Shown here: in pieces, positions 1-38,934 of the stretch
Numbering within the stretch: the stretch's first letter is position 1
Layout: every line of letters starts with the position of its first letter
Source of the DNA: a virus
Taxonomy: Duplodnaviria > Caudoviricetes
DNA: 38,934 bases
Strand: one strand, 5' to 3'
Virus record (IMG/VR): IMGVR_UViG_3300038314_001026
Coordinates: 1 to 38,934 of that record
Translations under genes and position numbers: made by a program
The notes under the pieces: generated by a model
The model's database searches: none
The model's input: the letters and a program-made list of their open reading frames with translations, nothing else
Told to the model about the DNA's origin: nothing

Positions 1-104
1 AGAACAACAGTCGTGGTTGAACTCGGACAAGTATATAATGTTTCCCAGCTACCAGCACTTGTAGGCATAGCAGTATTTGATTTAACTTTAAAAGTATTAG
101 CCAT
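1..104 (-). CDS. Tail-associated protein, N-terminal part (runs off the left edge)
   Basis: ATG at 104 preceded by AAGGAGG; reads MANTFKVKSNTAMPTSAGSWETLYTCPSSTTTVV; directly follows the tail fibre gene. Confidence 0.7.
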   Translation of the reverse strand, partial: MANTFKVKSNTAMPTSAGSWETLYTCPSSTTTVV

Positions 105-145
105 TAGACCTCCTTAAATTGTTATATCTATTTTTCAACGCACAC

Positions 146-2401
146 CTATAACGCTATCGCTAGAGCTGTTGCTGTCGCCTCTGTTACTGGACCTGTTGGT
201 CCTGTTGGTCCTGTTGGTCCTGTAGCTCCAGTCGCTCCAGTCGCTCCAGTCGCTCCAGTCGCTCCAGTCGAACCAGTTGGACCTGTAGGTCCTGTTGGAC
301 CAGCCACACTACTTTCTGATGCTTGAACAAAGGATACCCCTATTTCATCAGCATTAGAAAATGTACTGTTACTTGCTACATGAGCTACATTGATTTTTGT
401 ATAGCCACTTGCTGAAGTATTCGCAGCATCTATTGTAAAATGTGCAAATTTTGTGCTGTCTGTTAGCTTAAATATTCTTAATCTACCCTTATTGTCAGCA
501 GCTCCTACATCATCTAGGGCATTAATCCACGCTGTTATATCTACGGTATCAATGTTTTCATCATTAATAAAAATCTTATCAACACTAGCTACAGTTCCGT
601 GATTGTATCTTAAGTTTCCACTTGATGGGTCGGAATCAGTTGTTGTTGTGCTGAATCTGTATTTAACAGTATCTCCACCAAAGCCAGTTGTCGCTCCAGC
701 TGGTCCAGTAGGACCTGTCGGACCAGTAGGACCTGTAGGTCCTGTTGGACCTGTCGGACCAGTTGAGCCAGTAGTTCCCTTATCGCCTTGCCTTGTAAAG
801 TGTATTGATAAACTATCACCAGCAGAAAAAGTATTACTCGATGCTAAATGCGTAACCGATAATGTATTAAAGCCCGATCCATCCGTAGAAGAACCTGTAA
901 TTGAAAATCTTGCGTATGTTGTAATATCATCAATATCACTAATATGTAAATACCCCTTTATTGTAGATGTACTATCATCCCAAGTTAAAACATCTGTTAC
1001 AGTATTGACTGAATTTTGATCTACATCATCTATATAAATAGCTGTTGCCGAAGCATAAGTACCATTATTAAAAGCAATTTCCCCTGCCCCTGGATCAACT
1101 GCACTTGTTCCTGTGTCAAATTTATAAAAATAACCTGGTGAAACTCCTGCATCACCATTTCTAGTAAAGTGAACTGAAAGTTCATCTGCTGCTGAAAAAG
1201 TATTATTGGATGCTAAATGAACAACTGTAATTTTATTATAACCCGAAGCATCTGTAACCGCAGCAGTAATTTTAAATCTTGCATACGTTGTGATGTCATT
1301 CATATCAGTAATATGAAGAAAACCTTTTACAGTTTCATTTGAATCCCCCCAAGTTGCTGTATCTGCCTGTGTTGAACCTCCATCAGCATCAGCATCATCA
1401 ATAAAGATTGTTGTTACAGAAGCATATGTGCCGTGATTAAAAGCTATATCACCTGCCCCTGGGTCAGTATCACTCGTTCCTGTATCAAACGTATATCTAT
1501 ATCCTGGGATTGCTCCATCTTCACCACTTGCAGTAAAAGAAAGAAATACTTTATCGTCAGCCGCTAAACTTCCAGCACCATCAATATAAACAAAAGTAAT
1601 TTTTGTATAGCCACTAGCATCTGTTACAGCAGCCGAAACTTTTAAAGAGTGCCAAACTCCTAAATCATTTGCCTTGCTAACTCTAATTCTTCCTCGATTA
1701 GTTGCATTGCCAGAAACATCATCAAAACTTTGTACCCACGCTGAAACGTCAGTCGCATTGTAATCCAAATCGTCTACATACATAATTGTTGCAGACGAAA
1801 TCGTTGCGTGATTGAAACGTAGATAGCCCCCACCAGGGTCACTATCAGTCGTTGTTGTTGAATATTGGAATAAAGCAGAATCTCCACCTTTAGGAAGAAA
1901 ATCTGCTATAATTGTTAAATCACCATCATCATCAAAACCTAATGCTTTATTTGCCCGGTCAGCTGCAATTGCCTCTAGGTCAACTGTTCCAGAATTTGAT
2001 TGAGAAATTTTAAAAGACCTGTCAAGTTGCTCTTGTTGTTGTTGGTCCTTTAAAATTGCTTTATCTATTGCATCTTCATGAGCGGACGCAGGAAATGCAT
2101 CACCATCTACATAGTCTGCATCTTGCGAAAGCGCCATGACACGCACGATTGTTACATTATGTGTTGTTGGGAGGTTATTATTGAGTGTGACTGTTGCACT
2201 TCCGTAACCTGCAGCCACTGAGACCGAATAGTCATAGGTGCCGCTGCCGTCCTTCGTCTGTAATGTTTCAACGCCTGTTGCTATTACTGTTGTATAGACC
2301 TTTAGGTCAGTTCCCGTGAATACCTTTTCATTGAAAGCATAGGCAGTCGTGCTGCCATTACCCGTGAATTGTACCTTTCCGTCGCCTGCAGATACTGTCA
2401 T
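146..2401 (-). CDS. Tail fibre protein with N-terminal anchor, four ~123-aa repeats and two collagen-like segments
   Basis: N-terminus ([12 protein letters not shown]...HEDAIDK...QQQQE) resembles podovirus fibre anchors; Thr/Ser/Gly/Asp-rich; GPT/GAT triplets; follows the ejection genes. Confidence 0.85.
186..305 (-). repeat. Collagen-like Gly-X-Thr coding repeat (9-bp units)
   Basis: Repeated gtcgctcca and ggtcctgtt units encode [38 protein letters not shown]. Confidence 0.9.
693..786 (-). repeat. Second collagen-like Gly-Pro-Thr coding repeat
   Basis: Encodes [33 protein letters not shown]. Confidence 0.9.
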
Positions 2402-5037
2402 AAGTTAGTTATCTCCTCAATTAAATTACCACCCGCTGTAAATGGATCTGTGCCACCCCTAGGTATAACACGACTTGGTGGTAAATAAAACCTTTGATTG
2501 CTCTTTTTGCGTATTCTGTTTTCCATTCGCTTGATATATCCGGGGTTCGAGAGCTCTTGTATGTTATATAATATCAGGTAGTCTATGATCATCTTCGTAT
2601 AGAATAGGTTAATAAACGGGGTGTTGGTCATCATGATCTTTCCAAGCTGTGCCGCCATGTTTGATGCCTCTGATTCTCCACGAATCGCCTTGCTGAATAT
2701 TGCCGCCACGTCTCCTAATTGTCCGAAGGAAGGTCCTGCCGCCGTCTTCAGCCATCCGCCACCAAACCTGTTGTACTCTCCAAAAAGGAAATCCCCATAG
2801 ATTCCTAGTCCTCCGCCCTGTGTCATTGCCGCCAATAAGACCTTGACATTATGTGTATAGTCGTTATTAAATACCCTAGGGATCCTTCCCTTTAAGATAT
2901 CCTTTGCCGCCATGGAGACATACCCCAAGACTGTTGTAGATACAATGAATTGCACAAGCCCAAAATAATCTGCCTTTCCCTTTCCATAAAGCTCTCTGCC
3001 GATTGCCCTTCTTGTCACCGTAAGCGGGAATGACTTGAACTGCCATAGAAGCCTTAGGGCAGATCCTAGATATGTCCCTGGACTTGTCCCTAGGTGCTGG
3101 AATGCCCTCTCCCATGCGCCAGGCATTGGGATGGCAAAGTCAGCACGGTCAACAAAGTAAGAGCCAATTGAAAGCTGTAGATCTTGCCGTGTCCTCTTTA
3201 TCCTTGACTGAGAGACCTTCATTGAAGGCACTCTTTCTTTTCTCTTGACATAGCTTATGATGACATCATCGCTAATGTCACTCATTGCCTCTGCCGTGAT
3301 GTATGTCCTTCTAGATTGCCCGTGTGTCCATGTCGCCTTCCTGATGACATCCCACTCAAGGTCCTCTATTCCAAACAATGTCAGTATTCTTTTTGTGTCT
3401 GCATCAAGGCTTTTAAATGGAAGGTTTTTTTGCTTCGCAAGATTGAATGACATTGTCTGTGCCATTCCCGCCCTGTGCGAGTCATTCCACCAATTCATTA
3501 GGTTCCATTTAAAAAACTTTTGTGATGCCTTTGCAAGCATTCCTGGCATCTGGTCAATGGTTGACCACCTGTTGATCATGTGTCCAATTTGCCCGTCTAA
3601 TCCTACGGCTACCATCTGCGAGACAAGTCGCCGTTCACTTTTAGGGGCACCTCTTCCTTTTCCAAGATCAGCAAATACCTTTCCCCACCTGTTAAAGAAA
3701 CCAAATCCTTGGTAGCTCAGCTCTGACGCCTTATTGGCAATGTCAACGAAAGAGGAGATTGTTGCCCCTCCTAGTTTTGACATGTTCTCTATCGCCATCA
3801 CGCCTCCTACAATATTTGCCATCTTTACGCTGTCAGGTATTCTTGCAGTCCCATCCACCTCTGAAAAAAGATTCCATAAGAATGTCTGGTTACTTTTTAA
3901 CGACCTGTTTAGCTTGTTGATTTTAGAATCCAACTTATCTGCCTCTTTTGCAGGAAGTGTCTTCTGCAATTTTCTCATCGCCGCTATCTCTTCCTTAATG
4001 ATTGTCCTTAGCATTGCCTCTGGATTTGTCCCTAGGTTTTTCATCAAGACAGTCGCCTTTGCCATGTGGTCAAGTCCAGACATTATATTCTCTTGCAGGC
4101 TTTTTGTCCCGAACTCTGTATTGTATTCCATGAAAGATTTTCCATCTTTAAAGTGAAGCAACCTATGCTGGCTGATTCTCTTTGCCATGTTTCCAGGCAT
4201 TCCAAGATGGGTGATAGGATCAAACTCATTAAAGCCATCACTATATTTCATGTGCACGCCTGTCTTCAATGCACTCCACACTGACCTAAAGAATTCCTTT
4301 TGGTCAGCGGCAGCAATATGGCCTGCCGTCTTATCAATGTCTAGTCGTGTAACAATGAACTTATACCATGCCTCAAATCCTGCACGCCTGATCTTCAGCA
4401 TGTTATGTGTCTGGCGCATGATGTAGCCAGGCAATCTTGAGATCCATGCACCAGCAAGATTTGCGTCATCTACCGCGGCAACCTGTATCTGATGAATAAT
4501 CTTTGCAATATTCCTTGCATTTTTATTACGGGTTATCCCTGGCTTTCCTCCAGGCTTCAGCTCAAATAGCTCCTCCATAACCTGTCGTTCTATCTTTCCC
4601 TTAATAAAGACCTCCCAAAGGTCTTGCTCCTCTAGCAATCTCATCATTCTTTTCTGGTAAAGGTCACCTAAGAATTTTTGCTGAACATCAATGCTTTTTC
4701 TTGCCCCTTTAACAAATCTCATTGCTCCTCCAAGAAATGCCTTAATTCCAACGTCTTTGTCATTAAAGTTTGCAAGATATTCTTTTGCCTTTAACTTTGC
4801 AATCTGGTTCAACACCCTTGAACGCTGCTTTACAGCTGTTGCAAATTCCTCTGCATTTGCAGTGTCCTTAATGTATTTCATAACCTCAGTATCCATGTCT
4901 GTGATCTTGCCTTGCGCCTTCTTTGTCTTGATGAAGTCAGCAACATCATCCATTAACTTTTCTGCCTCACTATCAGTAATCTTGTTCTCTGTCGCGTTAA
5001 CTACCTTCTTAATGCAATCTAAATATCTACTTGCCAT
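2398..5037 (-). CDS. Internal virion (DNA ejection) protein
   Basis: Probable start ATG 5037 (TAATG overlap with upstream stop); long helical protein with GYIMRQTH and QFKSFP motifs and Gly-rich hydrophobic C-terminal segments; last core-protein position before the fibre. Confidence 0.7.
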
Positions 5038-8000
5038 TATATCTTTCCTATCATGCAATTTGCTGCGGCTGACAATCCTTTTTTCAACCACTCAACCTTT
5101 GACTTTGACTCTTTTATTATAAGCTTTGCATCTGCAATCTCTGCGTTAATCTTCTTATTGTTAAGTGAGCCACCTAGCTCAAATATTTCTTCAATCTCTT
5201 TTTCCACATTTTTAAGTGCATGCCCCTCAGGGTCTGCCTCAACCTTTAATGTCTCCTCTACCTTGCTTAATTTCGTATCGTCAGCAGTCAGCTTTGTCTC
5301 TGCCGTCACATTACTTTTTACATTCTTATGGTAATGCTGAGAGCTTGCAAGGACCTCACTTGGCATCACACCTTCCATTGCATCAGGGTCTCCTTTTTTA
5401 GGTCTTGCCTCTACATATATGTGCAGCCATTTTTTATCTTTTCCTCCAAATATTCTAGTCTTCACATCTTTCCAATATGCATGCTTTATTACCCATGTGT
5501 TAGGAGGAAGCAATATCTCAAGCTCATAAGGAAACAGGTCATCACCACTTGCGCCTGCAAAGATGACAGACTGGTTTTTCTTAATGTTATAGTGAATCAC
5601 CATGTTTTTATCTGGGGAACCTTTCATCCAATGAAGCGCCTTTAGTTCAGTGATGCTTGTTGACTGATATCCATCATCTAAAAATTGTTTTCCTATAATT
5701 AAATCTATATCAGTCTCTTTCCCTATCCCACCTGGCATGTCATCAAATACCAGATGATGTGCACCTGTCTTTCGGTGCACTTGTGTGGCAATTTGTACAC
5801 CAAATTTATCTTCTAATTTTTTAAATATATCATACCATGCCCTATATTTTGACACATCTTGCTTGCTAAATTTTACTGTGTCTCCTATGGCCTGTTTAGA
5901 AGTAGTTTTTACTGGAACATCTCCTTCAGGTCTTCCTGCTCTTAGCCAATTGTTGAAGGATACTAAGGCTCCATGCTGATAGTCTTTCAATACTTTCTTC
6001 TCATTATATGTTAAATGCTTTAGTGCTAACTTTATTTGCTTTGCAAGCCATTTTTCAGCCTCATTCGAGCTATGAAATGCCTGGTATTTTGGCTTGTTCT
6101 TCAACATCTCGTCCATTGCCTTTTGTGCTACAGTATTAATGCCAGGTTGTAATGTATACTTAAGAGCGTGCGGGTCTACCTCCGTAGACTTTACAAGGGC
6201 ATTTCTCTCTAGTATAGCCTCATTTAATCTTCCTTGCAATTTTGTAAATGCCTCAGCGAGCTTCTTTTCCTCATCACTCATCTTTGCTGGCTTAGGCTTA
6301 TACTCAACTCCTTTTTCCTGAGCCTTTAAAAATGCTGGGATGTCTAATAATTCTTCTGGTAATTCTTGTTGTTTCTTTTTTATCTGAATAATCCTACGTT
6401 GAAGCTCTTTAATTTCCTTGTCTAATATTATTTTTTTTCCATTTTGTTCTGGAGTTAATACCTTTGTTAAAAATTTTGACTTACCAAGCCATGCAGGAAA
6501 CTTTAGATAATCTCCATGGGCCTGGTTGTCTTTTATCTTAAGGTCCATCCTTCTGCCAAGCAACAGTGAGATCATCTTGTTAATTGACGATATTTCACTA
6601 GCATATCTAGGATCTGCAAATTGCTTCAGGGCCTCTCCAAGCAATATGATTGTATTGTCGTCAAGCGTGTAGAGCTTTGCAATTCCTGCCTGTATGTTTG
6701 CCTCATCTAGAAGCCGTACAATGGCATGGTGAGAACGCCCCTTGTCAAGCAACGTCACGATCTCTTTAAAGTTATCCCCAAAATCTGAATTAAGTTTTTT
6801 CTGTCCTTTTGCCCTGAACAGCAGGCTTCCGCCATGGTCAATGCTGATAATTTCCCCGTTCTTTATGATTAGGTTTCCGGGGGCCGCAAAGTCCCAATTT
6901 CCTAGCCAGGCATGAATGACGTAGTCATCTGCAAACCTGTCAAACGCGTCAGGATTAGTTGACTTAATCTTCTTGATCTTGTCAAGTGTTGCAACCTCTG
7001 CGCCTTGCACCCACTTAGAGGCAACGCCTATGACCTTTCCCTTTGAGTGGACAATCCGTACCTCAGGGACATTTCCTTTTAAAATCTTTAAGATCCAGCC
7101 AGCCAGCATCTCATTGACAGCCCACTCAGATCCTATGTTCTTGACATACCACGTTGTCCCGTCAGGGGTGGAATACATCCCTCCCTTGTTTGATCCTAGC
7201 TGTTTTGAGCTTACAACATCCATCTGGTCTAGGTCAAGTGCATGGTCTTGCTGGTTGAATTTTACCCCGCCGCCATCCTCTGTATGACCTATCGTAGGTC
7301 CTGCATCATCTGCCTCTACATCTTTCTGTGGCTTATATTCTATCTGTCTTGAAGGAGGAATCTTTCCTGTTGCCAATGTCTCATATTCCTCTTTTAACAG
7401 CCTAGCTGCCTCTACATCATCTAAAATTTTTCCCTCAGGGGCTGACTTTGCAATGTTCCTTGCCGCCTGAATAATGGTGCTGACATCAATGTCTTTTCCT
7501 GCCGCTACCTGTCCAGCCGCAACCTTCAATGCCGCCTCATGCCTCTTGTGAGAGATGCCTCTCATCCAGTCAGCACCTCTTCCTCCAACAATATGAAGTC
7601 CTCCTCCTAAGACACTTCCAAATGATACGTTCATTAGAGAGTGCCACAAGGAATAATCAGCCTGTTCGTGGAAAAGTTGCGCTGCCGTAGGAACCTCAAA
7701 TGCAGTTGTAAAGATGGCCCCAGCCTTAAATCCCCTCCAAAATCTTGCACTTGTTAATCCTACACGTCCTACATTCGCTAAAAATGAAAGCTGTCCTCCT
7801 ATAGGGATGAACATTGCGCCAATGTTTGCAGGGTCCCATAATGCTGAGCCCATGCCTACGCCGATCATCCCGGCATTTTTCCAAAATCCATGCGCCCTAT
7901 TATAGACATCCTGGTATTTCATCTCAGCAATCTTACGCTCATGCAGCACCTGAGCCTCAGCAATGCTGACGTCATTGGTGAAGTTCAGCCTGCCATGCAA

Positions 8001-8327
8001 GCCATATTTTTCATTTGCCTCCTCTGCAGGAATAATATCTCCTGATGATTCCTCTGTCTCTCCTGAAATCTCATTATAGTAGCCATCTGGATATATGCTT
8101 TCCTTGTCTTTAAAGTCTTGCTCCCACCAACGTGCGACAGTTGACTCTGATTCCTCACTTCCAACAATGTCTCCCCATGATGTCAGCCTGTATCGTTCAA
8201 AATAATCAATAGTTGCCCATTTTGCTCCAAGACCTTTTTTCTCATGTTTCCAAGGCGCCTCAATGAAGTCATGCCCCGTCATATATGTGAAGGGGTTATC
8301 GTATGTTTTTGGCAGTTGCAGTTTCAT
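5037..8327 (-). CDS. Internal virion/ejection protein with inserted HipA/PI3K-like kinase and ADP-ribosyltransferase domains
   Basis: Lies in the ejection-protein block; Gly-rich hydrophobic N-terminal part; kinase motifs GSNKGG..YVK, NE, NWD...GN, IDHG; ART motifs VHR, YQSTS, ELEILL. Confidence 0.75.
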   Translation of the reverse strand: MKLQLPKTYDNPFTYMTGHDFIEAPWKHEKKGLGAKWATIDYFERYRLTSWGDIVGSEESESTVARWWEQDFKDKESIYPDGYYNEISGETEESSGDIIPAEEANEKYGLHGRLNFTNDVSIAEAQVLHERKIAEMKYQDVYNRAHGFWKNAGMIGVGMGSALWDPANIGAMFIPIGGQLSFLANVGRVGLTSARFWRGFKAGAIFTTAFEVPTAAQLFHEQADYSLWHSLMNVSFGSVLGGGLHIVGGRGADWMRGISHKRHEAALKVAAGQVAAGKDIDVSTIIQAARNIAKSAPEGKILDDVEAARLLKEEYETLATGKIPPSRQIEYKPQKDVEADDAGPTIGHTEDGGGVKFNQQDHALDLDQMDVVSSKQLGSNKGGMYSTPDGTTWYVKNIGSEWAVNEMLAGWILKILKGNVPEVRIVHSKGKVIGVASKWVQGAEVATLDKIKKIKSTNPDAFDRFADDYVIHAWLGNWDFAAPGNLIIKNGEIISIDHGGSLLFRAKGQKKLNSDFGDNFKEIVTLLDKGRSHHAIVRLLDEANIQAGIAKLYTLDDNTIILLGEALKQFADPRYASEISSINKMISLLLGRRMDLKIKDNQAHGDYLKFPAWLGKSKFLTKVLTPEQNGKKIILDKEIKELQRRIIQIKKKQQELPEELLDIPAFLKAQEKGVEYKPKPAKMSDEEKKLAEAFTKLQGRLNEAILERNALVKSTEVDPHALKYTLQPGINTVAQKAMDEMLKNKPKYQAFHSSNEAEKWLAKQIKLALKHLTYNEKKVLKDYQHGALVSFNNWLRAGRPEGDVPVKTTSKQAIGDTVKFSKQDVSKYRAWYDIFKKLEDKFGVQIATQVHRKTGAHHLVFDDMPGGIGKETDIDLIIGKQFLDDGYQSTSITELKALHWMKGSPDKNMVIHYNIKKNQSVIFAGASGDDLFPYELEILLPPNTWVIKHAYWKDVKTRIFGGKDKKWLHIYVEARPKKGDPDAMEGVMPSEVLASSQHYHKNVKSNVTAETKLTADDTKLSKVEETLKVEADPEGHALKNVEKEIEEIFELGGSLNNKKINAEIADAKLIIKESKSKVEWLKKGLSAAANCMIGKI

Positions 8328-8328
8328 T

Positions 8329-10644
8329 TTAATAGCCTATGATGGCATCATCACTACCCTGTGTAAGAAGCAGTAACATTTTACCCATAAAATTATTTTT
8401 ATTAGAATCTCCTGGACTCCAGTGGGCAAAGCTTATTTGCTCCCATGTATAGATAATAGGCTTTCCATCTTTTGTGACAGCCCTGATAGAGTCAGGATAA
8501 GGAGAGTTAAAGTTATAGATAAGCTCAACTCCTAGCCCGTCTGCAGTATTGCGCCATGCCCATGTTGAGGGGATGTTTTGCGCATCTTCTCTATAATCTG
8601 GTAAATCACTTATGTTAGGATCAACAGAATCTAAAGGCACCACGTCATACCAGCTAACATTATCAGGCTCTAGCATCATGTTTAAGACGCTATTTATCTT
8701 TGCAAGATCTTTTTTGCTTGCGCCAATCCACTTGTTCTTTCCGTCAACCATTATCTTAACAGGGATCAAGACCTTAGAAGGTCCATCAGATATTGTAAAC
8801 TTGCTTGCAAAATGGTCATCAATCACACCTTTCATTGCTGCATCTAGGTCATCATAGTTTCCTGACGCAAGCATCAGCTTAGCGCGTTTTATCAGCAAGC
8901 CTTGTATGGAGTTGACAAACTCTAAACGTTCAGGGGCATTGATTGTCAGTGCCTCTCGCCATTCCTCAAAAGGTTTTAGTGCTGTTTCTATATTTTTAGA
9001 AGCTGCTGCAATATGCTCAATTCCATCATCAAGCGTCTTAGAATCCATGTTCACCGCCTTCCACAGCTCGTGGAATTCAGGTTCATCAAGCCACATCAAT
9101 GCCGCAGCATGAGACTGGCTTAATTTTCCACCAATAATAACCTGGCTTAATCGCTCATCTGCCCACTCACCAACCTTTGCCCTCTCCTGTGTCATGTATG
9201 CCTTGACAAATCCAGGGTCAGAATTTGTCAATGCCTTGATCATGTCGTTTTCTTCTTGATTAGTCATGTACTTAATATTTGTAATCCCCATTGATTTTTG
9301 AAGATTTATAACCTTGTCAAGGGCAATCTTATATTCCGCATTTGCATTAAAGCCCTCCTCAATGTCCTTGTCGTCAACCTCAAGTCCTGCATATGCATTT
9401 GCTAGATTTTTATCATTTGATAAGATGTATTCTACAGGGTTAGCATCGCGCCGTTGTGAAATTTCATTTGCTGCCTCTATAGTTCCTCTATAGATGGCAG
9501 CATCTTCATTGTATTTTCTAGGCTTATCTTTATATTTAGGATCATTTTTATCAGGCGGCTCCAAGGTATTTATCATGTCTGTAAGAGCTTTATCTGAATA
9601 CCATGTCATTAGTTGATTATTTGCATAAATTCCCTTTCCTACAACTACAGAGGAAGCATAATTATTATATTTTACTGTTGCTTTTTCTATCCCATCTTTT
9701 GTTCCGTCTGACAATAATGTAAAATGGCTAAGAGTTAGTGGGCTAAGTTCATGTCCATGACGGGCAATATTACTTAAATTAGCCTGCACAGATTGATTAA
9801 GGTTCTCTAAGGCTAATGCACTTACCTTTTCTTTATGTGAGGTTGCCCTGTTGAGAAGCTGTATTAATGTATCTTCATTTACCTTGTCATCAAATATTCC
9901 AGATTTAATCCAGTTAATTGCAAGGTCTATTTTTTCTTTTTCATTAGAATCAATCAATCCCTCTAATGCATTAGAGATGATCTTATTATTGGCAGAGTCT
10001 CTTATTGTTTCAATCATCTTAGGAGGAAGCATCCTAAGGTAGTCTTTTGGCTCATCTTCTGGGTCATAGACGCCATCTAGCATTCCTGTTATAGAGCCAA
10101 GGTGCATCTCCCACTCAAGAGGATTTTTATAGGAAAGCATTGCCGTCTTGTTAATTGCGATAGCCATCTCACTGCTCAGGTGTGAATACCGTGTCTCGGT
10201 CTGGTAGCTTAAAAAGCTGTTGACTGCAGCTGGACGCCATGCCTCTATCTTTACGGCAAGCGCATCCCTAGCTTCATCATTAGGGGCGTTCGCCAATAGC
10301 TCATCTTTTATCTTGTTAAATTCATTCTCTGCAAATTCTGTAAATCCTGCCCCAGAAGGATCGTCATACGTCTCTTGCCATCCACTTTCTTGCTCTGCCA
10401 CCTGGGTCTTGAAATCAGCAATATTTGTTGTCACCCACAATAGGTTGTCTTCTTTATTCCTTTTTTCCTTGATCTTTTCTATCTGTTCAACTGACGCTGA
10501 AGCCTGCTCCATTCCCTTTGCAAAGTTTTGTATGCCTATATTTGACAGGTTTTGAATCTCTGCGTCAGAAAGAGAGCGAATAGGTGTAGGCCGTATCTCT
10601 GTACCTTGCCTTGTTAAATCTCTATATGTTGGTACCTTAACCAT
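8329..10644 (-). CDS. Internal virion protein
   Basis: 771-aa acidic helical ORF starting MVKVPTY, in the core-protein block, translationally coupled to neighbours. Confidence 0.65.
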   Translation of the reverse strand: MVKVPTYRDLTRQGTEIRPTPIRSLSDAEIQNLSNIGIQNFAKGMEQASASVEQIEKIKEKRNKEDNLLWVTTNIADFKTQVAEQESGWQETYDDPSGAGFTEFAENEFNKIKDELLANAPNDEARDALAVKIEAWRPAAVNSFLSYQTETRYSHLSSEMAIAINKTAMLSYKNPLEWEMHLGSITGMLDGVYDPEDEPKDYLRMLPPKMIETIRDSANNKIISNALEGLIDSNEKEKIDLAINWIKSGIFDDKVNEDTLIQLLNRATSHKEKVSALALENLNQSVQANLSNIARHGHELSPLTLSHFTLLSDGTKDGIEKATVKYNNYASSVVVGKGIYANNQLMTWYSDKALTDMINTLEPPDKNDPKYKDKPRKYNEDAAIYRGTIEAANEISQRRDANPVEYILSNDKNLANAYAGLEVDDKDIEEGFNANAEYKIALDKVINLQKSMGITNIKYMTNQEENDMIKALTNSDPGFVKAYMTQERAKVGEWADERLSQVIIGGKLSQSHAAALMWLDEPEFHELWKAVNMDSKTLDDGIEHIAAASKNIETALKPFEEWREALTINAPERLEFVNSIQGLLIKRAKLMLASGNYDDLDAAMKGVIDDHFASKFTISDGPSKVLIPVKIMVDGKNKWIGASKKDLAKINSVLNMMLEPDNVSWYDVVPLDSVDPNISDLPDYREDAQNIPSTWAWRNTADGLGVELIYNFNSPYPDSIRAVTKDGKPIIYTWEQISFAHWSPGDSNKNNFMGKMLLLLTQGSDDAIIGY

Positions 10645-11114
10645 TAGGTATATCCCATTGCATAGCCAGTTTGCATAGTTTGAGAGGCACCGCCAAGTAT
10701 CGTGCCAAACGCCTGCATCTTTCCTCTTAGGTTTGCGGCACGCCCCTTGAGCAATGAAACCTCTGCCTCTGTCTTATATCCTCTTGCCTTCATTGCAGCA
10801 TTATACTCCATTGTCGCCTCATCTTGCGCCGCAAGAATCATTGTATCCTCATCTAGGTCATGAGGGGTGAATTGCAGCGAGACGCCTGCCTTTGTAAACA
10901 AGACCCTTTGCGTGCCTTGTATCTTTCTTAAATTTTGGCGATGAACATACTTTTTCCATTCCAGCGCCTCCATCTCAGCAGATGCATTTCCTTGTTGAAC
11001 AGCGGCGTTATACTCATACATCTTCTTCTGAGCCTTGCCCTGTGCATAGGAGCCATAGGCAGATATTGCCGTAGCTCCACCCATTAAGGCCATTGCTACA
11101 ACAGCTTTACTCAT
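10644..11114 (-). CDS. Small internal virion protein (T7 gp14-like position)
   Basis: Ala/Gly-rich hydrophobic N-terminus, YNAAV, AGV motif, C-terminal GTILGGAS; position after the GNAT gene. Confidence 0.65.
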   Translation of the reverse strand: MSKAVVAMALMGGATAISAYGSYAQGKAQKKMYEYNAAVQQGNASAEMEALEWKKYVHRQNLRKIQGTQRVLFTKAGVSLQFTPHDLDEDTMILAAQDEATMEYNAAMKARGYKTEAEVSLLKGRAANLRGKMQAFGTILGGASQTMQTGYAMGYT

Positions 11115-11553
11115 AAAACCTCACCAGTTTAACATAATCTTCCTTGTTCGGACCAAATTTTTTTAGCACTGCTTCCTCTTCAAATCCTAGGTATTTTGCA
11201 AACTTAACTGCATTTTCAAACTCTTTTATAACATGACAATCCACTCGATGAAACTTAAATTCATTCGCTATCATGTTTAAATAGTACTTTATATCTTTAA
11301 TACAACGGATCTTATTCTTCTTAAACTTTTCAGACAAGAACATGTATGCCTCGCCAACCCCATTCCAATAGGGCATGACCCCGCATATTCCTACCACATC
11401 AGGCCTATCAAACCATGAAAATGTAGCACCATTATATTTCAAGGCATCTAACAAATTTGGCCATGTCTTTCCATAATTATTTATCATCTTCTGCTCAGGT
11501 CCTGATAACTTTATATGATCGAAGTGCCATGTCTCAAAAGGAACTATTTTCAT
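11107..11553 (-). CDS. GNAT-fold acetyltransferase-like protein (T7 gp13-like position)
   Basis: Start ATG 11553 overlaps tail B stop (ATGA); GICGV..W.GVGEAY, HRVDCHV, NAVKFAKYLGFEEEA motifs. Confidence 0.7.
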   Translation of the reverse strand: MKIVPFETWHFDHIKLSGPEQKMINNYGKTWPNLLDALKYNGATFSWFDRPDVVGICGVMPYWNGVGEAYMFLSEKFKKNKIRCIKDIKYYLNMIANEFKFHRVDCHVIKEFENAVKFAKYLGFEEEAVLKKFGPNKEDYVKLVRFYE

Positions 11554-13865
11554 CTTACAGACGTCATCATGTGTACCATCATCCCTAATATTGTGCAAGG
11601 CAATGGATCGGATGATAATGCGTATACTTGTTTTTCTTTTTCGTAGTGTCCAGGAAATAACATTTCAAAGTCTCCTGACTTTGCCTTTAATGCATGAATT
11701 GGATCTGTTGTTTTCCTAAACGGAATAACATCAGTCATAGAGCTAGAAGGTCCTGCCTTAAGGTTGACCGTCTCATGCAATCTCCATATAACCTTGTCAA
11801 TTCTTCCTGTCTTTCCTTGGCTTGTCCCATATTCTCCTCCTGGCTCAAGATTCATTGTCTTCATTGTTGCACTATATCCTAGCCCAACCTTAACCTCTCT
11901 TGCAGCAGTAGTTAGTGTAATCGCAGCGCTTGAGACAGTCTTATTAGAGACAACGCCGCCGTCTGCCAATACTGTAACGCTTTCTCCTTCAAGATGTCCT
12001 AGCCCTGATATGCTTGTTACAGCTGTCGCACTCGACAGGCTTAATCCTGAGTCCACAAACCAGGCATCTGATATTGTCTGCCCAGCATCTCCTCTAAAGT
12101 CTTCTTGTAAAAATTCAACATATTGCTTTGTTGCCCCATCAATTGTTCTTTCTACAATCATGTATAATGTGTCATAGGCATCATCTACTCCAGGAATAAT
12201 CGCAATGCTTTTTATCTTTGAAGGTAATTTTAAATAGTGGGTAGCACTATTATCGCTATCTGTTACTTGAATAATTGTCCTAGTTTTTGCTTGTTCTTTT
12301 GTTGATGCTAATTCTACCTCATCTGAATCTACATTATAGACATAATATGTTCCTCCATCAGTCAAGCCTCCCATTGCTCCATTACCATTTGCATCATAGA
12401 TAACCTCATCTCCAGTTGCTAATCCATGAGCTGCACTGCACGTAATTTGAAAATCTGCATCTGCAGCATTTCCAGCAAAGGCAATCTTTCTATCTCCACC
12501 TATTATATGGCGGTGCCATGCAACGACGTTTTGATCTCTGTAAAATGTCAGTCCTAACAACTGTCCATCACTGCGTACAGCCCAAAGCATGTTGTCAGGG
12601 TTGCTAGCATAGGCAAGTTGTATAATTTCAGGATAGCCGACATGCTCAGACATAACTGTCATGTCAGGGGTTGTAAAGCTGTCATAGTCAATGTTATATG
12701 CATATTCTCTAACCTTCTTCTTATTCTTTCCAACAAATAAGATTGACTTTGACGCACCTATTGGCGCAATGTTTGCAGCCCCGTCATTTGTCTCTCTTGT
12801 TGCAAGGATAGATGTAGGCGTTACACTTGCAGTTGCACTTCCTGATGAGACATTAAAAGGTCCTGCCGTTGTGAATAATGTAAGATAGCGATGAGAAAGC
12901 ATCCCTGTAATTGTTGCAACCTCACCAACGGCAAGCTGATATGTTACAGCATCATCATTGGCAACAGTTCCATCTACCGCAGTGATAGAAAAATTATCAT
13001 AATCATCAGTTACAGATCCCCATATTGTTCCAGGATAATTTAATATGTTTGCATAATATAATCTTCCCTCAAAAAATTGAACCTGAGAAGGATAGTTAGC
13101 CGCATAAAATGCTGACAGTCTCCAGTCTGTTGTTGCAGCTGTACTTTCTAGTGCAGTATTAATGACAGTGGCTGTCACTGATGTTGCACTAGAATATGCT
13201 GTAATTTTCATGAAGCGCCAATTTGACTGCTTTGTACGAATATATCTTCCTACATCTGTTGATGCAAATGTATTTGTGCTGGCAGTAATTGTAATGCTTC
13301 CACTTGTCCCGCTTGGGGTTAATGTCGTAGCAGATGTATTAAGTGTTGACCATGGCGGCTCAAAATAATTTGTTGTATCCGCTCCCCATGGAATGTCTGT
13401 AACGGTCCATGCCGTATGGCTTGACCTTGTTATCTTTACAGGGTGAAGATCAGGATGCACAACATACAAGATGTCAGCAGATTGAGCAAACCTAAGATTA
13501 GCAACTTGCGCCGCAGTCCAGTCACAGTTTGATGTAATTTCAACTACAGAGCCTCCTGATGAAACCTGTCCTTCATCCTTAAATATCCTGAAATAATTAT
13601 GTCCAAATTCTAAGACATATGCCTGCGTCTTAGAAAATATAAATGGTACTAGTACTGCCCCTGAATTTGACCCTGTCTGGGTCTTGATTCCAGCAATATA
13701 GCCAGTTCCTGATCTTTTTGTGATACCTCCGTGTGTGAAGACCTTAAAATTCTCTAATGTCTCAACACCGTTTTGATACCTGTCTAGATCAACACGGCCA
13801 GCTAAACGAGGACTAAGCTCGCCTGCTGTAAAGTTGGTAATAACTGGTACTGCCCTATTGCCCAT
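11550..13865 (-). CDS. Tail tubular protein B (nozzle)
   Basis: NFTAGELSPRL.GRVD...Y, RFAQSADILY, AWHRH, VDSG, VLADG, VGLGY motifs. Confidence 0.9.
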   Translation of the reverse strand: MGNRAVPVITNFTAGELSPRLAGRVDLDRYQNGVETLENFKVFTHGGITKRSGTGYIAGIKTQTGSNSGAVLVPFIFSKTQAYVLEFGHNYFRIFKDEGQVSSGGSVVEITSNCDWTAAQVANLRFAQSADILYVVHPDLHPVKITRSSHTAWTVTDIPWGADTTNYFEPPWSTLNTSATTLTPSGTSGSITITASTNTFASTDVGRYIRTKQSNWRFMKITAYSSATSVTATVINTALESTAATTDWRLSAFYAANYPSQVQFFEGRLYYANILNYPGTIWGSVTDDYDNFSITAVDGTVANDDAVTYQLAVGEVATITGMLSHRYLTLFTTAGPFNVSSGSATASVTPTSILATRETNDGAANIAPIGASKSILFVGKNKKKVREYAYNIDYDSFTTPDMTVMSEHVGYPEIIQLAYASNPDNMLWAVRSDGQLLGLTFYRDQNVVAWHRHIIGGDRKIAFAGNAADADFQITCSAAHGLATGDEVIYDANGNGAMGGLTDGGTYYVYNVDSDEVELASTKEQAKTRTIIQVTDSDNSATHYLKLPSKIKSIAIIPGVDDAYDTLYMIVERTIDGATKQYVEFLQEDFRGDAGQTISDAWFVDSGLSLSSATAVTSISGLGHLEGESVTVLADGGVVSNKTVSSAAITLTTAAREVKVGLGYSATMKTMNLEPGGEYGTSQGKTGRIDKVIWRLHETVNLKAGPSSSMTDVIPFRKTTDPIHALKAKSGDFEMLFPGHYEKEKQVYALSSDPLPCTILGMMVHMMTSVR

Positions 13866-13871
13866 TTCATT

Positions 13872-14474
13872 TTATGTAGTATAACGATTCCAACGATAAT
13901 CCCTCAGATTTGTCCCCGTGACTCTAGATTCTAACCAGAAGTCAGAATCTATTCCCTCAGGAGTTCCTTCCATCGCATCTACGCTCCTTGCTTCAGCTAA
14001 TTTTTTATCATACAGGCTTGTCATTGCCTCAACAACCTGTAAGTCTTGAACAAGCGGCATTGCTACATCTGCAGCAAGCCGTGCCGCAATTGTCTCTTTT
14101 AGCAAGGCGTCATATTGTCCTACCGTATCATTAACAAAAACATATGTTGTCCTGAATGTATTTGTTGTTGTTAAAAGTTTATCTCCTTCAATCTTGTATT
14201 CAATTGTGTCATCTTCAGGTAATATGATCCTTATGAAATCACCAGGCAGTTGAAACTCATAATCAAAATAATATGCTGGTGTTGTTGACAGTAAACTTAG
14301 TGCCGCACGCTTAATGCAACAGTTCCATGGGTGTGCTCTAAAAACTGCGTCTCTGGAGCTTTCATAAAACTTGTTTGCAAATCGTGCAGGCTTAGTGTCT
14401 TCTGTTAAACTTGTTATAAATTCAGTTCCAAGAAGCCCTAATGCCTTATTTACAATGTCAATTTTTGAATCCAT
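13872..14474 (-). CDS. Tail tubular protein A (adaptor/gatekeeper)
   Basis: IVNKALGLLG, HPWNC..KR..L, FQLPGDFIR, AARLAA motifs; position upstream of tube B. Confidence 0.85.
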   Translation of the reverse strand: MDSKIDIVNKALGLLGTEFITSLTEDTKPARFANKFYESSRDAVFRAHPWNCCIKRAALSLLSTTPAYYFDYEFQLPGDFIRIILPEDDTIEYKIEGDKLLTTTNTFRTTYVFVNDTVGQYDALLKETIAARLAADVAMPLVQDLQVVEAMTSLYDKKLAEARSVDAMEGTPEGIDSDFWLESRVTGTNLRDYRWNRYTT

Positions 14475-14493
14475 TAATTCCTTTAAATATTTA

Positions 14494-14518
14494 TAAGGGG
14501 GCTATAATAGCCCCCTTA
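14494..14518 (-). terminator. Hairpin after the capsid/decoration genes (terminator or mRNA stabiliser)
   Basis: Inverted repeat TAAGGGGGCTAT-A-ATAGCCCCCTTA; no clear U-tract. Confidence 0.55.
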
Positions 14519-14535
14519 ATTTAGTTTTAATACTA

Positions 14536-15027
14536 TTAGTCTACTACATATAAAATGTAGCCTACTAGATCGTCGCCATCCACCATAGCCGTTGGAGAAG
14601 TAGCTCTGATAACCACACCACCTTGTGTTTCAAAAGTGTATGTGCCACCCGTAGCTTTAATTCCAGCAAGAGCACCTTCTAATGTTTGGTACCCCACTGT
14701 ATCTACGTCTAAGCCATCTACAAGACCATCCGGATCTGCGGCCACCGCGTCGCCATCAATGTCAGTATATGCATCCCAGCCCAAATCCAATGTAGCTGAA
14801 GTTGTAGTCCAGTTTACATAAGCTCTTGAAGCTGCGAGAAGCACTTTTACTTTTCCTGCAGGCAATGCAAAAAGAGCCACAGATGAACCTGCGTCTCCTG
14901 TTCCGTCTTGGTCATGTGTAAAGTAAGCAATTCTTACCCTTCCATGATAGACGTTTGCCTCATTTAAAGTAACAGGGGATGCAGTAGCGTTTGTGTACTC
15001 TGTGCTTTTTTGAGTTGTAACAGCCAT
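14536..15027 (-). CDS. Capsid decoration/cement-like structural protein
   Basis: Immediately downstream of MCP; beta-rich with LPAG, TLDLGW, DPDGL motifs; SD AAGGA. Confidence 0.6.
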   Translation of the reverse strand: MAVTTQKSTEYTNATASPVTLNEANVYHGRVRIAYFTHDQDGTGDAGSSVALFALPAGKVKVLLAASRAYVNWTTTSATLDLGWDAYTDIDGDAVAADPDGLVDGLDVDTVGYQTLEGALAGIKATGGTYTFETQGGVVIRATSPTAMVDGDDLVGYILYVVD

Positions 15028-15044
15028 TTTCTATATCCTTCCTA

Positions 15045-15932
15045 TTATGCTTCTGAGCATTTAATTTCTAACACTTTGCCCTCTTCCATTCGAGAAGCCC
15101 CGAAAGAAGCTGAGCAATATACTTGGGTAGAGTTTCGTTTATCACGTCTTGGACCGATATCAACAGTGATATCAGCGCCAACCGCCATTAACATTCCGCT
15201 CTTAGACCATGCAATCACTCGCCTGTAATCATTTGAATCGGCAGCAACTCTTTCTGTCCTAATAAATTGGAAGCCCATGAACGAGTTAACATCTCCTTGT
15301 ACCAAGGCTTTAACTGAGTTAAAGTCAGAGCTTGTTACTTCGGTTGTTTTTAACAAGTCAGTAACTTGAAGAGAAGTTAAAGCAATATATCTTGGATCTG
15401 AAGGATCAGTTTCATTCGCGTCCAATAATCTTTTTGCTTTTCTAAGCTTTCCAATAGTTAGTCCTGAGTTAGTTGCAGAACCTGATTCAACGTAATTTAC
15501 AGCGATTTGACTTGCAGAATCGAATGATACAGAAGTTCCACCAGTCTTGCCAGATTTGGCAGTCCCGTGTGCAGCTTCAATAATAATATCATCCATTTTC
15601 CGGCCAAGAGCCCAAGCGGCATTTTGCGCGTATGGACTAGCTGGGTCAATAAGAAGTCTGATTTTATCAGTTCGATCAATCATATCTGCCCAATCAAAAT
15701 CCCTTAGAGAGACTTGACGTCTATCATGAGGGGTTGAAATGAGCGGAGTATCACTGTGTCGAGATGTTACTTCTATTGCATCAACAGATCCAATACGATC
15801 GTAGTATTCAAACTCAGCGCCTTGTGTCTCAACCCTACAAAATGGACGTAGACGAGAACCTTTTTGTTGTAAAAGGTGCTCAACGTTCGCTTTATATTGG
15901 TTGACAAAAGCTGTCGTAATTTGAGTAGACAT
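15045..15932 (-). CDS. Major capsid protein
   Basis: MSTQITTAFVNQY..LLQQKGSRLR, ALGRKMDDII, LVQGDVNSFMGFQF, GASRMEE motifs of BPP-1-like capsid proteins; SD GGAGG. Confidence 0.92.
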   Translation of the reverse strand: MSTQITTAFVNQYKANVEHLLQQKGSRLRPFCRVETQGAEFEYYDRIGSVDAIEVTSRHSDTPLISTPHDRRQVSLRDFDWADMIDRTDKIRLLIDPASPYAQNAAWALGRKMDDIIIEAAHGTAKSGKTGGTSVSFDSASQIAVNYVESGSATNSGLTIGKLRKAKRLLDANETDPSDPRYIALTSLQVTDLLKTTEVTSSDFNSVKALVQGDVNSFMGFQFIRTERVAADSNDYRRVIAWSKSGMLMAVGADITVDIGPRRDKRNSTQVYCSASFGASRMEEGKVLEIKCSEA

Positions 15933-15970
15933 ACTATGCCTCCGTTGTCATCATATTGTTTTAGTTATTC

Positions 15971-16078
15971 GAAATTGCTACCCAAGTATGGACAACCTCT
16001 AGCTTGTTTACGTCTGTGCTCTAGTCGACGGTTGGACCTTTCGGCTACCCAACAATCCTATCTTATAACAAGATAGGA
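15971..16078 (-). ncRNA. Structured 5' leader of the capsid gene (candidate cis-regulatory RNA)
   Basis: Three hairpins; two share the same GG-GUAG-C / G-U-CC internal loop, one closed by a GAAA tetraloop. Confidence 0.5.
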
Positions 16079-16091
16079 AACTCGTACACCA

Positions 16092-16958
16092 TTAAGCTGG
16101 TGCAACTGGCGTTTCATCAGGATATGCTAGCTTAAACAGATCATTCATCTTCTGTACTGCTGCAGTATGACCTTGATGGTCTCCGCTTGCATATGCAGTC
16201 ATGAAATCAGTGTCTCTGTTATACCTAGAAATCTCTTGTTGCGCCTGTTGAGGGGTCATTGTAAACTGCCTCGTAGCAGGAACATCACCCTTCCCTTCAG
16301 CAACAATCTCGCCTATATTGGCAAACATCTTTACAAACATCGGATTATTTCCCATGCCTGTACTGTTCATCCAATCTTTGACGTCTCCACTGCCAAATTT
16401 CTCAATTGCACGTTGAGCTAGGTCTATCCTTTCATCATATGCCTTGCCAAAGTCTTTTTTCATCTGTTCAACCCAATTATTCATTTGAACAGTGCCATTT
16501 TCTCCTTCTAGTTCAGCCTTTTTGCTGACGTAAGAATTATAGCCATCATATATGTCTTTGGTTTGTTTTTGTGTCAGACCTGCCTTATGTGCTACATCTC
16601 TAAATGTGCTTTCAAACTCTTCATCATATTCAAGTCCTTCTGGCAGTGTTGGTCTTTCTCCTAGGTCATATGCCTTTGCCTCATCAGGTCTTCCTATCTT
16701 TCCATAGAAATCCTTCATCTCAGTGTCAGTTGCATCTTCACTTGGTAATGCAATCCTGTCTTTTCCAATCATCCCTTGAGCGTTTATAAGGCTCTTGGCT
16801 AGATTGGGGATATCAGTAATATCCTTTAATGATGGGTCTGAGCGTATATCCTCTGGTAGAGAAGCTTTCCAATCTGCACTCGCCGTTTCAGCTGGCGCGG
16901 ACTCTGTAGCTTCTGAGCTACCCGGACTTAACACGGACCCAGTTGCTTCTTCACTCAT
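16092..16958 (-). CDS. Capsid scaffolding/assembly protein
   Basis: DWKASLPED, LAKS, GRPDEAKAY, GLTQKQ, GMGNNP motifs; acidic; lies between portal and MCP. Confidence 0.85.
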   Translation of the reverse strand: MSEEATGSVLSPGSSEATESAPAETASADWKASLPEDIRSDPSLKDITDIPNLAKSLINAQGMIGKDRIALPSEDATDTEMKDFYGKIGRPDEAKAYDLGERPTLPEGLEYDEEFESTFRDVAHKAGLTQKQTKDIYDGYNSYVSKKAELEGENGTVQMNNWVEQMKKDFGKAYDERIDLAQRAIEKFGSGDVKDWMNSTGMGNNPMFVKMFANIGEIVAEGKGDVPATRQFTMTPQQAQQEISRYNRDTDFMTAYASGDHQGHTAAVQKMNDLFKLAYPDETPVAPA

Positions 16959-17208
16959 TACTTGCCTCCATTTGTTCTAGCATTTGTGAAAAATCCTCAG
17001 GCTTCTTTTTAAGAAACTTAAGGATTGATAATGCGAGCCTTCTCATGCCTTCATTATGAGATGACCCATGTGGATCGCCTGGGACATACGTGCTGTCCAA
17101 GACAAATCCCGTCTTACAAATATGGCCAAGCACTGCCTGACCATCTTTTGTCTCAAAAACCTTTTTATACTGCTCTTGCAGTTTAACTATATCTTTACCT
17201 TGTCTCAC
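16951..17208 (-). CDS. Small head-module protein (Bbp19-like)
   Basis: YKKVFETKDGQAVL...NEGMR motif; lies between portal and scaffold. Confidence 0.7.
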   Translation of the reverse strand: MRQGKDIVKLQEQYKKVFETKDGQAVLGHICKTGFVLDSTYVPGDPHGSSHNEGMRRLALSILKFLKKKPEDFSQMLEQMEASNE

Positions 17209-18820
17209 TTGTCAATTTCTGCGCCTGTGCCATGTCTTTTGCGGCTACCGCTGACCCTTGCGCCTGTTGTGTCTGTTCCATTGCCTGCATCTGTTTTGCC
17301 CTTTCCTCTCTTTGCTGTTCAACAGCCCCTTCATCGTGCAAGATAGCAGGAGGTGCATCTAGCAGATGATGAAAATATCTGAATGTCTCATCAGCATTTA
17401 AGTTGTCAAGCAACTCTGGTTTCATCTGCAAGAGGGGCGCCATTGACTCAATCAACCTTGTAACAGTAAATAATTGAGTCGTCTTTTGCGCCTTTGCAAT
17501 AGGCGAGACATAATCTATCTTAAGATCTTGTCCTTGTATTGCTCCGGGCGCGGGAGGAATCTTATTACGTTTCATTAATAGGTTAAAGACACGGTTGATC
17601 AGTGGTCCGAGAAACTCTACCTGAAGCCTCCCAACCATTGGTCCCATCAATCTCATCTTTTCTTCTTGCCGTGCAACAACCTCAGTTGCTGTCATCTGTG
17701 GTCCTTGCTCTGGCATCTTCATCCAGTCAACATGGAATGCAGCAACAATGTGCTCTCTTCTATTTTGCACAAGGTCTGCACCAATCTCAACCCTTGCCCC
17801 TGTCAACAGAGGCTCTATCTTATCTTGCGTGCCTGCACGATAAAAGTTCAATCCTCCAGGAACTGTCCTTACAGGAAGGATAAATCCATCGTCAGGAACA
17901 AGCAAAGGAGGATCTGTAACCTTTTGCGCAGCTTTGATGATTGTCTTCATCATCTGGTTAACCATCTTAATGTCAGGAAGCGAGGTCATGGAAGGAGACC
18001 TTCCATATATCTCTCCTGCAACCTTCTGCCATCGTGGCACCATGTAAGGCAGCTCATCAAAGCCGGATTCTTCTAATAAATATTTGTCATCTTCTAAGAT
18101 GTAGCAAGACTTGTATGCCTTTTGCGCTACATTAGCTGACTTGTCGCCGTAAAATTCGCTTGGCTCTACAGCATGAATAACTGTGTATTCTCTGTAAGGC
18201 TCTTTTTCTACCATCTTCTTAACGCGTTCAGGGACGGTTTTCGGGAACCGCTCCATCAGCTGATGGCATGTTCTTTTATATTTCCTGTAGACTGTGTCTA
18301 CAAACCCCTTGTCATTCTCCATGATATAGCACTCTGCCAGGTGAAATGTCCTGAATGAGATAGGAGATCCAGGCGTGTCTTGCACCATCATCACACCGGT
18401 GCCAAATGCACCAAGGTCAAGATAGAGCTCGTGTGCCTGAGAGTTAAAGTTGCTTGCAGGTGTGTTAAAGACCCTGTCATAGATGATGTCAGTAACCCTA
18501 TGCAGCCACTCTTTCACTGAAGGCTCTTTATTAAGCTCCTCATCAAATGTCTTTAATGCAAACCAGCGTTGTGATGGGCTTGTTAAAAAGCCATGCAATC
18601 CTGACGCCAGCTGCTCATTTGCGAGAGGCGCTGTTGAATCATATATCTTTTCGTAGCGTCCACTGTCGCCCTTTGCCCGGTTATGAGAAAAATCTCCCCG
18701 GTTTGGATTAACGTACTCTGCACAATCTTGCCACAATTGCTCCCATGTTGCTCGATAGCTAGAGAGTGTCTCTTGCTTGCTAATTATGTTAGCAACTAGC
18801 TCGCGGTTGTCTGTCGCCAT
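17195..18820 (-). CDS. Portal (head-tail connector) protein
   Basis: IYDSTA, LASGL, DLGAFGTG, RW....GEIYGRSP, MTATEV..R.EE motifs. Confidence 0.95.
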   Translation of the reverse strand: MATDNRELVANIISKQETLSSYRATWEQLWQDCAEYVNPNRGDFSHNRAKGDSGRYEKIYDSTAPLANEQLASGLHGFLTSPSQRWFALKTFDEELNKEPSVKEWLHRVTDIIYDRVFNTPASNFNSQAHELYLDLGAFGTGVMMVQDTPGSPISFRTFHLAECYIMENDKGFVDTVYRKYKRTCHQLMERFPKTVPERVKKMVEKEPYREYTVIHAVEPSEFYGDKSANVAQKAYKSCYILEDDKYLLEESGFDELPYMVPRWQKVAGEIYGRSPSMTSLPDIKMVNQMMKTIIKAAQKVTDPPLLVPDDGFILPVRTVPGGLNFYRAGTQDKIEPLLTGARVEIGADLVQNRREHIVAAFHVDWMKMPEQGPQMTATEVVARQEEKMRLMGPMVGRLQVEFLGPLINRVFNLLMKRNKIPPAPGAIQGQDLKIDYVSPIAKAQKTTQLFTVTRLIESMAPLLQMKPELLDNLNADETFRYFHHLLDAPPAILHDEGAVEQQREERAKQMQAMEQTQQAQGSAVAAKDMAQAQKLTSETR

Positions 18821-19078
18821 TTATGCTCCTAATAGTGTCTTAATCAATATTTCAGCTTCATCTTCTACCCCTGCGCCGCCTGTTACCATTGTTGACTTTC
18901 TTCCTGATGCGCCTCTTTTAACCCCTCCAAGAAATGACTTCTTAGAAGCCGTCTTTATTGCTGAAGATGTTGAGGCAACTGAACTTGGAGTAGGAGCCGG
19001 TGGTGGTGGTGGTGGCGGTGGTGGAGCAGGAGATGGAGCGCTAAATATCTTTTTAACTACCTTTACTGCGCCGCCCAT
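18821..19078 (-). CDS. Small proline-rich virion-module protein
   Basis: MGG start, poly-Pro tract, GRKST, C-terminal KTLLGA; usual gene upstream of this portal type; SD GGAGG. Confidence 0.7.
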   Translation of the reverse strand: MGGAVKVVKKIFSAPSPAPPPPPPPPPAPTPSSVASTSSAIKTASKKSFLGGVKRGASGRKSTMVTGGAGVEDEAEILIKTLLGA

Positions 19079-20379
19079 ATTTTTCCTCCTAATACATCAT
19101 AGTTACTGTCAGCAACACTAGGACGTGGCTGCCGACGTGTGTTTAAATAATCTCGCGTGCCCAGTGCGAGATAGCGAAAAGCGTCAGCCGCATGCGATGT
19201 CCAGTCATGTAAAGGACGGTCGCGATAGACCTTCTTCTTCTCGTCATAATCCTTACGGTATTGCCGCAAAGCCTCAACCAGGATATTACACTGCTTCTCA
19301 TCAAAATAACACCTAGGAATTATAGTTCTTGCAGCCTCTATCCCGTCATCTATCCCTATGTGCGGACAGACCGTGAATCGTATCCCGAGCTCTCTCGAGA
19401 CCTCATATCGTGATTTTCCTGTACTCATCTCACGTACCTTGATGTCATGCGGTGCGATGTGGTTTCCATAGGCATAGTCCTTCTTATGCAAGACCTTGAC
19501 ATAGTGAGGGATGCCCTCCCCCTGGTTTTCGTAGTAATCAATGATCCTGAACTCTGTCCCATGCTGCTGGAAAAATATGATTGCCGTGCTGTCGCCAATG
19601 CCAAGGTCCCACGACGTGTGAACCTCTAGGCGCGGCTCGTACGGCACCTTTGTAATTCTCTCCTCTGCTAATGCCTTTTCCATAAGGCTTCCGTAGTATG
19701 ACCCTACCAATGGAGCGTCAAAGCTACAATAAAATTCTTGCTGTATTAATTCATCAGGCATCCCTGCTTCTTTCTCATCTTCAATTGCCTCTGCAGGCAC
19801 TGCCCTTGTGTCATCAACTGTCAGTCGTTGTGAAAACCATCGCTCATTTTTTCTAGCCATGTTAAATAGGTCATATCCGTGATTTCTACCTCTTGCGGTA
19901 TAAATAAAAACTGCCCATCCTCCATTCTCAGCCAAGATGGGACGAACGAGATTCCAGGCCCGTGGATCCTGAAGACTGTACTCTGAGAACACCACCCCGA
20001 CTGGGTTTGATCCCACAAGGCGGTCAACGTTATCTGTTCCAACAACCTGATAGATGCTTCCATTCTTTAGTTCCAAACGCATGTCTGTGTTATTCACCCT
20101 ATTCCAAAGCTCCTTAGGAAAGTGCTCTAGAAAAGCGCGACCTTCCTTGGTCATCCCATCCCAGACAATCTTACGTCCCTGATTATATGTTGGAAGAAGG
20201 TGCCAGTACAATCCTTTTCGCTGGATTGCTGATGTGACACACCAGTTGATAGAAAGAAGATCTTTTCCTGCACGGCGATGCCATACAGCTACAGCCCTCT
20301 TTCCTCCTTTTTGAAGATAGTTCCAAAGATGGTGTTGATAGTCTCGAGGTTTCCAGTCATGTGGAATTGTAATATCCAT
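19063..20379 (-). CDS. terL: Terminase large subunit
   Basis: WHRRAGKD Walker A variant, VFSEY Walker B, QEFYCSF, WDLG..DST, HDWTSHAADAFRY nuclease motifs. Confidence 0.95.
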   Translation of the reverse strand: MDITIPHDWKPRDYQHHLWNYLQKGGKRAVAVWHRRAGKDLLSINWCVTSAIQRKGLYWHLLPTYNQGRKIVWDGMTKEGRAFLEHFPKELWNRVNNTDMRLELKNGSIYQVVGTDNVDRLVGSNPVGVVFSEYSLQDPRAWNLVRPILAENGGWAVFIYTARGRNHGYDLFNMARKNERWFSQRLTVDDTRAVPAEAIEDEKEAGMPDELIQQEFYCSFDAPLVGSYYGSLMEKALAEERITKVPYEPRLEVHTSWDLGIGDSTAIIFFQQHGTEFRIIDYYENQGEGIPHYVKVLHKKDYAYGNHIAPHDIKVREMSTGKSRYEVSRELGIRFTVCPHIGIDDGIEAARTIIPRCYFDEKQCNILVEALRQYRKDYDEKKKVYRDRPLHDWTSHAADAFRYLALGTRDYLNTRRQPRPSVADSNYDVLGGKIWAAQ

Positions 20380-20687
20380 TACTCAGGGTCAGTCCCGCCA
20401 ATAGGAAGGTCCTTCAACTCATGGAATTGCTGGACAGTGACATTGATGCCGCCATCTAATGCTGCATCCATCTCTATTGCCTTTCGCTTCGGTGCGACGT
20501 ATTGCGCCAACTCCTTGTTAGCCTGGAACCTTAGCTCAGGCGTATTGGTTTGATCTTGCGCAATCATCGCAAGCGCCTCAATAGGGTCGCAATCCAGTTT
20601 CTCTAGCTTTTCAGCTATCTCCTTGGACTTTGTTCCTATAGCTCCAACAGGCCTTCCGGCCCCAGTCCTTTTTCCACCGTGCGTCAT
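20379..20687 (-). CDS. Terminase small subunit
   Basis: GGKRTGAGRPVG N-terminus, ELAQYVAPKRKAIE; coupled to terL. Confidence 0.75.
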   Translation of the reverse strand: MTHGGKRTGAGRPVGAIGTKSKEIAEKLEKLDCDPIEALAMIAQDQTNTPELRFQANKELAQYVAPKRKAIEMDAALDGGINVTVQQFHELKDLPIGGTDPE

Positions 20688-20693
20688 ATGTTG

Positions 20694-20885
20694 CTACAGT
20701 TGTGCTGTTGCTAGGCTATTTTTCAAATAATAAGGCATTACAAGATTTTGTATCCACTCATCATTATTAGCGATCGCAACCGCGCCACCTTTATTCTCTA
20801 CCGACAATGTGGTAGAGATCACACCTGAGTAGTTGTCAACAACTGTTGATTGGTCCTCATGTGTGCTGTGCGGTAATGTTGCCAT
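20694..20885 (-). CDS. Hypothetical protein
   Basis: 63-aa ORF with SD AGGAGG. Confidence 0.6.
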   Translation of the reverse strand: MATLPHSTHEDQSTVVDNYSGVISTTLSVENKGGAVAIANNDEWIQNLVMPYYLKNSLATAQL

Positions 20886-20893
20886 TTCCCCTC

Positions 20894-21004
20894 CTAATTA
20901 AATATATTGTTGACAAGGGCATATACAAGAATACAAGCTACTATCACTATGAAGATCTTTAGCGTTGTTTTCATGCTGCCCCATATTTCTTTTATTTTAT
21001 CCAT
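20894..21004 (-). CDS. Small membrane protein, 36 aa (not in ORF track)
   Basis: MDKIKEIWGSMKTTLKIFIVIVACILVYALVNNIFN; SD AGGAGGT; one hydrophobic helix. Confidence 0.65.
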   Translation of the reverse strand: MDKIKEIWGSMKTTLKIFIVIVACILVYALVNNIFN

Positions 21005-21530
21005 AAGATTTTTTTAACCTCCTGTGCATCATGATAATCTATCTTGTTCTTATCATTTTGTACACCTGGAAACACATAAAATTCTAGACAGTACGTTGTT
21101 ATTATCCTTTTTTCTTCACATTCCTCTTACTATATATAGTAAATAATATATTGACATATTGTATTTATTAGCATTTACCAACGTTTTAAAAATATTTTTT
21201 TATTTTTTCCTATATATATTGTATTAATAACATTTATCCGTTTATCATTTCATTTTGTCCGTTAGCAAAATCCGCCCCCTATAGAACGAGTAGCTTGGCA
21301 TTTCACTTATCGGGTCCGCGCGCCCGTCGCCCCGGGCACCCGCGCCTGGGATCCGCGCCAAAAGGCAAAAAACGTTTTTATTTATCAAGGCAAATCGACG
21401 CACGATGAATGAGGAGAGGGAGAGGGAAGGCGTAAATTGAATAAACTCGAATGTTATTCAATGATGCGTTTGTTAATAAGATTTAAAATAAAATTAAAAA
21501 GCTTTAAATATTAAAATTAAATTTGTTCGT

Positions 21531-21543
21531 TATCAAGTACTTA
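21531..21543 (+). promoter_or_regulatory. IHF-consensus site
   Basis: TATCAAGTACTTA fits WATCAANNNNTTR exactly, with upstream A-tracts. Confidence 0.45.
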
Positions 21544-21627
21544 ACGGATAAATAAATTATTTTGTGTACAAACAGATAAAAACTATATTTAAGCTAAAAC
21601 ATAATAAAACTAACAAAGGAGTTTATT

Positions 21628-21870
21628 ATGGCGAAATTAACAAAAATCGTTGTTAATTTGCCCGAGGATTGGAAATCAGTGAAACTCCCGCCGCAAGCTG
21701 TTGCGATTTTAGAAACTTTAGAAAATCGTGATTACTCAGTTAGCGAAATGGTTGCGCATATTAAAGCAATCGCGGAAGCTGGCGATCTTGAAACCCGCCA
21801 AAGACCTTACAGGATCTTCCAATACTATCGAGCAAAATACATCGAAAACGACTTTATGAAACTTGCGTAA
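21628..21870 (+). CDS. Early protein, possible winged-helix; paralogue of 24364-24618
   Basis: SD AAGGAG; own terminator; KLPPQA..IL...TRQ...RIFQYY. Confidence 0.8.
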   Translation: MAKLTKIVVNLPEDWKSVKLPPQAVAILETLENRDYSVSEMVAHIKAIAEAGDLETRQRPYRIFQYYRAKYIENDFMKLA

Positions 21871-21882
21871 ATAAAAAACTAC

Positions 21883-21907
21883 AAAGCTCCCTTCGGGGAG
21901 CTTTTTT
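21883..21907 (+). terminator. Rho-independent terminator
   Basis: AAAGCTCCC-TTCG-GGGAGCTTT followed by a T-tract. Confidence 0.9.
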
Positions 21908-22006
21908 ATTTTTAGCTATATCTCCAGAAAAAATAATTATTTAGAATACAATAAAATCAATCTTATATATATATATTGATAATAATCGAACAAAGGAGGT
22001 GATCGA

Positions 22007-22189
22007 ATGCCAACTTTTAAACAAAAAGGTATGATCGCATATTTAATCGGCTTGAATGAAATCGATGTTCCAAAGGCTTCGGATTTGATTGATAAGCTGA
22101 TGGAGGCGAAAGATAAGCCGATAGGCGATAAACTTAAAATCGTAGAGACAGCTATTTCCGGGGATACTGAACAAAAAGCTGCGGCGTAA
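22007..22189 (+). CDS. Early hypothetical protein
   Basis: SD AAGGAGGTGA; 60 aa; followed by a terminator. Confidence 0.8.
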   Translation: MPTFKQKGMIAYLIGLNEIDVPKASDLIDKLMEAKDKPIGDKLKIVETAISGDTEQKAAA

Positions 22190-22211
22190 AAAATAAAACA
22201 CTAGACTAAAC

Positions 22212-22239
22212 AAAGGGGCGTCTTCGGGCGCCCTTTTTT
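22212..22239 (+). terminator. Rho-independent terminator
   Basis: AAAGGGGCGTC-TTCG-GGCGCCCTTTTTT. Confidence 0.9.
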
Positions 22240-22488
22240 AATTATCTATATATATAGAGAAAAAAATAAAAAAAAATAAAAAAAATAACTAAAAAGTACC
22301 AATACAACCAATAACAGATAAATTACTAACCGTTAAGTAATTGCAATCGTTAAATATTATTCTGTATTAGTTCTATTATTATCAGTGTCTTTCAGACAAT
22401 AATTGTAATACAAGAGAATAGAAACCTCGTTGACACCCATAGGGTTAATTAACGTAAACGGGGTTTCCGTCAACCGGAGGAGGTTTAT

Positions 22489-22593
22489 ATGGATCGTGAT
22501 GATCTGATTATCTTCTTCTTAATGCTGGCAGTACCACTAGGAGCCTGGTTTATAGTATGGTTACTAGTTCAAGCCAGTCTTCTCTTTGGTTAG
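22489..22593 (+). CDS. Small membrane protein, 34 aa (not in ORF track)
   Basis: MDRDDLIIFFLMLAVPLGAWFIVWLLVQASLLFG; SD GGAGGAGG. Confidence 0.65.
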   Translation: MDRDDLIIFFLMLAVPLGAWFIVWLLVQASLLFG

Positions 22594-22610
22594 CCAGAGA
22601 AAGGAGAACT

Positions 22611-23561
22611 ATGGTTGCAAACGTTGAAAGTATGGCTTATGCGGGAAAGGTGCCGTGGCACGGACTCGGCGAAAAGGTCGGTGACGATCTAACGCCAATC
22701 CAAATGGCACGCAACGCTGGTCTCGACTGGACAGTTGAGAAGAAGCCATTTTATAATCCTATAACGGACAAACTGTCAACTGACTGGTTTGTTCTTGTTA
22801 GGGGATCAGATGGGCAAGAGCTAAGCCCTTGTGGCAGGAGCTATGTTCCTACACAAAATGAAGAGGCTTTGAGCTTTTTCCAGACATTTGTTAAGTCTGG
22901 GAATATGACAATGGAGACTGCGGGTTCCCTCGACGGGGGCCGTATTATCTGGGGTCTCGCTAAGACGACAGCGAGCTTTGAGCTTCCTGGCAAGGATAAG
23001 GTTGATTCTTATCTGTTGCTGGTCTCACCGCATATCTGGGGAAAATCTCTCAAGATCATGTGGTCGGGGATAAGGGTCGTGTGCTGGAACACGTTGATGA
23101 TGGCGCTTGGAAGTGCGAGTGAGCAGTTTTCTGCCCCGCATATCCGGGAGTTTGACTTTGGCGTGCAAGAAAAGGCCGCGGAGGCGCTCGGACTTGCAGA
23201 CGTAAGGATGGAGGAGTTCAAGGAACAGGCGACCCTTCTTTCAGGTACAAGGTACAAGGAAGAAGATTTGTTTAAGTTTTGGATGCTCTTATTCCAGCCT
23301 TCGTTGAAAAACGAGGCAACGCTCACTCCTGAGATGTTTGGCAGGACACTTAAGCTTTTAAGTGAACTGCATTACTCCCAACCGGGGTCAAACATGTCGG
23401 AGGGGACATGGTGGCAGGCTTTAAATGGCGTCACTTACTACCTTGATCATGAGGCAGGAAGAGACCGCGATGCAAGCCTGACGTCAGCATGGCTTGGCCA
23501 ACGTGCCGCTACGAAAAGGCGCGCTTTGTCAAGTGCAGTTGAATTTGCGAAGGCTGCGTAA
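22611..23561 (+). CDS. DUF932-family phage/plasmid protein
   Basis: Start ATG 22611 after AAGGAG; PWHGLG, AGLDWTV, QNEEA..FF, ETAGSLDGGR, RVVCWNTL, GTWWQALNGVT motifs. Confidence 0.85.
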   Translation: MVANVESMAYAGKVPWHGLGEKVGDDLTPIQMARNAGLDWTVEKKPFYNPITDKLSTDWFVLVRGSDGQELSPCGRSYVPTQNEEALSFFQTFVKSGNMTMETAGSLDGGRIIWGLAKTTASFELPGKDKVDSYLLLVSPHIWGKSLKIMWSGIRVVCWNTLMMALGSASEQFSAPHIREFDFGVQEKAAEALGLADVRMEEFKEQATLLSGTRYKEEDLFKFWMLLFQPSLKNEATLTPEMFGRTLKLLSELHYSQPGSNMSEGTWWQALNGVTYYLDHEAGRDRDASLTSAWLGQRAATKRRALSSAVEFAKAA

Positions 23562-23891
23562 GTGACGGCAAAACACAGCCATGAATATAGCTCCACCTTA
23601 AAGGTGGGGCAAATCTGGCGCGATTGTTATAAATCGCGCTGGAAGGTGAGGGCGATAGCTGAAGATCAGTCTGGCGTCCTCATCTGCCGCGAGGATAACC
23701 AGTTTCGGGGTGTGTCAATGGCAGGCTTCGTTGACAGGTATGAGTGCGCGGAACCTTACCATATCGACGATATACATCATGACGTAAACGATGTATATAC
23801 GCAGTATGACGAGGGAAAGATAACGTCTGTAGAGGCGAAGGACCTTATGGTAAAAATTGGCAACCATATTGTAAAGGACGTTATAGTTTAA
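23562..23891 (+). CDS. Hypothetical protein
   Basis: 109-aa ORF abutting the upstream stop; start uncertain. Confidence 0.5.
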   Translation: MTAKHSHEYSSTLKVGQIWRDCYKSRWKVRAIAEDQSGVLICREDNQFRGVSMAGFVDRYECAEPYHIDDIHHDVNDVYTQYDEGKITSVEAKDLMVKIGNHIVKDVIV

Positions 23892-23912
23892 CAGTTGGGC
23901 GAGGGAATAAAA

Positions 23913-24128
23913 ATGGATATTAATAAACCAGAAGGCATGCCCGATTCCCAGAGCTCAAACTCCTTTGATCCCGGGCATGCCGCTCAATGCAAGGCATGCG
24001 ACAGGCCTGCAGTTGTAGAGGATCCCCCTGGAAAGTTCTACTGCAGGGATCACCACACCTTATTCAGCTTTACAAGAAAAGATTACTGGTCTCACCCAGA
24101 GGCAACAGGTTATACAGAAAAGAGATAG
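23913..24128 (+). CDS. Small putative Zn-binding protein
   Basis: CKAC...YCRDHH (CxxC/CxxH); ATG 23913 after GAGGG. Confidence 0.55.
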   Translation: MDINKPEGMPDSQSSNSFDPGHAAQCKACDRPAVVEDPPGKFYCRDHHTLFSFTRKDYWSHPEATGYTEKR

Positions 24129-24148
24129 CGGAATAATATTTTATTCCG

Positions 24149-24176
24149 TTTACTATTTTTTCAAACAATATACTAT
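24149..24176 (+). promoter_or_regulatory. Putative sigma70-type promoter
   Basis: TTTACT-16 bp-TACTAT in an AT-rich gap, just after the inverted repeat CGGAATAA-TATT-TTATTCCG (24129-24148). Confidence 0.4.
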
Positions 24177-24183
24177 TTTTTAT

Positions 24184-24356
24184 GTCAGCAAGTGTGGGTT
24201 AAATCCCATGCAGGACTGACTGTCGACAACCCTAATGTCAGGCAGGTAGCATAAATGTACTAGCTTTACGTAGAGCTACCGAATTTGACGGGGGCATGGG
24301 AGAGATGTATAAACGGGGGCAACTTCGGCTCATCTCTCCTATAACTATAAGAGAGG
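24184..24356 (+). ncRNA. Structured RNA / leader upstream of the nucleotide-modification operon
   Basis: Three consecutive stem-loops (24184-24220, 24221-24296, 24296-24341), a GCAA tetraloop and an alternative anti-SD pairing. Confidence 0.55.
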
Positions 24357-24363
24357 AAAAACG

Positions 24364-24618
24364 ATGAAAAAGGAGAATTGGACATACATCGATACAAGCA
24401 TAAAGGCTCCGCCATATCCTAAGCTGCCAAATCAGGCAAAAAACATCCTTGATATTATTAAAGAGAAGGGGACCTTGTCCCGACCTGAGCTTCTAGGTGA
24501 GATGCAATCTCGCGTTAAGACGAAGCAAAGGGGAGGCGCAAACCGCATCCTTGCATACTATCAAGGCTTATTGGCGAGATATAGCTTAATCGAGGTTCGT
24601 AAGACCTTTAAAATTTAG
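24364..24618 (+). CDS. Basic possible winged-helix protein; paralogue of 21628-21870
   Basis: KLPNQA..IL...TKQ...RILAYY; SD GAGG. Confidence 0.75.
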   Translation: MKKENWTYIDTSIKAPPYPKLPNQAKNILDIIKEKGTLSRPELLGEMQSRVKTKQRGGANRILAYYQGLLARYSLIEVRKTFKI

Positions 24619-24630
24619 AAAGGAGAGCTT

Positions 24631-25542
24631 ATGGCAAATGCCAGAGGACAGACGACTGACAAGACTCACTTGAGCATTGATCAGGCTGAGGTTCGTGGCT
24701 TTCTGCACCGTGACTACATTGCGCACTGCTTTAGGTGGTCTCATATCTGCAAGTATCTGAATGAGAAGAACCGCTATAAGAAGGCACGCATACTAGACGT
24801 GGGATGTGGGAAGGACATGCCCTTGGCAAAGACGTTAATGACAAGCAGGATGTCTCCTGAGTTCTACCTAGGGGTAGACTTCAACAAGATGGACGTTCCT
24901 GAGATGTTCCTGCATACTAAATTTCAACCGCGACTGTGGGCGCCGTTAGATTTTTCAAAGTGCTACCTAGATGATTACAACGACCCAGAATACACGCAGT
25001 TCAACTACACAGCATGCCTAGAGGTACTAGAGCATGTGGAGCCGTGGAAGGCGATAAAGATACTTAGGCAAATTCCACACCTCACAACTGACAGTGCAAT
25101 CTCTTGGTTTTCAACACCATGCTACGACGAGAAGGTCGGTGCGGCAAAGAATCATGTCAACGAGATGACATATCACGCATTTGGGGCATTGCTAGAGGAC
25201 TGTGGCTACAAGATATTGAAGCACTGGGGCACGTTTGCCTCAATAAAAGACTACAAGCATGAGCTAGAGGTAAACAATTACCTTGACATATTTGAAAAAC
25301 TCCGTGATTATTATGACACCAATGTCTTGGCGACAATATTTGCACCTTGCTTTCCTGCTAATGCAAGAAACGTCTTATGGGAAACGCAGTATGTAGGCAA
25401 GCTACATCTAAAAGAAAGACGCTTTACGCCTATTATTCACCAGGAAGGACGCTGGGGCTCAAGCGAGAGCTGGAGAGAATTGCGTCACATTAAAGTACAA
25501 GAAGAAGACATGAATGAAGAACCAATGACAAAGGTGCTATAA
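24631..25542 (+). CDS. Class I SAM-dependent methyltransferase (small-molecule type)
   Basis: ILDVGCG motif I, YLGVD motif II, LEVLEHV, FSTP, NHVNE. Confidence 0.85.
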   Translation: MANARGQTTDKTHLSIDQAEVRGFLHRDYIAHCFRWSHICKYLNEKNRYKKARILDVGCGKDMPLAKTLMTSRMSPEFYLGVDFNKMDVPEMFLHTKFQPRLWAPLDFSKCYLDDYNDPEYTQFNYTACLEVLEHVEPWKAIKILRQIPHLTTDSAISWFSTPCYDEKVGAAKNHVNEMTYHAFGALLEDCGYKILKHWGTFASIKDYKHELEVNNYLDIFEKLRDYYDTNVLATIFAPCFPANARNVLWETQYVGKLHLKERRFTPIIHQEGRWGSSESWRELRHIKVQEEDMNEEPMTKVL

Positions 25543-25543
25543 G

Positions 25544-25942
25544 ATGACATTTAAAGTTAGAGAGCCTGTGTTAGACGTGGTGTCTTGCTTCAGTGATGTT
25601 GCAAGCTTTCACATTAAGAATGGACTAGGGTATGCTGGACCGGTGCGCGACCTTCCAAAGGAGATCCAGGTTGCGAGGATCAGGCACCTCAGAGAGGAGC
25701 TTGCGGAACTTATTGTAGGACTTGAGGATAATAATAGAGAGTCAATCCTTGACGCCTGCATTGATCTTGTTTATGTCGCAATTGGGACAGCATACCTTCA
25801 TGGTTTTGACCTAGAGGAGGCATGGAAACGTGTCCAAAAGGCAAACATGTCAAAAATAAGACAAAAGACGGAGAGGTCAGACTGGGATATTGTCAAGCCA
25901 CCAGGGTGGAAGGCGCCAGACCTTAAAGACCTTGCAGAATGA
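25544..25942 (+). CDS. MazG-like nucleotide pyrophosphohydrolase
   Basis: LREELAEL, DACIDLVYVAIG, VQKANMSK, KPPGWKAPDL motifs. Confidence 0.9.
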   Translation: MTFKVREPVLDVVSCFSDVASFHIKNGLGYAGPVRDLPKEIQVARIRHLREELAELIVGLEDNNRESILDACIDLVYVAIGTAYLHGFDLEEAWKRVQKANMSKIRQKTERSDWDIVKPPGWKAPDLKDLAE

Positions 25943-26103
25943 CACCTAATGAGGAATTGTTTTGGACAAGGGTTAGAAGGCTTAAGAAGATGATCAGGAA
26001 GATCAACCATAAGAAAGATCCTGCATATAAGGCAATGTGGAAGAGAAAGCTTGTAGAGATTACAAAGAGCATTGGAAAAAAGGAGTGTACGAATGGAAAA
26101 TAG
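25939..26103 (+). CDS. Small basic protein, 54 aa (not in ORF track)
   Basis: MTPNEELFWTRVRRLKKMIRKINHKKDPAYKAMWKRKLVEITKSIGKKECTNGK; ATGA overlap upstream, stop abuts the next ATG. Confidence 0.7.
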   Translation: MTPNEELFWTRVRRLKKMIRKINHKKDPAYKAMWKRKLVEITKSIGKKECTNGK

Positions 26104-27102
26104 ATGGGCAACATCATAGTACTAGAGGGACCAGATGCCGTGGGCAAGACAACACTTGCCAAGGCATTCAATGAGCACAGCAAGGACCCTGTCAAGTACC
26201 TCCATCTTAGCTATAGGTGGAAGGACAAGATCTTTGACTATCATACTGCAGCAATGAAGCTTGCATCACGCTGGGCATATAACGGATACAATGTCTTGAT
26301 TGACAGGTGGTGGCCAAGTGAGGCATGCTACGCAACTGTCTATCGGAACGGTTCACCGTGGCCATTGCAGGGAAGGATGCATGATCGTGTAATGCTGAAA
26401 TATGGCGGACATTATGTCTATTGCCTTCCTGATGAAGATACAATAAAGAGGTTTGAGAAGCTAAAGACGCAGCGAGAAGAGTATGCAGACAATATTGATA
26501 AGGTATGCCAGATGTATAAGGATCTATACTTCGGCAACAGAACGGCAAAAGATGAGGGAAATTTCGCTCATAAGATGATCAAGAGTGGCGGAGTAGGGAC
26601 ATTGCCATATGTACGTATGTATACAATTAACCGTTGGGGAAGCCATCTTAAGGAATATGTCGAAAATGTGTTAAAACATGCTACAAGGTGGAGGGAGCGA
26701 CAGTACTATAAGGCGCTTAATCCTGACTACCATAACTTTGTAGGCTATCTTCCTACGGCAAAATATCTGTTTGTAGGAGATCAGGTCAGGCCAAAGAAGC
26801 ACATGTACTGGCCGTTCATAGAGTATGGAAACAGCAGCCTGCACATTACAAAGGCACTAGATGAGCTCTGGTTTAATGAGATGGAAGGTATCTGGGCAAA
26901 TGCCTATGACGAAAAAGGCAACCCTAACCATGATTTAGCTGAAATTATCAGTTTTAATCCGAAGATAAAGGTGATACTATTAGGTAAATCAGCCGCTAAG
27001 GTGGCAGAGACCTTTGGGATAAAAGGTGAGTTAATATATCATCCCCAGTGGTTTAGAAGATTTAATGAAGACTTAACCTCAGCACTAAGGGAGGTGATTT
27101 GA
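26104..27102 (+). CDS. dNMP (thymidylate-type) kinase fused to a C-terminal UDG-like domain
   Basis: IIVLEGPDAVGKTT P-loop and LIDRW..SE; C-terminal LFVGDQ, WPF, VILLGKSA, YHPQW. Confidence 0.75.
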   Translation: MGNIIVLEGPDAVGKTTLAKAFNEHSKDPVKYLHLSYRWKDKIFDYHTAAMKLASRWAYNGYNVLIDRWWPSEACYATVYRNGSPWPLQGRMHDRVMLKYGGHYVYCLPDEDTIKRFEKLKTQREEYADNIDKVCQMYKDLYFGNRTAKDEGNFAHKMIKSGGVGTLPYVRMYTINRWGSHLKEYVENVLKHATRWRERQYYKALNPDYHNFVGYLPTAKYLFVGDQVRPKKHMYWPFIEYGNSSLHITKALDELWFNEMEGIWANAYDEKGNPNHDLAEIISFNPKIKVILLGKSAAKVAETFGIKGELIYHPQWFRRFNEDLTSALREVI

Positions 27103-27923
27103 TGGACGTAACAGACCTACATGGAAGGACCGCCAATGATGAGTGGTTTACGACACTATGCCTATTGATGAGAAAGTCTAAGTCTCACGAGGTTGACCCC
27201 AAGGGGAAAAAGACACTCGAGATACTTAATCATTCTACAATTGTCAACATGAAAGAGCCAGTTGTGACCTATGAAAAAAGACGTCTAGGCTACAAGTTCA
27301 TGGCTGCAGAGGCATATTGGATATTAACTGGAAGAAATGATGTTGATTTTATAGGTGAATACTCTAAGCAGATATCTCAATTCTCTGATGACGGATATTT
27401 CTTTAATGGAGCATATGGACCAAGGATTGTAGACCAATTAACATACGTTGTAAATGAATTAATGCGAGATATTCATACAAGGCAGGCTGTCATGACGATA
27501 TGGAGGCCTAATCCAAGGCCATCAGTTGATATTCCTTGCACAATCTCAGTTCAATTCATGGTAAGAAATGATAAGCTTCACATTTTTGACACAATGCGAA
27601 GCAGTGACATCTGGCTAGGATGGCCGTATGATGTGTTTAATTTTACAGCACTTGCCGTCTATGTCGCTCTTCTTTATAAGATGAAGACAAAAAGGGTCTT
27701 AGACCTAGGAAATTTATATCTTACTGCTGCAAGCCAGCATCTGTATGAGTCAGACATGGACGCAGCACTTGAGGTTGTAAGTGATGCAACAAAATGGACA
27801 CCGTTGCACTTTAATGTGCACCAGTTTGAAAACCCTAACCAGTTATTGCAGTGGTTGCATATACTGGCTAAAAAGAATGGAGTGATAGATACATATGTTC
27901 CCGATAAGCAAACCAATCAGTGA
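27102..27923 (+). CDS. Thymidylate-synthase-family enzyme, dCMP (hydroxy)methylase type
   Basis: AYGPRI, TRQAV, DIPCT (catalytic Cys), MRSSDIWLGWPYD, SQHLY; Asp at the dUMP/dCMP specificity position. Confidence 0.85.
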   Translation: MDVTDLHGRTANDEWFTTLCLLMRKSKSHEVDPKGKKTLEILNHSTIVNMKEPVVTYEKRRLGYKFMAAEAYWILTGRNDVDFIGEYSKQISQFSDDGYFFNGAYGPRIVDQLTYVVNELMRDIHTRQAVMTIWRPNPRPSVDIPCTISVQFMVRNDKLHIFDTMRSSDIWLGWPYDVFNFTALAVYVALLYKMKTKRVLDLGNLYLTAASQHLYESDMDAALEVVSDATKWTPLHFNVHQFENPNQLLQWLHILAKKNGVIDTYVPDKQTNQ

Positions 27924-28429
27924 GACCCACTAAATTAGAATATTTTCTTAACATGGCGACCCTAGTATCAACTAGGTCTACATGCAAGCGTAGGGCTGTC
28001 GGTTGTGTGCTTGTTGATAGCAATGACTATGTTATTGCAACAGGATACAATGGGGTTGGAAGTGGACAGATCCACTGCATCTCTGAACCGTGCGCCGGGT
28101 CTAACTATAAGACTGGAGAAGGTCTTGACAAGTGCGAGGCAATTCATGCTGAGCAGAACGCTATCCTTCAATGCAGGGACGTGCAGAAAATCAAGACAGC
28201 ATTTATTACACTCAGTCCGTGTGTAACTTGTGCAAAGCTTTTGTTGAATACAAGTTGCAGGACAATTATATTTGACAGAGAGTATATTAATACGGACGCA
28301 GAAAGGATATGGAAAAATGCAGGAAGAAATTGGGTTAAATCAGCAGATGCCGCTTTGGGCACCAAATTCTCGTTGGACACCCCCAGCGACTTTACCAGAC
28401 TTGTCCTCGGCAAGTATCTTAGCGATTGA
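27920..28429 (+). CDS. dCMP deaminase
   Basis: RSTC.R..VGCV, ATGYNG, HAEQNA, SPCVTC Zn motifs. Confidence 0.93.
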   Translation: MRPTKLEYFLNMATLVSTRSTCKRRAVGCVLVDSNDYVIATGYNGVGSGQIHCISEPCAGSNYKTGEGLDKCEAIHAEQNAILQCRDVQKIKTAFITLSPCVTCAKLLLNTSCRTIIFDREYINTDAERIWKNAGRNWVKSADAALGTKFSLDTPSDFTRLVLGKYLSD

Positions 28430-30254
28430 TCTAGAGACATATGACCCTAATCTTTTAACGCATGGACCAGGAGGAGTAAGAAATGATGGAAAAATTATTG
28501 GGATTGCAATTTCAGCAGACACTGAAGTGGCGCGGTACTACCCAGTTGGGCATGCCGGCGGAGGCAACCTTGACCGTGACGTTGTGTGGAGATGGGCGAA
28601 AAAGCAGCTCGGTCAACATACAGCGCATGTACCGAAGGTTGGCGCGAATATCCTCTATGATCTCGAGTGGCTCCGTGCCGAAGGGATTGAAGTTTCTGGG
28701 AGGATTTTCGACATACAGGTCGCAGAGCCTCTCATCAATGAGGAAAGCGCAGAAGGATACTCACTAGAGGTCCTCAGTAAGAAATACATAGGCAAGGGAA
28801 AAGAGGAAGAGCTTCTAAGGGAAGCCGCAATTGCATACAATGTAGACCCTAAGAAAGAGCTTTACAAACTGCCCGCACATTATGTAGGACCTTACGCAGA
28901 AGGAGACGTCATTAACACAATGACCATCTGGAAGCAACAGCAAAAAATCCTTGAAGATCAAGGACTTATGGACATATTTAAGCTTGAATCAAACCTCATT
29001 CCAATGCTTTTAGACATGAGATTCAAGGGGGTAAAGATAGATATTGGCAAGGCAGAACAGCTTAATAATCGGTATATAAAAACTGAAAAAGTGATATTGT
29101 CTAGCCTGAGAAAGATGGCTGGATTCCCAGTTGAACCTTGGAGCAACCAGCAGTTGGCAGAGGCATGCAAGGAGCGTGGCATATGGTTTCCTGAGACAGA
29201 GGCAGGCAATCCTTCATTCACTGCTAGCTTTATGAACAAAAGCGACAATGAGTTCTTAAAAGAGGTTGCTGAGTTTAGGAAAGTAAACAAGATGAGACGT
29301 GACTTCATTGAGAAGGTCTGTCTCAAGATGAATCATAAAGGGAGAATACATGCGCAATTTCATCAGCTACGTAAGGACTCAGACGGGACACGTACAGGGA
29401 GATTTTCGTCGTCAAACCCAAACCTTCAGCAGATACCTGCGAGGGACGAAAATTGGGGTCCTCTTGTCAGGAACCTGTTTATTCCTGATGATGGCCATCT
29501 CTGGTCTCGTATGGATTATAACCAACAAGAGCCAAGAGTTCTTGTTCACTATGCTGCATTACGTGAAATTCCAGGGGCTGAGAAGGCCGCTGATTTATAT
29601 AGGAGTGATGCTTCTACTGATTTCCATCAAATGGTTGCAGAGATGGCAGGCATTGAAAGGAAGGTTGCAAAGTCTATAAACCTAGGAATCATGTATGGCA
29701 TGGGACCATACAAGCTTTCAACAATGCTCAACATGACATATGAGCAGGCAACAGAGTTGCTTGAGCATTACCATCAAAAGGTTCCTTTCTTAAGAGGGCT
29801 CATGCATGAGTGCACAAAGTCTGCAACACACAAGGGGACAATTAAAACATTATTAGGAAGAAGAAGGCACTTTGATTTTTGGGAACCTGCCGACTTTAAA
29901 AATAAATATCCCAACAAGGAAATGCCACTAAGAAAAGAAGAGGCAGAACGTATTTGGAAAGGAAGACCTTTAAGAAGGGCACATACGCACAAGGCATTGA
30001 ATGCACTAATACAAGGATCAAGCGCTGACATTACAAAGCAAGCCATGCTTGACATATATAATGAGACAGGAATCGCGTGCCACATGCAAGTGCATGACGA
30101 GTTAGATTTTAGCTTTAACAATAACACGCAGTTAAAAAAGGTAAAAGAACTAATGGAGAATAGTGTAAAGCTAGAGGTTCCATTAGAGGTTACAGTTGAG
30201 ACAGGAAAATCTTGGGGATCTGTAAAAAAGAATAATTGGGGAGGTGTAAAATAA
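28317..30254 (+). CDS. polA: DNA polymerase family A with 3'-5' exonuclease
   Basis: DLET exo I, TGRFSSSNPNLQQIP, DYNQQEPR motif A, KSINLGIMYG motif B, VHDEL motif C; start probably ATG 28317 after AAAGGA. Confidence 0.95.
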   Translation: MQEEIGLNQQMPLWAPNSRWTPPATLPDLSSASILAIDLETYDPNLLTHGPGGVRNDGKIIGIAISADTEVARYYPVGHAGGGNLDRDVVWRWAKKQLGQHTAHVPKVGANILYDLEWLRAEGIEVSGRIFDIQVAEPLINEESAEGYSLEVLSKKYIGKGKEEELLREAAIAYNVDPKKELYKLPAHYVGPYAEGDVINTMTIWKQQQKILEDQGLMDIFKLESNLIPMLLDMRFKGVKIDIGKAEQLNNRYIKTEKVILSSLRKMAGFPVEPWSNQQLAEACKERGIWFPETEAGNPSFTASFMNKSDNEFLKEVAEFRKVNKMRRDFIEKVCLKMNHKGRIHAQFHQLRKDSDGTRTGRFSSSNPNLQQIPARDENWGPLVRNLFIPDDGHLWSRMDYNQQEPRVLVHYAALREIPGAEKAADLYRSDASTDFHQMVAEMAGIERKVAKSINLGIMYGMGPYKLSTMLNMTYEQATELLEHYHQKVPFLRGLMHECTKSATHKGTIKTLLGRRRHFDFWEPADFKNKYPNKEMPLRKEEAERIWKGRPLRRAHTHKALNALIQGSSADITKQAMLDIYNETGIACHMQVHDELDFSFNNNTQLKKVKELMENSVKLEVPLEVTVETGKSWGSVKKNNWGGVK

Positions 30255-30634
30255 TGTGGGTGTTTACTAATCATGGATTTTTAAGTATAGTAGAACATAG
30301 TAAACGAAAGGATACTCTTGTTGTACGCGCAAGAAGGAAGGAGCACCTTGAAACATATTTTAACGAGTTTAAAATCAATTATACTCCTAACAGAGACTAC
30401 CAATACAGGATTTTTATCACTAAAAAATATTTTGCAGACCACATGCATAGCATCGTACAAGATATTGACTACCCTAATTTTAAAAGTTCTATTAAGGACA
30501 AAAAACTCGGTGCTGTTGCTTCCATGGTATGGCATAATGTATTCGTAGGTCTAGATGAAGGAAACAGAACTATGGTCTCTACTTCGTCAAAAAATACCGG
30601 GCCATATGGTAAGGATAGAAAACCTCGTAACTAA
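30254..30634 (+). CDS. Hypothetical phage protein
   Basis: TAATG coupling with polA; MWVFTNHGFLSIV...VRAR...DYQYR...IDYPNFK. Confidence 0.75.
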   Translation: MWVFTNHGFLSIVEHSKRKDTLVVRARRKEHLETYFNEFKINYTPNRDYQYRIFITKKYFADHMHSIVQDIDYPNFKSSIKDKKLGAVASMVWHNVFVGLDEGNRTMVSTSSKNTGPYGKDRKPRN

Positions 30635-30956
30635 AGGTGTACCTGATGTTCATTGCTGCTATCAAGGAAAATATACATGGCTAGAGCTAAAGATAGCAAG
30701 CGGCAACTATGTTTACTTTCAATCTTCTCAGATTGCTTTTATGGCAGAGGTGATAAAGCACAAGGAAAACATGAAAGTATTAATGAGAAAGAAAGAGTTA
30801 ATTTACGTAATAAATCCAAAAGTCATTATTAATTCGTGTAAAACTGAACAAAAAAATGATAAAGTACAGATTGAAATTAAAAATCTTTCAAGCGCCTCTA
30901 TTTGGGGCCAGCCTTGGAGGTGGGACGAGATTATAAAAGAAATTTATAGTCTATAG
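30555..30956 (+). CDS. PD-(D/E)xK nuclease (resolvase/VRR-NUC-like)
   Basis: RIEN...GVPDV...WLELK...Q motifs. Confidence 0.8.
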   Translation: MKETELWSLLRQKIPGHMVRIENLVTKGVPDVHCCYQGKYTWLELKIASGNYVYFQSSQIAFMAEVIKHKENMKVLMRKKELIYVINPKVIINSCKTEQKNDKVQIEIKNLSSASIWGQPWRWDEIIKEIYSL

Positions 30957-30968
30957 AAAGGAGAGAGC

Positions 30969-31289
30969 ATGACTGTATTTGTAGTACAGGAAGTTTATAA
31001 TAAAAATTTATTACCAGCTAAGAAGTTTGGTAGTTTAAGGCTCATGTTGCCTCCTGGCAATATAGTTCTTTCTGCAGTTCCAACTGTGAAAAGACTATGG
31101 AAAGCGCTAAATTCATATACAAACAAGGACTACATCTTATTGATGGGAGACCCTATTGCTATAGCTTTAGCAGGATCAATTGCCGCTGAATTAAATTCAG
31201 GTCGAGTTAATTATCTTAAGTGGGATAGACAAGAGAACCAGTACATTCCATTAGAGACTGATATACACAGGAGGTCAGATGAAGAATAG
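30969..31289 (+). CDS. Hypothetical replication-module protein
   Basis: SD AAGGAG; DYILLMGDP, LKWDRQ motifs. Confidence 0.75.
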   Translation: MTVFVVQEVYNKNLLPAKKFGSLRLMLPPGNIVLSAVPTVKRLWKALNSYTNKDYILLMGDPIAIALAGSIAAELNSGRVNYLKWDRQENQYIPLETDIHRRSDEE

Positions 31290-31860
31290 TAAAGCAAAAA
31301 AGATTGTTACTGATGTAATCCTAGAGGATCCTAAAAAATCTTTTAAGTTTACAGATGAGCAACTTGGAAAGGTACAAAGGCTTATTCATGAAAATTCAGA
31401 ATTAATGGATCATGTTGAGCACTGCGAAAAATCTTTAAAATTTGTTAAAGATGCCTTGAAGAAAAATGTAGAGGAAGATATTCCAAATGCATTAGAAGAG
31501 TTTGGAATGACTGAAATTACAACGAATGACGGCAGTAAGGTAAGTGTGAAACTTCTTTACCGTGGGTATATTACAGAGATTAATAAGGCAAAAGCATTCC
31601 AGTGGCTAAGAGACAATAACCATGGAGACCTTATAAAGAACGAGATAAAAATAACCTTTGGCAAGGGGGAAGATGCAGAAGCTGCAAATACAAAAGAGTT
31701 CCTCAATACCAAAGGACAAAGTTTCACGGACAGGGAGGCGGTACACCCACAGTCTCTCTACGCTTTCATACGTGAACAGTCTGAAGCTGGTAAGCCCTTG
31801 GCTGAAGACTTGTTGGGTGTACACATAGGGCGTGTTGCAACAATTAAGAAAGGAGAGTAG
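31279..31860 (+). CDS. Hypothetical replication-module protein
   Basis: Coiled-coil N-terminus, AFQWLRDNNHGDLIKNEI, VHPQSL.AF; SD GGAGG. Confidence 0.75.
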   Translation: MKNSKAKKIVTDVILEDPKKSFKFTDEQLGKVQRLIHENSELMDHVEHCEKSLKFVKDALKKNVEEDIPNALEEFGMTEITTNDGSKVSVKLLYRGYITEINKAKAFQWLRDNNHGDLIKNEIKITFGKGEDAEAANTKEFLNTKGQSFTDREAVHPQSLYAFIREQSEAGKPLAEDLLGVHIGRVATIKKGE

Positions 31861-31865
31861 CTCTT

Positions 31866-32597
31866 ATGGCAAACATACAGAAAACTAAGTCTACAGAATT
31901 ATCTAAAATAGACTTTGCTGCTGATGCCGGAATTGGTCTTGAGAAAATGAATGCTCGAGATTTAGCTATCCCCTTCTATGTTCTGCTGCAAAAAACCAGT
32001 CCTCAAGTTGAGGACATCGAGGTCGCAAAACCAGGGATGATCTTTAATACTGTCACAAATGAAATTTTTGACAGCTTAAAAGTCATACCATGTGGTTATA
32101 AGCGATGCCTAGTTGAATGGGTTCCTCGAGACAAAGGTGGAGGGTATGTAGGTGTTCATGAGACTAACAGTGAACTTGCCAATAGACCTAGAAATGATAG
32201 AGGAGAGATTGAATTAGACAATGGAAATATCCTTGTTGAAACTTCATATCACTTTATCCTTGCAGGAGATAGGCTAGAGACGTCTGTCATTAGTATGACA
32301 AGCACTCAGCTGAAGAAATCTAGAAGATGGAATAGTTTGCAATTCGGTTTAAAGGTACCTAGTGGGAATGGCGAGATGGTCACTCCTGCCTCTTTCAGTC
32401 ACATATATAAGTTAAGTTCAGTTGCTGAAAAGAATGACAAGGGATCCTGGCACGGTTGGAACATTGAAATAGCTGGTCCAATAAAAGATACACATGTGTA
32501 TCAGGTTGCTAAGACCTTTGCAGGTACAGTTAGAAGTGGTGAAGTTCAAGTAACGCCACCTGCTAGAGAAGAAGCAAAAGAAAATAAAGACTTTTAA
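31866..32597 (+). CDS. Putative ssDNA-binding/annealing protein
   Basis: DLAIPF..LLQ..SPQ, STQLKKSRRWNS, KNDKGSWHGW; acidic/aromatic C-terminus (..KDF); precedes the primase. Confidence 0.55.
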   Translation: MANIQKTKSTELSKIDFAADAGIGLEKMNARDLAIPFYVLLQKTSPQVEDIEVAKPGMIFNTVTNEIFDSLKVIPCGYKRCLVEWVPRDKGGGYVGVHETNSELANRPRNDRGEIELDNGNILVETSYHFILAGDRLETSVISMTSTQLKKSRRWNSLQFGLKVPSGNGEMVTPASFSHIYKLSSVAEKNDKGSWHGWNIEIAGPIKDTHVYQVAKTFAGTVRSGEVQVTPPAREEAKENKDF

Positions 32598-32605
32598 GGA
32601 GCAGC

Positions 32606-34120
32606 ATGGAAGACAAATTCATGTCTCTCTTTGCTGGTCTTGAAAGAGCCCACGGCACGTACGATATAAAAGACGCACGTGCCGATGGAAAACTTACAGG
32701 AAATGCAGTAACCGTTAGAGAGAAGGTTACACTAGACCATTGGAAAAAACATCTAGATGGAAGCAAAGGACTAGGCATTATACCTATTAACGACCAGTCA
32801 AAAGTTAAATTTGGCGTCATTGACGTTGATGACTATAAAGGATTAGATCTAAAAGATCTTTCTAAAAAATTAGTAGAACAACATATTCCTTTTGTCCCAT
32901 GCAGGTCTAAGAGTGGAGGGGTACATCTTTATCTCTTCTGCAAGGAATGGATTAATGCAGAGGCAATGCAGCTAAAGCTCAAAGAGCTTGCTGCTGGCCT
33001 TGGATTTGGAGATGCAGAGATATTTCCTAAGCAGACAAAGATACTGGCTGACCGCGGTGATATTGGTCAGTGGATTAACATGCCCTACTTCAATAGCAGA
33101 GAAAGCCTAAGATACGCAATAGGAAAAGATGGGAATGCATTAAGTCCAGAGGAATTCTTAACATATGCAGAAGACCTCAAGGTTAATCTAGAAGAACTAA
33201 AAAAATGCCACGTGCAGGTAAATACAGAATTAGAAGAAGGTCCACCGTGCCTTCAATTATTAACAAAGCAAGGATTTCCAGAAGGAACTAGAAACAATGG
33301 ATTATTCAACCTGGCAGTATATGCAAGGAAGGCATTTCCAGATACATGGAGAAATGTAGTTGAACAATATAATATAAAGTTTATGGACCCACCTTTAACT
33401 AGTACAGAGGTATTAAATGTCATAAAATCAGCAAATAAAAAATCATATCAATATACATGCAGCAGGCCTCCTATCGCCCCTCATTGTAATGCAGCTGTCT
33501 GCAAGCTAAGGAAGCATGGCATTGGCAATGATGGAAAAATGCCGAACATTCATTCCTTGACAAAGTATAATACGCAGCCACCTATATGGTTTCTTGATGT
33601 TGAAGGATGTGGTAGAATAGAATTAGAAACAGATGACCTACAAAACCAAAGAAGATTTCAGCGTAAGTGCATGGAGAAATTAAACATGATGCCAGCCAAG
33701 ATGAATGAGAACTCTTGGAACCAACTTATAAATCACCTGTTTGAAAACTTAACTATGATAGAGGCTCCTACTGATGCTAGTCCTGTTGGACAGATGATGG
33801 AGCTCATTGAAAGATTTTGCACTAACAGGTCGCAGGCACTAGACAAGGGAGAGATATTGTTAGGAAAACCGTGGACCGAAGATGGCAGGCACTTCTTTAG
33901 GATATCAGACATCATGTCATTTTTTGATCGGCAGCATTTCAGAGAGTTTAAGGTACAACAGGTAACTTCAATATTAAAACAACATAAGGCTGAACATCAC
34001 TTCTTTAATGTCAAGGGAAAAGGAGTCAATGCATGGTCCTTGCCTGCATTTGCACAGCAAGAAGAAGGTCATGATCTACCAAAGGAATTAGATGGCAAAG
34101 AAAAAGAATCAGTCTTTTAA
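32606..34120 (+). CDS. AEP-superfamily primase(-polymerase)
   Basis: IDVD catalytic motif, RSKSGGVHLYLF, EIFPKQ, INMPYF, PPCL...EGTRNNGLF, Cys cluster. Confidence 0.85.
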   Translation: MEDKFMSLFAGLERAHGTYDIKDARADGKLTGNAVTVREKVTLDHWKKHLDGSKGLGIIPINDQSKVKFGVIDVDDYKGLDLKDLSKKLVEQHIPFVPCRSKSGGVHLYLFCKEWINAEAMQLKLKELAAGLGFGDAEIFPKQTKILADRGDIGQWINMPYFNSRESLRYAIGKDGNALSPEEFLTYAEDLKVNLEELKKCHVQVNTELEEGPPCLQLLTKQGFPEGTRNNGLFNLAVYARKAFPDTWRNVVEQYNIKFMDPPLTSTEVLNVIKSANKKSYQYTCSRPPIAPHCNAAVCKLRKHGIGNDGKMPNIHSLTKYNTQPPIWFLDVEGCGRIELETDDLQNQRRFQRKCMEKLNMMPAKMNENSWNQLINHLFENLTMIEAPTDASPVGQMMELIERFCTNRSQALDKGEILLGKPWTEDGRHFFRISDIMSFFDRQHFREFKVQQVTSILKQHKAEHHFFNVKGKGVNAWSLPAFAQQEEGHDLPKELDGKEKESVF

Positions 34121-34409
34121 CATGCCTTACCCTTGGGTAAGGATATATTGGACAGATCCAACAAGTCGTGCTGAATGGCAGACTAAGAAAGATCTTGAAA
34201 CATTTAATCCTACCCTGTGTGTTGAAACGGGATATTTATTTAATCAGAAAAAAGGTATAACTAGGGTATTTTCTAGTTATAACATAGGAGATGACGGATC
34301 CATAGACGACTATGGATGCACAACAGTGATACCAACTAAACTTATAACAAAGATAGAATATGGAACATTCAAACCTACACGTGGTCCTCGGCCCTCCAGG
34401 AACCGGTAA
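34092..34409 (+). CDS. Hypothetical phage protein
   Basis: SD AAAGGA; YWTD...W...P.LC...GYL...VIP pattern. Confidence 0.65.
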   Translation: MAKKKNQSFNMPYPWVRIYWTDPTSRAEWQTKKDLETFNPTLCVETGYLFNQKKGITRVFSSYNIGDDGSIDDYGCTTVIPTKLITKIEYGTFKPTRGPRPSRNR

Positions 34410-35832
34410 GACCACAAAGTTATTAAATCTGGTGGAAAACCATCTTAATGATGGTGTGCTTCCAGATCATATTGGTTACCTTGCCTTCACTAAGAAGGCA
34501 GCAAATGAGGCGGTAGAAAGGGCGTGTATTAAATTTGACTATACAAGCCAGCAGCTTCCTTATTTCAGGACGATCCATAGCCTATGTTTTCAGCAATTAG
34601 GATTAAGGAGAGATGATGTCATGAAGCGTTCTCACTATAAGGAGCTTGGTGCAATGATAGGTGTAGACGTGACGGGGTCCGCTAGCATAAGTGAAGGCGC
34701 CTCTTTCGGTATGACAATAGGAGACAGGCTGTTCTTCTTAGAGAATCTTTCTAGGATAAAAAGAATACCATTACGTCAGGTCTATGACGAAAGCAATGAT
34801 GAGGATATTAATTGGTTTGAGCTAGAGCGATTACAAAGGGCACTCGCCTCTTATAAAAAGAAAAGGCAGGTCGTTGACTATACTGACATGCTGCAAAAGT
34901 GTCTTAATATAGACACATTTCCTAAGATACGCATCTTATTTGTAGATGAGGCGCAAGACCTCTCTAAACTGCAGTGGGATATCATAAGCAAGATAGGCAA
35001 AGAAACGGAGGTAATATATGTCGCAGGAGATGACGATCAAGCTATCTATAGATGGGCCGGAGCCGATGTTGACCAGTTCATTGGACTTGATGGAGATCAT
35101 GAGGTACTTAAAACATCACATCGAGTCCCACGCACAATCTGGGAGCTTGGAACTAAGCTTAGTCTTCGCATCAAACATAGAAGACAAAAAGAATTCAAGC
35201 CGAAAGAAAGTCAGGGCACAGTTAGCTGGTACATGGACCCAGAAGACGTCGACATTTCCAAAGGTGAATGGTACCTCCTAGCGAGGAATGGATACATGCT
35301 GAAACAATTAGAAATAATTTGCATAAAGAATGGATATCCATACTCTGCCGGCAGTAGGTCGCCATTAAATTCTGAGGCTTTACAGGCAATACGCTACTGG
35401 ACACGATGGTCCAAGGGAGAATCAATACTCGGTAGCGGCGTTAAAGTTATATATAGATATATGGTGACCCGCTGTCCGCGTGGTATTGATCCCGACAAGT
35501 ATTATACCATAAATGACTTTGATCTTAAACCAGTTATATGGCATGGCGCATTAAATAAATTAGATCCAAAGGATCGAGAGTACTACATTGCGCTGCTAAG
35601 GAGAGGGGAAGACATCAAGAAAAATCCTAGGATCAAGATCAGTACAATCCACGGTGTGAAGGGAGGAGAGGCAGACAATATAATGCTGCTTACTGACATC
35701 GCTCCGCGGACATATAGGGAGATGCACGCGACACCTGATGATGAGCTGAGGGTATTTTATGTTGCGGTGACAAGAGCTAAGGAAAACCTTCATATTGTTC
35801 AGCCTCAGACAAACATGGCTTTTTTGTTATAA
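34360..35832 (+). CDS. UvrD/Rep-like SF1 helicase
   Basis: GPPGTGKTT, AFTKKAA, TIHS, VDEAQD, GDDDQAIY.W.GA, STIHGVKGGE, YVAVTRAK. Confidence 0.95.
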   Translation: MEHSNLHVVLGPPGTGKTTKLLNLVENHLNDGVLPDHIGYLAFTKKAANEAVERACIKFDYTSQQLPYFRTIHSLCFQQLGLRRDDVMKRSHYKELGAMIGVDVTGSASISEGASFGMTIGDRLFFLENLSRIKRIPLRQVYDESNDEDINWFELERLQRALASYKKKRQVVDYTDMLQKCLNIDTFPKIRILFVDEAQDLSKLQWDIISKIGKETEVIYVAGDDDQAIYRWAGADVDQFIGLDGDHEVLKTSHRVPRTIWELGTKLSLRIKHRRQKEFKPKESQGTVSWYMDPEDVDISKGEWYLLARNGYMLKQLEIICIKNGYPYSAGSRSPLNSEALQAIRYWTRWSKGESILGSGVKVIYRYMVTRCPRGIDPDKYYTINDFDLKPVIWHGALNKLDPKDREYYIALLRRGEDIKKNPRIKISTIHGVKGGEADNIMLLTDIAPRTYREMHATPDDELRVFYVAVTRAKENLHIVQPQTNMAFLL

Positions 35833-35881
35833 ACGCATGAAAAAAGAACCCCATAGAGGCCCATAGAATGAGAAAAGTGAC

Positions 35882-37327
35882 ATGAGTCATAGTAATATAT
35901 ACCCCTTTAAGTCCGCCCCCTATGGACATCAACTAAAGGCTTGGGAGATAAGCAAAGACAAGAAGGTCTATGGTCTTTTCATGGAGATGGGCACAGGAAA
36001 GTCTAAGGTAATACTTGACAGCGCATCCTACCTCTATGATAATGGAAAGATAAATCTCCTGCTGATCATCGCACCGAAGGGCGCGTACCGTAATTGGGAG
36101 CTTAATGAAATCCCCAGCCATCTTCCTAGTCATGTCCTCTATAGGCTTGGGGTGTGGTCTTCTGTCCCTAAGGCAAAGGAGAAAGAGGCACTAGAATATG
36201 TCATGAATGAGACAGAAGACCTTAAGATTGTCCTCATGAATGTAGAATCTTTCAGCACAAGAAGGGCATGCAGGTGGGCAGAGAAACTGTTGATGAGCTC
36301 TGCTTCCATGATTGTCATTGATGAATCGACAACAATAAAAAATCCAAGGGCGTTAAGGACAAAGGCATTAATAAAGCTAGGCAACATGGCAAATTACAAG
36401 CGCATCTTGACAGGTGAGCCTGTGACACGCAGTCCTCTAGACCTATACAGCCAGTGCCAGTTTCTTGATGATACCTTATTAGGATTCTCTAGCTACTATT
36501 CATTTAGGAACAGGTATGCCATCATGAACAACATGAATCTTGGCAACAGGTCATTCAAGAAGATTGTAGGATACAGGCAGATAGAAGAGTTAAATTCAAT
36601 GATAAGGCTTTTTAGCTATAGGATCAAGAAGGAAGAGTGCCTTGACCTTCCTCCAAAGACATACCAGTACAGGTACATTGAGATGACAAAAGAACAGCAA
36701 CGCCACTATAAGACCATGCAAGACCTGTGCCTTGCGCAGGTAAAATCAGATGTTGTAACCGTCCCTAACAGGCTGTCACAACTAGTTAAACTGCACCAGA
36801 TATCATGCGGCCACCTTATTACAAATGACGGGAAGACACTGTATCTTGACAATAAAAGAATCAGCGTGCTGATGGACCTCCTAGAGGAGGCAGACAACAA
36901 GGTCATCATATGGGCATGCTACAGGGCTGACATCCATGCAATTGCCGAGGCGATAAAAGACAGGCATGGAGACACCTACGCCACATACTATGGAGACACT
37001 AGCTCTAAAGATAGAAATGACATATTAAAAAAATTTACTGATAAGAATTCAGACATGAGATTCTTTATAGGAAATCCAGCAACAGCTGGCTATGGGTTGA
37101 ACTTGCAGGTTGCAAGCACCGTCATCTACTATTCAAACAGCTATAACCTAGAGCACCGCATCCAGTCAGAGGATCGTGCGCACAGGATAGGGCAAGACAA
37201 CAAGGTCTCTTATGTAGATATTGTGACGTTGAAGTCTGTAGATAAGATGATTATAGATTCTTTAAAAGGTAAGAAGCAGATTGCAGCCCAGGTTATGGGC
37301 GACCAGTGGAAGGAATGGCTTCGGTAA
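35882..37327 (+). CDS. SNF2-like SF2 helicase
   Basis: MEMGTGKS, IDES, LTGEP, GYGLNL, QSEDRAHRIGQ. Confidence 0.95.
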   Translation: MSHSNIYPFKSAPYGHQLKAWEISKDKKVYGLFMEMGTGKSKVILDSASYLYDNGKINLLLIIAPKGAYRNWELNEIPSHLPSHVLYRLGVWSSVPKAKEKEALEYVMNETEDLKIVLMNVESFSTRRACRWAEKLLMSSASMIVIDESTTIKNPRALRTKALIKLGNMANYKRILTGEPVTRSPLDLYSQCQFLDDTLLGFSSYYSFRNRYAIMNNMNLGNRSFKKIVGYRQIEELNSMIRLFSYRIKKEECLDLPPKTYQYRYIEMTKEQQRHYKTMQDLCLAQVKSDVVTVPNRLSQLVKLHQISCGHLITNDGKTLYLDNKRISVLMDLLEEADNKVIIWACYRADIHAIAEAIKDRHGDTYATYYGDTSSKDRNDILKKFTDKNSDMRFFIGNPATAGYGLNLQVASTVIYYSNSYNLEHRIQSEDRAHRIGQDNKVSYVDIVTLKSVDKMIIDSLKGKKQIAAQVMGDQWKEWLR

Positions 37328-37715
37328 ACCACTTGTTCACGTCAAATCCAGGACAGTCAGGTTTTTTAGGCTCTACGTCACAGTGACCTATCACCTTGCA
37401 GCCAGGGTATAATTTTAATAATAACATGACAGTATCTTTTAAAGAGTCAAATTGCCGTGGGTCGAAGTCCTTGCGCCCCACCATGCAGATCCCAACAGAT
37501 TTCCTGTTGACCTGTCTTGCATGTGCACCTTGCAGCTTAACGTCTCGTCCTGCCTCGACAAGACCATTTCTTCTTATGACAAAGTGATATCCAATATCAC
37601 TCCAGCCACGTTCTTCAACATGCCATCGTCTAATCTCTGCCATGTCAACATCCTTGTCGTCAGGGGTGTCAGCGCAGTGGATGACAATAGTATCTGTCTC
37701 CTCACGGAAATTCAT
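37293..37715 (-). CDS. Endolysin, N-acetylmuramoyl-L-alanine amidase (T7 lysozyme-like)
   Basis: IVIHCADT, GWSDIGYHFVI, GAHA, SVGICMVG, GH..V...K..CPGFDV. Confidence 0.93.
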   Translation of the reverse strand: MNFREETDTIVIHCADTPDDKDVDMAEIRRWHVEERGWSDIGYHFVIRRNGLVEAGRDVKLQGAHARQVNRKSVGICMVGRKDFDPRQFDSLKDTVMLLLKLYPGCKVIGHCDVEPKKPDCPGFDVNKWFTEAIPSTGRP

Positions 37716-38119
37716 TATTTATCTTTCCACTTCTGAGCGATCTTCTCTCCACTTCTTCCAGCAATATATCCTCCAACACCAATGGTCAGAAGATTCCACA
37801 TAGGATCAGGTATGCTAAGAATCAAACTCGTACCAAAGATGATATTAATGAATGGCATCAAGATGAAATTATTGAAAATGACGATTATGCAGATCCACAT
37901 AAGAGCTGGCCTCCATGAGCTCGTCAGCCACGAACCACTTTGAGCCTCTGCTAAAATAATTTTTGAGGCAGCCTTCATTTCATCCGTTCCTGAAGTGAGA
38001 AGCTGGGTGTTTATTTCATGCTTGAGTTTTTCTTTTAAATCTTTATCAGGGACAGCCTTGTCAACCGTCTTTGCAATCAGTTTTGCTATAGGGCCGATGG
38101 CTCCAAGTAGCTGTAGCAT
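37715..38119 (-). CDS. Holin (3TM/GTA-type)
   Basis: DKAVPDKD, AEAQS.SWL..SWRP, hydrophobic helices, GGYIAGRSGEK; adjacent to the endolysin. Confidence 0.85.
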   Translation of the reverse strand: MLQLLGAIGPIAKLIAKTVDKAVPDKDLKEKLKHEINTQLLTSGTDEMKAASKIILAEAQSGSWLTSSWRPALMWICIIVIFNNFILMPFINIIFGTSLILSIPDPMWNLLTIGVGGYIAGRSGEKIAQKWKDK

Positions 38120-38317
38120 CTATATTCCTATCAGTGACTTTATTATAAAGACACTTATACCAAGAATATTAAGGATTAGAAACTTAAATATAAGGTCAAC
38201 CTTACTAGAGATATGCGAGACATGATTATCAAGCTTGTTGTTAATAAGCTTAAGCTCCCCATAGATCTTGATGATCTCTTCTCTATTTTCTCTTGTCTGT
38301 TTTTCAATCTTTTCCAT
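38120..38317 (-). CDS. Coiled-coil plus C-terminal transmembrane protein in the lysis region
   Basis: Heptad pattern, DNHVSHI, hydrophobic C-terminus. Confidence 0.6.
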   Translation of the reverse strand: MEKIEKQTRENREEIIKIYGELKLINNKLDNHVSHISSKVDLIFKFLILNILGISVFIIKSLIGI

Positions 38318-38331
38318 CTAGTTTCCGCATG

Positions 38332-38580
38332 TCAACTTTCAAACTCCTTAGTTTTTTTCTTCTGGTCGAAAATATCAAAGGGGATGCAGAAACTCTCCAT
38401 CCTCACAGTCCTTTCATCACCCAGTCCTCTACGCATTTCAACTTCCATCATAAAATCCTCAGCCATGGCTCCGTTCTCCAAGCACTTGGATTCTGAATCG
38501 TAACCCATTATCCCCTTGTAAATGAGGGGGTCGCCATCTTGGACACTTATCAACACCAGCAAGAACCATATCTTAATCAT
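38332..38580 (-). CDS. Hypothetical exported/membrane protein
   Basis: MIKIWFLLVLIS N-terminus, two Cys (SKCL, SFCIPF). Confidence 0.65.
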   Translation of the reverse strand: MIKIWFLLVLISVQDGDPLIYKGIMGYDSESKCLENGAMAEDFMMEVEMRRGLGDERTVRMESFCIPFDIFDQKKKTKEFES

Positions 38581-38587
38581 TTCCCTG

Positions 38588-38743
38588 TCAATTTAACAGC
38601 CATATGACAACTCCAAGTGTCACTATGCTCATTGTTATCGGTAAATATTCTTTAAACAGCCTTACATCAAGCAGTTTTGCATTACCACAATCAGGGTGTG
38701 TGCAATCCTCTTTGAGTAAGTCGCAAGGACATTTATCACTCAT
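38588..38743 (-). CDS. Small Cys-rich membrane-anchored protein, 51 aa (not in ORF track)
   Basis: MSDKCPCDLLKEDCTHPDCGNAKLLDVRLFKEYLPITMSIVTLGVVIWLLN; SD GAGG. Confidence 0.55.
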   Translation of the reverse strand: MSDKCPCDLLKEDCTHPDCGNAKLLDVRLFKEYLPITMSIVTLGVVIWLLN

Positions 38744-38843
38744 TTTTTCCTCTATGTTTTTTGTTCCAGCGTTTGTGCCAAGCCCATTGACTTATCTTAC
38801 TACAATAGACTTCAAGAAAATTTAGAATTACAAGTGAGAACAT
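38736..38843 (-). CDS. Small protein, 35 aa (not in ORF track)
   Basis: MFSLVILNFLEVYCSKISQWAWHKRWNKKHRGKNE; SD GAGGTG; overlaps the next start. Confidence 0.55.
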   Translation of the reverse strand: MFSLVILNFLEVYCSKISQWAWHKRWNKKHRGKNE

Positions 38844-38853
38844 TTTAAACACC

Positions 38854-38934
38854 TCATTTTTGTTGCATCATATTACCTAAGACTTCTTCATCAATAAAAT
38901 CTTCCAAAGAAATCAGGTGCATATTTAATCGTCT
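38854..38934 (-). CDS. C-terminal fragment of a gene entering from the right edge
   Basis: Open frame RRLNMHLISLEDFIDEEVLGNMMQQK* ending at 38854. Confidence 0.4.
   Translation of the reverse strand, partial: RRLNMHLISLEDFIDEEVLGNMMQQK

What the first reader, a model, noticed from the sequence alone, without database searches (positions are those of the whole stretch)
5410..7240. Putative injected virion protein carrying both a HipA/PI3K-like kinase and an ADP-ribosyltransferase
Seen: the 1096-aa ORF sits among the ejection-protein genes and has a Gly-rich hydrophobic N-terminal region. It also contains a kinase-like block at ~7240-6540 (Gly loop LGSNKGG, YVK lysine, NE helix, WLGNWDFAAPGN catalytic loop, IDHGG metal motif) and an ART block at ~6020-5410 (E...L.DY, FNNWLR, VHR, GYQSTS, ELEILL = R-STS-ExE). 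Established: R-S-E ARTs with ExE modify arginine, and T4 Alt is a virion-delivered ART; HipA-family kinases phosphorylate host proteins. Inference: a two-enzyme host-takeover or anti-defence payload delivered with the DNA before any phage gene is expressed. I know of no characterised podovirus ejection protein with this pair.
Basis: partly seen in the sequence, partly recalled or inferred. Interest (0 to 1): 0.9.

Follow-up and report, generated by a model that had tools for sequence, protein, structure and literature searches.

The report
Phage-injected kinase–ADP-ribosyltransferase and candidate antidote
A marine podovirus carries a predicted kinase and a predicted ADP-ribosyltransferase inside one of its likely DNA-injection proteins; the same enzyme pair recurs on several kinds of likely head-packaged phage proteins, often with a small unnamed gene that is likely its antidote, so it is probably a widespread, unstudied way to modify the host chemically at the moment of infection.

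Summary
Observation confirmed. ORF 5037-8327(-) is the epsilon15/HTVC010P-type internal virion protein. Its cultured counterparts are 489-566 aa; here about 620 aa are inserted. The insert holds a CtkA/CotH/HipA-fold kinase (pLDDT 94, Z 17) and a C3/VIP2-type ART with R852, S889-T-S and E935-x-E937.

The pair is not peculiar to this phage. The kinase family has 2,533 clusters, yet P0001's kinase passes no Pfam, PHROG or NCBIfam family. 115 of the top 150 are fused to an ART. Carriers include MuF proteins, this scaffold and a Yersinia phage protein annotated particle-associated. P. syringae HopAG1 has both domains too.

New here: a 126-aa unnamed gene X (30254-30634) tracks the kinase. All 9 X-bearing cultured phages are among the 20 with the kinase; 35 of 46 kinase records carry X, against 0 of 23 relatives lacking the insert.

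Best reading: an injected, swappable host-modifying payload with X as its inhibitor. Packaging, activity, substrate and X's role are untested, and the sister clade has lost the ART arginine.

The parts
5037..8327 (-). 1096-aa internal-virion (ejection-type) protein carrying an inserted kinase + ART cassette (P0001)
   Evidence: syntenic orthologues; insert absent in cultured relatives
7428..8327 (-). N-terminal scaffold, aa 1-~300, with a Gly-rich, moderately hydrophobic stretch at aa ~150-250
   Evidence: phrog_3003 E 2e-15 and phrog_342 'internal virion protein with endolysin domain' E 2e-4; matches 14 Pelagibacter phage records annotated as internal virion proteins, of 21 hits; 34% identity to scaffold-only P0160
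6528..7253 (-). Atypical kinase domain, aa 359-600 (G-S-N-x-G loop, K396, E406, N477-W-D479, N485, D497-x-G-G)
   Evidence: model; fold matches; conservation; 2,533 relatives
6191..6464 (-). Dispensable helical insert between kinase and ART (aa ~622-712)
   Evidence: absent in P0003; skipped by single contigs from runs X10 and X11, of two studies; long helices in the model
5400..6092 (-). C3/VIP2-type (R-S-E) ADP-ribosyltransferase domain, aa ~746-976, with R852, S889-T-S891, E935-x-E937
   Evidence: Pfam PF03496, Foldseek, VIA, family alignment
5037..5360 (-). C-terminal helical scaffold ending in A-A-N-C-x-x-G-K, shared with insert-free orthologues
   Evidence: C1091 invariant in alignment A7, which includes HTVC035P gp48 and P0160
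30254..30634 (+). Gene X, 126 aa, unnamed, directly after DNA polymerase A; candidate inhibitor (immunity protein) of the kinase
   Evidence: no Pfam/PHROG/NCBIfam/PDB hit; co-occurrence with the kinase; control
8329..10644 (-). 771-aa helical internal virion protein upstream (IVP-C position, by synteny)
   Evidence: syntenic in all 12 loci; no PHROG hit
2398..5091 (-). 897-aa virion structural protein downstream (IVP-D / epsilon15 gp17 position, by synteny)
   Evidence: phrog_684 E 2e-174; syntenic
10644..11598 (-). IVP-B-like (156 aa) and IVP-A-like GNAT (163 aa) genes that open the ejection operon
   Evidence: phrog_418, phrog_308, Pfam Acetyltransf_4

Best explanation
The gene encodes a podovirus internal-virion scaffold into which a swappable cassette of a predicted CtkA/HipA-fold kinase and a predicted arginine-type ADP-ribosyltransferase has been inserted; the protein is likely packaged, likely ejected with the DNA so that both enzymes would modify host proteins with ATP and NAD+ before phage genes are read, and the small gene X in the replication arm likely encodes an inhibitor that would switch the kinase off afterwards and protect the cell while new virion protein is made. 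Shown: the domains, the insertion, conserved active-site residues, recurrence of the pair on several carriers, cassette exchange, and kinase-X co-occurrence. Inferred: packaging (~0.9), cytoplasmic delivery (~0.75), both enzymes active in this phage (~0.7), protein rather than small-molecule substrate (~0.65), X as inhibitor (~0.55).
For: Folds. Scaffold identity and insertion. Several unrelated packaging routes carry the same kinase: MuF/minor-head proteins; this scaffold (13 of 150 representatives; one group in the tree, SH-aLRT 92); a 'particle associated' protein of phage fHe-Yen8-01; and stand-alone kinases with MK-x-F-x-x-F-x-E starts, beside ARTs with similar starts (likeness to the T4 capsid-targeting tag is recalled). 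Kinase-ART coupling: 115 of 150 representatives (reversed-sequence control 0 of 150), 46 of 80 genome loci, 42 of 75 viral loci; some of the rest carry other ART types. Cassette exchange: L005 vs L007 have scaffold ends 99% identical but kinase 83% and ART 64%. X: 9 of 50,697 phage records, all among the 20 with the kinase. 47 of 80 X loci have the kinase within 10 kb, and 11 of the other 33 have it elsewhere in the record, 6 of the 7 near-complete ones. 35 of 46 kinase records carry X, 14 of 17 near-complete; 0 of 23 insert-free relatives do. X lies downstream of the kinase gene in 89 of 94 pairs, median gap 742 bp, the usual immunity-gene position (Jamet 2017, passages). Passenger enzymes on IVPs are proposed in Hardies 2016 (passages).
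Against: There is no virion proteomics, expression or activity data for this phage. The compartment is unknown: Hardies 2016 treats epsilon15 gp15/gp16 as IVP-C-like, which could leave the insert in the periplasm without ATP or NAD+. In 9 of 9 distinct IMG/VR orthologues and in P0005-P0010 the ART Arg is S/T/A/V and STS reads NGS/NAS/NAT, so the ART may be dispensable or altered, although ExE is kept and dN/dS is about 0.07-0.14 in two close pairs. X is missing from 11 Gordonia phage records with the kinase, from 3 of 17 near-complete kinase records, and within 7 kb from 51 of 80 genome loci. One near-complete X record has no kinase. Eight of the 9 cultured X phages look like one group of 86-96 kb phages, so they are not independent. 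Kinase-X sequence co-variation is modest (Mantel rho 0.23) and may reflect phage kinship. The fold neighbours include lipid kinases (MavQ, PI4KII), so a protein substrate is not established.
Confidence: 0.5

Rival explanations
1. Kinase and ART work in series on one target or one nucleotide. For example, the kinase phosphorylates the ADP-ribose, or a neighbouring residue, so that host erasers cannot remove it, or it switches the ART on. X, Nudix and 2H partners tune this pathway.
For: The kinase is very often joined to an ART, of changing family: VIP2-, DraT-, scabin- and polyvalent-type. It is also joined to Nudix, 2H and WGR domains. The two-domain model has pTM 0.74, which hints at a fixed mutual position. 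HopAG1 keeps ART + kinase + Nudix in a wholly different delivery system.
Against: Stand-alone kinases exist and domain order varies. Head-packaged proteins collect unrelated enzymes anyway (Iyer 2017, passages). No inter-domain error estimate was seen. The sister clade changed the NAD-binding residues but kept the kinase.
Confidence: 0.2
2. The kinase is the working payload. The ART is degenerate or only a NAD+-binding or hydrolysing module in much of the clade.
For: R to S/T/A/V and STS to NGS/NAS/NAT in 9 of 9 IMG/VR orthologues; the ART diverges faster than the kinase. X tracks the kinase whether or not an R-S-E ART is fused: 56 distinct kinases without and 39 with (this set is enriched for X).
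Against: The window's own ART has the full R-STS-ExE set. R is kept in 91% and the second E in 99% of 138 family domains. The altered ARTs keep ExE, carry a K/R two residues after the lost Arg, and are under purifying selection.
Confidence: 0.15
3. X is not an inhibitor but a substrate, activator or adaptor. Alternatively, the enzymes act in the producing cell during late infection or assembly (for example against defences that sense structural proteins), not after injection.
For: X has many invariant residues (S, R-x-R, D-Y-x-x-R, Y-x-N-F-K, W), more than a typical fast-evolving immunity protein. Here it lies 22 kb from the kinase gene, in the replication arm. Iyer 2022 raises a packaging-protection role for head-linked ARTs (section 3.7.1 read).
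Against: Repeated fusion to unrelated packaging devices is hard to explain without delivery. X sits downstream, sometimes on the opposite strand, in MuF/portal head-gene loci, and X has no capsid-tag-like start.
Confidence: 0.12
4. A non-functional passenger or an assembly chimera.
For: None beyond the lack of experiments.
Against: 9 full-length protein clusters and 11 complete loci have the same architecture. Single contigs from two other studies span scaffold, kinase and ART. Catalytic residues are conserved.
Confidence: 0.03

Closest known systems
T4 Alt (Alt/VIP2 clade ART) and MuF-ART toxins (Iyer 2022, section 3.7.1 read; Jamet 2017, passages)
   Same: R-S-E ART of the C3/VIP2 fold on a head-packaged carrier; a small downstream gene as candidate immunity protein (Jamet); many relatives of this kinase sit on MuF itself.
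   Different: The carrier here is a podovirus ejection protein, and a kinase precedes the ART. 'Kinase' occurs 0 times in Jamet's main text and only in unrelated contexts in Iyer 2022.
Pseudomonas syringae type III effector HopAG1
   Same: Same kinase family (32% identity, GSNPGG / WLANWDV / IDLGG) in one chain with an R/ExE ART-like domain. The name comes from database labels of its cluster.
   Different: Order ART-kinase-Nudix; delivered by a bacterium into plant cells; no X within 7 kb.
Polyvalent proteins and IVP passenger domains (Iyer 2017; N4 gp50, H66 gp60 in Hardies 2016; passages read)
   Same: Unrelated enzymes fused to an injected virion protein; cassette variation. The same scaffold elsewhere carries a zeta-toxin-like and a ParB-like domain (P0161, Pfam labels).
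   Different: Their kinase lacks the C-terminal subdomain and has a His-insert-Asp, and their ART is H-Y-D type. Here the C-lobe is complete, W precedes the Asp, and the ART is R-S-E.
CtkA / CotH / HipA / MavQ atypical kinases
   Same: Whole-domain fold, Z 14-17; Lys, Glu, Asp-Asn and metal Asp present.
   Different: 10-18% identity; below all Pfam cut-offs; the catalytic loop is N-W-D-x5-7-N without the His that I recall in PI3K, HipA and CtkA; no HipB-like gene seen.
T7 kinase gp0.7 (Nature 2026, PMC13645617, passages)
   Same: A phage kinase used for host takeover and anti-defence, which must be switched off.
   Different: T7K has a DPV motif and is silenced by autophosphorylation; I recall it as an early-expressed, non-virion protein. 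Here delivery is likely by the virion, and shut-off likely by a separate gene.

Membership tests
R-S-E (C3/VIP2/Alt-type) ART | C3/VIP2 fold | tested here: met
   PF03496 above cut-off; Foldseek E 1e-9; VIA Z 18-21, rmsd about 3 over ~190 residues
R-S-E (C3/VIP2/Alt-type) ART | R, S-T-S and E-x-E motifs | tested here: met
   R852, S889-T-S891, E935-L-E937 align with the family consensus; not met for R and STS in the sister clade
R-S-E (C3/VIP2/Alt-type) ART | Transfer of ADP-ribose to arginine | not testable with these tools
   inferred from ExE (established knowledge, recalled)
Atypical protein-kinase-like fold (CtkA/CotH/HipA/PI4K branch) | Two-lobed fold with Gly loop, Lys, helix-C Glu, catalytic Asp/Asn, metal Asp | tested here: met
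   the residue roles come from order and conservation, since no residue-level superposition was printed
HipA family | HipA_C / HipA_2 profile at the curated cut-off | tested here: not met
   no hit for P0001; single-domain relatives reach only E 0.008-0.04, below cut-off, on the N-lobe; only P0016, with five repeats, passes on summed score
HipA family | Cognate HipB/HipS antitoxin gene | tested here: inconclusive
   none among the window ORFs scanned; X matches no family and was not folded
PI3K/PI4K lipid kinases | D-R-H catalytic motif (recalled) | tested here: not met
   D479 is followed by F-A here and by V-V in most relatives
Polyvalent-protein kinase (Iyer 2017) | Loss of the C-terminal subdomain; His-insert-Asp | tested here: not met
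   definition read; complete helical C-lobe; no conserved His
epsilon15/HTVC010P-type internal virion protein | Position after IVP-A, IVP-B and the large IVP, before the IVP-D-like gene; homologous N-terminal scaffold | tested here: met
   sequence homology to the more distant genes of loci L050-L077 was not shown (profile probability 0.7%), only synteny
epsilon15/HTVC010P-type internal virion protein | Present in virions and ejected | not testable with these tools
   only annotations of relatives
MuF polymorphic toxin | MuF domain | tested here: not met
   no PF04233 hit in P0001; met by many relatives
Toxin-immunity pair (kinase / X) | Small linked gene whose product binds and neutralises the toxin | tested here: inconclusive
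   linkage met; binding and rescue untested

The most novel reading that the evidence does not exclude
A widespread three-part system of tailed phages (kinase, ART, inhibitor X) is loaded into heads by at least three unrelated routes: ejection protein, MuF and T4-type tag. The kinase and ART act in series to write a double modification, such as phosphorylated ADP-ribose, that host erasers cannot remove. P. syringae has taken the same module over as HopAG1.
Probability: 0.2. Interest if true: 0.92.

Novelty: new variant of a known kind. Interest (0 to 1): 0.74.

Why it matters
Virion-delivered ARTs are known (T4 Alt), and so are phage kinases used against host defences (T7K). In ten full-text searches I found no report of a virion-delivered kinase, a kinase-ART cassette or its inhibitor. 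The kinase family is large (2,533 clusters at 50% identity), yet P0001's kinase passes no Pfam, PHROG or NCBIfam family, so proteins carrying it are labelled 'ADP-ribosyltransferase' or 'hypothetical'. It is testable now in cultured Pseudomonas putida phages (Dolphis, Jeremy), which carry kinase, ART and X within a few genes. It also gives a function to test for an unnamed small protein family, and links a plant-pathogen effector to phage head proteins.

Tried and rejected
Sequence searches of the PDB with the kinase gave nothing usable: chance hits; Legionella effector protein B, E 1.9; HipA E 1.1; uL23 hits judged spurious. Only the fold searches placed it. Profile comparison with the syntenic genes of distant loci L050-L077 failed. 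The search for related loci with the 897-aa neighbour found nothing. Mutual information between paired kinase and X alignments gave no signal above shuffled pairing (best z 5.9 against 5.2-7.2; effective sequences 66), which is underpowered and counts neither way. Sequencing runs: no RNA holder listed. Rejected: membership of HipA, PI3K and the polyvalent-protein kinase; an assembly chimera. Host not determined: the capsid is 55% identical to HTVC010P, but the replication arm and 42% GC differ from what I recall for pelagiphages. Literature: searches found no description of the pair. The Mecenats66 paper does not mention kinase or ADP-ribosyl. The Iyer 2022 supplement was cut when stored and had no hit for Dolphis or PI3K. 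Iyer 2017's FTP files and subscription journals were not seen, and I did not search for HopAG1 papers. Earlier scan notes: nothing by sequence or place.

Full report
Context. The window is a 95%-complete linear virus record. The minus arm is a podovirus head-tail module: terminase, portal, Bbp19-like gene, capsid, tail tubes A/B, GNAT, IVP-B-like gene, three large internal proteins and a tail fibre. Its capsid is 55% identical to Pelagibacter phage HTVC010P. The plus arm encodes replication genes. Runs that hold the gene, leaving out five possible sources, are marine or seawater metagenomes (four laid). The host is unknown.

Observation. The ART passes Pfam PF03496 (E 2.5e-7). An AlphaFold model of aa 355-985 (42 sequences, pLDDT 81.7, pTM 0.74) matches C3, VIP2 and iota-type ARTs by Foldseek and VIA (Z 18-21). 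The kinase passes no Pfam, PHROG or NCBIfam family. Its own model (pLDDT 94.2, pTM 0.91) matches CtkA (Z 17.0, rmsd 3.2, 212 residues), CotH 15.5, MavQ 14.4, HipA 14.0, PI4KII 13.2 and actin-fragmin kinase 12.2 (Foldseek agrees). K396, E406 and D497 are invariant, and N477, D479 and N485 are 99% conserved, among 158 homologues. It is an atypical kinase of that branch, not a member of HipA or PI3K.

The carrier. Residues 1-300 match phrog_3003 and weakly phrog_342. They also match 21 phage records, 14 of them Pelagibacter phages annotated as internal virion proteins. In HTVC035P the gene at the same place is 489 aa; two other records give 530 and 566 aa. These share both ends with P0001, including the terminal Cys motif, but lack the middle. 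Kinase and ART are therefore an insertion. Nine protein clusters and 12 IMG/VR loci have the insert in the same gene order; 11 loci are complete and one is cut by the contig end. These were found with patterns that include the kinase motif, so they do not measure how common the insert is. The 14 scaffold-borne kinases tested form one group (SH-aLRT 92, quick tree of 77 rows), compatible with a single acquisition. The cassette moves: L005 and L007 are 99% identical at both scaffold ends but 83% in the kinase and 64% in the ART. A 272-base linker is optional. The same scaffold elsewhere carries no insert (P0160) or other enzymes (P0161).

The pair is widespread. The kinase finds 2,533 representatives at 50% clustering. 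Of the best 150, 115 contain an ART by an HMM I iterated on this set, 112 of them after the kinase; reversed sequences give 0 of 150. The aligned domains keep R in 91% and ExE in 93%/99% of 138. Some of the remaining proteins carry scabin-, DraT- or polyvalent-type ARTs. Carriers in the samples scanned are often MuF/minor-head proteins. Among cultured phages, 20 of 50,697 records hold the kinase. Dolphis gp117, the ECML-606-1 protein and fHe-Yen8-01 gp129 have kinase then ART, and the last is annotated 'phage particle associated protein' (I did not see the data behind it). Stand-alone kinases in some contigs begin MK-x-F-x-x-F-x-E and lie beside ARTs with similar starts. I recall this as the T4 capsid-targeting tag; the paper passages I read confirm that such a tag exists but not its letters. 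In bacteria the kinase occurs in prophage-like and other loci (ART-fused in 46 of 80). Two of these are P. syringae-group HopAG1, with ART-like, kinase and Nudix domains.

Gene X. ORF 30254-30634(+), after DNA polymerase A, has no family match, but its homologues lie beside the kinase. In cultured phages it hits 9 records, all among the 20 kinase records; the 11 without it are Gordonia phages. Searching X alone in IMG/VR gave 371 relatives. Of the best 80, 47 have the kinase within 10 kb, and 11 of the other 33 have it elsewhere in the record, including 6 of the 7 near-complete records. In the other direction, 35 of 46 kinase records carry X, 14 of 17 near-complete (I sent the 46 larger of 80). 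None of 23 related podoviruses without the insert does. Two complete relatives of this phage have both the fused gene and X in the same distant positions. In 94 distinct pairs X is downstream in 89, median gap 742 bp. Kinase and X distances correlate modestly (rho 0.23, p 0.004; nearest-neighbour agreement 19 of 64 against 3 expected), which kinship could explain. Binding was not tested.

Against. Nothing here shows packaging, activity or substrate. The insert may not face the cytoplasm: hydrophobicity is modest, and Hardies 2016 assigns epsilon15 gp15/16 to IVP-C while also proposing that IVPs deliver passenger enzymes to the cytoplasm (passages). All 9 distinct IMG/VR orthologues lack the first ART arginine and STS while keeping ExE, under purifying selection in two close pairs (dN/dS about 0.07 and 0.14). 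X is not universal, and most cultured carriers look related.

Mechanism. Most likely the protein is packed with the other ejection proteins and crosses the envelope with the DNA. It would then present a kinase and an arginine ART to the cytoplasm, where they would modify host proteins for takeover or anti-defence, as Alt (Iyer 2017 and 2022, passages and one section) and T7K (passages) do separately. X, made with the replication genes, would then inhibit the kinase and protect the cell while new payload is synthesised; in prophages it would give immunity, as proposed for MuF toxins (Jamet 2017, passages). Overall confidence is 0.5. The boldest reading, serial action of the two enzymes on one target, gets 0.2.

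Novelty. Virion-borne ARTs, passenger enzymes on ejection proteins and a different kinase in polyvalent proteins are described. Ten library searches found no account of this kinase family in phages, of the kinase-ART cassette or of X. The library lacks most subscription journals, the Iyer supplements were cut or unseen, and HopAG1 papers were not searched. Verdict: a new variant of a known kind, interest 0.74.

Noticed in passing
window 30254-30634 (+): Gene X, unnamed, tightly linked to the kinase family across unrelated phages; now part of the finding.
   Followed up: yes
L100:6137-8284, L103:6137-8287: P. syringae-group HopAG1 contains this kinase family between an ART-like and a Nudix domain; it sits before hopAH1 and hopAI1.
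   Followed up: partly
L164:3522-6264, L173:2660-3703, L217:9279-12202, L231, L189: Stand-alone kinase directly followed (or nearly) by X, in most cases next to one or two ART genes on the other strand; several kinases and ARTs start with a T4 capsid-tag-like sequence (tag recalled).
   Followed up: partly
L109:7637-9328, L083:7637-9397 and 34 similar tails: Many MuF-kinase proteins without an R-S-E ART end in a conserved ~560-aa region with no Pfam match, showing H...GGA-Y-F-T-R...N-E-T-I-F; possibly an H-Y-E-type ART (guess from motif only).
   Followed up: no
P0016 (3416 aa), P0109 (2799 aa), L148: Proteins with five kinase-ART repeats, or one kinase among eleven ART domains.
   Followed up: no
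P0161: The same ejection scaffold fused to zeta-toxin-like (PF06414) and ParB-like (PF18763) domains, so the scaffold is a general cargo carrier.
   Followed up: no
L013:7713-9474, L015:7737-9600: In Dolphis and fHe-Yen8-01 the kinase-ART gene is followed by a small gene, a Nudix protein and X; in fHe-Yen8-01 the first two are annotated particle-associated and X is not.
   Followed up: partly
window 24631-28429 (+): Cluster of methyltransferase, MazG-like pyrophosphatase, nucleotide kinase, divergent thymidylate-synthase-like gene and dCMP deaminase; could indicate modified-base synthesis.
   Followed up: no
window 146-2401 (-): Tail fibre with several repeats of a D-x-D-P-G-x-G module and collagen-like G-P-T runs.
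   Followed up: no

Follow-up and report, generated by a model that had tools for sequence, protein, structure and literature searches.

An FtsZ-tail-like motif on an optional insert of a marine podovirus ejection-slot protein

Studies of the conserved C-terminal peptide of FtsZ (residues 370–383 in Escherichia coli) have shown that its essential positions include I374 and L378, that single tail peptides have affinities of 20–80 µM (PMC4117426), and that a single tail dwells on FtsA for about 90 ms (PMC9098913). A pairing of R379 with E303 of FtsA has been predicted for E. coli (PMC13423804); the R379E mutant of FtsZ is dead, and K380A is functional and less degraded by ClpXP (PMC3983244). The N-terminal peptide of PBP1b, anchored to a bilayer, displaces FtsZ from FtsA and brings the enzyme to midcell (PMC13423804), which shows that a protein can be directed to midcell through the site where FtsA binds the FtsZ tail.

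Phages also carry proteins that bear comparison with the locus described here. For example, Kil of phage lambda and Icd of phage P1 are directed at the Z-ring, but they are small non-virion proteins for which the available sources describe no tail copy. T4 Alt and the phage polyvalent proteins provide a head-packaged R-S-E ADP-ribosyltransferase (ART) and multi-enzyme virion proteins, likely injected with the DNA (PMC5512222, PMC9503650, PMC8120803); in our case, by contrast, the enzymes form insertions within a podovirus ejection-slot protein. For the polyvalent proteins, the literature assigns the ARTs to the H-Y-D type and the kinases to a truncated S/T/Y type, whereas the kinase studied here has the CtkA/HipA fold, and the available part of this literature names FtsZ only for CbtA/YeeV domains. 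In T7, 4–6 copies of gp16 are ejected, pass through the inner membrane and assemble into a ring in the cytoplasm, and no host-docking motif is described for gp16 in the part of the source available (PMC8954989). At the level of titles and abstracts, no phage copy of the FtsZ tail was found in print, and the table of the PBP1b screen may list related peptides.

Gene slot and domains of the ejection protein

The window, that is, the whole stretch of DNA analysed (38,934 nucleotides, positions 1 to 38,934 of IMG/VR record IMGVR_UViG_3300038314_001026), is the record of a marine podovirus of 38.9 kb and is 95% complete. On its minus-strand arm, the genes for terminase, portal, scaffold, capsid, tail tubes, a GNAT, a gp14-like protein and a 771-aa protein are followed by the 1096-aa gene studied here, with an 897-aa phrog_684 gene and then the fibre on its 3' side. 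Pelagibacter phage HTVC035P has the identical gene order, and its gp48, a "putative internal virion protein", takes the slot of the 1096-aa protein. The 1096-aa gene lies between the tail-tube, GNAT and gp14-like genes and the tail fibre and encodes the family N-domain, by which we define the podovirus ejection slot. The capsid protein is 55% identical to that of HTVC010P, and the polymerase, the phrog_684 protein and the holin point to mixed proteobacterial phages; we infer that the host is an alphaproteobacterium. Close relatives were sought in viral contigs and prokaryote genomes and none was found, so no host was assigned from these. Elsewhere in the window, a row of methyltransferase, MazG-like pyrophosphatase, nucleotide kinase, thymidylate synthase-like and dCMP deaminase genes (24631–28429) is likely a modified-base pathway. 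About 1.7 kb of AT-rich DNA without long ORFs (20886–22556) separates the two divergent gene arms, the GC skew flips there, and the tail fibre (146–2401) contains two collagen-like runs and, internally, three to four blocks that resemble one another.

Table 1. Positions of the features in the window, with the evidence for each.
Feature	Position	Strand	Evidence
1096-aa ejection-slot (internal virion) protein: N-domain, kinase, insert, ART, C-terminal helical part	5037..8327	-	gene slot of HTVC035P gp48
Ejection-protein N-domain, residues 94-294	7446..8048	-	phrog_3003 E 2e-15, phrog_342 E 2e-4
Atypical kinase domain, residues 372-594, CtkA/CotH/MavQ/PI4K/HipA fold	6546..7214	-	model pLDDT 94.5
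Second look-alike: ordinary junction sequence, not FtsZ mimic	6480..6512	-	scores; common to insert-less relatives
Polymorphic 272-bp insert, net 89 aa, residues 622-712, predicted two-helix hairpin	6192..6463	-	absence in relatives, model
Predicted helix 1 of hairpin, residues 626-654; AT-rich stretch	6366..6452	-	model, GC
FtsZ-tail-like motif EELLDIPAFLKAQ, residues 658-670; predicted extended, then helical from residue 663, hairpin tip	6318..6356	-	tail-matrix scores, model
Predicted helix 2 of hairpin, residues 685-713	6189..6275	-	model
R-S-E ADP-ribosyltransferase domain, residues 757-951, VIP2/C3/Alt type, ExE motif	5475..6059	-	PF03496 30.7 bits, cut-off 23.4

The protein shares its slot with T7 gp16 and the HTVC010P-type internal virion proteins, and its N-domain matches phrog_342 weakly and HTVC035P gp48 strongly (E 7e-67, family HMM). 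Unlike the window protein, gp48 (489 aa) had no kinase or ART match. The N-domain contains two moderately hydrophobic Gly-rich stretches, at residues 169–187 and 231–249 (hydropathy 1.34 and 1.18), and had no match under E 0.3 among solved structures. The kinase model matched CtkA, CotH, MavQ, PI4KII and HipA at Z 13–15, with Z 15.3 (rmsd 3.4, 211 aligned) for CtkA. The Gly-rich loop, the K, the E and the D/N/D catalytic set of the HipA/CtkA/PI4K-like atypical kinases are present in this fold, and the catalytic residues K396, E406, N477, N485 and D497 were found in 37/37 rows; Pfam HipA_2 gave a weak match in only 4/37 members.

The R, S-T-S and ExE residues of the R-S-E ARTs (VIP2/C3/Alt clade) are likewise present in an ART fold, with R852 conserved in 32/37 rows, E935 in 37/37 and E937 in 36/37. 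In the models, the kinase and the ART are real folds, and their enzymatic activity is predicted. The initial annotation had cited Tre1 as a toxin that ADP-ribosylates FtsZ. Tre1 of Serratia proteamaculans, a T6SS toxin with an immunity protein, shares the R-S-E ART fold, but it ranked 17th at Z 12.4, against Z 19.6 for VIP2 (19.6–20.7 for the VIP2 type), and by sequence at E 2e-4, against 1e-34 for VIP2-type ARTs. It is no closer to the window ART than many others are, and the window ART is nearer to the VIP2/C3/Alt type. N-domain, kinase and ART are all present in 38/155 family sequences, and 535 confirmed viral relatives of the kinase region were found; the architecture of ejection protein, CtkA/HipA-fold kinase and R-S-E ART is widespread (window 5037–8327; loci L273–L352). 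One relative, P0089, has five kinase copies, and an 18-bp in-frame stretch at the kinase end (6582–6609) is present in the window and missing from P0001, P0002, X10, X11, X14 and X20.

The FtsZ-tail-like motif

The sequence LDIPAFLKAQ at 6347–6318, first noticed as an FtsZ-tail likeness in the initial annotation, is located correctly there and lies within EELLDIPAFLKAQ (residues 658–670); domain and fold matches place the kinase and the ART on its two sides, also as annotated. The motif was scored against 57 FtsZ tails from alpha- and gammaproteobacterial genomes (59 loci, 2 missed by the pattern). One contig without a tail and one unpublished locus were left out of this sample, and locus L215 (genome G042) was excluded from all counts. 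The lowest GC among the sampled ftsZ loci was 0.38, with no low-GC (SAR11-like) locus among them. On the 12-column matrix of the 57 tails the motif scored 25.1 bits, and the runner-up among 11,707 sites in 40 phage ORFs scored 1.1 bits. On 13-column matrices made without the K-bearing seed tail, it scored 28.7 bits (28 alpha tails), 21.1 bits (30 gamma tails) and 26.1 bits (both). The per-site p of the score was 1e-10 to 4e-9, and the motif is identical to several alphaproteobacterial tails at 10/13 positions. Nevertheless, 54/57 true tails outscore it, and it is a weak member of the set because its two basic positions read K and A. DapA-like folded proteins (named by eye) reach 17–27 bits, so the random-sequence p value overstates the case for mimicry.

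Like the FtsZ peptide, the motif has an acidic lead-in (E658, E659), the D/E-I-P-x-F-L core, here D-I-P-x-F-L, with the equivalents of I374 and L378, a basic residue at +6 and a Q at +8, and it is predicted to be extended and then helical. Unlike the FtsZ peptide, it reads K then A after F-L, whereas position +6 is R in 56/57 sampled tails and +7 is R in 49/57. K at the place equivalent to +6 was found in 34 FtsZ tails among 120 genome hits, one of them from a Parvibaculales genome. The motif is internal, at a predicted hairpin tip of a virion protein that has no GTPase domain or disordered linker, and does not form the C-terminus of a tubulin-like GTPase. No ftsZ gene was found in the phage genome either, so we regard the motif as a mimic and not as an FtsZ tail.

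ZipA, FtsA, MinC, ZapD, ClpX and SlmA all bind the FtsZ tail, and another of these readers, for example ClpX, might unfold, pull through or clear the ejected protein. ClpXP needs both R379 and K380 (PMC3983244); in the motif, which is internal, A stands where K380 would be. K retains the charge of R379, and K380A is tolerated in E. coli, so these deviations fit docking on FtsA and disfavour ClpX; we consider a reader of the ClpX kind very improbable.

The initial annotation had also proposed a weaker look-alike, DYLKFPAWLGK (residues 606–616). This sequence scored −0.1 to −8.8 bits, lies outside the insert described below and is kept in relatives that lack the insert, and we do not retain it. 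The DNA between the two look-alikes is indeed AT-rich, with a GC of 0.25 over 132 bp compared with 0.42 for the gene, and about 1% of the window's 132-bp windows are equally low.

The motif class was counted in viral contigs beside control patterns. The R form gave 46 hits, 24 of them in frames of at least 100 aa from 12 families, 18 with at least two acidic residues in front; its control, with P and A swapped, gave 23 hits, 4 of them in frames of at least 100 aa from two families, one with at least two acidic residues. The K form gave 14 hits with 6 in long frames, and its control 6 hits with one in a long frame. The class is therefore enriched over its controls (24/46 vs 4/23 and 6/14 vs 1/6), although some of the 12 R-form families (L017, L039, L059, L061) are probably chance. 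Several other carriers were observed. In one phage protein family (L025, L034, L038, L050, L054, L056), the motif is followed by Q-x-E-M-D-L, which is reminiscent of the beta-clamp binding motif. L363 is a small, very basic viral protein that starts with the T form. Among bacterial non-FtsZ proteins, high-scoring tail copies occur at L099, at L098, L193 and L204, and at L177; they include a Shewanella protein with two in tandem and a family in which the motif is near the C-terminus.

The optional insert and a second lineage

The motif lies on an insert that is not present in all relatives. Residues 622–712 are missing from P0002 (94% identical) and P0003 (71%), and L086 and runs X10, X11 and X14 have 5 bp instead of the DNA at 6192–6463. 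Eight of 20 runs were compared: X6 and X7 have the window form over the motif, X8 and X20 have insert variants, three have no insert, and X16 does not span it; X20 is gapped over the motif. In X8, 6255–6387 is identical letter for letter, helix 1 is replaced by 82 other letters, and 9 codons of helix 2 differ, 8 of them non-synonymously; recombination alone could be sufficient for this pattern. After clustering at 90%, the insert was found in 3/3 sequences of the window's own cluster, once with the A form of the motif and twice with the T form, and 11/11 full-length members of the sister cluster, 94% identical, were without it. More distant relatives have short linkers at this place, which makes it likely that the insert was gained. 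At third codon positions the GC of the insert is 0.28, compared with 0.39 for the gene; this accounts for the AT-rich DNA and points to a donor of lower GC.

AlphaFold predicted a helix at 626–654, an extended EELLDI, a helix at 663–672, a loop and a helix at 685–713. The motif is thus placed between two long helices in the model, with a tip pLDDT of 68–75 and an insert only two rows deep in the folding alignment. Fold matches for the insert range were generic two-helix hairpins; nothing in the PDB matched it under E 0.03, and no second copy was found in the window. A search for the donor returned only P0001 among longer proteins, none among short proteins and no Atlas match. L089 and L090 were rejected as donors, being chance matches to a portal tail with no motif (L089 examined). 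A tandem duplication was rejected as the origin as well: the ungapped likeness between residues 581–614 (last kinase helix and junction) and 634–667 (helix 1 and motif) is weak in the protein (P 0.03) and absent in the DNA (P 0.54).

It had been proposed that the mimic may address the injected kinase and ART to the divisome, so that FtsZ or FtsA is modified and division stops. The motif does lie directly between two intact enzyme domains, ExE-type ARTs modify arginine, Tre1 modifies R174 of FtsZ (PMC8120803), and few copies suffice for catalysis. However, co-occurrence is rare: the motif was found in 2/38 proteins with N-domain, kinase and ART (the window protein and P0001) and above 2 bits in 0/80 further kinase-bearing viral proteins (the best 80 of 535 confirmed; 16 with all three domains). 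The weak look-alikes in P0080, P0070 and P0006, at 11.6 bits or less, were not counted. The motif also occurs in relatives without enzymes, the ART is closer to the VIP2 type than to Tre1, and T4 Alt, an injected phage ART, modifies RNA polymerase, EF-Tu and MazF in the accounts available. The placement between the enzymes stands, the link to them is weakened, and we consider aiming of the enzymes unlikely to be the role of the motif.

The carriers without enzymes form a second lineage. When the T form of the motif was scanned for, nine hits were obtained, one of them the small L363; three others (L360, L366, L368; 30% GC) are long proteins of about 700 aa with E-[ED]-L-L-D-I-P-T-F-L-K-x-Q between two charged helices. 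These three proteins match the family N-domain (E 1e-6 to 3e-4, four-sequence search), had no kinase or ART match better than E 0.03, and directly precede a phrog_684-type gene, which is the slot of the window protein. The entire gene order of genome G083 is as in the window; its capsid protein is 67% identical to that of HTVC010P, and its tail tube B is 60–68% identical to HTVC035P. The sole BLAST match between the G083 protein and the window protein starts at the motif (E 0.005). These carriers are pelagiphage-like phages; a search of the 707-aa second-lineage protein matched no PHROG family, and neither this protein nor its hairpin matched cultured phages. L360 and L366 are 49% identical overall, 11/13 in the motif and 15/27 and 9/28 in the arms. 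The motif is invariant in five close members, which is weak evidence because only 50/707 columns vary. Between the two lineages, the hairpin arms have no significant likeness (P 0.13–0.67).

These data bear on whether there is any mimicry at all. D-I-P-x-F-L might be no more than a helix-capping hairpin turn, its likeness to FtsZ chance or structural convergence, and the insert a neutral spacer. DapA-, UvrC- and HypB-like proteins (named by eye) have the 8-mer at helix starts with up to 26.6 bits, an i.i.d. estimate expects about three such scores in 250,000 windows, and the weak likeness to the last kinase helix and junction could have supplied a ready-made precursor. Against this, the acidic lead-in, the LL and the +8 Q match too, the motif class is strongly enriched over its controls, and the 13-mer recurs in the second lineage of the slot, where most codon differences are silent (between the window and L360, 7 are synonymous and 2 non-synonymous). 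We judge a structural turn without mimicry to be improbable. FtsZ-tail mimicry, as first annotated, is supported by a score far above chance, by the retained D, I, P, F and L, by a predicted position at the hairpin tip, where it may be exposed, and by the second phage lineage, and the mimic looks selected and not tied to the enzymes.

Possible roles of the mimic in infection

The reading we put first is that the FtsZ-tail copy on the optional insert acts as a hook by which the injected protein attaches, on the inner side of the host inner membrane, to FtsA or to another protein that binds the tail; we hold its chances to be about even. By analogy with T7 gp16, the 1096-aa protein would be ejected as a small ring, its N-domain would cross the inner membrane, and its middle part would be displayed to the cytoplasm. 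A cytoplasmic middle part is likely, since the enzymes need ATP and NAD and the N-domain, with its two hydrophobic stretches, weakly matches the T7 family. Gathered on one ring at the membrane, several individually weak tails may then bind FtsA by avidity, and the entry complex would be anchored or positioned where the membrane is rich in FtsA, probably at the division site. In the window strain, the kinase and ART on either side would be carried along to this place, and the hook would be independent of them. Because the motif also occurs in proteins that have no enzymes, and most proteins with the enzymes have no motif, anchoring or positioning was put first. PBP1b-alpha of E. coli offers a likeness: this enzyme, itself held at the membrane, is addressed to midcell through a short peptide that docks where FtsA binds the FtsZ tail; it differs in being a host protein, and the available part of PMC13423804 describes no sequence likeness to the FtsZ tail.

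It had further been suggested that the mimic competes with FtsZ and gives a division block on delivery. We estimated that 4–12 injected copies amount to 0.007–1 µM in 1–0.02 fL. This is far below affinities of 20–80 µM and is coupled with a dwell of about 90 ms, so mass competition at entry is unlikely. Competition might instead come late, when newly made, unpackaged protein would compete with FtsZ for FtsA or ZipA and delay division during phage assembly. Many copies come from a late structural gene, the motif class is also found on many non-virion phage proteins, and a fusion of an FtsA-binding peptide impaired division in E. coli (PMC13423804). However, the weak binding of single peptides applies here too, and late action gives no reason for recurrence in one ejection slot in two lineages; we believe that it is quite improbable.

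A broader form of the entry-complex hook can be proposed for the HTVC010P-type podoviruses, in which a swappable FtsZ-tail hairpin, displayed from the ejected ring, docks the entry machine on FtsA within the first minute of infection and, in the window strain, the kinase and ART are also brought to the divisome and shut division catalytically; taken as a whole, this has a small chance of being right. The placement of podovirus entry complexes on the inner membrane is poorly known, and a docking tail would name a partner, FtsA. A ready control is at hand in the natural alleles that have or lack the insert and are otherwise 94% identical. If the mimic acts as a hook, the finding would extend the widespread class of phage FtsZ-tail motifs to a protein that very common marine phages deliver with the virion.

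What the first reader, a model, noticed from the sequence alone, without database searches (positions are those of the whole stretch)
24631..30254. Candidate new pyrimidine-modification pathway coupled to the polymerase
Seen: one tightly coupled run of SAM methyltransferase, MazG-like pyrophosphatase, small basic ORF, dNMP kinase-UDG fusion, TS homologue with a dCMP-type site, dCMP deaminase and PolA. Established: phages that replace a base combine a TS-family (hydroxy)methylase, a dedicated dNMP kinase and a pyrophosphatase that removes the canonical dNTP (T4 hmC, SPO1 hmU). No glycosyltransferase, DHFR or amino-acid transferase was recognised in the window; the extra enzyme is a small-molecule-type methyltransferase. 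Inference: the DNA carries a non-canonical pyrimidine, possibly an O-methylated derivative of a 5-hydroxymethyl or 5-hydroxy C or U, as anti-restriction armour.
Basis: partly seen in the sequence, partly recalled or inferred. Interest (0 to 1): 0.85.

Follow-up and report, generated by a model that had tools for sequence, protein, structure and literature searches.

The report
Phage methyl-capped hydroxymethylcytosine pathway
This marine phage carries a gene run predicted to replace the cytosine in its DNA with 5-hydroxymethylcytosine, plus an unstudied methyltransferase that likely caps that base with a methyl group, which would give a DNA letter (5-methoxymethylcytosine) that our literature searches did not find described in nature.

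Summary
Six intact, abutting genes plus PolA lie in a 95%-complete marine podovirus. The thymidylate-synthase homolog has Asp at E. coli positions 143, 169 and 177, the published signature of a 5-hydroxymethyl-dCMP synthase. That core (TS, MazG, deaminase, PolA) is already in print. The addition is a virus-confined methyltransferase with an invariant Hen1/UbiG-type E-x-x-E-H...H site. Among 125 related TS clusters, 97 carry it, 21 carry another known or candidate transferase (carbamoyl-, glucosyl-, others), 7 carry neither and none carries both. A tree-based test of this pattern was underpowered. Cultured phage AXL3 has the same five-gene order. Its DNA resists KpnI, which cuts 5mC DNA, and an XmnI-type enzyme, which partly cuts 5hmC DNA (cross-study comparison). 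Best reading (0.6): cytosine is replaced by 5-methoxymethylcytosine; untested chemically. The 5-hydroxy-C and modified-U options are disfavoured, and the 54-aa ORF is not conserved. GGCC depletion in this genome counts against complete protection. The scan reached the same reading before on three other genomes. LC-MS of AXL3 DNA would decide.

The parts
24364..24618 (+). 84-aa small helical ORF of a paralogous phage family (second copy at 21628-21870); often directly upstream of the MTase; role unknown
   Evidence: directly upstream in 60 of 221 MTase loci; present in 38 of 97 MTase-linked clusters and 0 of 28 others (may reflect lineage)
24631..25542 (+). Class I SAM methyltransferase of a virus-confined family; invariant E131-x-x-E134-H135 and H175-x-x-E178; predicted metal-dependent O-methyltransferase of 5hmC
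25544..25942 (+). MazG/PRA-PH-type NTP pyrophosphohydrolase; inferred dCTPase (possibly also dUTPase)
   Evidence: substrate inferred from T4 logic
25939..26103 (+). 54-aa basic ORF, accessory, not conserved
   Evidence: no homolog in 302 other loci; 24-nt shorter variant in 2 of 4 runs
26104..27102 (+). dNMP kinase (YorR/thymidylate-kinase-like, about residues 1-175) fused to a family-4-like uracil-DNA-glycosylase domain (about 205-332)
27102..27923 (+). Thymidylate-synthase homolog with D143, C146, D169, D177: predicted 5-hydroxymethyl-dCMP synthase
   Evidence: signature from PMC13326640
27920..28429 (+). Zn-dependent dCMP deaminase; inferred to feed dUMP to the host's dTMP synthesis
28317..30254 (+). 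Family A DNA polymerase with 3'-5' exonuclease (start 28317 or 28347; ORF call from 28272)

Best explanation
The cassette is predicted to replace cytosine in the phage DNA with 5-hydroxymethylcytosine, and the methyltransferase likely O-methylates that hydroxyl to give 5-methoxymethylcytosine as anti-restriction armour. Inferred steps: MazG hydrolyses dCTP to dCMP. The TS homolog makes 5hm-dCMP. The kinase, with host NDP kinase, makes the triphosphate, and PolA incorporates it. The SAM- and probably Mg/Mn-dependent MTase caps the CH2OH. The deaminase diverts dCMP to dUMP for dTMP made by the host (or by ThyX in AXL3). The UDG-like domain removes U or deaminated modified C from DNA. Shown here: gene content, order, active-site residues, folds and co-occurrence. 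Inferred: every substrate. Whether the methyl is added on the nucleotide or on DNA is open; fusions to a C5 DNA-methylase domain lean towards DNA, the operon position and one MazG fusion towards the nucleotide pool.
For: (1) TS has D143/C146/D169/D177, and its best PDB match is MilA CMP hydroxymethylase, E 1e-18, with the same Asp three residues before Cys. PMC13326640 gives N177D = dCMP, L143D/E = non-methyl product, D169N = 5-hydroxy. Xp12, a 5mC phage, has Asn at 143 and a DHFR beside its TS. (2) All 117 MTase-linked TS clusters, of 161, have the D/D/D signature. (3) Of 125 D/D/D clusters with at least 3 kb on both sides: 97 MTase only, 21 another transferase only (6 carbamoyltransferase, 3 T4-BGT, 3 HtrL-type, 6 candidate GT, 3 PLP-enzyme set), 7 neither, 0 both; in the TS-anchored subset 61/15/6/0 of 82. 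These alternatives fall in 7 lineages on the TS tree. In Xp15-like phages the carbamoyltransferase sits in the MTase's position, 2.4-3.0 kb upstream of TS against an MTase median of 2.2 kb; such enzymes act on the 5hmC hydroxyl (PMC8670742). (4) The MTase's closest solved relatives by profile are the O-methyltransferases UbiG (E 4e-9) and Hen1 (E 3e-7). E131/E134/H135/H175 are invariant in 42 and 54 diverse members and parallel the Hen1 Mg ligands E132/E135/H136/H181 (PMC10781085). (5) No glycosyl- or carbamoyltransferase was found in the window, in AXL3 or in four 100%-complete relatives. (6) AXL3 has the same five-gene order, and its DNA resisted 35 of 37 enzymes, all but the two AT-only cutters (PMC7504290). 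The 35 include KpnI (13 sites), which cuts Xp12 5mC DNA completely, and PdmI (21 sites), whose isoschizomer XmnI (recalled) partly cuts T4gt 5hmC DNA but not glucosylated T4 (PMC7653180).
Against: No activity has been measured for any member. The phylogenetic test of exclusion had only 3 starred independent pairs, median p 0.5. Sampling was biased towards MTase loci and the window's TS clade, and context was limited to about 8 kb each side. Of the 21 alternatives only BGT and carbamoyltransferase are firmly named; the 6 candidate GTs rest on ESM look-alikes with hhalign E 0.048. Fold searches give only generic class I matches: ChlM Z 17.2 (rmsd 2.9, 187 aligned), 4htf Z 17.0 (3.5, 202), HEN1 Z 15.7 (2.8, 186), with N- and C-methyltransferases close behind. 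The tools aligned E-x-x-E-H and STP to HEN1 but not the fourth His. The L143D rule is a correlation. The restriction comparison spans two labs and genomes of different GC. GGCC is depleted in this genome (40 seen, 99 expected), which full C protection should make unnecessary. L161, L164 and L165 show the MTase with no partner in the DNA fetched. Five marine myovirus-like fragments place it near NDP-sugar enzymes.
Confidence: 0.6

Rival explanations
1. The DNA carries bare 5hmC (perhaps with minor capping), and the methyltransferase acts on something else, such as a sugar, protein or small metabolite.
For: 7 of 125 D/D/D clusters, including pelagiphages HTVC119P and HTVC200P, have no transferase nearby, so bare 5hmC appears viable. 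The MTase fold is generic. Some loci place it beside NDP-sugar enzymes. Most of AXL3's resistance pattern is also that of T4gt.
Against: The MTase lies within 4 kb of TS in 95 of 97 clusters and never with another transferase. No sugar transferase was found in complete genomes. AXL3 was uncut by the XmnI-type enzyme.
Confidence: 0.16
2. Xp12-like 5-methylcytosine phage: the TS homolog makes 5m-dCMP and the deaminase is a 5mC-selective deaminase that yields dTMP.
For: The TS(D177) + deaminase + PRA-PH + PolA neighbourhood is that of the mSCD preprint, where 5 of 7 TS homologs made 5mdC. The window has no other dTMP source.
Against: Asp at 143, where Xp12 has Asn. No hit to Xp12 DHFR in the 303 loci (weak single-sequence search). 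The deaminase is 26% identical to Xp12's. The same TS clade pairs with BGT, which needs a hydroxyl. AXL3 resists KpnI, which cuts Xp12 DNA, and encodes ThyX. The MTase is left unexplained.
Confidence: 0.08
3. The MTase modifies the 5hmC nucleotide at another atom, such as N4, giving a doubly modified base other than the methyl ether.
For: The genomic coupling fits equally, and N-methyltransferases score close to the O-methyltransferases by fold.
Against: The E-x-x-E-H...H site and best profile hits are those of hydroxyl O-methyltransferases. Exclusion with hydroxyl-directed transferases is expected only if both compete for the same OH.
Confidence: 0.07
4. The deaminase converts 5hm-dCMP or its ether to the uracil form, so T is partly replaced by 5hmU or 5-methoxymethyl-U.
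For: Seven deaminases from such clusters deaminated 5hmdC in vivo. The deaminase is present in 87 of 97 MTase clusters.
Against: AXL3 DNA is cut by AT-only enzymes and blocked at C-containing sites, while 5hmdU DNA resists only about 8% of enzymes. Ten of 97 clusters lack the deaminase nearby. A fused UDG-like domain would tend to excise such bases (inference).
Confidence: 0.05
5. The DNA is canonical; the cluster only supplies dTTP and sanitises the pool.
For: This is how the AXL3 paper reads the genes. GGCC avoidance in this genome.
Against: D177 in all 87 complete rows of the first TS set. AXL3's restriction resistance and separate ThyX. MetaGPA ties this neighbourhood to modified-C DNA, 104 of 149 against 17 of 277.
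Confidence: 0.03
6. 5-methoxycytosine made from 5-hydroxycytosine.
For: A UbiG-like enzyme would suit an aromatic hydroxyl, and TS homologs can make 5-hydroxy-dCMP (PMC13326640).
Against: The diagnostic D169N is absent from the window and from all 117 MTase-linked TS clusters.
Confidence: 0.02

Closest known systems
5-carbamoyloxymethylcytosine cluster (MetaGPA, PMC8670742; same layout in Xanthomonas phage Xp15)
   Same: TS homolog with PRA-PH and dCMP deaminase plus one group transferase; in Xp15 the order is transferase-MazG-kinase-TS-deaminase.
   Different: A SAM methyltransferase takes the carbamoyltransferase's place; the kinase carries a UDG-like domain; TS identity to the Xp15 clade is only about 24%.
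T4 glucosyl-5hmC pathway (gp56, gp42, gp1, cd, AGT/BGT; gene roles partly recalled)
   Same: Acidic 143, Asp177 TS homolog, dedicated kinase, pyrophosphatase and deaminase; close TS relatives carry a Pfam T4-BGT.
   Different: No glucosyltransferase; compact operon in a 39-kb PolA podovirus; MazG-type pyrophosphatase; the cap would be a methyl.
Xp12 / mSCD 5-methylcytosine clusters (bioRxiv 2024.12.05.627091)
   Same: TS(D177) beside a dCMP deaminase and a MazG-like gene.
   Different: Xp12 has Asn143, a DHFR, a distant deaminase (26%) and no MTase hit in the 50 of 64 kb scanned.
5-hydroxycytosine/arabinosyl pathway of RB69 and DLP3 (PMC13326640)
   Same: TS homolog with acidic 143 and Asp177 making a hydroxyl acceptor.
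   Different: Those enzymes have D169N and use flavin; the window has Asp169 and no arabinose genes.
Hen1 and UbiG O-methyltransferases
   Same: Class I fold; E-x-x-E-H and S-T-P motifs; a later invariant His at similar spacing.
   Different: Far below family cut-offs (UbiG 35.5 vs 103 bits; bacterial Hen1 19.9 vs 340); own invariant RDY-x-x-H-x-x-RW and RN-x-x-W motifs; found almost only in viruses.
Stenotrophomonas phage AXL3 gp31-gp27 and Pseudoxanthomonas phage PW916
   Same: Same five genes in the same order; TS 49%, MTase 29% identical; D/D/D signature.
   Different: Siphoviruses with PolA elsewhere; AXL3 has ThyX; the modification was noted as unknown by the authors.

Membership tests
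5hm-dCMP synthase (T4 gp42/MilA type) | TS fold with catalytic Cys146 and RS-x-D motif | tested here: met
5hm-dCMP synthase (T4 gp42/MilA type) | Asp at position 177 (cytosine substrate) | tested here: met
   D177
5hm-dCMP synthase (T4 gp42/MilA type) | Acidic residue at position 143 | tested here: met
   D143, three residues before Cys and aligned to MilA's Asp; the phmmer alignment to E. coli ThyA put a gap here, so the assignment rests on counting from Cys and on MilA
5hm-dCMP synthase (T4 gp42/MilA type) | Makes 5hm-dCMP | not testable with these tools
   needs an assay
5-hydroxy-dCMP synthase (RB69/DLP3) | D169N | tested here: not met
   Asp169 in the window and in all 117 MTase-linked clusters
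dCMP methylase (Xp12 type) | Non-acidic residue at 143; DHFR beside TS in Xp12 | tested here: not met
   Xp12 Asn143 vs window Asp143; no DHFR hit in the window
Canonical ThyA | Asn177 and Leu143 | tested here: not met
   below all NCBIfam ThyA cut-offs
Hen1 RNA 2'-O-methyltransferase | Family cut-off score | tested here: not met
   19.9 vs 340 bits
Hen1 RNA 2'-O-methyltransferase | Glu-Glu-His-His metal site | tested here: inconclusive
   three ligands aligned to HEN1; the fourth His is invariant at similar spacing but was not aligned by a tool
UbiG | Family cut-off score | tested here: not met
   35.5 vs 103 bits
UDG superfamily, family-4-like | UDG fold with G(D/E), PF, N and HP motifs | tested here: met
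UDG superfamily, family-4-like | Fe-S cluster cysteines of true family 4 (recalled) | tested here: not met
   no invariant or nearly invariant Cys in alignment A5; the window domain has no Cys
5mC-selective deaminases (mSCD) | Preference for 5mC over C; the trait is polyphyletic | not testable with these tools
MetaGPA modified-cytosine neighbourhood | dCMP deaminase within 3 kb of a D177 TS, with PRA-PH and PolA | tested here: met
DpoZ | Family cut-off score | tested here: not met
   317 vs 500 bits; no PurZ among the window's Pfam hits

The most novel reading that the evidence does not exclude
A widespread group of marine, freshwater and soil phages, including cultured AXL3, write their genomes with an undescribed natural base, 5-methoxymethylcytosine, in place of cytosine. 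It is made by a metal-dependent Hen1-like O-methyltransferase, a new class of DNA hypermodifying enzyme and the commonest cap in this TS clade.
Probability: 0.55. Interest if true: 0.85.

Novelty: new variant of a known kind. Interest (0 to 1): 0.72.

Why it matters
If true, it adds a natural DNA base and a new chemistry (alkyl ether) to the known caps on 5hmC, which are sugars and carbamoyl. It would name the modification that the AXL3 authors left unknown and can be tested at once on a cultured phage. The family is large: 1305 proteins at E <= 0.001 among 1681 candidates, and 344 clusters at 50% identity with E <= 1e-30. A small neutral cap might block Type II enzymes while escaping defences aimed at 5hmC or glucosyl-5hmC (inference). 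A 5hmC-specific SAM-dependent enzyme could also serve for labelling 5hmC in epigenome sequencing, as BGT does.

Tried and rejected
Phylogenetic independent-pairs test of MTase versus other transferase: 3 starred pairs, median p 0.5, uninformative; the Fisher p of 1e-17 ignores kinship and is not relied on. An iterated MTase profile drifted and labelled a different small methyltransferase in L206, L230 and L236; counts were redone with a strict profile. Rows dropped before the count of 125: 33 clusters with under 3 kb on one side, 2 canonical ThyA and 1 V143 cluster; TS ORFs under 190 aa (3 of 286) were not clustered. Foldseek and VIA gave no close structural relative of the MTase. Sigma-70 and terminator scan gave nothing usable. 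No terminal repeat at the window's ends. No RNA holder listed. Palindrome analysis showed no general trend (mean z -0.24 and -0.47). Literature searches for a natural 5-methoxymethylcytosine or this enzyme found nothing relevant. The 2013 Iyer/Aravind survey of phage base-modification clusters (recalled) is not held and was not seen; it may already mention this neighbourhood. The mSCD preprint's supplementary TS alignment was not seen and bears on the position-143 rule. No complex prediction was run, since no binding is claimed.
Full report
Setting. The window is a whole virus record of 38,934 bases, linear, 95% complete by CheckV. The minus arm holds portal, capsid and tail genes; the plus arm holds replication genes. 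All 20 runs holding the cassette are marine or seawater metagenomes, 5 of them marked as a possible source. Four runs from four other studies carry near-identical pieces, none spanning the whole stretch.

Observation. The seven ORFs are present, intact and translationally coupled. Family hits confirm a class I methyltransferase, a PRA-PH/MazG pyrophosphohydrolase, a thymidylate-kinase-like domain, a TS homolog, a dCMP deaminase and PolA. The kinase model (pLDDT 92) matches YorR and thymidylate kinases, and family-4 UDGs at E 5e-4 to 9e-4. A profile of 48 C-terminal domains hits type-4 UDGs at E 0.0025, and 10 of the 48 hit Pfam UDG, best 9e-15. The window's own domain has no Pfam hit. The 54-aa ORF is found nowhere else among 303 loci and varies by 24 bases in 2 of 4 runs; it is accessory.

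What the TS makes. Numbered from ATG 27102 it has D143, C146, D169 and D177. Its best solved relative is MilA, a CMP hydroxymethylase (E 1e-18, against 1e-13 for E. coli ThyA). PMC13326640 (abstract, sections 4 and 24, passages read) gives three markers: Asp177 for dCMP, acidic 143 for a non-methyl product, Asn169 for 5-hydroxy-dCMP. The window fits 5-hydroxymethyl-dCMP. As a control, Xp12, which has 100% 5mC (PMC7653180), shows Asn143, Asp169, Asp177 and an adjacent DHFR. The rule is a correlation; Xp12 shows that a polar residue at 143 can go with methylation.

The known core. The mSCD preprint (bioRxiv 2024.12.05.627091; outline, sections 5, 20, 43, part of 47 and passages) reports TS, PRA-PH and PolA as top neighbours of dCMP deaminases. 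A TS lay within 3 kb in 104 of 149 modified contigs against 17 of 277 unmodified. PMC8670742 (passages and section 12) characterised a carbamoyltransferase from such a cluster that acts on 5hmC in DNA and on 5hm-dCTP; its main text has no occurrence of 'methyltransf'. So the substitution core is known and the methyltransferase is the new element.

The methyltransferase. It has 1305 relatives at E <= 0.001, and the ten ESM Atlas clusters listed are 95-100% viral. The model (pLDDT 88) is a class I fold without a close solved relative. By profile the nearest are UbiG and Hen1, both O-methyltransferases. E131, E134, H135, H175 and E178 are invariant in 42 full-length and 54 partial diverse members; E-x-x-E-H is in 227 of 227 strong, partly redundant rows and NH-x-x-E in 222. 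Hen1 binds Mg through E132, E135, H136 and H181 in human numbering (PMC10781085, passages). I infer a metal site that activates a hydroxyl. Of 28 longer family members scanned, 14 are fused to a C5 DNA-methylase domain and 1 to MazG, which ties the family to cytosine metabolism.

Neighbourhood survey. From 303 loci, 283 TS ORFs formed 161 clusters at 90% identity. With a strict MTase profile, all 117 MTase-linked clusters have D143/D169/D177. Among 125 such clusters with at least 3 kb each side, 97 have the MTase only, 21 another transferase only, 7 neither and 0 both. The subset fetched by TS queries gives 61, 15, 6 and 0 of 82. The alternatives are carbamoyltransferase (6), T4-type BGT (3), HtrL-family (3; GT role recalled), a candidate GT (6; weakly supported) and a PLP-enzyme set (3). 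On a FastTree TS tree they form 7 lineages and the MTase label changes 10 times, but only 3 independent pairs are starred (median p 0.5). The pattern is therefore suggestive, not statistically shown. The MTase lies within 4 kb of TS in 95 of 97 clusters. Of 21 MTase loci without a TS, most are short or end near the match; L164 and L173 are real exceptions within the DNA fetched. No glycosyl- or carbamoyltransferase was found in the window, in AXL3 or in four relatives rated 100% complete (150 ORFs, the 36 without a window homolog scanned by Pfam).

A cultured test case. AXL3 gp31-gp27 repeat the order MTase, pyrophosphohydrolase, kinase-UDG, TS, deaminase, as does PW916. PMC7504290 (passages) found AXL3 DNA cut by only TasI and Tru1I of 37 enzymes, left the modification unknown, and noted a separate ThyX. 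I compared that panel with PMC7653180 (part 2 of 5 of the text, part 1 of 3 of supplement 2 and searched rows). KpnI cuts 5mC Xp12 DNA completely and AhdI partly, but neither cuts T4gt. AXL3 has 13 and 14 such sites and was uncut by KpnI and Eam1105I (isoschizomer of AhdI, recalled), so plain 5mC is unlikely. XmnI partly cuts T4gt (83% 5hmC) but not glucosylated T4 or Xp12; AXL3 has 21 sites and was uncut by PdmI (isoschizomer, recalled). That hints at more than bare 5hmC, but conditions, enzyme versions and GC content differ. XbaI has one site and is uninformative.

Mechanism. Inferred flow: dCTP to dCMP (MazG), to 5hm-dCMP (TS), to triphosphate (kinase and host), into DNA (PolA), with the hydroxyl O-methylated before or after incorporation. 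The deaminase most simply supplies dUMP, since AXL3 keeps ThyX and the TS homolog cannot be the dTMP source if it is a hydroxymethylase; selectivity for modified C cannot be read from sequence. The UDG-like domain is fused to the kinase in 159 of 165 hits, the other 6 lying near locus ends. It occurs in 69 of 97 MTase clusters and also in HtrL and PLP loci, so it belongs to the substitution core, not to the methyl step.

Against. Nothing has been assayed. GGCC is at 0.40 of expectation in this genome, against 0.69-1.27 in seven close relatives and 1.03 in AXL3, which is unexplained if every C is protected. Seven clusters manage with no visible cap. Five marine fragments place the MTase near NDP-sugar enzymes.

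Novelty. Four searches of the held library found no natural 5-methoxymethylcytosine and no study of this enzyme; subscription papers are largely missing, and the 2013 Iyer survey could not be seen. PMC8989533 (passages) covers thymidine hypermodification by other enzymes. Three earlier notes of this scan reached the same reading on other genomes; my reading was recorded before I saw them, and they are not independent evidence.

Verdict. Observation confirmed. 5hmC-type substitution is likely (about 0.83 summed over the readings that include it), and methyl-ether capping stands at about 0.6. New variant of a known kind; interest 0.72.

Noticed in passing
window 5037-8327 (-), residues 757-944; also L310:19129-19935: A large virion-arm protein carries an ADP-ribosyltransferase domain (Pfam ADPrib_exo_Tox, E 2.5e-7); a relative has it too. 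Possibly an injected host-takeover enzyme like T4 Alt (recalled).
   Followed up: no
L253:5025-7034; P0182, P0199, P0204, P0217 and ten more: The MTase is fused to a C5 DNA-methylase domain that keeps the PC motif but has ESV where ENV is usual (recalled); stand-alone copies sit in L044, L084, L247 and the candidate-GT loci. Its role in a 5hmC phage is unexplained.
   Followed up: partly
L215:3754-6814, L241, L224, L250: A D143/D169/D177 TS with a PLP-fold enzyme and one or two unknown ORFs, in L215 and L241 in the transferase position; candidate amino-acid hypermodification of cytosine rather than thymine.
   Followed up: partly
L237:6183-7223, L197, L206, L230, L236, L248: A 346-395 aa virus-only ORF in the cassette, with an NDP-sugar epimerase nearby in four of the six; candidate new DNA glycosyltransferase.
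   Followed up: partly
L035:10207-10956, L043, L048: HtrL/YibB-family ORF about 2 kb downstream of a 5hm-type TS in phages lacking the MTase; GATC is almost absent in L035 (0.04 of expectation).
   Followed up: partly
L092, L093 (HTVC119P, HTVC200P): Cultured pelagiphages with a D/D/D TS and kinase but no transferase nearby; candidates for bare 5hmC DNA.
   Followed up: partly
L095:2568-6504 (Xp15): Cultured Xanthomonas phage Xp15 carries a full carbamoyltransferase-MazG-kinase-TS-deaminase run, a likely carbamoyl-5hmC phage.
   Followed up: partly
L168:8004-10118: The MTase lies two genes from an ORF that looks like SAM synthetase (read by eye); only 1 such case in 303 loci.
   Followed up: no
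whole window: GGCC is depleted (40 vs 99 expected) and CpG is 0.60, the lowest of the 21 sequences compared.
   Followed up: partly
window 28317-30254: PolA scores highest against the DpoZ model (317 bits, below cut-off) and has Leu in motif B where E. coli has Phe762 (read by eye, numbering recalled).
   Followed up: no
L173:10035-10451: An endonuclease-like ORF (read by eye) stands where TS should be, between kinase-UDG and deaminase.
   Followed up: no
L047:7591-8010, L004:6235-6549 and relatives: In some loci a 100-140 aa ORF, Nmad1/DUF1599-like in L004 and L020, is present where the kinase-UDG gene is missing.
   Followed up: partly
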